From a virus (Duplodnaviria > Caudoviricetes), in the IMG/VR virus record IMGVR_UViG_3300021074_000002, positions 2,083-66,082 of that record: 64,000 nucleotides of DNA; one strand, written 5' to 3'. A program made the position numbers and the translations under genes. Numbering within the stretch: the stretch's first letter is position 1; each line of letters opens with the position of its first letter. Shown piece after piece: positions 1 to 64,000 of the stretch. The notes below the pieces were generated by a model, which saw only the letters and a program-made list of their open reading frames with translations, was not told the DNA's origin and did no database searches.

Positions 1-790
1 AGGTCCCTGTAGTTCCACTTGTTCCAGAAGTTCCTCGTGTTCCAGAAGTTCCTGAAGTTCCAGGGATACCTAATATATTAATTGTGAATATATCATTGAG
101 ATTTGGATCTGTTCCTCCTGATGCTATTTGAATTACATTATAATTCTCAAAGCCTGGGACTATTGGGGTTACAGCAGTAATTTGTAACATTTTAAATGTA
201 GCAGAATTATTAGCCTGAACTAATTTGATTATACTACCGATAGTCATTGAATCTAAATATGCAGCAAATGATACACTTGGACTATAAGAAAAGTTATCTA
301 TGGCAATGGATGTAGTTGATACTCCCCAACTAGGAGAATCAAGAGTGAAATAACCATTTCCTGGATCTACGTTAGTATCTGTATTATCAGAAAATCTCCA
401 CATTGCAAGATTACCTTCGTATCCTGATGTACCACTTGTTCCCGTAGTACCAGATGTTCCTGTTGTTCCACTAGTGCCTGTTGTACCAGAAGTGCCTGTT
501 GTTCCACTAGTACCTGATGTACCATCTATGCCAGAGGTTCCATCTATACCTGTTGTACCAGATGTTCCAGATGTTCCATTAGTACCTGATGAACCCATAC
601 CACTAGTTCCACTTGTACCATTTGTACCACTAAATCCACCATTTCTAACAACATCATTCAAATGTTGAAGGGCCTCTTCTATTGTATCATTGGTATTAAC
701 TCCTATATAGACTAGCCTTTCTCCTTCATAGAATACACAGGCAGAACTTAATGTTATAGGACATGGGATTGCATTACATCTTACATCCAT
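1..790 (-). CDS. Collagen-like (G-T-S) fibre protein, runs off the window edge
   Basis: Not in the ORF track. Manual translation from ATG at 790: MDVRCNAIPCPITLSSACVFYEGERLVYIGVNTNDTIREALQHL, then (GTS/GTT/GID)n, a globular domain, and (GTS)n again; open to position 2. Confidence 0.85.
   Translation of the reverse strand, partial: MDVRCNAIPCPITLSSACVFYEGERLVYIGVNTNDTIEEALQHLNDVVRNGGFSGTNGTSGTSGMGSSGTNGTSGTSGTTGIDGTSGIDGTSGTSGTTGTSGTTGTSGTTGTSGTTGTSGTSGYEGNLAMWRFSDNTDTNVDPGNGYFTLDSPSWGVSTTSIAIDNFSYSPSVSFAAYLDSMTIGSIIKLVQANNSATFKMLQITAVTPIVPGFENYNVIQIASGGTDPNLNDIFTINILGIPGTSGTSGTRGTSGTSGTTGT
429..640 (-). repeat. Gly-X-Y (GTS/GTT/GTN/GID) collagen-like coding repeat
   Basis: 9-nt periodicity; a second block lies at about 2-62. 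Confidence 0.85.
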
Positions 791-861
791 TGTAGTAGTA
801 TTAGAGATATGTAAAATTAATTATTTATACCTTAAGTTTTTATATTTTAGAAAGATAAATG

Positions 862-874
862 ACATAATATAGCT
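862..874 (-). promoter_or_regulatory. AGCTATATTATGT motif, candidate phage regulatory element
   Basis: Identical 13-mer at 51144-51156; both copies lie upstream of structural genes on the minus strand. Confidence 0.45.
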
Positions 875-3800
875 ATCTTATACCATAGTTTGCTTGAATC
901 TTAACTCCCATGTCTTTAGCTAACTCAGGATAGAACATTGGTAAATATCCTATCATTTGATTTGTAAATGGAAAAACCTTCATCCAGTATTTAATTACTT
1001 GATTACTTTTTTCAAGTTTTTCATTACCTGTAGAAATTGCCCAGTTTTCTATCATGAAATTTTTTGTTCCTTTTGTCATATTATCTAACAGTGATATAGA
1101 TGGAAATATACCTTTAGATACTAATCCTAAGAAGCTTGTAGGATCATAAAAATATGAAAGTTCATCTTTAAATTTATCAAAGGTCCTCACCATAAATCTA
1201 TATTGACTCTTTACTGCAGGATCTTCGTCATCTGGTGGTGCATAAGCTTTTAAAGCCATAACCATACCTATCATTATACTCATAAATATAACATCGATTA
1301 GTTGAGCCTTAATATTACTTCTTACAAGATCCATAAATTGAGTCTCAGTCATGTTGAGAGTTTTACCTGTATCTTTTTTATACTCAGCTTTTTTCTTTTC
1401 AAAAAGTTCTCTCATGTAATCTACACCTTTTTCATTTGCTATCAATGAATTTTTAAGATTACCAATTGATCCAAGAAAATCATCAGATAAGACTTTAAAT
1501 ACCATTCGCATTCTACCCCATTCATAAGCATCAGAAGCAGAATTATATTTCATATTTCCCATACGAACATCCACAAGACGAGGGATCCAGTTCTTAAAGA
1601 CCATAAAACTCTTACCATAGATCTGCATGTTAATAGTTCTAAGATCATCTTCACTAAGATTACCTAATGCATTCTTACTTATTTGTTGCACTTTTCTTCT
1701 AAGTTCAACAACAGATTGTGATTTTTGATCTACTCCAGGAATAGTAAATTTATCATCTACTACTGTAGCTAATTTGAGAACTCCTTGAGTATCAATAAGA
1801 TCATTTACATCTTTTTCAAATTCATCTTTGAGGGCAGATCGTTGTTCAGAAGTAACTTGATATTTATCTTTGTATTTATCAGTTGTTCTAAGATATTCTC
1901 TAACATTTAATACTTGACCATCTTGAACAATTGTATTCTTTAAATATGCATAAAAGTTTGATGTCTGAACATTCCAATCTGATTGTCTCATAAAATACAT
2001 AAGACCATCTTGAAGACTCTCTGCAGTTAATTTATTTAAACTCAACCTTTTAGCAACTTCTCTATTATAGTTTTCTGTTAATGGAAGAAAGTATTCAAGA
2101 GCTCCAAGCATTAGTTTATGATTAGTGCCATTAAACTTATTTATTACAATCATTCCTTCAGCAGCAATGTAGTCAGTCTTGGTAAAATATGTTCCAGCAT
2201 TAATCATAGAGTGGGAATTACCACCAAAAAGGTTTGACGATGCTGATAACAAATTAAGACCTAATGTACTTAATTGAAACGTATTGTTTAATTGTGAAAT
2301 AATTTTATTAACAGATACTTGCCTTCCTTCAAGATCCTCAGGGAATATCTTTAGGCCAAGTTTTTTATTAAAAGTAGTTCCCCAACTACCCATTTTAAAT
2401 AGTAATTGATCAAAAGTCTCACTTGTAATATATCTTTGACCATATATAATAGCCTTCATCATATCTTCAACAAGTTTAGAATTCTCATTATTATCAGGAG
2501 TAGTTTGAAGTTCTCCAGTAGTTTCATTATAATCAGTTTTGCCAAATATTGATGTAGCGATAGCTTTCTTAGTTTTTTCTACAGCAACAATTGCTTTAAT
2601 TTGTTCTTCAATTTGAGATAGATATTTATATCTAATAGCAGCTTCATTATAAAAAGCCATTGTTCTAAACAAATCAGTACTAAGTTCACCAGTTATATCG
2701 CTCGTAAAATATTTAGGAATAACATTCACAGTTTTACCAGTGAGAGGATCAATCTGACCATAACCTATATCACCTTCATCTATGGATATATCTCTAAAGA
2801 ACTGTTCTCCAAGTCTAACCTGTCCACCTGTAATAAGTTTCTCTGTTAGTCCTTTTCTTACGAATGGAAGAAATACTCTGGCTTCTAGTTTATTAATATA
2901 TCCCAGATCTTGATATTCATTATTTTTCCTAATGATGTAGTCATAGAAATCTTTTGCAGCTTCGTTACCTTTAATATTTAATTGTTTCCATTCATCAGAT
3001 ATCCAAATATCCTTTGGAAACTTTTTAATTTGATCGTTCAATAGCCATCCTGGAGAGTTATCATATGATATTGAATATAGTTCTTCTGCATTTGCGATCT
3101 CTTTTTTAATAGTAGATGCTTCATCTGCAGCAGTTCCAACTCTATGTCTTTTTTCTATTCTATCTATTTCTTCTGCTAGTTTAACTTTAAGATGTTCTCT
3201 ATAAGCTTCTACATCGATATTAGCTTTAATCCACGTACTATCCTTTTCTTGGATTTTCTTTCTGAGAGTCTTGTAAAATTCAGGTTTGTGTTCATCAATA
3301 AGTTCATTCTTATCTTTCTTTTTTATTAGATCAAAGAAAGTTTTCTTGTTAAGTCCTTTCTTAGCAGCTAATACTTCATAATTTTTCTTTAACTCTTCAA
3401 GTTCTTTACTTTCAGCTAGTGTATCTACTCCTGAATAGTAAAATGCTTTATTAGCTTTCTTATAGAGAAGTTCAATACTTTTTAATTGTAGAGTGGCAGT
3501 TGATGAGAATAATTTAGTGATACCTTTTATAATCTTTTCAGGAGATAATAAATTGTCAATACCTTCACTTTTAGCAATTATATCTGAAACATAATCGTTT
3601 AATACGTGTTCCATTTTCTTTTCAAGAAGTCTGGCAGCATACACTGTATCTTTTAGATCTTGTTGTAATGCTCTATTCTCTGGGGTATCTTCTTCAAACA
3701 ATGATGCAAGACCTGTGTCAAGATCAGTATATACTTGAATAGCTTCCTGTGCAGTTTGTAATTCACCAGCAAAGTCATTTATTTCTTTTTCTGTAAACTT

Positions 3801-5963
3801 TAAAGGATCTTTACCTTTAAAATCAGTATTGTACTTTTCAATAGTAGCTTTGATTTGCTTATTCAAGATCTTTGATTGATCTAACAATGGCTTTAAATCA
3901 CCTTTGATCTGTAGTTGTCTGATAGCAGTAAATAATGTATTTAACTGTTCAGCTTTAGTTTGTTTATCTGAAGGTAGCACTTTCTTTTCAGAGAATCGCC
4001 TATACATAGCATTCAACTTCTCAATCAGTATATCTACCTCTTTGATCCCTGTTTTCTCTGATTCAAGTCCTACAGGAAGTAAATAGTTCTGTGAAATCTT
4101 TTTAACATCAACATCACCAATTACTATATCAGTTAGTTTTGGAAGAATATTTAATTTGGCATTTGCTTCACTGTAGTTAGCTTGAATAGGAATCATTCGT
4201 GTCTGACCAAAATCCTCAGACTTAATACCATATGCATTCTGAAGGATAAGTTTATATTGTGTCATTTGATTATTCCAGGCAGTTACTTTATACCAAGGAA
4301 CATCTTCATATTTCTTACCCAGATTCATAAACTTCCAATCCAAAATATGTGTTTTCCCAGATTGTTCAACTGCTAAAAAGTCTATTGTTCCAGCAACTCC
4401 ACGAGTAGGATCATGTACAATAACCTCTGATTTAAATCTAGTACCATCTTTGAATGATTTTAAACGTGCTTCGAGATTGTCTCGTAATATCTCATATTTA
4501 TCTCTTTCGAAAGCTTCTTTAAAATTTTTGAATACAGCATCGTAATCACTATCATCCTCAATGGAGACTCTTAAATATCCATTAGTATCAACAAGTTTAT
4601 GAAATGCAAACTCTAGAGCAGCATGACCAGCTGTTCCTTTCTCAGCTTTAAGATCATCAATTGCTTTTTGGAAATCACTCTTAGTTAGATCTTTATCTTT
4701 GAAACGTCTTTCATACCAACCTTTAATTAGATCTGTTACTCTACGAGGAATTTTAATTTTTCCTATATAGTAACCATTATCGTCCTCATTAGGTTGATCT
4801 TCTTTTTTAATGATTGAATTTGAAACAGTATCCAGTTTATCAAAAATCATAGTTTGAGCATCCTTCTGAAGAAAGACTTTATCACTTTCTTCTCTAATGT
4901 CTTCAGCTGTACCTATGTCTTTACCAGATAGGATATCCATAGCAGCTTGATCAAACCCACTAGTTATAAACTTTTCTTTAAACCAATCGATTATAGCTCT
5001 CCACCATCCACCCACCTTACTTAATAGTTCAGGTCTTTCTGTTACTCCTTCAGATTTATTGATAATAATTTCTGCAAGAATTTTTGCTATGGCTTCTTCT
5101 TTAAGTTTATTTACATCAGGTTTACCATCTTTACCTCTATATAATGGATCTGTTCCATATACCTTATTTATATTATCGAGAAGTTTAAATCCATTAACCT
5201 CACTTAGTAATTTCTTATATAAAGCAGGATTAGTTTGTTTAATGATGGCTACAGCAAAGTGCATTGCTTCTTCAGGAAGAACACCAACTTCAGCTCCCTG
5301 TACTACTTGAATTAACTTCTGCATAATAAATGCAGCACCATTAGCATCTTGCTTTATACCATTTACACTAATCTGTTCCAGACTTTGAATATTTACACCA
5401 ATACGTTTCAAAAAATCTTTTACTGCAGAGACTGTTTTAGTAGAAGCTCTTGAGCTTGATGTAGTCCCAGACTTTGAGAATAGCACACCTTGTTGATCTA
5501 CTTCTTGAGGACGTATTTCTATAATCTTCCTATATGTATTATTAGTCTCCCTAATACTAATTATCTGAGGGAACCTATCAGCTAACTCTCTTATGATTTT
5601 AACATGAGGATTAAAAATTGTATCCCTTACCTCAGGTCTGATCAACAAAGGAGATACAGTAGGACCAGTAGTTATAAACAATGTATCATTGAAACTATGT
5701 ATTACTCCACTCAATAGACCCTTTATACCTTCTGCTGAGAGTTGAGGATTTTCTTCTAATGCCACTGAGACATTATTAACAATTCTTGATTTATCAACTG
5801 TTAACCAATCCTTAATTTCAGTAAGATTAGGATAGTAAAAATCATCAGTTAGTCCTTTGACATTTTTACTATATCCTCTTACAAACCTTTCAGCCAGAGA
5901 TTTGCCATATACATCAGCAATCTTTTTAAATCCAGGAGTATTTGTATTTATACAGCCCATCAT
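873..5963 (-). CDS. Large virion-delivered (ejection) protein with degenerate zincin-like motif and PD-(D/E)XK nuclease-like domain
   Basis: 1696 aa; LPEEAMHF; GTAGHAALE...SEVIVHD...AGTIDFLAVEQSGKTHILDWK...QMTQY; hydrophobic helix near the C-terminus; follows the RNAP gene as in crAss-like phages. Confidence 0.7.
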   Translation of the reverse strand: MMGCINTNTPGFKKIADVYGKSLAERFVRGYSKNVKGLTDDFYYPNLTEIKDWLTVDKSRIVNNVSVALEENPQLSAEGIKGLLSGVIHSFNDTLFITTGPTVSPLLIRPEVRDTIFNPHVKIIRELADRFPQIISIRETNNTYRKIIEIRPQEVDQQGVLFSKSGTTSSSRASTKTVSAVKDFLKRIGVNIQSLEQISVNGIKQDANGAAFIMQKLIQVVQGAEVGVLPEEAMHFAVAIIKQTNPALYKKLLSEVNGFKLLDNINKVYGTDPLYRGKDGKPDVNKLKEEAIAKILAEIIINKSEGVTERPELLSKVGGWWRAIIDWFKEKFITSGFDQAAMDILSGKDIGTAEDIREESDKVFLQKDAQTMIFDKLDTVSNSIIKKEDQPNEDDNGYYIGKIKIPRRVTDLIKGWYERRFKDKDLTKSDFQKAIDDLKAEKGTAGHAALEFAFHKLVDTNGYLRVSIEDDSDYDAVFKNFKEAFERDKYEILRDNLEARLKSFKDGTRFKSEVIVHDPTRGVAGTIDFLAVEQSGKTHILDWKFMNLGKKYEDVPWYKVTAWNNQMTQYKLILQNAYGIKSEDFGQTRMIPIQANYSEANAKLNILPKLTDIVIGDVDVKKISQNYLLPVGLESEKTGIKEVDILIEKLNAMYRRFSEKKVLPSDKQTKAEQLNTLFTAIRQLQIKGDLKPLLDQSKILNKQIKATIEKYNTDFKGKDPLKFTEKEINDFAGELQTAQEAIQVYTDLDTGLASLFEEDTPENRALQQDLKDTVYAARLLEKKMEHVLNDYVSDIIAKSEGIDNLLSPEKIIKGITKLFSSTATLQLKSIELLYKKANKAFYYSGVDTLAESKELEELKKNYEVLAAKKGLNKKTFFDLIKKKDKNELIDEHKPEFYKTLRKKIQEKDSTWIKANIDVEAYREHLKVKLAEEIDRIEKRHRVGTAADEASTIKKEIANAEELYSISYDNSPGWLLNDQIKKFPKDIWISDEWKQLNIKGNEAAKDFYDYIIRKNNEYQDLGYINKLEARVFLPFVRKGLTEKLITGGQVRLGEQFFRDISIDEGDIGYGQIDPLTGKTVNVIPKYFTSDITGELSTDLFRTMAFYNEAAIRYKYLSQIEEQIKAIVAVEKTKKAIATSIFGKTDYNETTGELQTTPDNNENSKLVEDMMKAIIYGQRYITSETFDQLLFKMGSWGTTFNKKLGLKIFPEDLEGRQVSVNKIISQLNNTFQLSTLGLNLLSASSNLFGGNSHSMINAGTYFTKTDYIAAEGMIVINKFNGTNHKLMLGALEYFLPLTENYNREVAKRLSLNKLTAESLQDGLMYFMRQSDWNVQTSNFYAYLKNTIVQDGQVLNVREYLRTTDKYKDKYQVTSEQRSALKDEFEKDVNDLIDTQGVLKLATVVDDKFTIPGVDQKSQSVVELRRKVQQISKNALGNLSEDDLRTINMQIYGKSFMVFKNWIPRLVDVRMGNMKYNSASDAYEWGRMRMVFKVLSDDFLGSIGNLKNSLIANEKGVDYMRELFEKKKAEYKKDTGKTLNMTETQFMDLVRSNIKAQLIDVIFMSIMIGMVMALKAYAPPDDEDPAVKSQYRFMVRTFDKFKDELSYFYDPTSFLGLVSKGIFPSISLLDNMTKGTKNFMIENWAISTGNEKLEKSNQVIKYWMKVFPFTNQMIGYLPMFYPELAKDMGVKIQANYGIR

Positions 5964-8900
5964 AGTTTACATTTTAAATCTTCGATAAATTCTGATTGAG
6001 TATAATCATGTATAGGAACACTTTCAAAATCTTGATTTAATTTTTCAAGGGTTCCTAATCCAAGAGCTTCTAATTTAGATAATTGCTCAGCAGTAAGACT
6101 GTTGTAGAATCCTTTTATTGTGTCTTGTCCTTGTAAAGATACAGATTTTTCTTGTCCAGGTATATAGAAATGTTCAGGGTTTTCTTTGTTAATAAACAAC
6201 GAGCCTGATGCCCTGGACATTCCTACATATAACAATGCATGTTTCTCAGTGGAGATCTGTTTACCGTTACTGTATAGTTTAGAACTATCATATCTTGGTA
6301 ATGTAGATGCATCAAAGAATACATTCTTTATAGTAGTACCTTGACTCTTGTGAATCGTTACAGCATAGCCATAATCAATACCTTTCTCTACAACCATCTC
6401 TGGGAAGTCTTTCTTGATTTCAGCATGTCCTGATGTTTTATCTTGCAAATTAAGAGATTCCATACTTCCTGTTTCAGGATTAAAAATATAATCACCTCCT
6501 AAATTAGTTTCCATAAAATATGCACCAACTGATTCAAGTTTATTATAGAATTGTGCCCAGGCAGCACCAGTCTTAGAACTTATTGCATATTTCTTTGCAG
6601 CAAGTAGATCTACCATCATTCTACTAATGGTTGCGTTATTCTCATCGAAATCTGCTTGTGTCAATTCTTGAAAAGTTAACGCATCACTATTACTAAGTTG
6701 TAAATATCTAGAAGTTGCTTTCTCAGATACATTTACACCAGCTTTCTTTAGCATTCCTAACTTCTTAGATTTAGCAACAATATTATACTGCGAACCATTT
6801 TTGGTTACACTAGTAATAATATATCTAATACTGTTAGCAATATTTTGATTCTCAATCTGTTTAGTGTTATATCCACCATATCCTACAATAGCAAGACCCT
6901 CTTTAGGATCACCCTCGAAACCTAAGGCTTTCTTAATCTTGTTATTAACAGCTTTAACTGAAGCATTCGTATAAGAGATTAACATTGTATCCTCTGGTTC
7001 TTCTTGTATTTTCTTAGCTAAAGCCCTATTAAATTCCATCTCATTAAGATATTGGATATCATCACTGCCTTCTACTACAGGAATTTTACCATTAGGGTTC
7101 TCTCTAATATATCCCAGGGCTTTTAACATTGTATCGTTTGAAGTTCTTTTTACCTCTGTTAACGTTACTTGTTTATTATCAGTGAATGCTTTTGATACAA
7201 GTTTCTTCTCTGGATTTGAAATATTTACTTCAGGAATCTGCATAATATCTCCCATGAAGATAATCTTCAAATCCATACTTTCTGCTACTTTCTTAATTCT
7301 ATCATAATCTTTACCTGATAACATAGATGACTCATCAATCACTATTACGTTATTACTCAAACCTAATCTATCTTTGAATTTTTTAGTAGCAATCGTTGTG
7401 TAACTCTGCTTGATAGGATCATATTTCTCAGTAATAGAAGATTGTACAGTGAAAGGTAAGCTTCTACTACCAGTTTTGATAGTAGCAAAACCTAATTCTG
7501 CTACAGCAGCGTGAGTAGGAGCTAAATAAACAAAGTTATACCTACCTCCTAAATAATTCTGAAGATAACCAATCACTGAAGTCTTGCCTGTTCCAGCAGC
7601 TCCTTGTAATGTAATTACTCTCTCATCTTGTGTAGTAGCAAAGTCTGACAACGCTTCCATGGCCTTTTCCTGGCTACCAGTTAACGTGAATTGTGTCTTG
7701 ATAGTCTTGCCTTTATATGAGAATGTTCCTTGATGATTTGTCTCAGGATTGTCTTTCTCTGCCCTATCATCAATAGATTCTTCCTCGTCTGATTTATACT
7801 CTGATCGATTATATAAATCTTTCATATCTTGTCCAAGATCTGGTAGTTGCTGGAAAGGTTTATTATTCTGAGGATCGATGTTAGGATCTTTATTGAAAGC
7901 ATCCATCAATTTCTGCTTGTCAACATTCTTACCCTTATATCCTTCGACATCAATAGCTTTCCCATCTAAAGTGTGAATAAAGTATTCTCTACCATAGTAT
8001 CTATATACAGCATCACCAGCTATACCAGTCTCAACTGGCTCTGAAGGAATTTCTTCTTTCTTTTGAATAGGAACTTCATCTCTTACTTCATATTCCTTAG
8101 GAAGAATTATATTATCTGCAATACCTTCATATTCGTTAAGTTCTTTAAATAAATTTTTTATTTCAGATATACTATATCCAGCAAGAGAACTTCCTAGTTT
8201 TGTAACCAACAACTTTTTATCAGGATGTTTATAAGCAAATTGATTCATTTCTTCTAATTCAGCTAATATTTCCTGAAGAGTGGATGATTTTTCAACATCC
8301 CAATGTTTCTTAGTAACTACTGCATAAGACTGCCCTTGCAAACCTCTAGCCTGTCCCTGTATAGCTCCAAACTTTTGTTTAGCTAATAAAGCAGCTCCTT
8401 TACCATGAGTTTGTGGTCCTCCTTTCGAAGTACCTTCATTACTACCAAATACAAACACTTCATTAGATTTCAATGATGTGATGTTCTCTGGAGTATATTC
8501 TCTTTGACCAGACTGTTGTGGAGTAGGAGTAGCTACAGGTTCAGGTTTAGCAACAGATGTTGTATTATTGATTATAGCATTCTTAAATGCTACATAGACA
8601 TCATTGTTAAACTTGGTTTTTAATTGATTATTATAAACGTCCCAAGCATCTACTATTTCTGCCTTTTTAGCATAGAGATGGATCTTTTTGTACTCTACTG
8701 CAAAAGAAACATAGGTATCTTTTTGCAATGCATCATATCGTTCTTTAAATGATGCTATGATAGGAAGTTTAACACTATCATCCAGAAAATCTATAGGAAG
8801 TAACGCATTTGCTTTTTTACTTTCTTTAGCCCAATCTAATAACTTATTCAACTTATCTTGAACTTCTTTATTATCTTCATACGTTTCAGAGATCTTACGT

Positions 8901-11900
8901 TCAATATCCAATTCGTATGTAAGTTTGCTATTAACATTAGCAATTACAGCTTTATCAATAGCGTCACCAGTTTGACCTACTTTAGCTGTACCATTGTCAA
9001 TGACAGATGCTCTATCATCAGGATAGAATTCTGTTGTAAGATTACCATCACCTAGAAGATTAACCTGCTTGTAGATAAAAGAGCCTTCAGCATCAACAAC
9101 AGGATTTCCTTGGAGATCTCTAAGCTTCTGATAGCCATAGTATTCTTTGATTGAAAGATCACCTTTGGCCTTCATCTGTCCAAACTCATATCCAGTGATA
9201 GTCCAATTATCTAAGAAGTCAATATAATTGTCATCTGAAATAGCTATCTTCCTTGGGATCTTGATAAAGTCATGCTTACTCTCTAGGAAGTTGTATTTTG
9301 GATTAATCAATATGATACGTCTATCACGACTGAGTTTGTGATTTTCTTCTTTACGTTGTTGTTTTTCTGCTTCACTAATTCCTTTTGGTATCTTTGGTAT
9401 TTTAGGAAGATTGTATGTGAAATAATTAGTTAAAAGATTACCATAATCATCCTCATCACTATGTTCTTCGAAATATTTTGGAACGAATATTGGAACAATA
9501 TCATCATCTTTCCAATTAGCTCTCTGGAATACACCATTTGCAAATGCTTCCAATTCATCAGAAATATTTAATCTATCAATGATAGGTTTGACCTTTGCTG
9601 CATAATCTTCCAAAGGAATGATGTTTTTGAAACTCATAGATGTTTGATATGTTCCTTGAAGAAGAGCATAATCAACTAAGTTGTTATATAACACAGGATC
9701 TATATCTCTCAACTCTCTCATGAAGTCAGTGTACATATCCTCATCATATGCTTCCTTGAGATTGACTTTTAATTGTACACCTTTAGCTCCATCAGCTCTT
9801 TCAGATGTTCTAGTTTCAAAATCTTGTAATATCTGAACATCAGGATATTTTAATTTAGCAGCTTCAATTTGATTAGCTATAGAGTTTGGTCCCACTGTAA
9901 GTTCGTAAATTTTATCACGCAAATTAAGAGTGGGGTCCATTTGTATAATATAATCCAGGAATGAAGCTTTAACCTTGCTGGCTATTTTATCAAAACTATC
10001 AGCACTTATGTACTTCATATGTTCATAAGTCCTCATTACTTTCTTAGTAATCTCTTTGAAGCGATTTTCTTCTAGTTTAAGTATAGCTCCCATACTTGAC
10101 ATAGCATAGTCTAACAATTCTTTTTGTTTACCTATGTGACTATATTTCATCATATTCTCTACATCTGAGAATATGTTTATCTCCTTTGCTATTTCTGTCT
10201 TTGTCTTCTTCCTTGAGAATGAATCAGAGTTAGTAAACCTCGTAGTGTCATAGTTTGTGGCTTGAGTCATTTCAAAACTGAACTCAGCCATTTTAGCATA
10301 CTTCAAGAATTCAGTAAGGATCACACGCTGTTCAGCATTTTCTATATCATTAGCTACAAAACCTTTAGCAGCAAACTTTTCAATATTACTCTGAAGACTA
10401 TTTATAGCAACAGTTGCATTCTCTAATGCTTTCTTACTAGTTGGATAGTTAAGTTTAAGAAAATCATCCTGTACACTACTATTAAATAAAAATCTAGATC
10501 CTTTACTATCAAGATGTGCCAGATAGTTGAGAATTACTGGCTGATTCATAAATAATACAGTATTCTTACCACAACCAATTCTCTCTAAGAACATAAATGT
10601 ACCAAGTGCAAGATCAGAACTAATAATCTTCATGATGTATGGATCTTTAGCTACATCAACAAATGCTGTAGCATATCCAGAGAGTCTATCAGAAATGTAT
10701 TGATCTCTTCCATCTTGTGTCTTTGTTCCAGACATAGATATATAACCATTAATTGTATTGTGAGGAAGCAACACCTTTCCATCACCTAATACAACTCTAT
10801 CTGATTCATCTAAAGCTTTGAATCTTTCTGGATCAATAAATGCTCTAAACTTCTGTGTAAGACTTTGACCAGTAATATTTACAGCAGCAATACCAATCCA
10901 CTTCTTAGCCATAACAAATGAGTTCCTTAAAGAAGTCATATAGTTTCTGTTAAGCAGTCTATTCTTGATTCCAGACTCAGATTGATTTCTCCATGTATCT
11001 AAATCAGCTGCATCCTGTTTTAAACCAGCATCATCAACAGGAGCCATAAGTCTATCAAAGTTTTCAGGAAGAGTTATTAATTTCTCCAGAGAATCATAAT
11101 ATCCATTCTCTAAAGATTTTCTATACATACTTTCAACAAACTCTTCTCGTAGTGCTGCATCAAGTAGTTCTTCTGTTAACTCTTTCCTTTTTCCTAATAA
11201 TCGATTAATCTGTGCAGTGATATATTCAGATGGTTTAAGATCTTGCTCATTAGCTTGATTGATGATTTCATTGATCATCCTTTCATGATTTTCATAAAAA
11301 TCATAATCTTCATCTTCCAGAAGATCTATATTGTCTTCAATGTTAATAGTTTCAGATGATTCAAGCAATTTAAAGATATCCAACAATGTACCTCTAAACT
11401 CATCATATTTCATTATCTTTTTGATATCAAATAGAATAGTACGAGAAAATACATCACTAAAGAATTTCTTAGTTTCTTCTTCAGATCCTTGATATTCAAC
11501 AAGTTTTACATCTCCCCTCTCATCAACATAGACTGATTTGAGATAGGTGTTCATTTTGTCAATATCGAAGTCAGATCCAGCCTTTGCTACAATTTCTGAA
11601 GGAACTACAATAGTATCTCCCATAGATTTATCTAAGAACCCTTTAACCCTAAACACTTCAATAGATGACATGGATTGTGTAGGAATACGAAATCCTATAC
11701 CTGTTAAAATCTTCTGTCCTTCTGGTGTATTCAGATAATTAAGAATAGATTCATCTGTAGGAAATCTCTTTTTGTTAAAACTATCTTTAAACCAGTGAGG
11801 TAACAAGACTTCGCAATAACGATCTTCTCTGGTATAAAATTTAAGAGTATCACTAGTAAGTCTTACATTCTTTTTATCTGCAGCAGACATTGCTTCGTAT

Positions 11901-14900
11901 ACTTCCCTGGTAACTTTTTCATAACCTGTTTTAGTCTTTTTAACAAGTCCTCTTCCTTCTTTAGCATTCTCCCAGAGAGTAACAGGTACTTGAACTTTAG
12001 GACCTCCACTCGTCTTTAAAGAAATTAGATTTTTGTTGATCATTGAATATAGAATATCTCTGATCTGTCTATATGCAGGAGAAGCTTCAAAAGGCATTGC
12101 AAATTGATCATTCTTATCTAAACGAATAGTATCTTTTACATTTTCAGATACTTTCCTTCTTAACATTTCATATTCAAGAGATTCTGAAATAGCTTTAGGA
12201 TCTTCAAGTCTAAATTGTCCTTTACCTTCATCAATGATTCCTAATTTTTTGAGTAATCTTTGATATGCATGTTCATGTATTTTATTAAGAAAATCTACAT
12301 TACGATCATATTCAGCTTGAGCTTCAGGAGAACTGGCAACACCATTGTTGAAAAAATCAAGACTGGCTATTTTAGTAATCTGAGATCCTCTGGTTTGTTC
12401 ATGCGAATGTTCATAACTATTTTCCACTTGAATACCATAAGCTTTCCAAGGTACTTGGATGATTGTATCATCTGCAAACTCTTCTTCATTAAATTGTCCA
12501 TTCTTATAAAGACTATGTACATTCTCAGCTCCTACCTTTCTGGCACTTGCAAATACAACATAGTCAATACTCTCTTTCCACATCTTTGTATAAAGTTTCT
12601 CAAGATTGGTTCCCTGGACCATCTTAAAGTAAACAGGCATCTGAGACATTTTATCTAAGACTAGATTGATCTGTGTTTCATTGGCTTTTACACCTGATAC
12701 AATAGGTTTCATTACCTCAGTGACATAATTAGGTTCAGGTCTTTTTAAGAGCTGTATATCGTGAGCTTTTAACGCTTCACTGATATATTTATATCCTGGT
12801 ATATTCTGTCTTGTGTAAGCCATTTGCCACTGATGCCATATTTCAGCTTTAGTAGTCCATTGACCATTCTTAGTCTTAACTTCTCTATATGTATTATCCA
12901 TTATAATAGAAAAACCATCAGTCTCATCATAAGCTTTCTGATAAAACTCATGCTTTAACTTTATATCTGCCACTGTAACAGTAGTAGCATAATTCTTATG
13001 TAAATGATAACCTAATTCTCCAGGAGTATTATAATCAGAAGCTTGAAGATGAATTCCATCTACAGTGTTGTATTCTTGATTTAAAAATGTATTAAACTCA
13101 TCAGTATTGAATGTTGTACGTCTTGGGGATAAGAATGATTTGATACGTTTTGTCTCATCTAATCTACCATCAATAACATCAAACTGATAAGGATCACCAA
13201 ACATGATCTTATGAAGTTCAATGTTGTTGATTATATAATTTGTATTTACAAACATTAGAATTTGATTCAATTCTTCTTGAGATAGTTTGAGTTTATTAAT
13301 CTTATTATCAAGTCCTTGAAAGTTTGTAGTCTCTAAATTTTTATAACTGTATGTATCACTTTTATTGTCAAATGTAATCTGACCAGTTTTGATTAACAAC
13401 TCTTTAGTCTCACTAACTGTATCATTAATAAACTGATCAACAGCACTATTTATATCTTTGATGTGTTCATCAACGTATGCTTCAATTTTAACTTGTGTAG
13501 AATTATCATGGATTAAAGCATTGATACCTTCAAGTGTTTTAGGAGAATAGTTACCAAGTATATCCTTGAAGAAACGAAGTTGTTTAGCCTTATCACCAAC
13601 AGCTTTTAAAGACTCCCTATTATCATAGTCAAGAGCCAGAGCAATCTCATCTGTTAGATATCCTCTAAAAGTAGAATGAATACTTTTTGAAGCTTTTTTA
13701 TTCTGTATCTGTGAGAAGAGAATAGAATTACCAAGATTGATCATCCATTCCGTAGATGTATCAGCAGGAACAAGAACGTAATAGTTACCATTTAAGTTCT
13801 GGTTTATTTCCATACTTATTCTATCTCCCAGACCAACTTTAGCTATACTAGTTCCTTTATTTTTATCAACAATTTTTCTACCCTGTATATATGATATATT
13901 AAGGTCTTTGATCTGAACACCTTTTTCATTAAAGAACAATCCTCCTTTTTTCAGAACAATGCTATTCCTTGAGAATACATCATTAAGTTCAGGTTTTGAT
14001 TCAATGAGTTTATCACGACTACCTGATTCATTGAAGTCATTAGCAAATACAGAAGCTACATTGTTCTCAGCATAATTTTGACTAACTGTACCATCAACAT
14101 TAATGTGTGTGTTTTCCTGATGAGGATCATTGATATTAACCCATATGTTAGCTAAGATATTAAGAGGACCATTGATTCCTAAAATTTTACCCTTGATAGA
14201 TCCTATCTCTGGAACTTTTTGAATATATTCTCTAATCCGTGAAGTAGCTATTTCAAAACTTTTTTTCTGATCAGCATTCATTCTAAAGTAGTCCTGCAAC
14301 GTAAGTCCTATACCAATAGCATTGAGAAAGTCAATCATCTCGTTAGCTGTTTTTACAGGAAAACTTAATCTGATAGCAGCAGCTTTTGCTTCTTTCTCTG
14401 TCTTATAATTAAAGACATCGCCAGCATAATCTACTACATCAAAAGTTCCATTCGCAAGAGGATTAATTTTTGCATCAAGTTTTTTAACCTTGTATACAGC
14501 TTTTACTCTTGTAAGTATGGAAGTAGGTTCTGCAGCAATACTCTTCATCATTTCAAACCATCGCTGTTGGATTTGCTTAGAAGCACGAAATTGATCAGCA
14601 CGAGCTGTATATACATCACCATCACTAACAAATTGTATAAGAGCCTCAGGATGTTGCTTAGTAAAAGTTTGATAGAAATTAACAAATAGTCTCCAATCTT
14701 CTGCTTTAAAATCCTGAAAAGGAATAGTACCACTCTTTAAATCTCCACCTAAACGTGTAAATAATCTGATATAATTTGAATCTTTTCTTGCCAGTGCTTC
14801 TAATTTTTGGGTAACTCGTTTTACACTTGAAGTGTTTGAAAATCTATCTAACAGTGTTGCAAACACTTTACTAAAATTATTTATAAGATAACCATCTGCT

Positions 14901-17900
14901 ATACTTGATCTTAGCAGTTTAGGAAGATTCATCGGTTTATCACCTTCCTGATTTAATGCTTCAGCTTGAGGAAGCGTAGCACTCACAATTCTAATAGCAT
15001 AGGGAGAATAGGTTTTCCAATCTGTACTAAATGGTTCTGGAGCATAACTTCTATTCTCTGTACCACCATCGTTTATATCTGTAAAGTTTTCCTCATTAAG
15101 ATTTATTCCTAATGTACGAATGATATCTTTAGTTCTAAGAAAGATCTGTTTGAATCTAGCAGGAGTAAGTTCCTCATAATATATTTCATCATCAATGTAT
15201 TGTTCCTTAATTACATCATATATTTGCTGACCAGTAACTTTTTCTGGATCAAACAATGCTTTCTTATTGTTACTGCCAAAGATAGCTTGGATAGCACGTA
15301 TGGTCATATCCTGGACATACTGAGCTACAGCAGTATCTGACATATTTTCTACTTTACTATATTCAGCAGTTTCTAATTTTGTTTTCTCAGATATAACTCT
15401 ATTCTTAAATTCACCTGTATTAATTGCTTCAAACAGACTGGTCTTTAATGAAGGGTCTTTACCAAAGGTTTTAAAAAAATCTATTATAGCTCTAAAGAAT
15501 CTAAGAACTCTTTCTCCCAAAGATCTTGCAGGAAGTTTACCAAGTTGAAACTCAGCAAAGTCATCCATAATTCTTTCTTTGATCATGAAATCACTAACCT
15601 GAGGATCATCTTTTTTATAAGTCTTACCACTCTGTCTATCTACAAAAGATCCTGCACTGTTTCTAAATTCATCAATCAAAGCTTGTCGTTCCTCAGGAGT
15701 AAGAAAAGCTTTCCAAATACCTTCTCCTACTTCATGATATTCAGTTCCTCTGATTGATTTTTTATAGAACTTTATGACACCATTTTCAAATACACCCCAG
15801 GCTTCCTCATCATCAACGGTATTGATGATATTGTCCAAGACTTGATATGGCATATTAGGAAGATATGCTGCCATCCATTGCTTAAATAGTTCAAGTTCTT
15901 TATCTGTTAACCTTTGTTTACCAGCTTCAAGGGTTCCTACTTTTCTAAATTCACTATCAGGTTTACTATCTTTATCTCTTGTTACTTTTCCTGTAATCTT
16001 AGATGTTTTCGTAGGTGTAAGATGGGGAAGTGCTTTAAATATCTCTTCAGATAGATACTTTGCAGTTGATAATCCTTCAACATCGGGAAGAATAGTTATA
16101 ATCTCTTCAGGATCAACTTTACCATTAGGCATCACTGATGCAAGTAATTGATTAATTTGAGTAGGTGTATATTCATCATCTACAAAATCTTTAAGAACCT
16201 TAAGTAAGGCAACCTCAGTTGATACAATAGGTTTTTCAGAAATTTTCTGTTTGACTTCTTCTTTAACTTCTTCTTTAACTTCTGGTTGAGAAAATGTAGC
16301 TAAATATGCATTGATCTTTTTTGTAATTTCTGCTATATTACTTGTAATCTTTAATTCCTTTTTTACATTAACTTCTGTAACAGTACCATCTTTCATAGTT
16401 GCCAACAATGCTTTAACACCTCTTGTAGATATTACTGTTCCTAAACTATTTATAAATGTTTCAACAAGTGCAAGATCAATTGTACTTTCTACTTTTTGTT
16501 CTGGTTGTTTTACTTTTTCTTCTGGTTTAGCTGCTTTCTCTTTTTGTAATATAATTAAATTGGCCTCAATATAGTTCTTCATGAACTGTTTAACAAGCTT
16601 CTTAATAATAACATCTCTTTCAACTTGTGGTTTAGTCATATCTGACGCTCCAGATACATCTTCACCTTCTTTGTCTAATGTTGTAATAGCTATTCTTACA
16701 GTAGCAGGAGTATCAATAAGTTCTTTAAGTTTATCATTATCAATAATCTCAACTTCAATTTTTCCATTTTCAACAGTTCCTTTAAAATCCAAAGACTTAT
16801 TATTCGCAAGAGGATAATTATTTACTGAATTATCAAGTATGTAATTTCCAATTCTAACAGTTGTAGATTTAACATCCTTCTTAACAACCTTGACAGGAAT
16901 ATCAAAATCAACCATTGTAGCATATTTCTGCTCAAATGAATAAGGTACTAATGTTGTAGGTTTGGCAACACTAGTTGTAAGAGGAGTATTATCTATATTC
17001 CTTACAGTACCATCAGGATTCTTAGATGACAATAGATAAATTTGATAATTAAACCATATTCTATCACTTTTTAAAATACCATTCTCAACATAATACTCTT
17101 TAAAAGAATTATTAAATTCATCTTTTAATGTTTTACCATTGACATTGTGATATGCTTTACCAATGAGATCAAGTATTGCATCTTTGTTTTCAGCTAGTTT
17201 TGTTAAGGCAAATGGTTTCTTTCCTATAGAAATAGTCATATCAGATGTATTGACAAAGAATTGATTATTTGAATCATTCTTGGCAACTGTACTGAAAAAC
17301 AACACATTCTTTAGAAAATTTGTATATTCTGTGTTAAACTTTATTTTTGTACCAGCTTTACTTTGACTAATAATATCATTAGTAAACTTTTGAATTACTT
17401 CAAAAATAGCCAGAGCTTGGTTTGATGAAAACTTATTATTGTTTAAAAACTGTAGAGTATCTCCATCCTGCAACACAGGTCTTCCATCTGAAAAAGGAAT
17501 GTTCTGTCCTTGATGGTTAACTTTTCCTTCAGATGAAATAGCAATCAATATAACATTTGTTGCTATGTTATCTTCATCAACTAAAATTCCACCTACATGA
17601 TTCTTTTCATATATAGTTTTACCAGCAACTAGTGTTATATTTTGTTTAGGAATTCCTCTTGATATAACAAATTTCTCAATTTTATATTGATCATTATAAT
17701 TAAAAATGTCTACTCGTTTAGCAGCCCAAGCTTTAGCATTCTCTTCAAACTGTGCTTCCTGTCCAGTTCTTGCTCTATTGCCACCTTTAGAAGTTATTAA
17801 TGAAGTGCTAGGCATTGTTTGAAAGATGACTCTATCTAAAATGCTATCAGTACGTGGACCTATTGGTGTATCAGTTAATTTGTCACCATTTATATTGACA

Positions 17901-20900
17901 AAGTAATCCTTAGATTTACCCTCGCTATCTTTTTCTGTAATAACAAATACCTGTGCTATAAAACCTTTTTCTAAATTTCTTACAATTGCTTTAAATTCAG
18001 CTGTAGCAGCTTCTGCATCAGTGGCCTTATATGATAATTGAGTAAGTCCTTTAAGTCCTAGTGCTTCTTCATTATTAGGAGTAACAAGAATAACTCCCAT
18101 ATTATTTCTATTCTTGAACTTCTTTGCATTATTCAGAAAGACTCTACTTCTGGTTACATGAGGTTGTGATTTAGTAGGATCTTCATATTGTTCAGATTCT
18201 GTTATGCCTGATTTATGAAAGATCCATACATCCTTACGTAGACCTTCTTCTCCAGTTGATTCATTGGTAGGATCTCCTGCATTGATACCTCCAGAAGCAA
18301 TATTCAAGTTTTTCAGTTCATTATCAATGCTCTCCTTATCCTTCATTAATTTCTCTTGCTCTGTCTGAATCTTTGCAAAGCCTTTCAGTTTATCTAAAGA
18401 AATATCACGAATGATTCCATCCTGATCTTCTACCTTTACAGTACCATCAGGATTGAGTTTTATGATCTTTACTTTAGATGCAGCAGTTGCTTTTTCATTT
18501 ATATCATTAGCAGCATCCTGAGCATCTTCTTTAGTAGGATAAACTAATGCTACTCCTGTAATAGGATTAGTAACTTTCCATTGTTGTCCTGACTTAACAG
18601 GTTTAACCTCTTTAGGTTTTTCTGCTTCATACTCTCTATCAAGTGATAACTCTTCATCTTCTCCTGCTCTATTTTTAAACACATGTTTAATAGGAACAAC
18701 TTCTGCTTCTTCTTCTGGTACTTCTTGAGCCATCTTTAAAGCCTGCTCAAAATATTTGTCAAGTCCTTCACTATTAGATAGTTTATCATATATATCAGAA
18801 GCAGTTTCTCTCTGATAATTAAGTCTATTAATATCCTTACCATAGATCATTAAATCAAGAGCCTTGTCAGTAGAAATAACTGGAGGTTGTGTAGCATCTT
18901 GATTATTCAGTTCAAAATTTAATATCTTAGTGAATGACTCTACATCATGATCTTTTTCTAAAGCAAGACCAATTCGCTGAGCCATACTACGAAATGCTTC
19001 ACTTTTTTTGATAAGAACTTTTTTGTCTTTATAGATAGTAGTTAAAGCAATTGCTTCATCTAATTGTTTAGCTTGCTCTTCATAATCTTTGATTAAGTCT
19101 TTCAAAGATTCAGCGTTCATAACTTTAGAAAGAATCTCTGTATTAAGTAAAGGATCTACTTTAATTAATTCTTGACCAATTGATTCAATTCTACTTTTAT
19201 TATTTGGAGCAACACTTGCATAATATGCAAGATCTGTTTTCCAGGAATTAAATGTATTGTATTTTTGATTTTCAATCCATGCAAGTGAACCACTCTCAGC
19301 TTTCACATCATAATTAAATGGATTTATAAATGTAGCATTCAAACTATCAACAGTCTTTTTAATATTATTCGCTTCATTTATAAGTGAGTCTACATAACTA
19401 TCTACACTTTTCTTACTTGACTGATTAAAATCCATTCCAAAGGTCTGTTCAAAATCTTCTTTCTTAAGATCTTTGAGCATGTTAAGTTGATCTATTGTTA
19501 TATCATGCATTCCTGAAGGAATACGTGAGGTTACATAACTGAAAAATAGATCTTGTTTTAAATTCTTATACTTATAGATATCTCCAGTTTTGACAGCATC
19601 TTCCATATCTTTTGTTATCCCTACTGTAGTCAGAGTATCTGTATATTTATCACCAAGAGTTCCTGTAAGACCATGTTGATTTAACATATTTACAGTGGCA
19701 TCAAGTCTTTTACTTGGACTTTTACCTGCCATACGATCTATGACACTCATTCCAGCACCAGTTATCATAGCTGTAATAGCACCAATGAACATATTTTGAA
19801 TACCTTCTGTAGTACCAAATTGATCAGCTAGTCCAGTTAATGTAGAATTAACTGTTTCATTTACTGAGTCCCAATTTGTTCTATTGTTTGGATCTTTTAA
19901 ATCTTTATATTTTCTTGTGTAATAATTATAAGTTCCACGTTCAGCAGCATACTGTCCACCTTCTTCATATACTCCTTCAGAAAACATAGTGGGTAGGGCA
20001 GGCTTAACTGTATCCCACAACTTACCACCTACTGTAGTAGCTACTTTTTTCTCAAATGTATCTATTGAATCTTTTACAAGTCCTATCTTACCAGCATCAG
20101 CTATCTTCTTACTTAGTGTACCAGTAATAGTTTTAGGAGATACTTTATTAAATGCCCTAAATAGATTATCAAACTGAATAGCATTAGATACAGTGAGTAG
20201 AGCCATGTTAATACCAAACCTGGTATTCATACCATCTGTAGCATAATTTTCTATTTCCTGAAGTTCTTCAGGAGTCATATCCTCGCCAGGATGTTCAAGT
20301 TGATACTGTTGAACTAAGTTCTCTTTAATTTGACGATATCCATCTCTAGCTTCTACACCAGCTTCTGTTCTGGCTGATCCATATATATTTAATCCCCAAC
20401 GTAATGCACTACCTACTTTTACAACAGCAGCCATTTCTCCAAGTCTTTGAACAGTAAGTAGTTGTTGTGTTCCTTTGGCAAGATTTGCTCCTACCTCAAG
20501 AGCTTTCTCAACATCATTGGTTCCTGTAAAGAGTTTGTTTAAATACAAAGAAGCTTTTCCTACTTGAGAACTAATTGTAGCAGGAGTTCCTATTCCTGAT
20601 GTCAATGCTCCAATAATTGCATCCTGAGCTAAAGCTCCACCAATCGCACCAATTGTAAAACCTAGATTCTTAATAACCATATCTCCCCAGAAATTAGCTG
20701 ATCCTTCTGTAAAAGGTACAGCTGATTTAAAAGGATGTAGTTTTTCATATCTGGTATAATAGTTAGGAAACTTATTCTCAATATTTTTTAACCAGTTATC
20801 AATAGATCCTTCAAATCCATCAGGATCTCCTGATAGTTCTGAGAATTTACCATTCTGAATTGCTGATATAGTATTTGGGATTGTAGCAAAACTCTGAGCA

Positions 20901-21283
20901 AATGTACCAATTCCAGTAGCTGCCATTTTAACAACACCATTCCCTAGTTTAGAAGTCCAACTTTGTTGTAGTCCATAAATATTTTCAAGATCTACACCTC
21001 TTTGATATATTGGATATTTTTGATTAGCAAGAAGTTCAGACCTTGGAATTACTTCCATAGGAGAATTAAACGTAGGAGCTTTTTGTGGAGTGTTTGTATT
21101 TGACATCTCATCAATAGACATACCTTGTCTACTAAGAGTGTCTGTTTGAGTAGACATGCTACCTTCTACTGGATTAAGATTAAGATTAACTTCCAATGTA
21201 TCAGGTGATCCTAAATAAGGTGTTTCAGGAGCAGCTCCACGATTCGAAACATTATTTATAAGTTCATTGTCAAAGATTGGCAT
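5960..21283 (-). CDS. Giant virion RNA polymerase polyprotein (crAss/phi14:2-type) with C-terminal macro-like domain and SF1B helicase
   Basis: 5107 aa; GFRIPTQ...AGSDFDIDK catalytic motif (about 11555-11695); YHEVGE zincin-like motif; TPENITSLKSNEVFVFGSN...HGKGAA; GAAGTGKT, DESSM, GDIMQ, TIHKSQG, YVGMSRA. Confidence 0.9.
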   Translation of the reverse strand: MPIFDNELINNVSNRGAAPETPYLGSPDTLEVNLNLNPVEGSMSTQTDTLSRQGMSIDEMSNTNTPQKAPTFNSPMEVIPRSELLANQKYPIYQRGVDLENIYGLQQSWTSKLGNGVVKMAATGIGTFAQSFATIPNTISAIQNGKFSELSGDPDGFEGSIDNWLKNIENKFPNYYTRYEKLHPFKSAVPFTEGSANFWGDMVIKNLGFTIGAIGGALAQDAIIGALTSGIGTPATISSQVGKASLYLNKLFTGTNDVEKALEVGANLAKGTQQLLTVQRLGEMAAVVKVGSALRWGLNIYGSARTEAGVEARDGYRQIKENLVQQYQLEHPGEDMTPEELQEIENYATDGMNTRFGINMALLTVSNAIQFDNLFRAFNKVSPKTITGTLSKKIADAGKIGLVKDSIDTFEKKVATTVGGKLWDTVKPALPTMFSEGVYEEGGQYAAERGTYNYYTRKYKDLKDPNNRTNWDSVNETVNSTLTGLADQFGTTEGIQNMFIGAITAMITGAGMSVIDRMAGKSPSKRLDATVNMLNQHGLTGTLGDKYTDTLTTVGITKDMEDAVKTGDIYKYKNLKQDLFFSYVTSRIPSGMHDITIDQLNMLKDLKKEDFEQTFGMDFNQSSKKSVDSYVDSLINEANNIKKTVDSLNATFINPFNYDVKAESGSLAWIENQKYNTFNSWKTDLAYYASVAPNNKSRIESIGQELIKVDPLLNTEILSKVMNAESLKDLIKDYEEQAKQLDEAIALTTIYKDKKVLIKKSEAFRSMAQRIGLALEKDHDVESFTKILNFELNNQDATQPPVISTDKALDLMIYGKDINRLNYQRETASDIYDKLSNSEGLDKYFEQALKMAQEVPEEEAEVVPIKHVFKNRAGEDEELSLDREYEAEKPKEVKPVKSGQQWKVTNPITGVALVYPTKEDAQDAANDINEKATAASKVKIIKLNPDGTVKVEDQDGIIRDISLDKLKGFAKIQTEQEKLMKDKESIDNELKNLNIASGGINAGDPTNESTGEEGLRKDVWIFHKSGITESEQYEDPTKSQPHVTRSRVFLNNAKKFKNRNNMGVILVTPNNEEALGLKGLTQLSYKATDAEAATAEFKAIVRNLEKGFIAQVFVITEKDSEGKSKDYFVNINGDKLTDTPIGPRTDSILDRVIFQTMPSTSLITSKGGNRARTGQEAQFEENAKAWAAKRVDIFNYNDQYKIEKFVISRGIPKQNITLVAGKTIYEKNHVGGILVDEDNIATNVILIAISSEGKVNHQGQNIPFSDGRPVLQDGDTLQFLNNNKFSSNQALAIFEVIQKFTNDIISQSKAGTKIKFNTEYTNFLKNVLFFSTVAKNDSNNQFFVNTSDMTISIGKKPFALTKLAENKDAILDLIGKAYHNVNGKTLKDEFNNSFKEYYVENGILKSDRIWFNYQIYLLSSKNPDGTVRNIDNTPLTTSVAKPTTLVPYSFEQKYATMVDFDIPVKVVKKDVKSTTVRIGNYILDNSVNNYPLANNKSLDFKGTVENGKIEVEIIDNDKLKELIDTPATVRIAITTLDKEGEDVSGASDMTKPQVERDVIIKKLVKQFMKNYIEANLIILQKEKAAKPEEKVKQPEQKVESTIDLALVETFINSLGTVISTRGVKALLATMKDGTVTEVNVKKELKITSNIAEITKKINAYLATFSQPEVKEEVKEEVKQKISEKPIVSTEVALLKVLKDFVDDEYTPTQINQLLASVMPNGKVDPEEIITILPDVEGLSTAKYLSEEIFKALPHLTPTKTSKITGKVTRDKDSKPDSEFRKVGTLEAGKQRLTDKELELFKQWMAAYLPNMPYQVLDNIINTVDDEEAWGVFENGVIKFYKKSIRGTEYHEVGEGIWKAFLTPEERQALIDEFRNSAGSFVDRQSGKTYKKDDPQVSDFMIKERIMDDFAEFQLGKLPARSLGERVLRFFRAIIDFFKTFGKDPSLKTSLFEAINTGEFKNRVISEKTKLETAEYSKVENMSDTAVAQYVQDMTIRAIQAIFGSNNKKALFDPEKVTGQQIYDVIKEQYIDDEIYYEELTPARFKQIFLRTKDIIRTLGINLNEENFTDINDGGTENRSYAPEPFSTDWKTYSPYAIRIVSATLPQAEALNQEGDKPMNLPKLLRSSIADGYLINNFSKVFATLLDRFSNTSSVKRVTQKLEALARKDSNYIRLFTRLGGDLKSGTIPFQDFKAEDWRLFVNFYQTFTKQHPEALIQFVSDGDVYTARADQFRASKQIQQRWFEMMKSIAAEPTSILTRVKAVYKVKKLDAKINPLANGTFDVVDYAGDVFNYKTEKEAKAAAIRLSFPVKTANEMIDFLNAIGIGLTLQDYFRMNADQKKSFEIATSRIREYIQKVPEIGSIKGKILGINGPLNILANIWVNINDPHQENTHINVDGTVSQNYAENNVASVFANDFNESGSRDKLIESKPELNDVFSRNSIVLKKGGLFFNEKGVQIKDLNISYIQGRKIVDKNKGTSIAKVGLGDRISMEINQNLNGNYYVLVPADTSTEWMINLGNSILFSQIQNKKASKSIHSTFRGYLTDEIALALDYDNRESLKAVGDKAKQLRFFKDILGNYSPKTLEGINALIHDNSTQVKIEAYVDEHIKDINSAVDQFINDTVSETKELLIKTGQITFDNKSDTYSYKNLETTNFQGLDNKINKLKLSQEELNQILMFVNTNYIINNIELHKIMFGDPYQFDVIDGRLDETKRIKSFLSPRRTTFNTDEFNTFLNQEYNTVDGIHLQASDYNTPGELGYHLHKNYATTVTVADIKLKHEFYQKAYDETDGFSIIMDNTYREVKTKNGQWTTKAEIWHQWQMAYTRQNIPGYKYISEALKAHDIQLLKRPEPNYVTEVMKPIVSGVKANETQINLVLDKMSQMPVYFKMVQGTNLEKLYTKMWKESIDYVVFASARKVGAENVHSLYKNGQFNEEEFADDTIIQVPWKAYGIQVENSYEHSHEQTRGSQITKIASLDFFNNGVASSPEAQAEYDRNVDFLNKIHEHAYQRLLKKLGIIDEGKGQFRLEDPKAISESLEYEMLRRKVSENVKDTIRLDKNDQFAMPFEASPAYRQIRDILYSMINKNLISLKTSGGPKVQVPVTLWENAKEGRGLVKKTKTGYEKVTREVYEAMSAADKKNVRLTSDTLKFYTREDRYCEVLLPHWFKDSFNKKRFPTDESILNYLNTPEGQKILTGIGFRIPTQSMSSIEVFRVKGFLDKSMGDTIVVPSEIVAKAGSDFDIDKMNTYLKSVYVDERGDVKLVEYQGSEEETKKFFSDVFSRTILFDIKKIMKYDEFRGTLLDIFKLLESSETINIEDNIDLLEDEDYDFYENHERMINEIINQANEQDLKPSEYITAQINRLLGKRKELTEELLDAALREEFVESMYRKSLENGYYDSLEKLITLPENFDRLMAPVDDAGLKQDAADLDTWRNQSESGIKNRLLNRNYMTSLRNSFVMAKKWIGIAAVNITGQSLTQKFRAFIDPERFKALDESDRVVLGDGKVLLPHNTINGYISMSGTKTQDGRDQYISDRLSGYATAFVDVAKDPYIMKIISSDLALGTFMFLERIGCGKNTVLFMNQPVILNYLAHLDSKGSRFLFNSSVQDDFLKLNYPTSKKALENATVAINSLQSNIEKFAAKGFVANDIENAEQRVILTEFLKYAKMAEFSFEMTQATNYDTTRFTNSDSFSRKKTKTEIAKEINIFSDVENMMKYSHIGKQKELLDYAMSSMGAILKLEENRFKEITKKVMRTYEHMKYISADSFDKIASKVKASFLDYIIQMDPTLNLRDKIYELTVGPNSIANQIEAAKLKYPDVQILQDFETRTSERADGAKGVQLKVNLKEAYDEDMYTDFMRELRDIDPVLYNNLVDYALLQGTYQTSMSFKNIIPLEDYAAKVKPIIDRLNISDELEAFANGVFQRANWKDDDIVPIFVPKYFEEHSDEDDYGNLLTNYFTYNLPKIPKIPKGISEAEKQQRKEENHKLSRDRRIILINPKYNFLESKHDFIKIPRKIAISDDNYIDFLDNWTITGYEFGQMKAKGDLSIKEYYGYQKLRDLQGNPVVDAEGSFIYKQVNLLGDGNLTTEFYPDDRASVIDNGTAKVGQTGDAIDKAVIANVNSKLTYELDIERKISETYEDNKEVQDKLNKLLDWAKESKKANALLPIDFLDDSVKLPIIASFKERYDALQKDTYVSFAVEYKKIHLYAKKAEIVDAWDVYNNQLKTKFNNDVYVAFKNAIINNTTSVAKPEPVATPTPQQSGQREYTPENITSLKSNEVFVFGSNEGTSKGGPQTHGKGAALLAKQKFGAIQGQARGLQGQSYAVVTKKHWDVEKSSTLQEILAELEEMNQFAYKHPDKKLLVTKLGSSLAGYSISEIKNLFKELNEYEGIADNIILPKEYEVRDEVPIQKKEEIPSEPVETGIAGDAVYRYYGREYFIHTLDGKAIDVEGYKGKNVDKQKLMDAFNKDPNIDPQNNKPFQQLPDLGQDMKDLYNRSEYKSDEEESIDDRAEKDNPETNHQGTFSYKGKTIKTQFTLTGSQEKAMEALSDFATTQDERVITLQGAAGTGKTSVIGYLQNYLGGRYNFVYLAPTHAAVAELGFATIKTGSRSLPFTVQSSITEKYDPIKQSYTTIATKKFKDRLGLSNNVIVIDESSMLSGKDYDRIKKVAESMDLKIIFMGDIMQIPEVNISNPEKKLVSKAFTDNKQVTLTEVKRTSNDTMLKALGYIRENPNGKIPVVEGSDDIQYLNEMEFNRALAKKIQEEPEDTMLISYTNASVKAVNNKIKKALGFEGDPKEGLAIVGYGGYNTKQIENQNIANSIRYIITSVTKNGSQYNIVAKSKKLGMLKKAGVNVSEKATSRYLQLSNSDALTFQELTQADFDENNATISRMMVDLLAAKKYAISSKTGAAWAQFYNKLESVGAYFMETNLGGDYIFNPETGSMESLNLQDKTSGHAEIKKDFPEMVVEKGIDYGYAVTIHKSQGTTIKNVFFDASTLPRYDSSKLYSNGKQISTEKHALLYVGMSRASGSLFINKENPEHFYIPGQEKSVSLQGQDTIKGFYNSLTAEQLSKLEALGLGTLEKLNQDFESVPIHDYTQSEFIEDLKCKL

Positions 21284-21285
21284 AT

Positions 21286-23901
21286 CTATTGTTTTAATAC
21301 ATAATTAACTATCTCCATTCCAATACCATTAATCTTCTCTTGTATTTGAGTATCTGTTAAATATCCTCGTTGATTTATAACACTCTGATGCCAGAGTCCT
21401 TTATCATCTACTACATATACTCTTATCTGATAACTATCGATAGGTCCTCCAGGAAAACTAGTTGCTCCTTCTACATCATACCTTACTTTTGATTCGTAGT
21501 TAGTACCTTTTAACATAGGAAGATTACTTCCTGTAAATGCTGCATTAGTAGGATCTCCTTTTCGCATAACATTTGTACTACTTGTAGGGGATTTGGTAAT
21601 TATGCTTTTAATTTGTGTAACAGGATTTATCTCAGCATATTTTGGAAAATAGGCATTGAACTTTTCAGCAGTTAATGGTATTATCTGTTGTTCTTTTCCA
21701 TGTTGAACTATGAATTGACCAGAGCCATCATAATTTTTAACTATCCTATAGTCTAAATCTTTAATCTTAGGATCATTCTTCCACGTTGTAACTGTGGCAC
21801 CATTCCAATCTGTCATACGCTCACTATCTAATCCCCCCTCTTTAGGATTTATTGAATCAGATATTAAAGCATCTATTCTACGCATGTCATCTTTATTATT
21901 CTTATCTAATGTGCCTGACCAAGTTTGATAATCTGGAGTCTTCGTAGCCAGATAATCAGATTCTATTTGAAATTTCTGATCAACTAATTTACCAACAGTT
22001 CCACCAAAATGATTTGAAAGACTTAATGCTCTATTTAAAATTAATTTTTCTTGTGCCGTAACTGGTTGATGATCTCTGTATTTAACAAAAGCTCTTGCCA
22101 GAGATTCATATTTTGTACCAGCAAACTTTTTCATAACACTTGCTTCATCATAGGAAAATGCTGGTAAAGGAATATTTGTACCAGGAATATTTCTTTCAAA
22201 ACTTTCAAGATCTTTCCCAAGAGTATATAATTCCTCAGCAGTATATATCTCTCTACCATTACCATCTACAATACCTACTTCAGTTTTTAAAATTCTATCA
22301 ATTTGTTCATCAACTCCAGCACTTTGGTCTAAAGCTCCCTTTCGAAGTTGAGCATCACGCATCATCTCATGATCCAGATTTCTTCGTCTCTCTAAATATA
22401 TCCTTAGATCATTATCTTTTACATCAGCAGTGTTTGGATTTTTATCAAAGTTGGCTGCAATAACATCTAATTGTGCTTTAGTATACTCTTTGTTTTTACT
22501 AAGAAAATCAGCATCTTGTATTTTTCTTGCTTGTTCAGTAGCTAATATTCTATCAGTTATTGTAACAGATGTAACTGGTGCTACATCTGTACGAACTCCC
22601 CCAGGAATTGTGATAGGTTCACTTCCTCCTTTAGATAGTCTAATTTTTTCTTTCTGTTCATAGTTTTGTTGAAATTTAAACCCCTCCCATTTAAGAGCAG
22701 CATTTTTTTCAGCAATCCTAGTATTTTCCTTATTAATATCAAACTGAAACTTTTGTTTCTCCATATTCAGTTGAGCATATGGATTATTTTTTAATTCTTC
22801 TTTATATGATTGAGTAGAATTATTTTGTGCAAGATCAGTTAAATATTGTTGAGTGTATACTTTATTTTTAAAACTTTGGAAAGTGTTAGGATCTTGCAAT
22901 TGTCTTAATTGAGTTTCCATTTCTTTCTCAAGTTCACCACTACTAAGTTTAGCAGTTAGTGTGTTATATTTTGCTTGTACAGTTGCTTTGTCTGTATCAG
23001 AAAGTTTTGGAGATTTTAACATTACTCCAAGTTCTGTAATATGTGCATTTAGTTGTTTCTTCTGAAGATCATACGTTGAAGTAACTACACCCTTTAAACT
23101 ATCTGGAGTAGCATTCTTATAATGATAAGCTGCATCAATATTTAATTGAACTTCATCATCTGCTGTGAGATTTGTATAAAAAGCATTAAGAATAGTCTGA
23201 GCAGACTTACCTTTCGTTGTAATACTTTTCATAGCATCATCAATTATAGGTGCTCCTTTAGTATCATCTTTAGTAGTCTCAGTTCTATTTCCATTTTTAT
23301 CTGGAGGAAGAAAATATCTTAGTGATCCATCTGCGTTAGTTTTATATGGTTGATCGTAACTATATTCGATACTCTCCATATCTTTAGCAAGTTTGTTAAG
23401 CTTTGCTGAAATATCTGTATATGGTACATATCTACCATTAAACGTTGCTTTTAAATCAGGATTGTCTAAGAAACTAGAAACTTTACTATTCCAATCTGTC
23501 TCATTGTTAATAGAAGATTTTCCTTCTTTTCTAGCAGCTTCTAATTCTTTTTGACCTTTCCTAATTATTTGAGTAGAATATACAGCACTTTGAATAACAG
23601 GATCTTTAACAATTTGAGAAGTCATTCCTGCTACAGAATTTGTTAATTGATAGTTGGAAAAATCTCCAGCTGCTACTGTTTTAAGGTTATCACCTAACTC
23701 ATTAAGTTTAGACTGTAGATATTCTTTATGCGAATCTTTTGCAATATCAAGACCAGCAACATTATCTATCTGAGTTTGTATCTTTTGAACACCCTCATCA
23801 TAACGTCTCTGTTTCTCCATACCAACTTTAACCATAGCATCAACAGGTAACTGTTGTATGTATGGATTGAACGGAAGCATTTTATCTGTGTAGGAAGCCA
23901 T
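21286..23901 (-). CDS. Virion cargo/ejection protein (helical, coiled-coil)
   Basis: 871 aa; FNPYIQQLPVDAM...YDEGVQKIQ N-terminus resembles crAss-like cargo proteins; lies upstream of the RNAP gene. Confidence 0.6.
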   Translation of the reverse strand: MASYTDKMLPFNPYIQQLPVDAMVKVGMEKQRRYDEGVQKIQTQIDNVAGLDIAKDSHKEYLQSKLNELGDNLKTVAAGDFSNYQLTNSVAGMTSQIVKDPVIQSAVYSTQIIRKGQKELEAARKEGKSSINNETDWNSKVSSFLDNPDLKATFNGRYVPYTDISAKLNKLAKDMESIEYSYDQPYKTNADGSLRYFLPPDKNGNRTETTKDDTKGAPIIDDAMKSITTKGKSAQTILNAFYTNLTADDEVQLNIDAAYHYKNATPDSLKGVVTSTYDLQKKQLNAHITELGVMLKSPKLSDTDKATVQAKYNTLTAKLSSGELEKEMETQLRQLQDPNTFQSFKNKVYTQQYLTDLAQNNSTQSYKEELKNNPYAQLNMEKQKFQFDINKENTRIAEKNAALKWEGFKFQQNYEQKEKIRLSKGGSEPITIPGGVRTDVAPVTSVTITDRILATEQARKIQDADFLSKNKEYTKAQLDVIAANFDKNPNTADVKDNDLRIYLERRRNLDHEMMRDAQLRKGALDQSAGVDEQIDRILKTEVGIVDGNGREIYTAEELYTLGKDLESFERNIPGTNIPLPAFSYDEASVMKKFAGTKYESLARAFVKYRDHQPVTAQEKLILNRALSLSNHFGGTVGKLVDQKFQIESDYLATKTPDYQTWSGTLDKNNKDDMRRIDALISDSINPKEGGLDSERMTDWNGATVTTWKNDPKIKDLDYRIVKNYDGSGQFIVQHGKEQQIIPLTAEKFNAYFPKYAEINPVTQIKSIITKSPTSSTNVMRKGDPTNAAFTGSNLPMLKGTNYESKVRYDVEGATSFPGGPIDSYQIRVYVVDDKGLWHQSVINQRGYLTDTQIQEKINGIGMEIVNYVLKQ

Positions 23902-23914
23902 AGCGTTTAAATTT

Positions 23915-23945
23915 CAAATTTAATAGAAATTGTTAAGAGTTGCAA
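23915..23945 (-). promoter_or_regulatory. Bacteroidetes sigma-A-type promoter
   Basis: TTG-N20-TAAATTTG matches the -33/-7 (TAnnTTTG) consensus. Confidence 0.65.
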
Positions 23946-23951
23946 GAGACT

Positions 23952-23989
23952 TAATCAGTTTAAGTAATTTAATATAATCAAGTTGATTA
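23952..23989. promoter_or_regulatory. Paired palindromic operator-like sites TAATCA-N3-TGATTA
   Basis: TAATCAAGTTGATTA at 23975-23989 plus a degenerate copy at 23952-23966; the same pair occurs at 40602-40648. Confidence 0.55.
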
Positions 23990-23991
23990 GA

Positions 23992-26900
23992 TTATTTAAA
24001 CAATTTTACGATTGATCCATTTTTACTTTTTTCTTTTTTCTTTGTATACTTATCTACTTCATAACTACCATCAGGGAGTTGTTTATATGTAGCTTCGAAT
24101 CCTTGAGGAACAGCAGTATTATTTCTAGCATTTCCTGCCATATTGAATTGAGCCATAGGATTCCAGTTTTGAGCCCTTTGATCATTACCAAATCGATAGT
24201 TGTAGAGATTCTCGTAAGTCTTAAGTTCTTTATTCTTAGCTTCATTCTCCAACATCTTAGCACTAATAGATTGCAGGGCAGCCTGTATTTGAGCTTTTGT
24301 ATTACTCTTAGCCTGGGATTGCTTATCTGCCTGTTGAGAGAATATTCCAAGATTGGTCATTTGAGCCTGATCCATCAATTGTCTATTCTGAGCATATGTT
24401 TTATTCTGCATCTCCTGGTTTGCTCTAAATTGATCACCTAACACCCCTTGATTAGCCTGATACTGTTGAGCAGCAAGATTGGCCTGAGCTGCTGGGTTAT
24501 ATCCCATAGTTCTTTGGGCAGCTCTAAAATCAGCTTGATTCTTATTTAGAACATCCTGCATAGATATATCATAAGGAGTAGTTAATTGAGGATTGAATCC
24601 TTGTGCATAAACTGGTTCCTGTTGATTATTAGAAAGAGCATACATTTCTCCCATCAATTGTCTTGGATCTAACTCTTCATCATCACTTGGTCTGAGATAA
24701 GGTAAAACCTCACCCATTAATTGCTGCCAAGGAAATTCTTTACGAGTTTGTTTATAAGGTAAATATTCAGGATTCATACCAGAAACATCAAAATCATATT
24801 GAGGAAGATTAATGTCTTCTCCTAATGGATTAATTACTCCTGCTAATGGATCAATTACTGGTAATGGATCAGCTTTTTTTATAGTTGTAGCTTTTTTACC
24901 ACTAGGTTTAATTGATTGCTTTTTTTGAGCAGCAGCTATTTCAGCATCTGTCATTTTTTCAGCATCTGTTAATCCTGGTATTCTTGAATTGGTACTTTGA
25001 TCCCAAGGTAAATATATAGGGGTAGTTGCCCAAATAGGTTTCCATGCAACTGAGTCACCACCTTGAGCAATTTCTCCACCATATTCAAATCCTTTTCTCT
25101 CTTGATTAAATGTATCTTGCATACGATTATATAAAGGATTACCCTTATTAGTAGAAGGAACAGAAGAAGGTTTAATTGAATCATTATATGTTGGAAGAAC
25201 TGCACCAGGAATTGTATATTTACTAGGATCTTTACTTAAAGGTTTTGATTGTTCATTTTTCTTATTATAATGTGATCCTATGCCAATGACAGATGCAACA
25301 CCTGCACCTTTTAATATACCTTTTGTTATTGGACTCATTGAAGAACGATTTTTTACTGTTGAAGATTTTCCCTCTAAATTTACTCCTGGAGTAAGTCCTT
25401 TGGCTTTTACTTCTGCTGCTCTTGCTTCTGCTGCTAATTTCTCTGCTGCTGCTATAGCTTTTTTACTTTTTTTACCTACTCTAATTGCTTCTGCTGCTAG
25501 TTTTGCTTCTGCTGTTAATTTCTTTGCTGCTTCCATAGCTTCTGTTACTTCTGTTGCTACTGCAGTTGCTGCTTTACCTCCTTTAACTACTGCTAATGCT
25601 GGTGCTGGAGCAACGCCAGTATACATAGGACGTTCTGCATATACAGAACCTGGTCTCGCAGTTCTATCTACAGGAGCATTATTTAAATCGCTTAAGAATT
25701 GTCCTATTGAACTAATTGCATTTCTAGTATTTTCAGAAGTATTGTTTTGATAAAATTCACCAAGTTTATTACCAATTGGATTAAATATATTTTCATCAGT
25801 CCAATCTCCAATTCTTCCAGGAATATCCCAAGATGCTCTATCACCATTTTGTGCAATAGTAATTCCTTTCTTAGCATATTTAATCTGACCTCTTGCAAGA
25901 GCATCAGCTTCATATCCATTCTCTTTAGCTGTATCATTAATGGCCTGTTGAAGATCTGCAGCTTTTTGTTTCTTTCCTGCAATATCTTTTAATGTCATGT
26001 TAGCACCTAATATATTTGCTTGTTGAGATGCCATTGTAAGTTTTTCGAAAGATGATCTTGGATCAAAATCCTCTAGATAAGACGATGCTTTGTCAATAGT
26101 CTTATTTTGCTTGGCTTCTGTCTTGGACAAATCTGTCACATAACTTTTAAACTTCATACCTTTAGCTTTATCATCTCCAAGTATAGACACATATTCATTT
26201 GGTATCTTCAAATTACCAAATACTACAAGACTAGAATCTGGGGATCCACCATCTTGTAACTTCATAGCAGGCTCACCTCTTTCTACTTCTACAGGATTAT
26301 CACCATAAGTTACACCAATTCCTGTATTACCTCTTCCATCAGACTCATCATGAGAGTTTCCTCTAAACATGACTGTCTCTCCTCCTTCAGGTAGATAAGG
26401 ATTTTGTGACATAGTTTCTGCATGTCCTCCCCAGTGAGTTTTAAGATCACCACCCATAGCATAAGTCTGCATAGCTTCTTCTGAAGGAGGAGTATATCTT
26501 TGTAAATGTCCACCAGCTCTCAATGTATCCATTGTAGGATCTGGTCTCATCAGAGATCTCATTGAATGTTCACCAAAATTGGTAATCACTTGTGGAAGCC
26601 AATCATGAGATACCCATCCACCATCTTCCATAAATGATGAATTCTGTTGTTGAATCCCTTTACCCATTCCTTGCATACCCATCATCCCTACATTTTGATC
26701 AGTAACTTTATTAGCTTTTTTAATCTTTCCTGCAGGACCCCACAATTGATCAATACCTCCACCAATTGCACTAAGTACTGGAGCAGCTAATGCTCCTGCA
26801 ATAGGACCTATTCCAGGAATCATTTTTGCTGCATCTCCTAGACCTTTTCCCATTTGTGAACCAGCATTATTACCAAAAGCCATACCAGCTGCCTGACTAA

Positions 26901-27666
26901 GATCAGCACTTCCAGCACCTTTTAAATAACTCATAAATCCAGCCTGTGCTTTAGGTATACCTCCTCCATAATAGTAGTTTTTAATTTGACTATCATTGAG
27001 TGGTTCAAAACCCCCATCTGAGTATATATCATTAGGATAATATGTGTTTTGAATCTCTGTAGGATTTCCTCCTACTCTATTTAACAATGCACCATCTTTA
27101 GCAAGAGGATTTGTTCCTGCTCCATAGATAGGAAAAAACTCTTCACCTGTATTTACAGGCATCATGGCTTTTCTTTTTTTAGTCATGTTGTCTGCCATTT
27201 GACGATTGATGTCAATGTCTTTTGTTCTGGAAGCATCTAATTGAACATTACTAACAGCAAGACTTTGTTCTGCTCTATCCTTTTCATCTTGTTCTTCTTT
27301 GAATGCCATAACTCCTTTTACTATTCCTGAGGCAGGTCCAGCTAACATACTAAGATCAGGTCCTCCTTTAGATGTAGGAGAAGTCGAAGAAGCAAGTTGC
27401 TGGTTTTGAAGAGCTGATACAGATATAGGAGAAAATCCTTTACCTTGCATCATTTGTAGATTATCTTGTCTAGTAAGATCACCACCAATGTTACGTGCTT
27501 GTCCAGATACATCCTGCAAAGCTCCACTCATTATGTTTAAACCTTGTTGAGCTTTTTTGAACTCTTTACCATGAACTTTCATAAATGCTTCTTCTGAAGG
27601 ATATTTCTTGTAGAAGTCATTGATATCTTTAGCTTTAGATATCTTAAGAATCATATCTTTAGTCAT
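23992..27666 (-). CDS. Virion cargo protein (crAss cargo-1-like) with repeated xxGG/AQxG motifs
   Basis: 1224 aa; GNSHDES...VEVERGEP motif, Gly/Ala hydrophobic helices, Q/N-rich C-terminus. Confidence 0.65.
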   Translation of the reverse strand: MTKDMILKISKAKDINDFYKKYPSEEAFMKVHGKEFKKAQQGLNIMSGALQDVSGQARNIGGDLTRQDNLQMMQGKGFSPISVSALQNQQLASSTSPTSKGGPDLSMLAGPASGIVKGVMAFKEEQDEKDRAEQSLAVSNVQLDASRTKDIDINRQMADNMTKKRKAMMPVNTGEEFFPIYGAGTNPLAKDGALLNRVGGNPTEIQNTYYPNDIYSDGGFEPLNDSQIKNYYYGGGIPKAQAGFMSYLKGAGSADLSQAAGMAFGNNAGSQMGKGLGDAAKMIPGIGPIAGALAAPVLSAIGGGIDQLWGPAGKIKKANKVTDQNVGMMGMQGMGKGIQQQNSSFMEDGGWVSHDWLPQVITNFGEHSMRSLMRPDPTMDTLRAGGHLQRYTPPSEEAMQTYAMGGDLKTHWGGHAETMSQNPYLPEGGETVMFRGNSHDESDGRGNTGIGVTYGDNPVEVERGEPAMKLQDGGSPDSSLVVFGNLKIPNEYVSILGDDKAKGMKFKSYVTDLSKTEAKQNKTIDKASSYLEDFDPRSSFEKLTMASQQANILGANMTLKDIAGKKQKAADLQQAINDTAKENGYEADALARGQIKYAKKGITIAQNGDRASWDIPGRIGDWTDENIFNPIGNKLGEFYQNNTSENTRNAISSIGQFLSDLNNAPVDRTARPGSVYAERPMYTGVAPAPALAVVKGGKAATAVATEVTEAMEAAKKLTAEAKLAAEAIRVGKKSKKAIAAAEKLAAEARAAEVKAKGLTPGVNLEGKSSTVKNRSSMSPITKGILKGAGVASVIGIGSHYNKKNEQSKPLSKDPSKYTIPGAVLPTYNDSIKPSSVPSTNKGNPLYNRMQDTFNQERKGFEYGGEIAQGGDSVAWKPIWATTPIYLPWDQSTNSRIPGLTDAEKMTDAEIAAAQKKQSIKPSGKKATTIKKADPLPVIDPLAGVINPLGEDINLPQYDFDVSGMNPEYLPYKQTRKEFPWQQLMGEVLPYLRPSDDEELDPRQLMGEMYALSNNQQEPVYAQGFNPQLTTPYDISMQDVLNKNQADFRAAQRTMGYNPAAQANLAAQQYQANQGVLGDQFRANQEMQNKTYAQNRQLMDQAQMTNLGIFSQQADKQSQAKSNTKAQIQAALQSISAKMLENEAKNKELKTYENLYNYRFGNDQRAQNWNPMAQFNMAGNARNNTAVPQGFEATYKQLPDGSYEVDKYTKKKEKSKNGSIVKLFK

Positions 27667-28300
27667 TGTGTTTTAGTATTAAATTACAAAAATGTTTTAG
27701 TTCAGACATTGATAGATTACTTTTCATAATATTGATTATAACACAAAGTAACTGTACATTATCTTTTGTATATCCTAAAGAAGGATTAATTTTATCGACA
27801 CTTATATTAGTTTGTATTCTTCCTTTAGATCTAATGTATGTCATTTTTTCTTTTGAAATTGCACATTCTCCATTTTGATTATTGAACATATCTATTAAAA
27901 ATTCCACAGTTAGCTCAAATTTTAAATTTTTAGTTCGAGATCTTGATTTGATTCCATTTAATATATCTTTTATATAAAGTTGTAAATTTTCACTATCACT
28001 ATATCTATTATATCTAAGAGGGTCTTTCATTACACACTTCTTACATCTATGTTGAAATCCTGTACTAGAATCATTTCTTTTATGGAAATTTTCAATAGTT
28101 AAAGGAAGTGTAATGTTACATGTAGAACATGTCCAAAGATTATCATTTAAATATTTTTGTTCTTTTAAAACGTTTATATTTCTTATTTTAGCAGCACATA
28201 TTTTACATTTATTAAAATAACCATCTTTAATACTTGGATTCTTCCAAAAACTATCAATTGATAAATTTTTCTTACAAAGTTTACAAGTTTTAAAATTCAT
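27659..28300 (-). CDS. His-Me finger (HNH-like) homing endonuclease with Zn-ribbon repeats
   Basis: CxxC repeats; CAIS...ISVDKINPSLGYTKDNVQLLCVIINIMKS. Confidence 0.75.
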   Translation of the reverse strand: MNFKTCKLCKKNLSIDSFWKNPSIKDGYFNKCKICAAKIRNINVLKEQKYLNDNLWTCSTCNITLPLTIENFHKRNDSSTGFQHRCKKCVMKDPLRYNRYSDSENLQLYIKDILNGIKSRSRTKNLKFELTVEFLIDMFNNQNGECAISKEKMTYIRSKGRIQTNISVDKINPSLGYTKDNVQLLCVIINIMKSNLSMSELKHFCNLILKHND

Positions 28301-28301
28301 G

Positions 28302-31070
28302 TTATTTATATTTTTCTAGCCATTTAGAAGATTGACCAAAGTTATTAAAATTAGTAAGTTGATCCAATTTTTGTAATTGATTTCCATTTTTTGACACAGG
28401 GAATTCTTGTACCTTTTTACCCTTAAATTTATAGTCTTTTCCTGGAAGCATCATTTTCTTGTCTCCAGTATCAGATACTCCTAGAAGAGGTTGATTAACC
28501 CCTTTCATGGTAATATATGGGCTATCTATCTCTACAGGATTTCCCCAATTATCAGGATTCCAATAGCCATTATTATCTTGAACTATTCCTCCTAATTGCA
28601 TACTTCTAGGCAACCAATCTAGTCCCTCTTGATAGAATGACATTTCTTGTCCATTCTGTGCTATAGGAATTTCTCCACCATTCTCTTGTTTAGGAATTTC
28701 TTTATATCCTTGTAACCAATTTTGTTTATAAAAAGTATAATTTGGGTTTAACATATCTAAAGATTCGTTAGGGGTAGCAATCATTAAATCTTTATCGTTT
28801 GCTGTACTTCCTACACCTTTCATTTTTGCTTTTGACTCCACCATATATGGACCCCCATATCCTTTAGATACATATTTTTCTCCTGTTTGAGGGTTTCTTC
28901 CCCCACTACCAGGTGTAGAATAATCACCATCTAATATTCTACCTTTACCAAAATAAGGTTCTGGATAAGCATGTGGTTTTTTAGATTTAATTACACCACT
29001 TTGCAATGCATCATCATATCCTTTTTCTCCAAGCATTCTATAATATGCTTCAGGATTTGCTTTAAACGCTAAAGGATTTATTTTATAAGTATTCTTTAAA
29101 GCTGTCTCTTCTGTAAGATATTTCCCTATTTTTTTTGCTCCTTGTTTAATTGCCTGTTTTCCTACTGTACCAGCAATTCCTGCAAGAGGAAGAGCAATAT
29201 CTGTTATAGGATCAATATCAGAATAATCAACTCTTCCAGAACTCTTCTTAGCAATTCTATTACGTTCCATGTTCTCAAATTGGAATTTACCTTCTGGAGA
29301 GTTTCTGAATTCTTCAAAATTCTGTAGAATTTGTGGTTGAATTTGTTCCCCACCTTGAGCAGAAGGCATTGTCTTCTTTGCATGTTTTCCTTCAGATGGT
29401 GTTGATCCTGTACGTGCGTATGTGAATCCTACAGATCCTGGCATACTACCACCCATCTGCATTGTAGATTTACCAGTATTTATATAGTTTTCTAGTTTAC
29501 CAAATGATTCTTTTATTTTAGGATCTTGTAGATATGTTTTTCTTGCATCTGGCCAGTAACGTGATTTTTCAAATTCTTCAGGGGTACCTTTAAATAGTAA
29601 TCCTCTTATCTGACCATCAACCCAGTTACTCCATGCTTGATCTTTTCCATCTTTACTTCCAGCATCTCCTGCACCAGTTTTATAATCATGTTCAAATTCA
29701 TTATTGAAATCACTATTTTTATATGCATTTGCTACATTTTCTCGTAATTTAGAATAAGTAGAATCAGAATTTTTCATTCCATGAAGCATATCTAACATGA
29801 TACTCTGTTCATTATTATCTTTTGGATTATATATAATACCATGAGTACCTAGTTTAGGATGTCCTACAGTATAATTATCATATCTAATTGAATCTTGTTC
29901 TGGAGAAAAGTATTCAATATCTCCTACACCAGTTTTTTCTCTTGTAAATGTAGTATCTGGTTTTATTGTAACATCTCCTAAATTCTTTAATGCAGGATAT
30001 TTATTAAAGATAGATTCTTTAATACTATCTTGAGGCATACTACCACCATTTTCAAACTGGCCCCCCCATGCAGGAGACCAATTCCTACCCTTTGTATTGT
30101 ATCCTTGTCCTACAAAATCCTTAGGAATAGACACAGAGGAGTTATTGAAGTTTGGTTGATGCTCATGCATCTTACCACCAGAATTAAGTTTACTTAATTC
30201 TTTTCTTTTTGAATCTATTGCTAATTTTATTTTATCTATTGGTATATTCCCTTGAAAATAATCATTAAGAATTGGAGCAACAGCTTTGTGTGTGTCATAC
30301 TCCATTTGTCCAGGGATGTTATATGTTTCCTGTTGTCCTTTGGCTGTAAAATATGGATGTTTAATCCAACTAGATATCCCAGAAATAATCTCAGAACCTT
30401 CTTGTTTATTTCTATAAGCATGGCTATACTCACTTATATCTGGAGGAATCTTATTTAACCCAGCCCCCCTTTTACTATCTTGTTCATGTAAACCTATTTC
30501 ATTAAGCATTGGGTTAAAATATTCTCTATTAGATACACCTTGTGTTCTAAATTTTTTTCCATAGGAAGAGTTCTGTATTTCTTTAAACTTCTGATCCCTT
30601 AACTTACGTATTTCAATAGGGGTAAGCCCTCTCTCTGCACCAATCTTTTTTGAAGATTTATCTGCCATTGCTATTGGGGATTCATGAACCCATTCTTTAT
30701 CTATATTTTCATAATTTGGGTTACCTCCTAACTGATTTAAGTTTATTAATTTTAATAACTTAGTAGAGTCAGTTATGTTAGTTTTATTAGCAGTAACTCT
30801 TTTAACCATTTCAGATTTGGTGTAATCAGAAACATCTAAATCGTCAAGTGTTTGTTTTATTGATTGTTTTTTAGGATTTAAACCAGCATCGTGCATTGCA
30901 AAATATTCTTGACCTTGTGGAGTTGTTGTAAGCCACTTGTTTAAATTATTTATTATTGCAGGACTTTCGTTAGTGTTTAATCCAATAGTACTATTGGCTA
31001 CCCCAATATTATTGTAACTCTCTTGAAGAATCTTTGGAGACTCTTCATAAGCATCTAACCAACCTTTCAT
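28302..31070 (-). CDS. Modular virion cargo protein with inserted domains delimited by xxGG motifs
   Basis: 922 aa; WLDAY and WLEKY at the termini; ITMKGV...LLGVSDTGDKKMMLPGKDYKF C-terminal domain; about 10 xGG/AQxG motifs. Confidence 0.6.
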   Translation of the reverse strand: MKGWLDAYEESPKILQESYNNIGVANSTIGLNTNESPAIINNLNKWLTTTPQGQEYFAMHDAGLNPKKQSIKQTLDDLDVSDYTKSEMVKRVTANKTNITDSTKLLKLINLNQLGGNPNYENIDKEWVHESPIAMADKSSKKIGAERGLTPIEIRKLRDQKFKEIQNSSYGKKFRTQGVSNREYFNPMLNEIGLHEQDSKRGAGLNKIPPDISEYSHAYRNKQEGSEIISGISSWIKHPYFTAKGQQETYNIPGQMEYDTHKAVAPILNDYFQGNIPIDKIKLAIDSKRKELSKLNSGGKMHEHQPNFNNSSVSIPKDFVGQGYNTKGRNWSPAWGGQFENGGSMPQDSIKESIFNKYPALKNLGDVTIKPDTTFTREKTGVGDIEYFSPEQDSIRYDNYTVGHPKLGTHGIIYNPKDNNEQSIMLDMLHGMKNSDSTYSKLRENVANAYKNSDFNNEFEHDYKTGAGDAGSKDGKDQAWSNWVDGQIRGLLFKGTPEEFEKSRYWPDARKTYLQDPKIKESFGKLENYINTGKSTMQMGGSMPGSVGFTYARTGSTPSEGKHAKKTMPSAQGGEQIQPQILQNFEEFRNSPEGKFQFENMERNRIAKKSSGRVDYSDIDPITDIALPLAGIAGTVGKQAIKQGAKKIGKYLTEETALKNTYKINPLAFKANPEAYYRMLGEKGYDDALQSGVIKSKKPHAYPEPYFGKGRILDGDYSTPGSGGRNPQTGEKYVSKGYGGPYMVESKAKMKGVGSTANDKDLMIATPNESLDMLNPNYTFYKQNWLQGYKEIPKQENGGEIPIAQNGQEMSFYQEGLDWLPRSMQLGGIVQDNNGYWNPDNWGNPVEIDSPYITMKGVNQPLLGVSDTGDKKMMLPGKDYKFKGKKVQEFPVSKNGNQLQKLDQLTNFNNFGQSSKWLEKYK

Positions 31071-31726
31071 TTGTATGATATTTGAGAAGTGAATGTCTTT
31101 TCAACACCCCAATTATTTAATCTATACATTAATATATTGTATGGAATATTTAAAGATTCTGACCACTGTTTCATATTTTTTATTACTCCTTTATATTCGA
31201 TTATTCGATTACTTCTTCTATTGTTACAATTTTCTTTTCTTGTTATCCATCTACAATTAGATAGTTCATAATTTCCAGCATTATCTATTCTATCTATTTC
31301 TAGCCCTGGACTGTATGTTAAATACATATCTTCAATAAAATTATTAATATCACACCATCTTTCACACAATTTGATTCCTCGTTCTCCATAATCTTTATAA
31401 TGTTTATTTTTTACATTATTACATCTGTGCAACATTGCACACCAGATATAATACAAGGGATGTTTATGTAAACCATGTGTTGTATTCTTAAGTCCTTGTT
31501 GCCCTGTTTTCCATCGCATGTAGCATCCACAAGATTTAGTATTTCTATTCTTTAAACTACATATAACTGCCTTAAACTCTTTTCCACATACACATTTAAA
31601 CAATCCCTGTCTTCTATATAAATATCTTTCTTTACTCTTACTAAAATAAATTTGAGGTTCTATGTCCTTAATAAATAAACATTCCCCAATTTTACTACCT
31701 TCTACATAAGCGATCCTTGTTTTCAT
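31067..31726 (-). CDS. HNH-type homing endonuclease
   Basis: CVCG...TKSCGC...YYIWCAMLHRC...YGERGIKLCERW...IDRIDNAGNYELSNCRWITRKENCNN. Confidence 0.85.
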   Translation of the reverse strand: MKTRIAYVEGSKIGECLFIKDIEPQIYFSKSKERYLYRRQGLFKCVCGKEFKAVICSLKNRNTKSCGCYMRWKTGQQGLKNTTHGLHKHPLYYIWCAMLHRCNNVKNKHYKDYGERGIKLCERWCDINNFIEDMYLTYSPGLEIDRIDNAGNYELSNCRWITRKENCNNRRSNRIIEYKGVIKNMKQWSESLNIPYNILMYRLNNWGVEKTFTSQISYK

Positions 31727-31747
31727 ATATTTATAAATTTAAATCTA

Positions 31748-31778
31748 TAAATATACGTTTTTTTCTTATAATTATCTA
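31748..31778 (-). promoter_or_regulatory. Possible Bacteroidetes-type promoter of the HNH gene
   Basis: TAG-N20-TATATTTA, same spacing as the other promoters in the window. Confidence 0.35.
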
Positions 31779-31780
31779 AT

Positions 31781-32644
31781 TTATTTATAACTAATTTGAC
31801 TTGAAGTTATAATAAGTTGAGATACAATGTGAATCGAACTATCGTTGTCAAGAGTCCATCTTATTTTACAATCTTTCGCTCTAAGAGGACTTTTTACAAA
31901 ACTTCTGTTTCCATATTGCATATTTGCCTGGTTTAATATTCCATCGTAGGAAAGGCTCTCACAACTGGTTATGGCAATTGGAACACTTCTGTCTTTTACT
32001 GCATCTACAAAATTATTCAGTTGATAGAAATCATCGCTTTTTGTGTATATAATAACCTTGCTATTAGCTTTATAGATAGGATATGCATTGTACGCCTGCA
32101 AGTTATTTTTTGGTTTGGGAACCAATTCTAATAGTCCTGTACATTGTTGACTATTATAAATTATTAATTTATTAAAGTATTGATTATCAATGAGAACCTT
32201 GCTGGTATAAGAAAATACCCCTGTCGTATCAGGTATATATTTCCATACTTTATCATAACTTTTGATGTTCTGAAGGATCTCTGTATTGGGTAAAGTGGAG
32301 ATAGGATATTCAATGATATAAGGAGCAATGACACCATAATAAGAATTAAAAGAGTTACTAACTAAATGCCTCCACAGACAAGCTGTTCTAGTTGATACAA
32401 ATGGTGTGTTAACCATTTCTAAAGGAGATATTGTAGTAATACTCATTGTTTTTACTGTCTTACAATCTCCTGTAGAAGTTAATGTAATTAATTCAACATT
32501 ATCGTTTACCTCATAACTTATACCTTGAATAAGAGTGTGTATAGATACATCAGTAGCTATGATAATTCCCCATTCATCATTTATTGTGAAAGGACCAACT
32601 TTAGTACTTGCTTTTGTAAGCTTTATAATTATCGTCTTTGACAT
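31781..32644 (-). CDS. C-terminal part of tail muzzle/stabilisation protein, preceded by a small beta-rich domain
   Basis: LWRH...NSYYG...PYIIEYP...FNKLIIYNSQQCTGLLEL resembles the muzzle C-terminus; N-terminal about 70 aa is similar to the N-terminus of 40715-41566. Confidence 0.6.
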   Translation of the reverse strand: MSKTIIIKLTKASTKVGPFTINDEWGIIIATDVSIHTLIQGISYEVNDNVELITLTSTGDCKTVKTMSITTISPLEMVNTPFVSTRTACLWRHLVSNSFNSYYGVIAPYIIEYPISTLPNTEILQNIKSYDKVWKYIPDTTGVFSYTSKVLIDNQYFNKLIIYNSQQCTGLLELVPKPKNNLQAYNAYPIYKANSKVIIYTKSDDFYQLNNFVDAVKDRSVPIAITSCESLSYDGILNQANMQYGNRSFVKSPLRAKDCKIRWTLDNDSSIHIVSQLIITSSQISYK

Positions 32645-32655
32645 ATCATATTAAT

Positions 32656-35600
32656 TTAGATCTCATCTGCTACACCAATTATTTCACACATTGGTATAGA
32701 TGTTGTAGTACTTGTACTGGTTGATGTTGAGGTACTTGTACTGGTTGATGTTGAGGTAGATGTACTAGTTGATGTTGAGGTACTTGTTGATGTTGAGGTA
32801 CTTGTTGATGTTGAGGTACTTGTTGATGTTGAGGTACTTGTTGATGTTGAGGTACTTGTACTAGTTGATGTTGAGGTAGATGTACTAGTTGATGTTGAGG
32901 TACTTGTTGATGTTGAGGTACTTGTTGATGTTGAGGTACTTGTACTAGTTGATGTTGAGGTAGATGTACTAGTTGAAGTACTTGTAGTAGTAGTAGTAGT
33001 AGTATAACAGTATCCAAAAGAATTTGCACGACTCTGACCATTTGTAGCAATATCTATCCAAGCTAGAGCATCTGCATCTGCCTGAGAAGTAATTGATGTA
33101 TATATACATGGTGGAATGGTATAAGTATATAGACTACCAATTTCTGGTGGAATACAATCATCCTTCTGAAACTCTTTAGATGCTTCTACATTACAATATA
33201 TAGTTGTAGTTGTGGTAGTAGTACTACTTGTTGTACTAGTACTAGTAGATGTGGTAGTAGAAGTAGATGTAGACGTAGAAGTAGAAGTGGTAGTAGAAGT
33301 ACTCGTTGTTGTTGTCGTTGTTGTAGTGGTATTAGGAACAGGAATTCCTGTAATGAATTCAAATTCAAAATCATCACAACAATTATTAAGACCAGAATAG
33401 AAGAAATTATTCTCAGCTATATACCAATTAGGAATATAAGAGTGAAATGAGATCCAACTCTTAGTATTCATATTATATGAAAGTGTCCAACTCTTATTAC
33501 AGAAATATGTACCATCTGTTAATTCTACAGGAGTCTTTCTTACAAAATTTATAACATTTTCCTCCAAATAGAAAATACGTGTTATAGCATTATACTTAAT
33601 ACTACTGGCATATTCAGGATGGGGAATATAATCTAACTTAGTAATAATAACCCTGTCATATTTTGAATCGTAGACCCCATGAAGACCTACACCAGTAAAG
33701 TTGTTGTCAACATCCACTTCTGGATAATACCTTAGGATTTCAAACGCTAGGTGGTCTGTAAAGAATCTATTCATTCCTGATCCAAATCCAGCAAGATCTA
33801 CAGCTTCTCTACCAGCAATTAAAAAGATCTGACCTCTCTTAGCATCTAATGTTATCTGTCCCTGTGGAATCTTTAATAACATTTTATGTTGAGCTCCAAT
33901 ATATCCAAGGTCTGTTTCAGCAAAATCAATAGGAGGATTCTCAAATAATCTTGGATTTCCTACATATGCAGCTTGTGGATTACTAGTATCGATTGTTAAC
34001 AAGTTATCATATAATAATGTCTTGTTTTCAAATCTTGCCAGAATAGCTCTATTCTGTATTCCATCTAAAGATGTAAGTTTTCCAAAGTTTTGTGGAAAGT
34101 CATATAAAGAAGTAGCTCTGTAAGACAACCAGGCATTAACTTTCAAATCAGCGTTTCCTTCCTGATGATCAGAATAGACAGCTCTAAATGGATAATATGT
34201 ATGACAAGGTTGGTTCCAATCTACAGGAAGATGTGTAAATATATTCTCTTTATTTTGTTTGGAGAAAGTAGTATTATAGTAATATGTATTATCCTGAACA
34301 ATTGGAACAAATGTTTCTTGTACCCAATTATCAGGAATACCAGAACTTACATGTGGCCAGAATTCACCTTCTCTATTATTGAATGCCTGACGAAGATCAA
34401 GATTATAAGAACTCTCACAATAGAAACTTGGAATACCATATGCAAACATATAGAAATATCCATCGTAGTACATCAATGTATTACTGTTTGTAGTTTCTCC
34501 TGATAATATTGTAGATGTAGTACTTGTTGTAGAACTTGTACTGGTAGATGTACTAGTTATAGGTTGAGCTATAAGATTATTAGGGCAATCAAAATTGTGA
34601 GCTTTGTATGAAATGATATTTGATAATAGTCCACCATTTGACATATAATCCTTTTGAATAGACCTAGCTGAGTGCCAATATTTTGGATAGGCAATATTAC
34701 CAATCTCATCATAAAATATATCACTATCATCAGCTGCATTAACTCTATTGCCAATAAAGAATGGAAGTTTAGTTTTAAATGTAAATCTTCCAATAAATGT
34801 ATCACCACCAAATACTGTACCTCCTCCTGAATTAGCTAAGAGTTTTTGAAACCCTGTATCAATAGTGTTATATGAATAGATCTGTCCCCATTGATTAACT
34901 ATCTGATTCTTGATAGAAGCATAATAGGAGATGACATTAATATCTGTATCATTTCCTGGAATACTACATTTACCTATTTCAGATATAGTAAATCTGGAAT
35001 AGTCTGTAACTATAGGAATTCCTGAGGAATTAATACTAGGACTATCACTTGGAAAAGGAGTATCCTTTACTGTTTTTAAGAATATAGAACTTTCACGATT
35101 GTAATTATTAATATCATGAATATCTCCTACATTCTGCACTCCTGGGATTAAGTATCTTGCTATATCAAGAGTTCTTTGTTTTACTCCAATATTATTTTGA
35201 ATACTTGAATTGTAATTATAATCAGCTATTGAATTAAATGAATATGCAAAGTTTCGTCTGGTAATACCATTGATATATATCTGAAGATATGCTTGATAAG
35301 TAGTAAACATAGCAGTACCATCAAATGGACTTGTTAGATTACCTATGGTATTAGAACTATCAAGAGCTTTTCTTTGAGCATCTTCTGTGATAAGTCTATA
35401 TCTAGCATTATCTTTAACCTCTGTAAAGTGAGCTCTACCAGATCCATATATAACACTTTCTAATTTAAGAATATCTCCTAGAAAAGGTTGTCCAAAGGAA
35501 GTCTCTGGAGAATTAAAAATTTGTCTAAGTTTATCAGATACTGCAGGCTGTTGAGAAGCTGTTCCACAATTAATAGAAGAATTAACTGCACTAATAAATG

Positions 35601-37842
35601 AAGAATCAAAAGTTGCTGCTCCTGCTACCCGTTGAGGATAAGTACCTCTAACAACATTAATTGTTAAATTCTTATTACATCCTATTCCAGTAGAACAAAG
35701 TTCATATGTTGTGTATCCTATAATAGGATCTTCCCATCCTACAGTAACATTTCCAAAAACACTACTATTATTAATTCTCCATATATCATAATTAGCAAGT
35801 CCTACTATACCAGTAGCTGGACTTAATATAACAGGAGCAGATGTTGAACAAATTTCAATAGTATCAATAGATGTAAGTCGTTTTACACCTTGGATGTTTG
35901 TATTACAATCCATGTATTGATAATCCAAATAGTTAGGACCACCTAAAGGATCTGTTACAAGTAGTGTAGGTTGTACATTGTATACATTGCAGAGTTGAGT
36001 ATATGCATTGTTTGTCTTTGTCAAGAAAGGATCTTCTCTAAGATCATTGTATGGATAGTTAGGATAATAATACTTCTGTTGATCTCTTTCATATTCTCCA
36101 ACATTTCTTAAAATACCTTTTGCTACAATAGATTTATTGGTTCCTCTATCCCCTCTTACAATTTTAAACTCTACAATCTGATCCTTCTGATCATCTGTTA
36201 AGGATGACATTTGGATGAGTCTGATAATTTGAGTAGCGTCAACATGTACACCAATGGGAAACATTGCATCATTTCCCATAGTCATAGTACTAGCAGATAC
36301 GAATGTTTTTGTCTCAAAAATAGGACTAACAAGTACATCAGGAAATTTATGATGTCTAATCTTTTGACCAGCAAGATCTCCCCATAATTCTATATTACAA
36401 GGATATTCTTCTGTTGATTCCCAATATGCAAATTCACCAGTTTGATAGGGTCCTTTATAACTAGCAGAATTTGTATAAGTTGGTGAATAACCTATAGTAG
36501 ATGCTGTATTATATATTTTCCAATATGGAGAATATCCTACTCCTCCACTAATATAATCAGGATTTCCAATAAAATCAGAATTTGTATCAGGAACATCAGG
36601 TAGCATTTCATTAAGACCTTTGATTCTTCCAGGAATATGAAATCCATCTGTCTGTTTTCCATTCTTAAGTAAAAAGACTATTTCAAAAGGATAGATTTCA
36701 TCTCTAAGATATCCTCTAAGATTTGTAGCATTTTCTTCATTAGCATAACTTTCTGTAGCTGGGATTCTCCATGTTTCCCATTGTAGAGTAATCTGACTTG
36801 CAATTTGTTGATAGTTGATCCTGTCGATAGAAATAAGGTCATCCCAAATAAGAATATCTTGAGCAGTAGTTACATCTCCAGCAATATCATAATATGGATA
36901 CTTTTCAAAGATATCATTGATTGCTAACTTGATAGTACTAACATCTTGTCCTGTGTAGGTAATTTGTTGTGAGATGGCATCAATATAATATGTACCAACT
37001 AGTTCTACAGAAGTAATCCCATTAATAGTTTTAAGAACAGCAAGATTAAAGTATTGAAATTGTCCTGTACCATCTAGATTAGTTACATCAATTATAATAG
37101 ACTTTCCAACAGGATAGTTAAAATTTACGGAAGTAATATGAATGTCTACAATAGGTGTAGGATTTGTAATTGAATAGTATGATGTATATGGATTACTCTG
37201 ACCATCACAATATTGTATAGCAAATTGATATGTTCCAGAGATTAGATTACCACCAGACACAATATTAGAAACTAAAAGTGAAGGAATAGAGAAATTAGGT
37301 TGAATCTTCAATTGATTACAATCTACATCATCTGTAAATTCAGGATTACAAAAAGGACTTCCTGATTTTAGTATTTTAGGAATATCATCAATGTCCAGAT
37401 ATCTTCTAGGATTAAGTGCATCTGTCCAATATATCTCTGTACCACAATTTGTAATCTTGTGAACACACTTTTGAATAGGATAGTTAATATTAAAATTGAG
37501 ACATGGTGCATTTACTAAAACATGATAGCCACAATCATTATGATCCATATATCCAATCTGACTAGCTCCTGTATAGGGATTAGTTAAAAAGAAAATATGC
37601 TTGTCTTTCTCTTGAATAAAATGTTCACCAATTAATACAAGATCTTTAGGAAATGAAAGACAAAATTCATTACCTTCTTCATTTTGATAGTTAACAGCGT
37701 TAGCATCAAAATTTTCAACAGCAGCATTTAACGCATATGTGAGACTCCCTTTCTTAATTTGATTAGGAGTTTGGTCCATGTTAAGACCAACTGTAGCATT
37801 ATTATACTCTTGTTTTATATTACCTTGTTCCTGTTCAGCCAT
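32656..37842 (-). CDS. Tail muzzle/stabilisation protein (P22 gp10-like) with DUF5977-like domain and TS repeats
   Basis: 1728 aa; GLNMD...YALNA N-terminus; YLRDEIYPFEIVF; SWTLSY...WISFHSYIP; YCNVEASKEFQKDDC...SQADADALA...GQSRAN...C (DUF5977-like). Confidence 0.8.
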   Translation of the reverse strand: MAEQEQGNIKQEYNNATVGLNMDQTPNQIKKGSLTYALNAAVENFDANAVNYQNEEGNEFCLSFPKDLVLIGEHFIQEKDKHIFFLTNPYTGASQIGYMDHNDCGYHVLVNAPCLNFNINYPIQKCVHKITNCGTEIYWTDALNPRRYLDIDDIPKILKSGSPFCNPEFTDDVDCNQLKIQPNFSIPSLLVSNIVSGGNLISGTYQFAIQYCDGQSNPYTSYYSITNPTPIVDIHITSVNFNYPVGKSIIIDVTNLDGTGQFQYFNLAVLKTINGITSVELVGTYYIDAISQQITYTGQDVSTIKLAINDIFEKYPYYDIAGDVTTAQDILIWDDLISIDRINYQQIASQITLQWETWRIPATESYANEENATNLRGYLRDEIYPFEIVFLLKNGKQTDGFHIPGRIKGLNEMLPDVPDTNSDFIGNPDYISGGVGYSPYWKIYNTASTIGYSPTYTNSASYKGPYQTGEFAYWESTEEYPCNIELWGDLAGQKIRHHKFPDVLVSPIFETKTFVSASTMTMGNDAMFPIGVHVDATQIIRLIQMSSLTDDQKDQIVEFKIVRGDRGTNKSIVAKGILRNVGEYERDQQKYYYPNYPYNDLREDPFLTKTNNAYTQLCNVYNVQPTLLVTDPLGGPNYLDYQYMDCNTNIQGVKRLTSIDTIEICSTSAPVILSPATGIVGLANYDIWRINNSSVFGNVTVGWEDPIIGYTTYELCSTGIGCNKNLTINVVRGTYPQRVAGAATFDSSFISAVNSSINCGTASQQPAVSDKLRQIFNSPETSFGQPFLGDILKLESVIYGSGRAHFTEVKDNARYRLITEDAQRKALDSSNTIGNLTSPFDGTAMFTTYQAYLQIYINGITRRNFAYSFNSIADYNYNSSIQNNIGVKQRTLDIARYLIPGVQNVGDIHDINNYNRESSIFLKTVKDTPFPSDSPSINSSGIPIVTDYSRFTISEIGKCSIPGNDTDINVISYYASIKNQIVNQWGQIYSYNTIDTGFQKLLANSGGGTVFGGDTFIGRFTFKTKLPFFIGNRVNAADDSDIFYDEIGNIAYPKYWHSARSIQKDYMSNGGLLSNIISYKAHNFDCPNNLIAQPITSTSTSTSSTTSTTSTILSGETTNSNTLMYYDGYFYMFAYGIPSFYCESSYNLDLRQAFNNREGEFWPHVSSGIPDNWVQETFVPIVQDNTYYYNTTFSKQNKENIFTHLPVDWNQPCHTYYPFRAVYSDHQEGNADLKVNAWLSYRATSLYDFPQNFGKLTSLDGIQNRAILARFENKTLLYDNLLTIDTSNPQAAYVGNPRLFENPPIDFAETDLGYIGAQHKMLLKIPQGQITLDAKRGQIFLIAGREAVDLAGFGSGMNRFFTDHLAFEILRYYPEVDVDNNFTGVGLHGVYDSKYDRVIITKLDYIPHPEYASSIKYNAITRIFYLEENVINFVRKTPVELTDGTYFCNKSWTLSYNMNTKSWISFHSYIPNWYIAENNFFYSGLNNCCDDFEFEFITGIPVPNTTTTTTTTTSTSTTTSTSTSTSTSTTTSTSTSTTSSTTTTTTTIYCNVEASKEFQKDDCIPPEIGSLYTYTIPPCIYTSITSQADADALAWIDIATNGQSRANSFGYCYTTTTTTTSTSTSTSTSTSTSTSTSTSTSTSTSTSTSTSTSTSTSTSTSTSTSTSTSTSTSTSTSTSTSTSTSTSTSTSTSTSTSTSTSTSTSTSTSTSTTTSIPMCEIIGVADEI
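32700..33004 (-). repeat. (Thr-Ser)n coding repeat with near-perfect 18-nt units
   Basis: GTTGATGTTGAGGTACTT repeated on the + strand; a further tract lies at 33203-33330. Confidence 0.9.
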
Positions 37843-37851
37843 TTGTCTTAA

Positions 37852-38817
37852 TTAATTACGTCTTCTACCATATCTGTTAGTACGATTTGGTAGTTCATAC
37901 ATATTGAAACGATTTAGATCTTGTCTGATCCTTCTTTGCTTTGCATATACATCTTGCTTCTTAATCTCAATCATGGCCATGATGAAAGCTTCATCAGAAA
38001 GTTGTTTGTAATAAACTAACTTCTGTTGTAGTTGTTGAAAGGTTTCATCATTTATTTGATTTGTAAGAGTCTCAAATACTTTGTATTTAATGAATGCTTC
38101 TACATATTCTCTAACACGATAGTTGTCTGGAATCATTTGATTACCTACCTGATCATATTCTGTTGCATAGAATACAAGATGAACTATTCCAGATCTGAAA
38201 TTTGTGACAAACTTATTATCTCTAACATCAAATGAATCACGAGCAGCACCTCCAGGAGTAAACTCATTAATAACAGGAGCTGGTTGATAAAACTGCCAAG
38301 CATTATTATAATCTACATCACAATGTTTTCTTGCAGAGAGATTTCCTGGTTTAAGTAAATACTGTCTTCTATAAGATCTTGGGATTGAGTGATTTGTCTT
38401 GTATACAGCTTGTATTATCTCTGGCATACACTCTACACAATTAGGATCTGGGCAACGATGACTATTGCAAGGTTTACCACCTATTGTTAATGGAGATACC
38501 TGAATAGTAGTAGAGAAAGTTTGTGAATAAAAAGAATTTGGTGTTTGGTAAGGTCTACCTTGTTCTTCAGTACATGCCCAAGCTTCTCTTACAGCATGAA
38601 AATTATCTGGAAGTCTAGCTTCAAAGTCTTCAATGCATAAAGCTCCTTCAGATATTACATAGGAGGATCTACCAAGTTTCCTCAAGCACTTATCTAAGTA
38701 GGTAGGAAACATAAGATCATCTACTGCTCCCGAATCGAAGTAGCTTTTTAACTCTTCTTTAACAGTTGAATAAACAATCTCTGGTGTTATAAATTCGTAG
38801 CGATAGTAGTATGACAT
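37852..38817 (-). CDS. Tail ring/tubular protein
   Basis: 321 aa; position, ARLPDNF and PDNYRVREYVEAFIKYK motifs resemble crAss-like ring proteins. Confidence 0.6.
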   Translation of the reverse strand: MSYYYRYEFITPEIVYSTVKEELKSYFDSGAVDDLMFPTYLDKCLRKLGRSSYVISEGALCIEDFEARLPDNFHAVREAWACTEEQGRPYQTPNSFYSQTFSTTIQVSPLTIGGKPCNSHRCPDPNCVECMPEIIQAVYKTNHSIPRSYRRQYLLKPGNLSARKHCDVDYNNAWQFYQPAPVINEFTPGGAARDSFDVRDNKFVTNFRSGIVHLVFYATEYDQVGNQMIPDNYRVREYVEAFIKYKVFETLTNQINDETFQQLQQKLVYYKQLSDEAFIMAMIEIKKQDVYAKQRRIRQDLNRFNMYELPNRTNRYGRRRN

Positions 38818-38820
38818 AGC

Positions 38821-39297
38821 TTAATGTTTCCATTCATTATATAGATGCTGATACTGATCATTAGTTTTTAAATAGTGCGACAAAAGTCTGGAAGTATTTC
38901 TACAAGCTTTAAAATACCAGAAATTAGCATGTTTAAATCTTGCAGTTTGTCTAAACCACATCCATCCAAAGAAAAATCCCTCTGTATGGTAGTTGAAATT
39001 GTATATAAGTTTACCTTTTGCTTTTGTTTTTTGCCAATCGACAGGAAGATTAAGCTTCTCTTTTCCATCGTGAGTAACTATTTTTTTTCTTTTCTTTTTA
39101 TTAATAGAAAACTCACCAATTCCAAAAGGAAGTTTAGCTTTGTCTCCTGTCTCTAATATGTATTCTCTAAATGATTCATTAAATGTATAAACAATATTTC
39201 TCCATTCATCATATGTAAGTCTTATGAATATATTATTCTTACAGAAATTAATGTAATTATCTCTACTTCCACTTCGCCAACCAACCTTAGTTCTCAC
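38821..39297 (-). CDS. IHF/HU-like protein
   Basis: ILETGDKAKLPFGIGEFSINKKK...VDWQKTK; conserved position in crAss-like tail modules. Confidence 0.65.
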   Translation of the reverse strand: MRTKVGWRSGSRDNYINFCKNNIFIRLTYDEWRNIVYTFNESFREYILETGDKAKLPFGIGEFSINKKKRKKIVTHDGKEKLNLPVDWQKTKAKGKLIYNFNYHTEGFFFGWMWFRQTARFKHANFWYFKACRNTSRLLSHYLKTNDQYQHLYNEWKH

Positions 39298-40023
39298 TTA
39301 TTTTAAATTTGGTGTATTGGGGGCCTGACCATCAATGTTATCCTGAGTAAGATCTGACTTAATTCTAAAATATGTGCTAAGTAATTTTTGTGAAGTAAGT
39401 TCTAGTACTTGCTTCTCTAGATATCCAGGAACAAATGATTCTCTATCTAAAGGATTTTTACACCAATCCTCATCTGAAACACTAGGAATTCCACATCCAC
39501 ATTCAGGATACCTAAGTTCACTTGGAATATCTTCCTCAAATAAAGCTGCAATTCTTACAGCTTGTATCATTGGATTAGTAATATATAGATAGTCATTACT
39601 AACCCAGAAGTATTCTTCCTTCTTGATGATAGGAAGTTTTAGAAGATTGGCATATCTATTAATAGTGATTTCTTTAACCTTCTTTCCTTGACCACTCATT
39701 GCATTTATAGAATATACACCTTGAATGACATATTGATAGTTTCCTTCAGATATACGTGGTAGTTTGTATTTGCTACGTGCTATGGAACAGGGATCTACAT
39801 AATCACAACATTCAGAAATAGAGACTTCACACATCTCTAAGCAAGGTAGAGTGGTAAACACTGTATCAGTGGCCCAGAGTTTTCTTTTATCTAACTCTCG
39901 TTTTATTAATAACATTGCATTTTGTTTACATTCTGCAAAAATTGCCCGATCTGTTATTAATGTGTCGGTGGAGATCAACTTGTGCATTGATCTTACACTA
40001 CTTACAAGTTCTCTACCTGTCAT
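39298..40023 (-). CDS. Tail ring/structural protein
   Basis: 241 aa, Cys-containing (LPCLEMCEV...RSKYKLP); syntenic with crAss ring proteins. Confidence 0.55.
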   Translation of the reverse strand: MTGRELVSSVRSMHKLISTDTLITDRAIFAECKQNAMLLIKRELDKRKLWATDTVFTTLPCLEMCEVSISECCDYVDPCSIARSKYKLPRISEGNYQYVIQGVYSINAMSGQGKKVKEITINRYANLLKLPIIKKEEYFWVSNDYLYITNPMIQAVRIAALFEEDIPSELRYPECGCGIPSVSDEDWCKNPLDRESFVPGYLEKQVLELTSQKLLSTYFRIKSDLTQDNIDGQAPNTPNLK

Positions 40024-40519
40024 TTTTTTTTGTTTTATATTTACCTCTTTTTCTACCTAAAAGAGAACTACTTATTTTATCTTTTATTTCTTGAGGATGA
40101 GTTAATCCTATATGAGATTTATTTCCTATTCCATAACTATTACCCTTCATTTTTATAGACATAGTATCGTGTTGATTACTATTCCATTTTCTACCAACTA
40201 GTCCATCTCCGCCCAAAGTCTGATTATATCCAGTATAAAAACTATCAAATATTTCTATATTATAAACTTCTCTACTATTTAACTCAACTTCTTCACATTC
40301 TTCAAGTATCTGAAATTTAAAACATTCCTTACCATATTTATTAAATGCTCTTTGTAAATGTTTATTATAATGACAATCTTCTTCTAACATTTTAAAATGA
40401 GAAACTTTTCTTTTAAATATATCTACAGCTTGTCCAATATATACTTTACCATCTATAATGTTGTAGATTTCATATATGCCACAAATAGCATTCTTTTCTC
40501 TCTCGTAAGGTTTTTTCAT
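40013..40519 (-). CDS. GIY-YIG homing endonuclease with NUMOD3-like tail
   Basis: GIYEIYNIIDGKVYIGQA...HYNKHLQRAFNKYG...GYNQTLGGDG...HPQEIKDKIS. Confidence 0.9.
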   Translation of the reverse strand: MKKPYEREKNAICGIYEIYNIIDGKVYIGQAVDIFKRKVSHFKMLEEDCHYNKHLQRAFNKYGKECFKFQILEECEEVELNSREVYNIEIFDSFYTGYNQTLGGDGLVGRKWNSNQHDTMSIKMKGNSYGIGNKSHIGLTHPQEIKDKISSSLLGRKRGKYKTKKNDR

Positions 40520-40562
40520 CTTACCAGTTTAATTAAACTAAAAATTTTAGATCAATTTGCAG

Positions 40563-40648
40563 TAAAGATATATTTTTATAAAGACTTTATCAATAGTGTA
40601 TTAATCAAATTGGTTATTTACAACAACTTATTATAATCAGATTGATTA
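40563..40648 (-). promoter_or_regulatory. Bacteroidetes-type promoter with two upstream TAATCA-N3-TGATTA-like palindromes
   Basis: TTG-N20-TATCTTTA (40563-40593); palindromes at 40602-40616 (one mismatch) and 40634-40648. Confidence 0.55.
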
Positions 40649-40711
40649 GAAAGAAGAACTCCCCCAAGCTTACACCTGGGGGAGACATCTTGGAAACCAA
40701 CAAACCAAGAC
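40649..40711 (-). terminator. Intrinsic terminator preceded by a second hairpin
   Basis: CTCCCCCA-loop-TGGGGGAG followed by TTCTTCTTT; upstream TCTTGG/CCAAGA hairpin. Confidence 0.7.
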
Positions 40712-40714
40712 GTT

Positions 40715-41566
40715 TTAAACTGGATAATCAAACGTAGAGGCTGCTGATAAGTATACTATCCCACCCCATGTAACACCACCATCTATACTAAATTCAACAA
40801 GAAAAGTATTTCCAGGTATATTTGTTACACCAAATGTAGATGTTATACCTGTATAGTTTTGTACAGTTCCTGCAGTAGAAACAGAAGGAACTAAATTTAT
40901 AAGAGTCGTTCCTGATCCTAAGGTAACATTAGAAACTCTAACTTTAATATTCTCATTACTAGCAGTACCATTCTTAACATCAAAATTATAATTAGCTCTA
41001 TCAGTTAATGGATTTCCAATAGTGAAAGAGTTAAGATATAACGCTACTTCATTAGGTAAAGCAGTCGTAGTTGTACTTGTTGTTGTACTAGTAGACGTTG
41101 ATGTACTAGTAGAGGTACTTGTACTAGTGGAAGTACTAGTACTTGTTGATGTGGAAGTACTAGTACTTGTTGATGTGGAAGTACTAGTACTTGTTGACGT
41201 AGAAGTACTTGTACTAGTGGAAGTACTTGTTGACGTAGAAGTACTTGTACTGGTTGATGTACTTGTACTCGTTGATGTAGAAGTACTGGTTGATGTACTT
41301 GTACTAGTTGATGTACTGGTACTGGTTGTAGTACTATTTATAGGTAAATCTATAAGAGTTGTACAAACTCCTATGGAAGTTATTCTAACAAACGTTGCAG
41401 TGGTAGGAATTGCAGGGTAATCTACTCCAGCTATAGCAATTAATGATGCTTTACTTTGAGCAGGAGCAAGTACTGTAAAAGTAGAAGTGTCAGTATCCCA
41501 ATATTTTACTTCAAAGGTAGGTCCTGTATCTACACCAGTAGCTGTTAATCTTACATTTATATCCAT
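40715..41566 (-). CDS. TS-repeat fibre/decoration protein (small N-domain, about 90-aa TS linker, beta-rich C-domain)
   Basis: 283 aa; TS tract at about 41065-41332. Confidence 0.7.
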   Translation of the reverse strand: MDINVRLTATGVDTGPTFEVKYWDTDTSTFTVLAPAQSKASLIAIAGVDYPAIPTTATFVRITSIGVCTTLIDLPINSTTTSTSTSTSTSTSTSTSTSTSTSTSTSTSTSTSTSTSTSTSTSTSTSTSTSTSTSTSTSTSTSTSTSTSTSTSTSTSTSTSTTTSTTTTALPNEVALYLNSFTIGNPLTDRANYNFDVKNGTASNENIKVRVSNVTLGSGTTLINLVPSVSTAGTVQNYTGITSTFGVTNIPGNTFLVEFSIDGGVTWGGIVYLSAASTFDYPV

Positions 41567-41600
41567 TTTGTTATTTTTTAATAATGTTAACTATATTAAT

Positions 41601-41999
41601 TTAGAGTTCATTTGCATTACCCTCTATCCCACACACTGGTATAGGTGTTGTAGTACTGGTTGTTGTAGAACTAGTTGATGTAGAAGTACTGGTTGATGTA
41701 CTTGTAGATGTAGAAGTACTGGTTGATGTACTTGTACTTGTAGATGTACTTGGTATTTCTGAAACACTTCCTTCAAGTGTGCAAGTGAGACTATGATACA
41801 TATCAAATAGTTCACATATTTTAGCATCTATTTTCTCAAGAGCCAAAGTTAGATTACTATTATTTCGTATATCTGTACATGAAAGATTTGGTCCAACATA
41901 TGTTACATTATCAGATATAATACAATGAGTACTACATGGATCATTACATCCACATGCCTCAGTGGGGACAGCAAAAGCACCTATTATATTGTATTTCAT
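41601..41999 (-). CDS. Small Cys-rich fibre adaptor with TS linker
   Basis: 132 aa; VTYVGPNL...LTLALEKID domain; TS tract flanked by CTLEGSVSEI and CGIEGNANEL. Confidence 0.65.
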   Translation of the reverse strand: MKYNIIGAFAVPTEACGCNDPCSTHCIISDNVTYVGPNLSCTDIRNNSNLTLALEKIDAKICELFDMYHSLTCTLEGSVSEIPSTSTSTSTSTSTSTSTSTSTSTSTSTSSTTTSTTTPIPVCGIEGNANEL

Positions 42000-42002
42000 A
42001 AT

Positions 42003-43157
42003 TTACGGAATATACATAATGTAGTAAGAAGCAATACTAGGTTGAATATTTGAATGAGCATTTCCACCATTAATTGTAGGAGCAATAGTTATGCTATTTA
42101 CAGTGATTGCAGGAATTTCAGTATTAGTTTTTCCTATACTAGCAGTTGTAATATTGCCTTCTAATTCATATGATGTAGGACCATTCCAACCTTTAGAAAC
42201 AGTTACATATGTACTAGGTGTAGCTTTTGCATTTGTACCACCATAAGCATTAGTAGCAAATTCATAATGAGAGTGAGAAGCTTGTGAAGCTGTGGCTGTA
42301 GCTGTATGTGTATGATTTGGAACTGTAGTGGCATCAATAATTATAGAATTAACACCATACAATGGTCCTCCTACTATATAATTAGGATTAAATCCTCCAG
42401 GAAGAACAACAGGATCTGTAATTGGTGTACCAATACTAGTATATGTTGCAGATACAGGAACTCTTCCTCTCATATCAGGAGTCTTACCAAGATAACCATT
42501 GCAGAGATAAACTTTTATCCAATCTCCTGTTCCTTCACCATTTGCATTGAAATTTGTAATATTTCCAAAATAAGGATATGCTACATTAGGAATCATTTTA
42601 TTACTCATCAATGTTGTACTAGCTCCATGAGTAGCTAAATAGTTAGCAATATATGCATCCAGTTCAGCACCATTACTTGAATAATTTGTAGAGAGACTTA
42701 ACGAAAGAGCTGTCAATGTAGCACTTGTTGCACAAAGTTTTACAATTACTGCTTGAAGAATGTCATGTGTGCCTGAAGAAGGAATGACTGCTGCCAAACA
42801 ATTTACTGGAAGAGTATAATCTGCTTCAATTGTAGCAACTGCTTCATCAAGTACTATAACTTGTTCCTGTAGATCACATGTAGCTTTAATTAGTGCATTT
42901 ATAAAATCTACAATTGTGGGATCTTCACAAACTGGAAGGTATCCTCCAACCAGATTGCAAATTATATCTGGATCGATTACAGGATGTATGCCTGTTCCAT
43001 TGAGGGCACTTATCAAAAATGTAGAAAGAGATTGCTCAATACTAGAAAGAGGATCTCCTGTACTTATTCCTAAGGAAGGGATATCAATCCCTGTATATCT
43101 AACACATCTGTCTGAGACTATCTCAGCACATCCATTAAAACAATTTTGACAGCTCAT
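42003..43157 (-). CDS. Tail fibre protein with tail-collar-like C-terminal domain
   Basis: LCNG...TPDMRGRVPV...NHTH...GGNAHSNIQPSIASYYIMY; Cys-rich N-terminus and coiled coil. Confidence 0.75.
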   Translation of the reverse strand: MSCQNCFNGCAEIVSDRCVRYTGIDIPSLGISTGDPLSSIEQSLSTFLISALNGTGIHPVIDPDIICNLVGGYLPVCEDPTIVDFINALIKATCDLQEQVIVLDEAVATIEADYTLPVNCLAAVIPSSGTHDILQAVIVKLCATSATLTALSLSLSTNYSSNGAELDAYIANYLATHGASTTLMSNKMIPNVAYPYFGNITNFNANGEGTGDWIKVYLCNGYLGKTPDMRGRVPVSATYTSIGTPITDPVVLPGGFNPNYIVGGPLYGVNSIIIDATTVPNHTHTATATASQASHSHYEFATNAYGGTNAKATPSTYVTVSKGWNGPTSYELEGNITTASIGKTNTEIPAITVNSITIAPTINGGNAHSNIQPSIASYYIMYIP

Positions 43158-43175
43158 TTTTATATCAGTTTTAAA

Positions 43176-44471
43176 TTATGTAGCATAATAACATCTTGCT
43201 GGAGTAGTCATTGTAATCCAAGTAGGTCCATCCTGAACTAATGGAATTGGAGTATGATCTATCAATTCTGTTTCTTTTAATTCTTGGGATAACCATTCTT
43301 GTGTACCAATACAAATTGTAGCATAAACTTGACCATCGTTACCTACATATGTACTTGTTTCTCCTGGATTTAATATTGTAGAATCTTTTACTAAACGTAT
43401 ACCTAAACCAGTATCATATGATGCCCCTCCAGTAGTAGTTACCTCTGGATTAAAATCATCGTAACTCATCGCATATTGACTTGGTCCATTTGGATCAGAA
43501 CACCAAAGTATACCTATTTGTTTAATATTTGCAAATTCAGGAGTGCTATTACGATAGCCTGTTCCTCTACCATTAAATCCGTAAGTATTTAGACCGTTAT
43601 TAGTATTCCAATAAATAGTACCTGATTCTTTTAATTGTATAGCAGCTGTAGCAGCTCCACCCACAGCTGTACATAATGCATCATATTCTAAATGAGTAGG
43701 AACATGCCAATCTGTATTAGCGATTGTAGGCAGAGCATAAGCATTATACAATCCAAATTCAGTAATTAGAAGTGTAGTGGTAGTGCTAGTAGTAGTGGTA
43801 GAAGTACTACTAGTAGTTGATGTACTTGTACTAGATGTAGAAGTAGAAGTACTTGTAGACGTTGATGTACTTGTACTAGATGTAGAAGTGCTTGTTGAAC
43901 TACTTGTTGAACTACTTGTTGATGTTGAAGTACTAGTGCTTGTACTAGTAGAAGTACTAGTTGATGTCGAACTACTTGTAGAGGTTGATGATGTACTCGT
44001 ACTTGTAGATGTACTAGTACTTGTAGATGTGCTTGTAGATGTAGAAGTACTAGTTGATGTAGATGTACTAGTAGATGTAGAAGTGCTTGTTGTTGTACTT
44101 GTACTTGTTGATGTACTTGTACTTGTGCTGGTAGATGTACTAGTACTTGTTGATGTAGATGTAGATGTTGTTGTAGTGTTAGGAAATGTTGTTACTGTAT
44201 GTGTAGATCCTGATGTATATCGTCTTACTTTACTGGCAATCATGGGAATTGTAAACTCTCCAGCATACTCAGGATTACAATATTTATATATTAAAATTCT
44301 TTGGTAGTTCAAAAGATCAAACATACCAGTGCTATCTATTTGTAGATTAAGCATAAAGATTGTATTGTTATATAATCTCTTTGCCATACTAGTTATAGTA
44401 CAACTAATCTCTTCCAATAGAGTAGGAATACTATCACACTCTATACAATTTGTAAGCCTTGGAGTTAGCAT
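43176..44471 (-). CDS. Structural protein with about 135-aa TS linker and Fibrobacter succinogenes major (FISUMP)-like domain
   Basis: GLYN...WHVPT...GG...LKE...N.YGF...G.R...GIRLVKD, and DGQVYATICIGTQEWL. Confidence 0.75.
   Translation of the reverse strand: MLTPRLTNCIECDSIPTLLEEISCTITSMAKRLYNNTIFMLNLQIDSTGMFDLLNYQRILIYKYCNPEYAGEFTIPMIASKVRRYTSGSTHTVTTFPNTTTTSTSTSTSTSTSTSTSTSTSTSTSTTTSTSTSTSTSTSTSTSTSTSTSTSTSTSTSTSTSSTSTSSSTSTSTSTSTSTSTSTSTSSSTSSSTSTSTSSTSTSTSTSTSTSTSSTSTSTTSSTSTTTTSTTTTLLITEFGLYNAYALPTIANTDWHVPTHLEYDALCTAVGGAATAAIQLKESGTIYWNTNNGLNTYGFNGRGTGYRNSTPEFANIKQIGILWCSDPNGPSQYAMSYDDFNPEVTTTGGASYDTGLGIRLVKDSTILNPGETSTYVGNDGQVYATICIGTQEWLSQELKETELIDHTPIPLVQDGPTWITMTTPARCYYAT
43772..44178 (-). 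repeat. (Thr-Ser)n low-complexity coding repeat
   Basis: Runs of ACT/ACA/AGT/TCA/TCT codons; the longest TS tract in the window. Confidence 0.9.
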
Positions 44472-44473
44472 GA

Positions 44474-44578
44474 TTATTTATTGTTTTGTTGTGCTGCTGC
44501 ATTACAAGCAGAACACATACCATTTACTAATTGGCATCCACAGCCCACACGTATATTACATATTTTACAAGTTGCCAT
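44474..44578 (-). CDS. 34-aa Cys-rich micro-protein
   Basis: Manual translation MATCKICNIRVGCGCQLVNGMCSACNAAAQQNNK; fills the gap between its neighbours with 2-nt spacers. Confidence 0.65.
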   Translation of the reverse strand: MATCKICNIRVGCGCQLVNGMCSACNAAAQQNNK

Positions 44579-44580
44579 GA

Positions 44581-45147
44581 CTAATGAAAGTTAACAAGAT
44601 AATTATTACCAGAGCATCCACAATTGTTATTTATGAACTGATCTAGCATCTTATTTGCCTGAGCATACAATTTGTTAGCTTCAACAATTGCACAGTTATT
44701 TGCTGCTGCTATAGCCCCAGAAATGAAGAAATAGATTGTAGTGAGATCAACCTTTGATTGCATCTTAATTGCCCTGTCACATTCCATCATATCAAGCTTC
44801 ATAAATGCATTATCAAACTTCTCCTGTAATTGTTCAACTCTCATAATAGATCTTTCTACATAATTCTCATATGCAGGAGCAACTGAGTATTTTATGAAAT
44901 AAACACCATCAGGAAGAGGTAAGTAAGGATCTAGTGGAGAGGTTAGTTCTAATGTACTGGATGTATATACATTAAAATCCTGAGGAACAAATGGAAGAAC
45001 TACAGAATTAAATCCAGGAACTGTTATCTCAATAGTAGGAGCACTTACAACAGGAGGATCTGTAGGATATACTGAAGCATCAGCTATTCCTAAAGTCTTA
45101 GTGTTATATGTAGGAACTACAAGTATATCTAATTTAAGAGTTGTCAT
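44581..45147 (-). CDS. Conserved virion (tail/fibre-base) protein
   Basis: Start re-set to ATG 45147 (MTTLKLDIL) because the upstream extension lies in a terminator hairpin; LPDGVYFIKYSVAP motif. Confidence 0.65.
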   Translation of the reverse strand: MTTLKLDILVVPTYNTKTLGIADASVYPTDPPVVSAPTIEITVPGFNSVVLPFVPQDFNVYTSSTLELTSPLDPYLPLPDGVYFIKYSVAPAYENYVERSIMRVEQLQEKFDNAFMKLDMMECDRAIKMQSKVDLTTIYFFISGAIAAANNCAIVEANKLYAQANKMLDQFINNNCGCSGNNYLVNFH

Positions 45148-45154
45148 ATTATTT

Positions 45155-45205
45155 AAAATAAATATGCCAGAGGATCTTGAGTTTATCCTCTTTTCCTCTG
45201 GCATA
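45155..45205 (-). terminator. Intrinsic terminator/attenuator
   Basis: 12-bp stem TATGCCAGAGGA/TCCTCTGGCATA followed by TTTATTTT. Confidence 0.7.
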
Positions 45206-45227
45206 GGTTTATATTTAGACTCTTATA

Positions 45228-46373
45228 CTAGGCTCTTCCAGTAGTCGTAGTAGAAGTTGTAATACAAAGACTGTCATCAAGAACAGTACCAAGGGCAGCT
45301 TCTAATACAAGTTCAATAGCGGTAGCAGCTGCACTTCCTGAAATAGCAGCAATAATCACTGTGCTGTCTTCGATGATATAGTCACCCCAGGTTTCAGCAG
45401 ATACATCCATATCTTTGAACTTAATATAGTATGTATCATAAGCTGAATTGGCAGCAACCCAACTTTCAAAGTTAGGATTATAACCAGCAATCCTGTACAG
45501 ATGTTTCAGGTAACCAGCTTGATAACTGTAGAAGTTCTTCTCAAGTTGAGCAATTTCTGCAGAAGTACCAGTGGCATAAGATGACTGCTGGGTGATAGTT
45601 GCCTCAGCAACGATGTTGCAGTTGTCATCAACAATGAAGTCAGCTGTAGTTGCAGGACCAGAATATACAAATGTTCTGAATCTCAACTTATCATATTCCC
45701 AAGGAAAAGCAGCGACATCACAAGGTTGGCCATACTTAGTTAAAGGTTTCCCTTCGATACGAAGAATAGTTCCTCCTACATTTGTGAATGTGTAGAACTG
45801 GCTCAAACGAATGTTGTCTGGGTTTGTACCAGTGGTATCTCCACCTAAGAAGTCAGGAGCAGCAGCATTCAACTTAAGAATCAAAGCATCAATAAGATCA
45901 CTCTCATCAACATTGATACATGGGTTACCATCACAATCACAGCAAGGAGCCTGAACAGTTACTGAACGTGTAAAACCATTGAAATACAATGTCTCCAAGT
46001 AACTAGAGAATCCACGAATTGTAAGAGTGACCACATCACCACATTTAACATTCCAATCAGTTACATCAGTAATCTGATTAATAGGAGTAGGACAACCAGA
46101 GACTTTGTACCATTCAACTACATTGGTTTTGCAACCAGTTGTGGCACAGCCTTTGATTTTGTCAGAGCGTTTACTACCTTGCAGATACGTGTTTACACGA
46201 CCTTGAGCAATGTAGAAATAAGGAGCAGCAGCAATATTCATTGTAGTTGCTACAGCATAGGTGTTAAGAAAGATCCCCACTTGACCAGCAAGGAGATCTT
46301 GTGTAGAGTCAGAGCTAGGGAGGGTGTTCCCCACTGGCACTACGAACAGAGTAGTCTTTGAAAAATCAGACAT
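45228..46373 (-). CDS. Abundant virion protein (auxiliary capsid/decoration-like)
   Basis: 381 aa; in the conserved block downstream of the MCP; followed by a terminator; short T/S tail. Confidence 0.55.
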   Translation of the reverse strand: MSDFSKTTLFVVPVGNTLPSSDSTQDLLAGQVGIFLNTYAVATTMNIAAAPYFYIAQGRVNTYLQGSKRSDKIKGCATTGCKTNVVEWYKVSGCPTPINQITDVTDWNVKCGDVVTLTIRGFSSYLETLYFNGFTRSVTVQAPCCDCDGNPCINVDESDLIDALILKLNAAAPDFLGGDTTGTNPDNIRLSQFYTFTNVGGTILRIEGKPLTKYGQPCDVAAFPWEYDKLRFRTFVYSGPATTADFIVDDNCNIVAEATITQQSSYATGTSAEIAQLEKNFYSYQAGYLKHLYRIAGYNPNFESWVAANSAYDTYYIKFKDMDVSAETWGDYIIEDSTVIIAAISGSAAATAIELVLEAALGTVLDDSLCITTSTTTTGRA

Positions 46374-46412
46374 TTTGCGTAATTTTTAAATTTATAAAAA
46401 AAGAAAAGAACA

Positions 46413-47144
46413 TTATTCATTTGTTTGTATCCTGAACTGAGCACTTTGAACTGCTGAAGCATTTTCTGTATACATTGCCAGATTTTGTACTGTCAAATCC
46501 AGAAGTTCATCTTCTAAGTAGTTTTTTAGTTCACAGTCTTGATTTGTAGAAGGAGTGCCATCAAATTTAACATACCCTACTTTATCTATGTATACAGGAT
46601 ATCGAACATACGATAAGTATAAGGCAGTTGGTATGAAGGTTCCATCTGTAAATATTGCAAGTTCATTAGAAGAAATAAAGTTGAAAGTCTCTTGATATTC
46701 AAAGGAAGGTTTGTAATGATCATTGTTCAGTAAAAACTGAAGATCTCCATGACCAGCCAGATCCCTGTTTATCCATATTCTTCTATTCTTACATCTACCT
46801 TTATCAGCCAATAAGTAACTGTCTACATAGAACATGTAGGGTGGAAAGATGTTTACAATTGATGTTGTCCACTTGTGTAGTTCAGGATTGTCCAAAGTTA
46901 ATAAAAGTGGATGATTTTCATACAATTCTATTAAATTTTGTAAGTCTTCATATCTTTTTTTAAAAGAGTCCATTCCAAGACCAGAAGCTGTTGGTGTGCC
47001 ATCCATCTTCTGTTTGATCAATTTGAGTTGAGCTTCGTTAAGAGCTAATATTTTATCCTCAAGTTGAATCTGCTGATGCTCATTAGTAGATAGCTTATTT
47101 AGTTTCTGGTCAATCTTATATAATAAACTATCTACTTGTATCAT
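46413..47144 (-). CDS. Head-tail connector/ring protein (crAss gene-74-like)
   Basis: LNEAQLKLIKQ...KRYEDLQNL...YVRYP...QDCEL; synteny. Confidence 0.6.
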   Translation of the reverse strand: MIQVDSLLYKIDQKLNKLSTNEHQQIQLEDKILALNEAQLKLIKQKMDGTPTASGLGMDSFKKRYEDLQNLIELYENHPLLLTLDNPELHKWTTSIVNIFPPYMFYVDSYLLADKGRCKNRRIWINRDLAGHGDLQFLLNNDHYKPSFEYQETFNFISSNELAIFTDGTFIPTALYLSYVRYPVYIDKVGYVKFDGTPSTNQDCELKNYLEDELLDLTVQNLAMYTENASAVQSAQFRIQTNE

Positions 47145-48109
47145 ACTGCAGCTATTTTCTTAGTTTTTAACTTACCTTCTAAAATTATTAACTCATCTTG
47201 ATGATCTTCATCTATGAGAAATCTTACAAGATCATCTTCATCTTTTGATATTTCAAACTCCCCTTCATACACTTTACCATTTGGTTTGATCCTATAGATA
47301 GAATGTGATACAGCTTGTTTAACAAGATCTTTTATATGGAGCAAGTCATCTTTCATATCAGCAAACCTAGAGAACACTTCAATTGGAGAGAGTCCCTGGT
47401 ATTTACCAGTTTTGAATTCTGTTTGTTTAAGCACATTATCTACCAGATTGTATACAGAGTCTTCTTTTGAATCTTCTGTAACTGGTAGTCCCAGTAATCT
47501 TGCCACCTTACGTTTCTTCTCATTACTAAGTCCATCGAATTTTGCAATAGCCTTATTAACCAGTTGTTTCTTCTTGTATATAATAGCAGTTTCAATCTCG
47601 TCATCAGCTACATAATATTGTGTATCTGCAGGATATTCACCACGTTCATACGCTTGAAGACTTGAAGCAATAGTAGGATGTACCCTAAGCCATGAAAAAG
47701 CTAATTCTTGAAAAGGAACAGAGAGATCAAATATATTATCACCATCTATTAGTTTAACAAGTTGTACATGTTGTTGGTCTTCAGTAGAAGTTGATAATCC
47801 ATAGTTCCAGAAAGTTGAACGAGGACCTAGATCAATATCTCCAAGAGCTTCTTCAAGTCTTGCACGTAATGCTTTTACACGTTCTATTTCAAGTTCCTTT
47901 TCTAAAGGATCCCCAATTCGTCTGATGTAAGCAGCATCCACATCTAATCCTGTCCTATACTTACCATCTAGTTCCTTATAAGGAAATTTAAAAACTCCTG
48001 TTCCAGGAACTCTTGTCATACCTCTAGCTGCAAGTCCACCTTGCATAGTTTGTAACTGAGAGTTGTTGTAATCTCTTTTGATTACTGAAATCTTGCCAAT
48101 CTTGCCCAT
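47141..48109 (-). CDS. Conserved crAss-like protein downstream of MCP (gene-75-like)
   Basis: 322 aa; synteny with the capsid module. Confidence 0.55.
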   Translation of the reverse strand: MGKIGKISVIKRDYNNSQLQTMQGGLAARGMTRVPGTGVFKFPYKELDGKYRTGLDVDAAYIRRIGDPLEKELEIERVKALRARLEEALGDIDLGPRSTFWNYGLSTSTEDQQHVQLVKLIDGDNIFDLSVPFQELAFSWLRVHPTIASSLQAYERGEYPADTQYYVADDEIETAIIYKKKQLVNKAIAKFDGLSNEKKRKVARLLGLPVTEDSKEDSVYNLVDNVLKQTEFKTGKYQGLSPIEVFSRFADMKDDLLHIKDLVKQAVSHSIYRIKPNGKVYEGEFEISKDEDDLVRFLIDEDHQDELIILEGKLKTKKIAAV

Positions 48110-48138
48110 ACGTAGTTTTATTATGTTGGTTTAACCAG

Positions 48139-48184
48139 TGAGATGTGGAGAACGAACTCCTCTAAGCTTTTACCTTATCATCCC
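48139..48184 (-). ncRNA. Minimal tRNA-like fold (acceptor stem, small arm, T-like arm)
   Basis: GGGATG/CATCTC stem, TAAG/CTTA arm, GGAG-TTCGTT-CTCC arm. Confidence 0.3.
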
Positions 48185-48194
48185 TATTTTTCAA

Positions 48195-48229
48195 GAAGAG
48201 TTCCCTTAGCAATCTAAGGGAGTCTCTTC
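48195..48229 (-). terminator. Strong hairpin downstream of MCP
   Basis: GAAGAGTTCCCTTAG-CAAT-CTAAGGGAGTCTCTTC (+ strand); poor U-tract. Confidence 0.55.
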
Positions 48230-48264
48230 AAGAAAATCACAAATATATGAACCAAAAAAGAATC

Positions 48265-49827
48265 CTAGAACTGTGGTACTTCTTCAATCAAGACTGTACG
48301 AGACAAATCTTCAATGAATACATCACAACGGTCTTTCATCCAGATCTCGTATCCTGGGAATTTGTTAGCAGAACTCATACCCTGAGATTTAGCAAAACCT
48401 AAGTGGTGACGAGTACCATCGATATAACCCCAAGTCATAGAAGGAGCACCTTTGAGTCTTACTTCTCTGATGTTATTCACCATTGAACCATCGCTCATAG
48501 GAGATACATCAAATACCATAAAGACAGGAGTACTTTTCTTATTCTGACCAAACTCAAGATTGGTTTGTGGCAGATCAAGTTCTTTCAAGTGGATCAGTTC
48601 AATACGACCAGTTTCACGAGTAACCATTGCATCGAATGCAAAGTTATATGTGATGTGTTGGCCTTCTCCCTGCATGTAACGATTTCCAGAATCAGCCATG
48701 AATGTCAGACCACTGTTGAGAGCGTCATTCTTCAAAGCCTGTTGGAATACATCAAACCCAGCTTCATTGGTGTACATTTTGACCCTACGATCTTTAACAT
48801 CCACCCTTCTATAGAAGAGATCACCAAATACAGAACGAAGTAAGTTAGCACTAAACTCACCACGATTGTAAGGAGTATAGTTACCATTGAAACGCATACG
48901 ATGATAAACACCAGCAGATGTACGTTTCAATTCTTGCTTGCTACCAGCTGTTTTAACAGTACCTGGTTTAGACCAGATCATACGTTTAACTTTCAACTCA
49001 AGCATTGATTTACGCATCCAGAACTCAATAAATGGCTCCCATTTAACATCGTTCCTTGTGAGTGGAAGTTGATTCCTGCGCTGAGGAGCATAAACCAAGA
49101 TATCAAGAGGTTTTCCTGATGCATCTCTCATAGTCCTATCATCAGCCCACTCAGTAATTTTGTGCTCATATCCATATGCAGAACCAAGAGATTCAAACAT
49201 AGTGATCTGCTCACCCAAACGAGGAAGACCTAAAAGGTTCTGATCGAATTCACCAATAGCTGCATCAACAAGTTCCAGCTCAAGACCAACTTTCAGGAAT
49301 GTGGAAGTTACAAAGTCTACGATAGGATTGTCAGATACAAGTGTGAACGAATAAAGATACCCTGCATTCCAAGGAACTGGATCTTTAATAACGTAGAAAC
49401 GAGGGCCATACTGACGAGAACCTACAGCAACAATAGCGTTCTGAGAGAACTCATTAGTATCTAAGATTAATGAAAATTCCTGTCCATCAATACCTACCTT
49501 ACCATTGTCCATTGTGTTCTGTGTAGACAGAGGAATGTCAATGATTTTAGGAAATTTGTAAGGAACAGCAATTTGCCATTTCCAAGCATCACTATTATTA
49601 TCGATATAATAAGGTGTGCTTTTGTTGATCATGTCCAGGAAGTCATTACTGTACAAAGAACTCTGAGTGTACAAAGAGATGATCTTCTTGTCATAGTCAG
49701 CAGGTTCTGTGCTGTGAAATGATTCCAGGTGGTTCGTGTCAGTAAGTTTACCAACAGCTCGCTTATCCATTGAAGCGATACGAGCATACGTGAATCCAGT
49801 TACTCCTGGGATTGTTTGAATAGGCAT
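48265..49827 (-). CDS. Major capsid protein
   Basis: 520 aa; portal-scaffold-MCP synteny, C-ending codon bias suggesting high expression, downstream hairpin. Confidence 0.85.
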   Translation of the reverse strand: MPIQTIPGVTGFTYARIASMDKRAVGKLTDTNHLESFHSTEPADYDKKIISLYTQSSLYSNDFLDMINKSTPYYIDNNSDAWKWQIAVPYKFPKIIDIPLSTQNTMDNGKVGIDGQEFSLILDTNEFSQNAIVAVGSRQYGPRFYVIKDPVPWNAGYLYSFTLVSDNPIVDFVTSTFLKVGLELELVDAAIGEFDQNLLGLPRLGEQITMFESLGSAYGYEHKITEWADDRTMRDASGKPLDILVYAPQRRNQLPLTRNDVKWEPFIEFWMRKSMLELKVKRMIWSKPGTVKTAGSKQELKRTSAGVYHRMRFNGNYTPYNRGEFSANLLRSVFGDLFYRRVDVKDRRVKMYTNEAGFDVFQQALKNDALNSGLTFMADSGNRYMQGEGQHITYNFAFDAMVTRETGRIELIHLKELDLPQTNLEFGQNKKSTPVFMVFDVSPMSDGSMVNNIREVRLKGAPSMTWGYIDGTRHHLGFAKSQGMSSANKFPGYEIWMKDRCDVFIEDLSRTVLIEEVPQF

Positions 49828-49847
49828 TGTGTAAAATTTTTAATTAA

Positions 49848-51056
49848 TTATTGAAACCATGAATTAGCTTTACCTTGAACAGGTTTTTCTTTCGTTGTCT
49901 GTCTTGCAAACTCTGTAAACAACTTATCAGACTTCTTAGTTACGCCTGATTGTTGAATAGTGGATAACGTAGGATCTTTTTCAAGGAGCTTAAGAAGCAA
50001 TGCAACCTTTATTTTTTGTGCATGGTTCTCAGGTCTTTTCATTTCTAAGATGGCACGATCAAAATCTGTTAAGGTTTCACCCGATGCTGTCTTATATTTA
50101 TCAACCAGGAGGAAGTCTTGTAGTTCATTTACTAATTTGGGATTGATGGGGATACCATCAAACTCTTTAGTTTTCAGTTTCTCTTGAAGAATGGTATTGA
50201 CATTCTGGATGTACTGATTTTTAATTGCATTTTTTTGTTGTAATTCTTGCCCTGCTTGTTGTTCTAGTTCTTGAAGTTTCACTGCTTCTCGTTTTACCAA
50301 GACTTTGTGATGCTTTGCAGCTACTGTTTCAAGATCACCATAATTCTTAAGTCTGTCAACTTCTGTTGTAACATCTTCAGGTTCAAACCCTTGATCAGTT
50401 AACGCTTGTCTCATTACAGCTACTTGATTGTCTTCAACAGATAGATCAAGTTCAGCAAAATTTACTATTTTATTATATGTTCCAAAATATTCTTTTGGAT
50501 CCACACCATTCACATATATGGCATTGAATGCTTTCTGATAATCTTCTCCAAATTGACCAATGAAGTTGTTAACAATTTCTCCTGCACCTTTCTGTTTTTC
50601 AGTTTTAAACCTTTCCAGAAATTCTTCAGGAGTCTTGATCTCAACATCTTCAACACCTTCTTCATTTGTAAATACCCCAAGTCTTAATAAGTCTCGTGAT
50701 AATGCACTAAATTGAGAAGTGGGAGTGTCATCATCCTCCTCTTCTTCTTCATTGACCTTTTCTTCTTTAATAGGTTCTGTCTTAGTCTCTTCAGATTCTT
50801 CTAAAAATCCTGCAATAAGATCTTGATCAACAACCTCTTCTTCTGGTTCTTTGGGAATCACTGTCTTTGGTGCAGCTTTTTTAGAAGTAGGAGCAACAGG
50901 TTCTACTTCTTTTACAATTGGTTCAAGATCCTCAGGATTAGATGTTGCTGTTTCAGATCCAAGAAGATCACTTAAAAGTTCTGCATTTCCCATTCCCATC
51001 TCCATAGTATTTTCAATACCAAAGTTGAATGATGGACTATCAAAATTATCTGCCAT
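49848..51056 (-). CDS. Acidic scaffolding-like protein (crAss gene-77-like)
   Basis: 402 aa; acidic low-complexity N-terminus and coiled coil; lies between portal and MCP. Confidence 0.65.
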   Translation of the reverse strand: MADNFDSPSFNFGIENTMEMGMGNAELLSDLLGSETATSNPEDLEPIVKEVEPVAPTSKKAAPKTVIPKEPEEEVVDQDLIAGFLEESEETKTEPIKEEKVNEEEEEDDDTPTSQFSALSRDLLRLGVFTNEEGVEDVEIKTPEEFLERFKTEKQKGAGEIVNNFIGQFGEDYQKAFNAIYVNGVDPKEYFGTYNKIVNFAELDLSVEDNQVAVMRQALTDQGFEPEDVTTEVDRLKNYGDLETVAAKHHKVLVKREAVKLQELEQQAGQELQQKNAIKNQYIQNVNTILQEKLKTKEFDGIPINPKLVNELQDFLLVDKYKTASGETLTDFDRAILEMKRPENHAQKIKVALLLKLLEKDPTLSTIQQSGVTKKSDKLFTEFARQTTKEKPVQGKANSWFQ

Positions 51057-51082
51057 ATGTAGTTTATTATGTGGTTATAGAG

Positions 51083-51156
51083 TAAAAGTAAATTAAAGAT
51101 CATTAGAATACAACATATTTTAGCATATTTTATAAACTTTTGTACATAATATAGCT
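51083..51156 (-). promoter_or_regulatory. Promoter of scaffold/MCP operon with upstream AGCTATATTATGT motif
   Basis: TTG-N20-TACTTTTA (51083-51113); motif at 51144-51156. Confidence 0.55.
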
Positions 51157-51184
51157 TTAATATTTGCCTTTTTAATTAAATTGA

Positions 51185-53764
51185 TTATTTTTTAGTTTTG
51201 TTAGCTCGATTACTTGCATTAATTTTTGCTATCTGTATATCATTTTGCATATTCTCACGAGTCACTTGAAGTTTTTCTCTCTCCACTTGAAGTTTTTGCA
51301 TACTCTGAGAACTTTTACTTGCTATATCTGCCATCTTGAGACTATAATCTTTAGAAGCTTTACTTTGTTCATGTGCAAGTTTACTAATTTCAAGTACATC
51401 AGGAACTTGGTTTTGATCAATATCTGCAAGAGCTCCTTTTGATTCAGCAGCAATAAGAGCAATCTCTTTTTTGTTAATTCTATCAAGTTCCTTCTGATAA
51501 TCCTCATGTGCAAGATCTGACTGATGTTCTTGTGCAGCCTGTTCCATTTGAGCCTGAGCCTGCTGTTGTTGTTGTTGCAACTCTTGTTGTTTCTGTTGCA
51601 TCTGTTGATCTTGCATAGCCAACTGTCTATCTCTCTGCTCTTTAAAGGTCTTCTGCATTGCTCTAATACTCTTTGTTGTATAGAGTTCTGTAACCTCATA
51701 TAGACTTCCACCATTCTGCATGAAAGGTTGAGCAAGCTGACGAAGTTCATTAAATACTTGTGTATCCTCTGGACGATTTGTTGGAAACACTTTTAAATCC
51801 CTAAATCTAAGATCAGAACCATTCACCTGTACAAATGCAGATTCTCCTTCAGATGTTACATAGGCAAGCGTACTCTGTGGTTTTGCACTCTCTATATATA
51901 AGGCAGCATCAATGATGGCCTGATATAGTTGTAGGGAAACATATTCATGTGCAATGAATAGAGGTTCTGTTTGTGAATAGGATTGTGAGACAGCATTGTT
52001 TACTCCTGTTGCAGATTCACTGGCAGCTACAGATCCCATTCTTTGTTTGGAAAGACCTACTAGTTCCCAACATTCATTCTTTAGTTGTTGTGCTAATGTG
52101 TATCTAGCTTGTATCTCCTGTGTACGTGTGAGATCAAGAGCTGTAAACTGATTAAAACTTGAAGGAGCTTTTAAATTCTCTGGAGAGTCATCTATAAATA
52201 CCACTCCCCTCTTACGTGCTTCCAATTCCCATATATCCAAAGCATCTTGTGCATCACCATCTTTAGGAATAGGAATGTGTCTGAGTGACATCAGTTGTAC
52301 CTTACCTATCTCTTTCTCAAGGAGTTGATATAGTTGATTCATGCAGACATTGTACAACACCTGGAAAGGTTTCATCAGATCTACAAGACTCTTGGCTTCT
52401 GTATTCTTTACCTCATATGTTATTCCTATGATGGGACAATATGGTAGAAGGTCATAGGGTTTTAGATGATAGATATCTGGGCCAATCTTATTTCCCTGAT
52501 ACCATTGATTTATCCATCCCCATTCAAGAGATTGTTGTGTAGGAATAGTCTTGCTTTTATAATTCTCATCAACAAGCATAGACTGATCATTGCCCATCTC
52601 ATCTATATATATGATCTTACCAATCTTTTTCTTAGAGATCCAATATCCCCTAACCACCACATACTTATATCCAAAGGAAGAGACATTAGATGTAAGGCCA
52701 AGAAAGTCTTTTAGTCCATCATTGTTCTCTTTCATTTCACTCTCAATCATCATCCTTGTTTGGAGAATGGCTGGATCATATGTATCATATTGTACAGAGT
52801 CAATACCCTCAGGTGCATTAGGATTACCAAGATTAGATTCACGCACATTGATCAATCCATAATCCTGTAGAGAACTTCTTAGATGATCTATCTCTTCTTT
52901 TGTAAGATCTGGGAATGTCTCAATAATCTCTGAGAGTTCCATAACTTGCACTGTTCCAGCAGCATATGCTCCCTGTGCCCTACCTGTTGTATCTGAAATA
53001 AACTTCCTGTCAGGAGTTGTTAAAAACCATGTGTTCTTAGGATTAGCCACCTCAATATTAAATCCTGTCTTAGAGTTGTCTTCATATATATGATAGAACT
53101 CTCTGGCAGATATGAGCATATCTCTAAAAGCATCTTCACTCTTCTCTTTAATATTAAACTCTACCTTAGCACATGTGAGTTGATGATTACTCCATTTCTC
53201 AGCAATCGATGTGTAAGAATCAAGTTGATCCTTCACCTCATCCATAGACATTTTCTCAAGATCTTCATCATTGATCTCCTGGCCTTCCATTGCAGCTTTC
53301 TCCAAGATCTTTTGCTTGGCCTGCTGTAATACATATTTCTGAAGGAGATCTGTTTTAAACTCTAACTCTTCTGCCTTGGAATTATCATCATAGGCTTTTA
53401 CCTTAATGCTATCAGGACGTTTAGAGATCTCTCCTATAAGTTCATTAACAGGAGTGGTAACAATAGAATACATCTTTACATAGGAAGGAAGGCTAAGATC
53501 TGCTTCCAGCATTTCTGTAAAGTTTTTTACATCACGTTCCTGATAGAAATCCTCTGGACGAAGGATACCCTTCATAAGATCATAGTTCTTTACAAACGTA
53601 TCACGATTCTTTACATACTCAGAATATGCCTTATTAGCAAAGTAATCCATTGTGTTCTTCACCCAACTTTCATCCATCTTTTCTTTCTCTGTTTTGAACT
53701 GATCTGGAAAGATGTTAAGGTATGCATATCTAATAGTGGCATCCTTTGTGTAGCGAATTATCAT
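51185..53764 (-). CDS. Portal protein
   Basis: 859 aa; follows terL; SLVDLMKPFQVLYN, Q-rich coiled-coil C-terminal barrel. Confidence 0.85.
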   Translation of the reverse strand: MIIRYTKDATIRYAYLNIFPDQFKTEKEKMDESWVKNTMDYFANKAYSEYVKNRDTFVKNYDLMKGILRPEDFYQERDVKNFTEMLEADLSLPSYVKMYSIVTTPVNELIGEISKRPDSIKVKAYDDNSKAEELEFKTDLLQKYVLQQAKQKILEKAAMEGQEINDEDLEKMSMDEVKDQLDSYTSIAEKWSNHQLTCAKVEFNIKEKSEDAFRDMLISAREFYHIYEDNSKTGFNIEVANPKNTWFLTTPDRKFISDTTGRAQGAYAAGTVQVMELSEIIETFPDLTKEEIDHLRSSLQDYGLINVRESNLGNPNAPEGIDSVQYDTYDPAILQTRMMIESEMKENNDGLKDFLGLTSNVSSFGYKYVVVRGYWISKKKIGKIIYIDEMGNDQSMLVDENYKSKTIPTQQSLEWGWINQWYQGNKIGPDIYHLKPYDLLPYCPIIGITYEVKNTEAKSLVDLMKPFQVLYNVCMNQLYQLLEKEIGKVQLMSLRHIPIPKDGDAQDALDIWELEARKRGVVFIDDSPENLKAPSSFNQFTALDLTRTQEIQARYTLAQQLKNECWELVGLSKQRMGSVAASESATGVNNAVSQSYSQTEPLFIAHEYVSLQLYQAIIDAALYIESAKPQSTLAYVTSEGESAFVQVNGSDLRFRDLKVFPTNRPEDTQVFNELRQLAQPFMQNGGSLYEVTELYTTKSIRAMQKTFKEQRDRQLAMQDQQMQQKQQELQQQQQQAQAQMEQAAQEHQSDLAHEDYQKELDRINKKEIALIAAESKGALADIDQNQVPDVLEISKLAHEQSKASKDYSLKMADIASKSSQSMQKLQVEREKLQVTRENMQNDIQIAKINASNRANKTKK

Positions 53765-53775
53765 GGTAGTGAAAT

Positions 53776-54351
53776 TTAAGTTATTTCATAATTTAATAAA
53801 GCATCATAAGTAGCATTTGAAATTACATATTTGTATTTCATTGCCAAATTTAACAGTTGTTTTTCCTTTTCTCTCTTATAACATTCTGCTGCTTCTGTTA
53901 TTGTTGAAAAAATTCCTTTATATGTAGATACTTTATTTACCTTAATATGACTAACAAATTTATCACGATGTTTATATACACCTAAAGGATATTCTCTTTT
54001 ATTCATTGGTTTTATAAGTGCAAGATTAATTTCTTGTGGAACAAAACAACAAGTTTCAGGAGAGTAAATTTTATTTCCTTTTATGAGTAAATCTTTATCT
54101 AATTGGCAACCTTCTATATTATTAATAGTAAACCATTTAGCAAAATTTTGGAAATTTAACCATTCTTCACACATTGTACAATCTTTATAAGAAGGGTGTC
54201 TTATATGAAGTTTATCATCATAACACCTTTGTAACATAGCTGCCCAAGCATTATATTCTTTTGTGTGTCCTGTTTTATTTCTAGATTTATACTTTCCCGT
54301 TCCCATAAAACCAACACCATATATCTTTTCTTCTGATCCTGTTTTTCTCAT
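53776..54351 (-). CDS. HNH homing endonuclease with AP2-like C-terminal region
   Basis: YNAWAAMLQRCY...CEEWLNFQNFAKW...LDKDLLIKGNKIYSPETCCFVPQEIN. Confidence 0.85.
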   Translation of the reverse strand: MRKTGSEEKIYGVGFMGTGKYKSRNKTGHTKEYNAWAAMLQRCYDDKLHIRHPSYKDCTMCEEWLNFQNFAKWFTINNIEGCQLDKDLLIKGNKIYSPETCCFVPQEINLALIKPMNKREYPLGVYKHRDKFVSHIKVNKVSTYKGIFSTITEAAECYKREKEKQLLNLAMKYKYVISNATYDALLNYEIT

Positions 54352-56381
54352 TATGAAAATAGTTTATGTTTTGGTCTGTTAAATATTCCTCTGGATTCTG
54401 CGAATAATTGAGCCTTTGGTCTTTTTGTAAACATCGAGGTTACCCTTGGATCACTTGATCCCCCTACTCGTCCCATGATTGGATCCATTCTCATAGCTTG
54501 AGCAATGGCAAGTTCAGCAGCAATGATTCTATCAAAGTTACCATCCTCATCATATTGAATTACTTCCTCAAGGAGAACAGGATCAAATATTTTAGTTATG
54601 CCTGTGAGTTCTCGTACAACTACTCCATTGTCATCTTTTTCTGTGTATATGATCTCTTCCATATACTTCTTAAAACAGTTGTGAAGGTAATCAATTATTT
54701 TCTGTGCGCTACGATGTATACCATATTCTCTTTTAACAGTTGTATTAGGAACAATTTCCATTAACCACTGAGGTTGTTTCTCCAGATAATGTCCATCTCC
54801 TTTGGCTTTCATGTATTCTATGAATGAGATATCATCATTCTCACAGAGAGTACGAGCATTATAATACTTAATTAAATATCTGGCCTGTTCTTCCCATGTA
54901 TCTTTCTTCTCTGGCCTGGCACAATAAGAAGCCACAAACATATCCTGATACTTCTCACCAGCAATATCATGCATCCTCTTATATATGTATACAGATCCTA
55001 AGGAAGAACTATAGGCACTCTGTCCTTGTCTGTAAGGGTCAACTCCTGCAACATACAATCCATAAGGAGGAGATTCTACAGGGAACTCATAAATAATAAC
55101 AGGAGCATCTTTCTCATCTGAACTTCGTAATGGAAAATTACTTATGGGTTGTTTGTCTGTAAACTCGTGTATAATTTTTTCTCCATCATGTAAAAGAATA
55201 ACAGGAGTTCCTGTTCTTTCTCTTTCCTGAAGTCTAAACTTCTGACGCTTAGCAGCTTCTGTATCAAAGATATTATTCTGATCTCTTAAGAAACATTCCT
55301 CAACTGTCAGAGGATAATACATTTTCTGTTTTAAATAGAGAGCTCTGTCAGGATTTGTCTTTGCTGCAAGTCTTTCCTGTTCTATTAATGCTGTAGCTTT
55401 CTCTTTATCAGAAGCATATATCAATATTTTTGAAAGTTCACGATGATCTGGTATTGTTATTCCACGTTCCTGTTCAAGCCATTGATATAAAGGAATCTCC
55501 ACTTTACAATCCTGTCTGTAAAGTCCTGACAAGAACAATGCACTCTTTGTTTTTGTTCCTTCATATTCATAAGCCAAAAAATTATTGGCATCTGGATTGT
55601 AGAAGAAGTTTTCTGCATCCCTGCCATTTTCAAATGATCCTCCTGTTCCCACAAGAATAGGAACAGCTCTCCATCCAAACTTTCCTTTAAACGCAGGTTC
55701 AGCTGCTTTAAAAGAAGAAGCAAATGGATACTTCCCTACCTCATCCATTATAAATGTCCTTGCTGTGGTACCAGCTGCAACCTCAGTGTTGCGACCATCG
55801 TTTGCATTACGAATAACAATGTAACTCCACACCTCATCATCTCCACTAGGTTTCTTATATCCCAGCCTAATCTGGTTGAGTCTCCATGTCTTATCTAAAC
55901 GTGGTATATTAATTCCTTCCCACAAATTTTTTAATCCAAAATCCACTTTATCCTTTAAAAGGGAAAGGTCATTGTCATTTCCACATACAATAACATTCTG
56001 TGTATTGGCAAACATTATGGCATTCATACCAAAATAGGAAGCTTCCATCTCACTCTTGCCTCCCTGTCTACCTCCAACCTCCATATATCCCTTCTTCTCT
56101 ATCCTACACTGCTCCAACGCTTCTGCTCTAATCCACTCATTGTCACGTAAATCTGGATAGCTTTCCACCCTAATATCATTTCCATGCTCATCCTGTTGAT
56201 CAAGCCTTATCTTCCAATGATTCAAATGCCAATACAACCATCCACTAAAGAAAATCCCATTGACAGAAATTCCTCCTTTAATCTTTTCTTCCTCCCATTT
56301 AATAAGTTGATTAAACTCATTAGTTCCTGGAGGAGGAAGACTCTTCATATTCCTGAAGAATTCTGTACTCTTGATTTCCAT
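54351..56381 (-). CDS. terL: Terminase large subunit
   Basis: Walker A-like GGRQGGKS, Walker B FIMDEVGK, VGTGG, RNase H AGVDPY...NFDRIIA. Confidence 0.9.
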   Translation of the reverse strand: MEIKSTEFFRNMKSLPPPGTNEFNQLIKWEEEKIKGGISVNGIFFSGWLYWHLNHWKIRLDQQDEHGNDIRVESYPDLRDNEWIRAEALEQCRIEKKGYMEVGGRQGGKSEMEASYFGMNAIMFANTQNVIVCGNDNDLSLLKDKVDFGLKNLWEGINIPRLDKTWRLNQIRLGYKKPSGDDEVWSYIVIRNANDGRNTEVAAGTTARTFIMDEVGKYPFASSFKAAEPAFKGKFGWRAVPILVGTGGSFENGRDAENFFYNPDANNFLAYEYEGTKTKSALFLSGLYRQDCKVEIPLYQWLEQERGITIPDHRELSKILIYASDKEKATALIEQERLAAKTNPDRALYLKQKMYYPLTVEECFLRDQNNIFDTEAAKRQKFRLQERERTGTPVILLHDGEKIIHEFTDKQPISNFPLRSSDEKDAPVIIYEFPVESPPYGLYVAGVDPYRQGQSAYSSSLGSVYIYKRMHDIAGEKYQDMFVASYCARPEKKDTWEEQARYLIKYYNARTLCENDDISFIEYMKAKGDGHYLEKQPQWLMEIVPNTTVKREYGIHRSAQKIIDYLHNCFKKYMEEIIYTEKDDNGVVVRELTGITKIFDPVLLEEVIQYDEDGNFDRIIAAELAIAQAMRMDPIMGRVGGSSDPRVTSMFTKRPKAQLFAESRGIFNRPKHKLFS

Positions 56382-56695
56382 TATCTCTGCATTCTATGTG
56401 GTACTTCACCTTTACCTCTGGCCTCTTTTTTGGCTTCCTCTTTTTCACGAAGTGTATTCACTACTTCCAAAAGAGAAAGATAGTTCTTCATTGTATCCTG
56501 AATAAACTTTCCCTGTTGCTCTATAGAAGCAACAACCATAGGCATTGTTCCTCCCCTGGCTATTGGTTTCCACTCTATCCTATCCTTCAGATGTTCAAAA
56601 GGATTGGCATTGATATATCCTCTCCATGTCAGAAGTTGTTGTTCGGCCCAATCAAGCTCCGTAGAAATAAATATACTTTTCTTTGCTACTGCCAT
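56381..56695 (-). CDS. Hypothetical protein, possible small terminase subunit
   Basis: 104 aa; its stop overlaps the terL start. Confidence 0.4.
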   Translation of the reverse strand: MAVAKKSIFISTELDWAEQQLLTWRGYINANPFEHLKDRIEWKPIARGGTMPMVVASIEQQGKFIQDTMKNYLSLLEVVNTLREKEEAKKEARGKGEVPHRMQR

Positions 56696-56697
56696 GA

Positions 56698-56883
56698 TTA
56701 TAGTTTTAATCCTGAAGAGGCAGCTGTCAACTTCTGTACAGCTGGGGCAACAATCTTTGTCAGCAAATTGTTGATTAGCTCATTTACCTTCTCTCTATTT
56801 ACTTGTGCAATGTTCTCTGTAGCAGCCAAAGCTGCAAGTTCCCTAATGGTTGCAAATGCATCCTGTGTTTGTGAATTGTTCAT
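56698..56883 (-). CDS. Hypothetical protein
   Basis: 61 aa; tightly packed in the operon. Confidence 0.55.
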   Translation of the reverse strand: MNNSQTQDAFATIRELAALAATENIAQVNREKVNELINNLLTKIVAPAVQKLTAASSGLKL

Positions 56884-56884
56884 A

Positions 56885-57121
56885 TCAATTTAATAATTGG
56901 TTTATATCATCATCTGTAATATTCTTATTCAGGAGTTTTGGATCATCCATATATTCATCCTTAACATATATACCAACCCTATCTATGTTTTCTCCAGGAT
57001 CTCCTATAATATCAACATACAAGACCCCATTTTCATAAAGATCAATCAATGTATCAATGAATGATTCCAGAGGAATCTTCCTCAATCTAATCTGTTTCAT
57101 CGTCTTATTTCGAATTAACAT
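56885..57121 (-). CDS. Hypothetical protein
   Basis: 78 aa (start may be 57100); operon packing. Confidence 0.55.
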   Translation of the reverse strand: MLIRNKTMKQIRLRKIPLESFIDTLIDLYENGVLYVDIIGDPGENIDRVGIYVKDEYMDDPKLLNKNITDDDINQLLN

Positions 57122-57395
57122 GTTCTTCCTGCTCTTCTGTCAGCACAGCCTTCCAACTTTTTATTCCACATGAACAAGACAAACACTTTGTCTTCTGCAT
57201 AAGAGGACATCCACACTCTGTACAATGTTCATACATCTGTAAGAGCCAACTAGCCTGTGGATTGTTAACAGAATTAAGTGGACAAATCTTACATACCTCC
57301 ATCCTCCTAATATGTATCCTCTCTATCTTATCCTTTAGAATAGAAGGAGGAATCAAATGATTACGCCAACCTTCATATATCTCAGAGAGTTTCAT
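57105..57395 (-). CDS. Cys-rich Zn-binding protein
   Basis: RMEVCKICP...HCTECGCPL..KTKCLSCSC...W; start re-set to MKLSEIYEGW. Confidence 0.65.
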   Translation of the reverse strand: MKLSEIYEGWRNHLIPPSILKDKIERIHIRRMEVCKICPLNSVNNPQASWLLQMYEHCTECGCPLMQKTKCLSCSCGIKSWKAVLTEEQEEHVNSK

Positions 57396-57732
57396 TGATC
57401 TTTTCATTAAGATTTTTAATAATACATGTAACATTCTTAAGCTTCGCCTCTATATTATTTCTTCTCTGTGTTGAGAGGGTCTGTAACAGAAGCCCTTCAT
57501 ACAACTCTTTATTCTCCAAAGATCTCTTTAACATCCTCTTAGCTTTTATATCACTAAAGAAAAATCTACCAAACCCAGAAAGCTCCATACTATTCACCAT
57601 CTTTGTAGCTTCCAGCATTGTATTAAACTGATGATTAATCACAGCCTCAATTGTCTTCTCAGGAGTCATCAATGAAACAGCCATCTTGCGAATAATAAAC
57701 TGTTTTACAGAAAGACTAACAGGCTTATCCAT
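57382..57732 (-). CDS. HU/IHF-like DNA-binding protein
   Basis: IEAVINHQF...SMELSGFGRFFF. Confidence 0.6.
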   Translation of the reverse strand: MDKPVSLSVKQFIIRKMAVSLMTPEKTIEAVINHQFNTMLEATKMVNSMELSGFGRFFFSDIKAKRMLKRSLENKELYEGLLLQTLSTQRRNNIEAKLKNVTCIIKNLNEKINETL

Positions 57733-58075
57733 GTGTAAGATTTATTTCCAACTTAATATTCAAAGCAAAATTTAACTGTATCATAGGAACCACCTTTATC
57801 TTCCCTCCCTCCTTAATAAAAATTCCCATCTTCTTTAGCTTGGAAACAATATTGCTTATCGTAGGACTAGAGCTCTCATACTTCTTACAAAACTCCTCCT
57901 TAACATTAGCATACGACATGTTCCCACGTACAGCTGTAAAAGCTATGAGTTGCACCTCTCTCTGTGTAAGCTTCAAATTATTCAAAGCAGAAAGCACATT
58001 ATAATACCTCTCCGCTAATACATAATTGTCCTCATTCTGGAAGCTTAACTTTTGTAAAATAATCTTGTTGGCCAT
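57725..58075 (-). CDS. Winged-helix (MarR-like) DNA-binding protein
   Basis: LTQREVQLIAF...SSPTISNIVSKLKKMGIFIK. Confidence 0.6.
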   Translation of the reverse strand: MANKIILQKLSFQNEDNYVLAERYYNVLSALNNLKLTQREVQLIAFTAVRGNMSYANVKEEFCKKYESSSPTISNIVSKLKKMGIFIKEGGKIKVVPMIQLNFALNIKLEINLTHG

Positions 58076-58094
58076 TATTTAGTTTTATCTCTTA

Positions 58095-58102
58095 CAAAGA
58101 TA
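58095..58102 (-). promoter_or_regulatory. Bacteroidetes -7 promoter box for the leftward operon
   Basis: Perfect TATCTTTG about 20 nt upstream of the ATG at 58075. Confidence 0.55.
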
Positions 58103-58364
58103 TAACAAATTTAATTATTTTTTACCATGATAAATTTGGGAAAAAGAATTTATTCCTGGAGATAAGAAATAGTTTTTTGATTTTTTAATCTTCCTGGTTA
58201 GAAACTCCCCCCTAAGACTGTAGGGGAAAATGACTCCCCTCCTTCCATATTATTTGTGTGAGTGTTGATTGGGACTACACCATCAAAAAACCCCCCCAAC
58301 GATTTACCAGTGTGGGGTATTCCCCTTGGTCATCATTATTAATAAACAAAAAACAAAAAACAAA

Positions 58365-58727
58365 ATGAAACGAGTAACGATTCACAGAGGGTTATTTTCA
58401 GCAGAGGGTAGATTCACAGGCTTCAACGCTGCAGGCCAAAAGTTTTTCATTGGGGAGAATATGCTAAAGAGTCTTGGCATTGACAAGGACACAGAGGTAG
58501 ACAAGATCCCAAAACTGTTTGCATTATGCGATGAAGAGACACGCACAGACAAGAATGATCAGGAATATCAGCGTTGGGAAGCCAAATCAGCATTCCTAAC
58601 ATTACAGGATATGCTAATGGCAAGCCTTGAAACAGAGATTGCAGACAAGATGGCAGAAGAGCTACTTGCAAGTTATAGCAGTACAACCACACTTGATCCA
58701 TTAGCAAGAGCAAAGACAATTGTCTAA
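58365..58727 (+). CDS. Hypothetical early protein
   Basis: Start re-set to MKRVTIHRG after an A-rich leader; followed by a terminator. Confidence 0.7.
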   Translation: MKRVTIHRGLFSAEGRFTGFNAAGQKFFIGENMLKSLGIDKDTEVDKIPKLFALCDEETRTDKNDQEYQRWEAKSAFLTLQDMLMASLETEIADKMAEELLASYSSTTTLDPLARAKTIV

Positions 58728-58738
58728 ATGGTGACCAC

Positions 58739-58772
58739 AGCAACATTCCTCGCAAGGGGAGTGTTGCTTTTT
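58739..58772 (+). terminator. Intrinsic terminator
   Basis: AGCAACATTCCTC-GCAA-GGGGAGTGTTGCT followed by TTTT. Confidence 0.8.
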
Positions 58773-59197
58773 AATTGATCATTCGTGCAAGGGAAGCACA
58801 AAGCTAACGCAAACACATTGCTTACGCAAACAAAAAAATATATGTAAGGGTGGGTAAATAAACGAAGAATTCGTACAGTTGGGTGGGTTATCTCAGCAAT
58901 TATATAGCAACTAATGATATATTAACCCAAGAGTATGACTTTTATCATATAAATAAAAGTTCACCCCGAGAATTTTAATATATCGATGTCAAGATTCCGT
59001 TAGTCTTGAGGGTCAAAAGAGGGGTAGAAGTACACGTCATAGCCTATTTATTGACTCTTGGATATCCTCAAAATCTTAAATCATGCAATAAATATAGCTT
59101 TCCAATGCTATATTAACATATTATGTATGTATATGTCATTATAGTATCATTGATATATTTTGTGTAATATATGCATATGTATTGCATAGATGTCCTT

Positions 59198-59262
59198 TAG
59201 ATAAGGAATAATGGTTATGCATTCATTAGAGTGTATGTGAGTTCGATTCTCATGTTTTCTAC
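59198..59262 (+). ncRNA. Degenerate tRNA / tRNA-like element
   Basis: Canonical T-arm GTGAG-TTCGATT-CTCAT; acceptor-like TAGATAA/TTTTCTA; central hairpin; no canonical D arm or anticodon loop. Confidence 0.4.
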
Positions 59263-59311
59263 AAACCCAAAGCTTTTAGAGCTCCTCAAGTGTGGAACTC
59301 TTACAATTATT

Positions 59312-59713
59312 ATGAAAAATATTCTTTGGTTATCAAGACATGCAATGAGCCAGGCTCAATTGGATGCATTAGCATTAGTATTTGGAAAAGTTCAGATCAC
59401 TCAACTATCAGCTTCACCATCTAACGTGCATGTAGCTTTTGAAGCTGTAGCACCAGAACAAGGTGAAACTGTTGCAGATCATATTCTTGAGGGACATTGG
59501 AGTTCTTTGAAGGAGCTTGTCTCCAAATATGATGAGATAGCTATTGTCTTACCAATAGGGATGATACAACAATTACTTCCATTTGCACCAGCTAAAAGGC
59601 TGTTACAAGCTAAGAACAAACGTATTTTACTTGAAGAAGGTAAAGTTCAATTTGTATTTGATGGCTGGGAAGCTATTACAGAGGTGACTATTGTAACATC
59701 ACCTTTAGTATAA
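59312..59713 (+). CDS. Hypothetical alpha/beta protein
   Basis: Start re-set to MKNILWLSRH; the upstream extension overlaps the tRNA-like element. Confidence 0.7.
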   Translation: MKNILWLSRHAMSQAQLDALALVFGKVQITQLSASPSNVHVAFEAVAPEQGETVADHILEGHWSSLKELVSKYDEIAIVLPIGMIQQLLPFAPAKRLLQAKNKRILLEEGKVQFVFDGWEAITEVTIVTSPLV

Positions 59714-59813
59714 AAAAAAAACACCAAGAGAGAATAGTCCTTATGAGGGATGAAGGTTGTATGAGCAATCGTTCTCTTTTGTTATTTGTTTTACTTTTTA
59801 AACTTAATGCTTT

Positions 59814-60464
59814 ATGGCAATAATAGTAAAGAAATTGAGGCTTATCTCTTCAGAGAAAACCTCTATGCTGCAAGATCCTTATTGGACGGCAGGTAGTTTC
59901 TTCTTACAGAAGAACTACAAATATGTAGTTTCCATATGGTCAGATGGATCTACAACTAGAGAATTTAATTCTTCTGAAGATATTTATCTGAAAGAAGAAA
60001 CTAAAAAAGCTGTTGAAATGTTAGCAGCAGCTGGATATAATCAATGGCATCATAGAGTCCTTGATACATATCAAGAAAAGGTGTTGGTTAGTAATACCTT
60101 TTCTAACTCTGTTAATTTTACATTGTCTTCAGACAATAAGACTTTGACAATAACTAATAACTATGATAACAAAACTATTGAGGTAAGAGAATATATTCGT
60201 GTATCTCTAGTTGATGGAAATGTTATTTTAGGTGAAACAAGGACTGAAAATATGTCAGTCAAATCTGAGTATCTCAAGGAAACAGAAACTTTAGCAATTA
60301 AAGCTATCGAAGAGAAGTTTCTATATACTTGGAAACAAAGTTGTGGTAAGGAGGAGAGTGATGACCAAAGACGTATGTCCACTGTTTACCATACAGCAAA
60401 GCGTTACAGAGTTAGTGTAATGCTGATGGATGATTCTCTGATCGAATGGGAAGAATCCAGATAA
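59814..60464 (+). CDS. Hypothetical protein
   Basis: 216-aa ORF with AT-rich leader. Confidence 0.65.
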   Translation: MAIIVKKLRLISSEKTSMLQDPYWTAGSFFLQKNYKYVVSIWSDGSTTREFNSSEDIYLKEETKKAVEMLAAAGYNQWHHRVLDTYQEKVLVSNTFSNSVNFTLSSDNKTLTITNNYDNKTIEVREYIRVSLVDGNVILGETRTENMSVKSEYLKETETLAIKAIEEKFLYTWKQSCGKEESDDQRRMSTVYHTAKRYRVSVMLMDDSLIEWEESR

Positions 60465-60532
60465 ATCTACAACACCTAAGTATGTGTAAAACTGCTTAAT
60501 TTTATATTTATTTATCCATTAAAATAAGAATT

Positions 60533-60763
60533 ATGAAGAAGATATTTGTATTGTGTTGGGGAACTATTCATGATGAGAATCCATTTCAAATGGTTCATCA
60601 TAGGTATTATTCTACTCAGAGACTTGCTTTTGAGGCTATGCATCGACTTATATTAGCTGATACAAGAGGAGAATCATTCATTGACATAGATAAAGATCAC
60701 AATCATCTCATTAACATTGTTGAGTATGAGATGGATGATCTTAGCTTTGAAGAGGATGATTAA
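60533..60763 (+). CDS. Hypothetical protein
   Basis: 76-aa ORF with A-rich leader. Confidence 0.6.
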   Translation: MKKIFVLCWGTIHDENPFQMVHHRYYSTQRLAFEAMHRLILADTRGESFIDIDKDHNHLINIVEYEMDDLSFEEDD

Positions 60764-60845
60764 TGTAATAAGGTGCTACAAATGTCATACGATGAGATGA
60801 ACATAGAAATATGTCGTGCTCATTGTGGATGGACAGCCTTATTTT

Positions 60846-61044
60846 ATCTTAATGCATCAAAACTCACTTCCTAAGGGTGAGCAGTTGTAATATTTCCATA
60901 GACTCAGTTGAAACCTGTCGAGGAGTTAGCATCGCTTTGACGATCCCCGAATTAAGTATCGACTAAATACTGTTTAAGATGGTGTGGATAACATATCCTG
61001 AGAATATAAGGATATCAATATTACAATTGAATGCATAAGGAGAT
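60846..61044 (+). ncRNA. Twister ribozyme-like RNA (type P1) with long P5 insert
   Basis: P1 ATCT/AGAT, U-AA, P2 TGCA/TGCA, P4 CTCAC-TTCCTAAGG-GTGAG, P5 CAGTTGTAATATT/AATATTACAATTG, pseudoknot CCT/AGG. Confidence 0.65.
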
Positions 61045-61176
61045 TTAGAAGAATAATCCTGAATTAACAGGATGTGTGAGCCCCTCAATCAAATGAGCAA
61101 TGCTAAACAGTAAAGTGGCATGGAATACGTTCCTATTCTTCTTTTATTTGTAAACCCATTTAAACATTTATTTATT

Positions 61177-61476
61177 ATGAATGCAAAAGAAGAATTTCTG
61201 AGACACACAGAAGGTAAAGCAGTTAAATGTGCCATTATTTATTGTGGAATGGAGTACCATGAACAATTTATTCTCAAAGTTGGTTATCATGGACCAAATC
61301 TTGCTTTCTTTTTGAATAAGCTTGATGGTTATGGTGACAAGAGTCTAATTGGTATAATTTGGTACACTGATGGTACATGGTCTGATCGTGATAGATATGA
61401 TGGATCAGAATGCTGGGAACATAAGTTTTGTCCTGAAATACCTGAAATATTAACTCTATATCCTAAAGAATTATGA
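61177..61476 (+). CDS. Phage hypothetical protein
   Basis: Start re-set to MNAKEEFL; GIIWYTDGTWSDRDRYDGSECW motif. Confidence 0.7.
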   Translation: MNAKEEFLRHTEGKAVKCAIIYCGMEYHEQFILKVGYHGPNLAFFLNKLDGYGDKSLIGIIWYTDGTWSDRDRYDGSECWEHKFCPEIPEILTLYPKEL

Positions 61477-61775
61477 ACAGAAATTTATTTGGCCTATTGG
61501 TCATTGTGTTTTGTATTGCTCTTGTTGTATTAACATCATGTGAGAGCCCTAGTAGTAGAAGGTTAAGAGATGTTACAATAACATCTAAACCAAAGTTACA
61601 AACGCTTTTAGTTATACAAAGCGTAGAGATTAAGGACTATCGTCCTGCAATATCATTATTCAAGGTGAAAATAGTAGATTCACCAGGTGTGTATCTGTAT
61701 CAAGAGTCATTTATGTTTACTAAAGGTGACACTATTGTGCAATTGAGACCATTCTATAATACATTTGTACAATGA
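61473..61775 (+). CDS. Putative lipoprotein
   Basis: Basic N-terminus, hydrophobic stretch, lipobox-like LTS-C. Confidence 0.6.
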   Translation: MNRNLFGLLVIVFCIALVVLTSCESPSSRRLRDVTITSKPKLQTLLVIQSVEIKDYRPAISLFKVKIVDSPGVYLYQESFMFTKGDTIVQLRPFYNTFVQ

Positions 61776-61873
61776 AAAAGAAAATAGTTCAGGAGATCTT
61801 AATGTGGATCTTCATAATAGGATGGTGTGCATTTATTGTAGGAAGTACATTTATGATATTGTTACATAAATAA
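61772..61873 (+). CDS. 33-aa single-pass membrane protein
   Basis: MKKKIVQEILMWIFIIGWCAFIVGSTFMILLHK; ATGA overlap with the previous gene. Confidence 0.5.
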   Translation: MKKKIVQEILMWIFIIGWCAFIVGSTFMILLHK

Positions 61874-62048
61874 AAAACATTGTCGCTTCAATGTATTTTC
61901 TGTTTTCATCTGAGGGTAATAGTAGGCTGTCTTTGAATTGAGCTACTGTAATGTGCTATACACAGTCTCTAAGGATATATAGGCGAATATTCTGATGGAG
62001 ATTGTGTATTTTTTTATATTTAAGCTATATTAATGTAAAAATATATTT

Positions 62049-62495
62049 ATGATACATTATTTAAAAGGGGATGCTACCTGTCCTACAGGATTTGGAAACA
62101 AGCTTATTATACATGTGTGTAATAATCAAGGAGCTTGGGGAGGTGGCTTCACAGGCTCACTCTCACACAAATGGAAACAGCCTGAATATTATTACAGACG
62201 CAAAAGGAGACACATTCTTGGTGATGTGCAATTTATACAAGTCAATGAGGAGAACAGAAATAACATCATTGTGGCCAATATGATTGCCCAAGTGTTGGGT
62301 GATAAGAATGGTGTCAATCTCAGATATATGTCATTGTATAAATGTCTTCTTACTGTTAATGAATATGCAACAAAGCATCAGTGCACAATTCATGCTCCTA
62401 GATTTGGTGCTGGATTAAGTGGAGGCAATTGGACAATAATAGAAGCAAAGATTAAAAGGGCAATTGATGTGCCCATATATATTTATGACCTTTAA
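62049..62495 (+). CDS. Macro domain protein (ADP-ribose binding/hydrolase, TARG1/DarG-like clade)
   Basis: YLKGDAT...IIHVCNNQGAWGGGF...VANMIAQ...IHAPRFGAGLSGGNW. Confidence 0.85.
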   Translation: MIHYLKGDATCPTGFGNKLIIHVCNNQGAWGGGFTGSLSHKWKQPEYYYRRKRRHILGDVQFIQVNEENRNNIIVANMIAQVLGDKNGVNLRYMSLYKCLLTVNEYATKHQCTIHAPRFGAGLSGGNWTIIEAKIKRAIDVPIYIYDL

Positions 62496-62516
62496 TAATT
62501 TAAAACCCAAAAAGAA

Positions 62517-62693
62517 ATGAGAAGGAAATTGTATTCAAGCAAGAAAGTAAGCAGAAGTGGTCTGGTATATACCAGAGAAATGGAGAAAGAAATACAAGAG
62601 CAGCGTCTATCTGCTCAAATATATGTATTTGCTCCTAAAAGGTTACTCCTTTTGATAGAGAAAAATAGACAGCTAGAACTGTCATTCAATTAA
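62517..62693 (+). CDS. 58-aa hypothetical protein ending in QLELSF
   Basis: Manual translation; A-rich leader. Confidence 0.55.
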   Translation: MRRKLYSSKKVSRSGLVYTREMEKEIQEQRLSAQIYVFAPKRLLLLIEKNRQLELSFN

Positions 62694-62761
62694 AAACTTT
62701 TGGGTTTTCTGATAGGAGGGGAGACCCTCCTTGACGAAATCCTTTAAAACCTATTAAACAT

Positions 62762-62899
62762 ATGGAAATTGAAGAAGTAAAAATAGAAAAATTAACAAAG
62801 CTTATTAATGACATGGTGTTTTCTATAACTATGATTACTGCTATTGTAGAGAAGCTGGTAGAGGATGTTGAACAATTAAAAAAAGAGAAGAATGGATAA
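62762..62899 (+). CDS. 45-aa hypothetical coiled-coil protein
   Basis: MEIEEVKIEKLTKLINDMV...; overlaps the next start. Confidence 0.45.
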   Translation: MEIEEVKIEKLTKLINDMVFSITMITAIVEKLVEDVEQLKKEKNG

Positions 62900-63167
62900 T
62901 ATATCATTTGCTAAGAATATGGGGAGCTGGTCACAAGATCAGCTTCCTGTTGGTACTAAACTAATTGTTGTTAATACAGCTCAGCAATCAATAGAGAAGG
63001 ATTTGAGTGATGAGAGATTTCAATTATCTTTGGAAGACGAAATAGATAATGTAGATCTAATTATGACATCAATAGGAGCCCTGTATGCCATTAAAGCTAA
63101 GAAAGAACTATATGATGCCAAGATACATTTATCTATGGTTAAACACCTCTTAAAATCGATAAGATGA
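62892..63167 (+). CDS. Hypothetical protein
   Basis: 91-aa ORF in a packed operon. Confidence 0.55.
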   Translation: MDNISFAKNMGSWSQDQLPVGTKLIVVNTAQQSIEKDLSDERFQLSLEDEIDNVDLIMTSIGALYAIKAKKELYDAKIHLSMVKHLLKSIR

Positions 63168-63274
63168 GTACACAAGAAGACAGAGAGACAGATAGTAGTA
63201 GAATTATATTCTATTGTCTTATAGGACTCATAGGTATGGGAATAATAGCAGCCTTAGTTCAAATCTTTAAATGA
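63164..63274 (+). CDS. 36-aa membrane micro-protein
   Basis: MSTQEDRETDSSRIIFYCLIGLIGMGIIAALVQIFK; ATGA overlap. Confidence 0.5.
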   Translation: MSTQEDRETDSSRIIFYCLIGLIGMGIIAALVQIFK

Positions 63275-63275
63275 T

Positions 63276-63494
63276 ATGTCAAAGTTTGTCTATTTGAATA
63301 AATCTCAATCAGAAGATATGAGATTTAATACCACTGGTCATAAGACCAAATATGTAAATGTCAGGTATGTTCTTGATTGGATAAATACCTCCAGATTAAA
63401 TTTACATCCACTTCCTATAGATAAACAATCTATAGCTCAGAATGAAGTGTATTCAAAGCTAATTACACTCATTACAGAAGAAGAATTGGAATAA
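63276..63494 (+). CDS. Hypothetical protein
   Basis: 72-aa ORF in a packed operon. Confidence 0.55.
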   Translation: MSKFVYLNKSQSEDMRFNTTGHKTKYVNVRYVLDWINTSRLNLHPLPIDKQSIAQNEVYSKLITLITEEELE

Positions 63495-63507
63495 CTAAAT
63501 CCTTACT

Positions 63508-64000
63508 ATGTATAAATTTAATAAGTCTACATTAGAATTTGTAAGAGTTAACTGGTCTGAACATGTGTGGATTTATGTATTGTGTGCTGTTGTAATAATA
63601 GGACTATGGATATTAATCCTATCTTTTGAGAAAAAGATATTCATAGAAGGAGAAGCAAAGTTAATTATAGCTCAGCGTAATGAGTTTAGTGAAGAAAAGT
63701 TAATTAAATTAATTAGCTCTTTGAATTTTCCTTTTCCATATATTGTAATGGCCCAGGCTATACATGAAACACATTCATTTAAGTCTTCAATATTCATTGA
63801 GAATAAAAATTTGTTTGGCATGAAGCAGGCATATGTGAGAATTCATATATCTAAAGGAACAAATAATGAATATGCAATATATGATACTTGGATGGATTCT
63901 GTATATGACAGAGCATTTTACTCAGCCACATATTTGTCCAACATTAAAACAGAGGATGAATATTACAGCTATTTGTCTCAATATTATGCTGAAGATCCTG
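63508..64000 (+). CDS. Membrane-anchored GH73/FlgJ-like peptidoglycan hydrolase (partial)
   Basis: Manual translation: N-terminal TM helix, VMAQAIHET...NKNLFGMK...YDTWMDSV...YAEDP. Confidence 0.8.
   Translation, partial: MYKFNKSTLEFVRVNWSEHVWIYVLCAVVIIGLWILILSFEKKIFIEGEAKLIIAQRNEFSEEKLIKLISSLNFPFPYIVMAQAIHETHSFKSSIFIENKNLFGMKQAYVRIHISKGTNNEYAIYDTWMDSVYDRAFYSATYLSNIKTEDEYYSYLSQYYAEDP

Follow-up and report, generated by a model that had tools for sequence, protein, structure and literature searches.

Two places in the tail region of an uncultured phage raise the same question: why is a protein that ends in a Thr/Ser linker and a short cysteine-bearing peptide followed, each time, by a gene whose product opens with one particular small domain? 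The DNA analysed here (the window, a stretch of 64,000 nucleotides) is a structural module of a crAss-like phage that includes its tail-appendage region, and all features located below lie on its minus strand. At the first place, protein P0001 (32656..37842; 1728 aa) ends in (TS)n-IPMCEIIGVADEI, and the next gene, P0002, starts at 32644 and its product opens MSKTIIIKLTKASTKVGPF...ITLTSTGDC. At the second, P0003 (41601..41999; 132 aa) ends in (TS)n-PIPVCGIEGNANEL, and P0004 starts at 41566 with a product opening MDINVRLTATGVDTGPTF...VRITSIGVC. Both terminal peptides fit C-x-I-x-G-x-A-x-E-[IL] behind their linker. The related pattern C.[ILVM].G.[AVSG].E[ILVM] occurs three times in the six-frame translation of the window, solely at the P0001 end and at two sites in P0003, while 300 residue shuffles yielded a mean of 0.067 occurrences and a maximum of one (0/300 reached three). 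A first-pass annotation of the window had described these reading frames and translations correctly, and had proposed that the peptide is a donor strand that completes the domain encoded downstream. It had also noted DNA likeness past the two stop codons, which holds as literal identity but not beyond chance: TCTAAATTAATAT with at most one mismatch is matched twice against 0.79 matches expected, and 17 of 100 shuffles give two or more.

The first pair proves to be a divided gene. P0001 is the N-terminal fragment of a crAss-type muzzle protein (Pfam PF25731 crAss_MUZ, 95.6 bits against a gathering cut-off of 27, E = 3e-27; PHROG 37948, E = 5.5e-99), and in an alignment with the 1654-aa muzzle of Leptolyngbya phage Lbo-JY46, which is unsplit, its residues 845-1485 pair with positions 854-1455. 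Its inserted tail consists of a 43-residue T/S run (33202-33330), a DUF5977 passenger domain (residues 1549-1612; 33007..33198; Pfam E = 4.9e-18), a second T/S run of 102 residues (32698-33003) and the 13-aa terminal peptide, or 'plug' (32659..32697), ahead of the stop codon at 32656-32658. P0002 (287 aa) begins with an FN3-like N-terminal domain (residues 1-71; 32432..32644), recognised in the family alignment by its invariant G-P-F and S-x-G-x-C, and continues, with no linker in between, into the C-terminal ~215 residues of the muzzle as a separate polypeptide (residues 72-287; 31781..32431). In tblastn and BLASTP comparisons, residues 72-285 correspond to positions 1445-1652 in the muzzle of Lbo-JY46, and residues 78-218 to positions 2058-2191 in that of csAssE-Sib. 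Because muzzle homology divides over these two ORFs, P0001 and P0002 are, by sequence homology, the two halves of one split member of the muzzle family; the single polypeptide across the whole muzzle that annotated relatives encode is absent from the window. That the 1728-aa and 287-aa proteins are halves of one gene had escaped the first-pass annotation. The muzzle of another related locus (L003) is split likewise.

P0003, the upstream member of the second pair, consists of a Cys-rich N-terminal module and a helix, both of which also occur at fibre N-termini, an internal copy of the motif, CTLEGSVSEI (41754-41783, read in context as TCTLEGSVSEI), a TS linker (41646-41750) and the terminal motif CGIEGNANEL (41604-41633). 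Its relatives carry either a domain in cis or the terminal motif. Directly upstream lies P0025 (42003..43157), a 384-aa tail fibre ending ...YYIMYIP with PHROG tail fibre and tail protein matches, in a gene order that matches locus L004 and many other related loci. P0004 is composed of an N-terminal domain (residues 1-77; 41336..41566) and a remainder (40715..41335) made up of a 91-residue TS linker (41063-41335) and a C-terminal beta-rich passenger domain of ~105 aa; this remainder has no PHROG match, nor a Pfam match that passes the family's cut-off.

The N-terminal domains of P0002 and P0004 had been called paralogous, and although their pairwise similarity is weak (BLASTP E = 0.77; Smith-Waterman score 43 against 27 +/- 5 in shuffles, 14 of 2000 of which reach 43), the claim is borne out by a profile of 82 other family members, from which the window's own rows and their closest relatives were left out. 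Both domains match it independently (P0004, 49.7 bits, E = 1.8e-17; P0002, 30.6 bits, E = 1.7e-11; Z = 1), and judged by these matches both proteins begin with domains of one family. We define this previously unnamed family, hereafter ND, as a ~75-aa domain at the start of a protein that carries G-P-F and S-x-G-x-C and precedes a T/S linker. The family is large and was found in viruses only. It counts 1797 representatives when the threshold is E <= 0.001 and 949 when it is E <= 1e-10, and among the best 150 matches 147 have the domain starting within the first six residues. Its invariant columns are L7, G15, P16, F18, G47, S64 and C68. On the ND tree, the P0002 domain falls in a clade of muzzle C-terminal fragments and the P0004 domain is sister to that of L004 (support 100/100). 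Passenger domains that relatives carry in cis appear, from sequence, on separate ND proteins elsewhere; a vWA-like domain is part of the muzzle in L003, whereas in P0077 it belongs to an ND protein.

In homologues, the peptide is a motif of 10-12 residues, [DN]-C-x-hydrophobic-x-G-x-A-x-[EQ]-hydrophobic, in which the alternating hydrophobic pattern C-x-[ILFM]-x-G-x-[AV]-x-x-[ILFV] is conserved and whose position may be N-terminal, internal, tandem or C-terminal. Neither the motif nor ND matches a Pfam or PHROG family. Cysteine counts suggest that each of them bears a cysteine left unpaired within its chain: exactly one cysteine is found in 85 of 88 aligned NDs and the total is odd in 200 of 255 ND proteins, while the non-motif cysteines are even in number in 13 of 15 complete motif proteins and, in one 250-aa protein, the motif cysteine is the sole one.

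That motif and ND form a recurring coupled pair, as the first-pass annotation held, is upheld by their adjacency in the window and 204 related loci. Thirty of 35 unique ORFs with the strict motif lie directly before an ND gene, against 152 of 1067 ORFs without it (odds ratio 36), figures that overstate independence because the phages are related, with conserved gene order, and the loci were picked for having ND. Three further unique motif ORFs carry the motif beside ND within one chain, and in P0111 it is fused six residues ahead of ND. The adjacency is found in several ND lineages and three protein architectures, with the motif C-terminal (as in the muzzle fragment and P0003 types), mid-protein after a helix, or at residues 17-21, and well-supported branches of the ND tree force at least seven changes in the label 'follows a motif ORF'. 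Copy numbers often agree, motifs and ND genes being 2:2 in L054, L070, L078 and L042, 3:3 in L043, and 1:1 in L004, L060 and L107-L109.

We infer that the motif binds ND, and the best reading, held with middling confidence, is a docking of tag on domain, perhaps locked by a disulfide. ND would be a self-folding, FN3-like attachment domain that heads separately translated appendage proteins, and its docking site would be the motif in the protein encoded just upstream, most likely joining ND as an extra strand, at its edge or on its surface; the contact may then be secured by a disulfide that links the lone motif cysteine to the one invariant cysteine of ND. Of the window's proteins, the split muzzle would offer one tag, carried on a tether of ~100 residues, and P0003, the small protein of the fibre base, two, with the P0004 ND and the ND of the muzzle C-terminal fragment as candidate receivers.

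Besides adjacency, this reading draws on the copy numbers that often agree, the unpaired cysteines, the shift of passenger domains between cis and trans, and the intermolecular disulfides of the crAss001 tail. Complex prediction for the P0004 ND with P0003 residues 101-132 lends weak support to such docking, but is graded a weak pass by the predictor itself, whose output lists no interface. The score was 0.58 in three of three runs (contact agreement >= 95%, partner pLDDT >= 68), against 0.16 for the best of three controls; of 80 solved complexes, 58 reach the mark that this pair reached, as do 2 of 110 mismatched pairs, although only 7 of the 80 do so with scores of 0.60 or below, a range into which both mismatches fall. 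Several observations count against docking. In single-chain AlphaFold2 models of two natural proteins that carry both elements, P0028 (ND, linker, terminal motif; motif pLDDT about 51-57, no secondary structure) and P0045 (ND, four residues, motif; motif pLDDT below 50-55), ND is fully folded and the motif undocked. In addition, many ND genes follow genes that lack the motif, 36 arrays have one ND gene and no motif, copy numbers disagree in others (motifs to ND genes 3:2 in L040 and L084, 1:2 in L030 and L091, and 2:1 for P0003 in the window), the muzzle fragment of L003 has no motif at its end although ND genes come next, and cysteine totals are even in proteins with two motifs.

These even totals, which mean that motif cysteines could pair within a chain, also favour the main alternative, namely that the motif serves the upstream protein itself, as an element of self-association or a disulfide knot that clasps the chains of a trimeric fibre base or of the hexameric muzzle at the boundaries of linkers. 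In that case ND would attach to the tail hub, to a fibre N-terminal module or, via its lone cysteine, to another ND, and adjacency would reflect merely a conserved order of fibre genes. Tandem arrays of two to five motifs with a 12-residue period, straight after a helix ending in CC, would fit such a role, as would the occurrence of the motif at domain-to-linker boundaries of several kinds, its disorder in AlphaFold2 monomers, and the motif-like strand FC.L.GSV...G.C that closes a C-terminal Cys-to-Cys hairpin in many passenger domains; the frequent pairing of ND genes would suit ND-to-ND disulfides. However, single-motif proteins keep one unpaired cysteine, the motif also occurs N-terminally in monomer-sized proteins, as well as in fusion with ND, and complex prediction places the motif tail of P0003 on ND, the score falling to 0.00 when an unrelated protein replaces ND. 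We regard self-association as a serious but doubtful possibility.

There may also be no interaction at all. T-linker DNA could act as a hot spot of recombination at which cassettes are shuffled; the terminal peptide would then be all that remains of a lost passenger domain, its first strand, and ND genes would simply come to lie behind truncated genes. Linkers indeed commonly finish in [ILVA]P followed by the Cys that opens the next domain, and a bare T linker with one to three hydrophobic residues ends 17 of the 82 unique tails upstream of ND genes (44 others being classed as 'other') and 25 of 288 other tails. A conserved AAATCAATAA precedes ND start codons behind unrelated upstream genes, and homing-endonuclease-like genes lie directly downstream of both window ND genes, an HNH gene after P0002 (31067..31726; PHROG 374, E = 9.8e-54) and a GIY-YIG gene after P0004 (40013..40519; Pfam GIY-YIG, E = 9.5e-07; PHROG 7168, E = 2.6e-30). 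Against such shuffling, the terminal C-x-hydrophobic-x-G-x-A motif behind the linker is retained in divergent P0003 homologues (P0005, P0006, P0008, P0018 and P0019) while other parts of the tail vary, and the motif is preserved in tandem and N-terminal forms; the excess of motif ORFs before ND genes, far above background, and the weakly supportive complex score also argue against it. We give this explanation a fairly low probability.

Strict donor-strand complementation, the mechanism originally proposed, requires ND to be incomplete and unstable alone, with the peptide as its missing strand. The alternation of the motif is that of a beta strand, DSSP assigns six strands to the ND model whereas a canonical FN3 domain has seven, and the weak complex score also speaks for it. 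However, AlphaFold2 models ND without the peptide as an FN3-like sandwich (block pLDDT 82-97), although such a model is no measure of stability. In a wide VIA-align search, FN3 domains make up nearly all of the top 50 (Z 6.4-7.6, rmsd 2.2-2.5, 71-75 residues), and at Z 7.0-7.6 the 71-75 aligned ND residues span whole FN3 domains from first to last strand, although Z below 8 may mean merely a common arrangement. Foldseek found no match to the ND model in the PDB at E <= 0.001, and no Pfam family, FN3 included, matched the P0002 or P0004 N-domains at E <= 0.01. Furthermore, many ND proteins lack a nearby motif partner, proteins of 85-110 aa made up of ND and a T linker stand alone, a distant ND lies inside an 854-aa protein between PT linkers, and the motif is undocked in the two single chains and is not always terminal. 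Completion of an incomplete fold is thus unlikely, and we give it a distinctly small probability; what stands of the original proposal is the coupled pair.

Crass-like phages are known for stop-codon reassignment, and the peptide begins with Cys, like an N-intein. Nonetheless, joining of the paired products, whether by read-through, by a frameshift or through a split intein whose N-part is very short, has next to no probability and is refuted at the sequence level: with intergenic gaps of 11 and 34 nt the paired genes are not in frame, in 80 related loci gaps modulo 3 take all three values and an in-frame double TAA is frequent, tRNA genes are absent, and the 10 residues after the peptide Cys plus the ~70-residue ND are too small for a HINT fold (at least ~130 residues, the N-part starting with Cys/Ser and the C-part ending in His-Asn before Cys/Ser/Thr), Pfam detecting no intein/HINT family and the ND alignment having no conserved C-terminal His-Asn.

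Tag-and-domain docking would resemble several known systems. In chaperone-usher pili, a short alternating-hydrophobic strand of one subunit binds the Ig-like domain of the next, chaining the subunits. The motif shares the alternation, but ND is modelled complete and with confidence in its absence, the tag is not tied to one position in the chain, permanence would come from a disulfide instead of fold completion, and Pfam detects no chaperone or usher family among the 35 window proteins. In the tandem beta-zipper, disordered repeats of bacterial fibronectin-binding proteins each add a strand to a fibronectin module, which would suit arrays in which two or three motifs precede two or three ND genes; here, both partners would be phage proteins of one virion, the modules are FN3-like and not F1, and binding is predicted. 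SpyTag/SpyCatcher, an engineered split of CnaB2 locked by a Lys-Asp isopeptide bond, is similar in that a small beta-sandwich would take up a peptide of ~13 residues as an added strand, with a covalent lock to follow. An isopeptide lock of the CnaB2 type was rejected for the motif-ND pair, since the invariant residues of ND (L, G, P, F, G, S and C) include no Lys, Asp or Glu triad; if the pair is locked, the bond would be a disulfide. Finally, cellulosomal scaffoldins carry docking sites that recruit separate proteins, each with one docking module and a variable, often sugar-binding, domain, and have Thr-rich linkers. A scaffold with repeated docking sites recruiting separately encoded proteins on Thr-rich linkers would be alike; unlike cohesin-dockerin pairs, to which there is no relation in sequence or fold (no cohesin or dockerin family by Pfam), the docking site would be a 10-12-residue motif and not a domain.

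The closest comparison comes from the same phage order. The crAss001 structural study describes a tail stabilised by intermolecular disulfides, a docking hub that holds a short terminal fibre segment (gp22 residues 1-26), further fibre proteins that hang on the first, and a muzzle that varies through insertions in its crass and IG2 domains (Bayfield et al. 2023, PMC10172136). The window shares this tail module. By comparison, its receiver would be an FN3-like domain of ~75 aa with which the incoming protein begins, its tag is carried on a long tether of Thr/Ser or repeated in tandem, both elements fall outside Pfam and PHROG families, and the muzzle gene itself is split. The motif-ND pair would be a variant, and a new one, of modular tail-fibre attachment. 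Motif and ND probably join separately made tail parts, and the appendage proteins of this phage are, on this reading, assembled from interchangeable modules whose joints are Thr/Ser linkers.

The peptide and N-terminal domain sequences described in the first-pass annotation are all present in the window as described, and a six-frame translation contains three occurrences of the peptide motif as written there (C-x-I-x-G-x-A-x-E; one form of a wider 10-12-residue motif, C-x-hydrophobic-x-G-x-A-x-[EQ]-hydrophobic), confined to the two proteins named there, namely P0001, the 1728-aa N-terminal fragment of the muzzle protein, and P0003, a 132-aa fibre-base protein with an internal and a terminal copy. 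Residue shuffles yield 0.067 occurrences on average, and three were reached in none of 300. The kinship proposed between the N-terminal domains (ND) opening the next genes, P0002 (287 aa, residues 1-71) and P0004 (residues 1-77), is weak by direct comparison (BLASTP E 0.77; Smith-Waterman score reached by 14 of 2000 shuffles) but is recovered by a profile of 82 other family members, which detects both domains (49.7 bits for P0004, 30.6 bits for P0002). As for the DNA identity reported past the two stops, the shared bases are real, but they are not above chance and are ordinary for AT-rich DNA.

Pfam and PHROGs matches identify the window as the structural module of a crAss-like phage. The source assembly is one 66-kb contig, GC content ranges from 30 to 39%, every gene between about 870 and 58,000 is on the minus strand, and no tRNA genes were found in the window. 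These matches identify, all on the minus strand, the large terminase (54351-56381), the portal (51185-53764), the Crassvirus major capsid protein (48265-49827), ring protein 2 (39298-40023), ring protein 1 (37852-38817) and the Crassvirus muzzle protein (P0001, 32656-37842), with tail fibre-like proteins between the major capsid protein and ring protein 2. Four homing-endonuclease-like genes lie within the module on the same strand (27659-28300, 31067-31726, 40013-40519, and 53776-54351), three of HNH or endonuclease VII type and one of GIY-YIG type; two are directly 3' of the two window ND genes, and one separates terminase from portal. A single ORF of 5107 aa (5960-21283, minus), which by position falls among the crAss-type cargo or RNA-polymerase genes, has AAA_30, PIF1, and UvrD_C helicase domains in its C-terminal part and no Pfam match in its N-terminal 2761 residues. 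A collagen triple-helix repeat protein (2-790, minus; E 6.3e-11) and a glucosaminidase-domain protein (63508-63999, plus; E 1e-09) continue beyond the low- and high-coordinate ends of the window, respectively. Finally, a 431-aa protein (43176-44471, minus) carries a T/S run of 135 residues and then a Fib_succ_major domain, a further tethered passenger domain, here with neither ND nor motif.

ND defines a large viral family. A profile of five NDs retrieves 1797 representatives at E ≤0.001 and 949 at E ≤1e-10 among 1.84 billion, and 147 of the 150 best matches have ND starting no later than residue 6. No family matched ND in Pfam and PHROG searches, every member that we looked up is named "hypothetical protein", and Atlas clusters containing ND are 100% viral. 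Six ND loci turned up among 185,579 species genomes, each on a MAG contig and spread over mixed taxa, and thus no cellular home for the domain is indicated. Neither P0003 nor P0031 (an ND protein) had a match in the phage collection searched, so that no cultured-phage example was found in that collection; a related-locus search with another ND protein, P0045, alone returned 0 loci. The portions of the literature available to us on crAss001 muzzle and fibres, Crassvirales Thr-rich fibres, phage donor strands, and NIOZ-UU157 contain no description of ND or of the motif.

ND proteins combine the domain with a T- or TS-rich linker and passenger domains of various kinds, and some are ND and linker alone (85-110 aa). 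In a structural alignment to 48,161 PDB representatives, nearly all matches of the ND model are to FN3 domains (Z 6.4-7.6, rmsd 2.2-2.5 over 71-75 residues, a range that may mean a common arrangement only). Foldseek found no PDB match for the model at E ≤0.001, and a search in BFVD returned solely uncharacterised proteins, from Virus NIOZ-UU157 and from uncultured phages. One Cys of the domain is invariant (exactly one Cys occurs in 85 of 88 domains), and the Cys total is odd in 200 of 255 ND proteins. A distant ND (40% identity), seen in contigs of 87-288 kb (L112-L124), sits at about residue 328 of an 854-aa protein, flanked by Pro/Thr linkers (e.g. L112 5023-7587); remote relatives therefore do not always carry ND at the N-terminus. 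Across related loci L005-L084, a conserved AAATCAATAA sits in the gap between the stop of the preceding gene and the ND ATG, 10-20 nt ahead of the start codon, while the preceding genes are unrelated; it may act as a common signal for translation or as a promoter signal, or belong to a mobile cassette.

The adjacency of peptide and domain extends to other phages. The window and 204 related loci provide 1102 unique ORFs with at least 400 nt downstream, 35 of which contain the strict motif: 30 directly precede an ND gene, 3 hold the motif beside ND in one chain and 2 do neither, compared with an ND gene next to 152 of the 1067 ORFs without motif, counts for which a p-value overstates independence, given the relatedness of the phages and the selection of loci by their ND. 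On the ND tree, the label "follows a motif ORF" changes at least 7 times on well-supported branches, and the link spans three architectures. Two stricter rules were rejected: motif copies equal ND genes in number in only 11 of 16 curated arrays, and the rule that a motif ORF always precedes an ND gene breaks for ND proteins with a motif in cis, which are usually last in their array.

The motif itself occurs in several forms and positions. P0003 homologues keep a terminal C-x-hydrophobic-x-G-x-A-x-x-hydrophobic after the linker while the remaining tail differs, and some have a real domain in its place; the homologue in L004 ends at the "internal" copy, without linker, and ND opens the next gene. 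Tandem arrays repeat the motif every 12 residues, as in L040 (three copies) and within the L003 muzzle (four or five). The motif is also found at residues 17-21 of 185-255-aa proteins, four residues after ND in one sub-family of ND proteins, and six residues before ND in P0111. Of 15 complete motif proteins, 13 have an even count of Cys residues outside the motif, and in one protein the motif Cys is the sole Cys. Passenger C-termini of ND proteins (L026, L030, L040, L052, and others) share a recurrent tail, FC-x-[LF]-x-G-S-V...G-P...I-x-G-x-C, which resembles the motif extended by a second strand and a closing Cys. Many proteins encoded upstream of ND genes in L005-L084 end in a bare Thr linker and 1-3 hydrophobic residues (e.g. 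...TTTTTTTLI, ...TTTIP).

Alignments to single-ORF homologues show that the muzzle gene of the window is split in two. Residues 72-285 of P0002 match the C-terminal end of the muzzles of Leptolyngbya phage Lbo-JY46 and phage csAssE-Sib (whose matching CDS is annotated "muzzle protein"), and the match of P0001 to the same muzzles stops where that of P0002 begins (Lbo-JY46 854-1455 vs 1445-1652). The whole insertion lies at one site: a TS linker (43 residues), DUF5977, a second TS linker (102 residues), a 13-residue peptide and the stop, then 11 nt, a start and the N-domain of ~71 residues. L003, a 52% identical relative, has the same split with a far larger insertion and an additional small gene. 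The crAss001 structure paper (PMC10172136) describes muzzle proteins as varying through insertions into their crass and IG2 domains. A vWA-like passenger domain (TEINIWFDNSGSMNS...) is found inside the 2266-aa L003 muzzle (L003 728-7528) and also on separate ND proteins (P0077, P0183, and P0184). The gene after the muzzle N-fragment in relatives usually encodes a small ND protein, not the muzzle C-fragment; thus, the muzzle tag of the window may pair with P0002 or with P0004.

AlphaFold2 was applied to two natural chains that hold both elements, P0028, in which a 22-residue linker separates ND from a terminal motif, and P0045, in which the motif follows ND after four residues. Both models have a confident ND and an unstructured motif (pLDDT about 50-57 or below). 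Complex prediction was run for one pair, P0004 ND (88-row alignment) with P0003 residues 101-132, and scored 0.58 in 3 of 3 runs, against 0.16 for the best of 3 controls and 0.00 with ND replaced; the runs share at least 95% of contacts, with partner pLDDT of at least 68. This lends weak support to the pairing: in the calibration of the method, 58 of 80 solved complexes passed the mark, as did 2 of 110 mismatched pairs, and those passing at 0.60 or below comprise only 7 of the 80 and both mismatches.

On evidence of prediction and genomic context, the best explanation, at about even odds, is that ND folds by itself and serves to attach appendage proteins encoded as separate genes, with the upstream motif as docking site, possibly disulfide-fixed. 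Somewhat more tentatively, aquatic crAss-like phages might possess a natural tag-catcher system. A Cys tag of 10-12 residues, single or tandem and often ending a long Thr/Ser tether, would capture the FN3-like N-terminal domain and a disulfide would then lock the pair, so that modules could be encoded as separate, freely exchangeable genes. Receptor-binding and decoration modules would be plugged onto the muzzle or fibre base, the count of tags would set the number of modules recruited, and the conserved muzzle protein would itself be divisible in two at the tag-ND joint.

Among the alternatives, a clasp or knot role for the motif, with ND docking elsewhere, is less likely; the unstructured motif of both single-chain models fits such a role, and the one complex predicted, which places the P0003 tail on ND, speaks against it. 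That the terminal peptide is a plain recombination remnant seems improbable beside its recurrence ahead of ND genes. A strict donor strand, by which the peptide would complete an incomplete ND fold as the first-pass annotation proposed, is unlikely, as AlphaFold2 models ND at block pLDDT 82-97 with the peptide left undocked. Joining of the two products was rejected: the gene pairs are out of frame with gaps of 11 and 34 nt (read-through or frameshift), relatives show all three frame relations, TAA is often doubled and there are no tRNAs (read-through, frameshift or intein), while neither the sizes of the domains nor their conserved residues suit an intein or isopeptide catcher.

Tail appendages determine which hosts a phage reaches, and crAss-like phages are abundant and mostly uncultured. 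A small docking domain and peptide tag would explain gene-by-gene swapping of appendage modules in these phages and would also account for many bare Thr/Ser tether ends, while a role for ND would annotate thousands of phage proteins. If true, the disulfide-locked pair would be a compact natural tag-and-catcher of possible use in protein engineering. As the split muzzle shows, not even a hallmark structural gene of this order is exempt from division.
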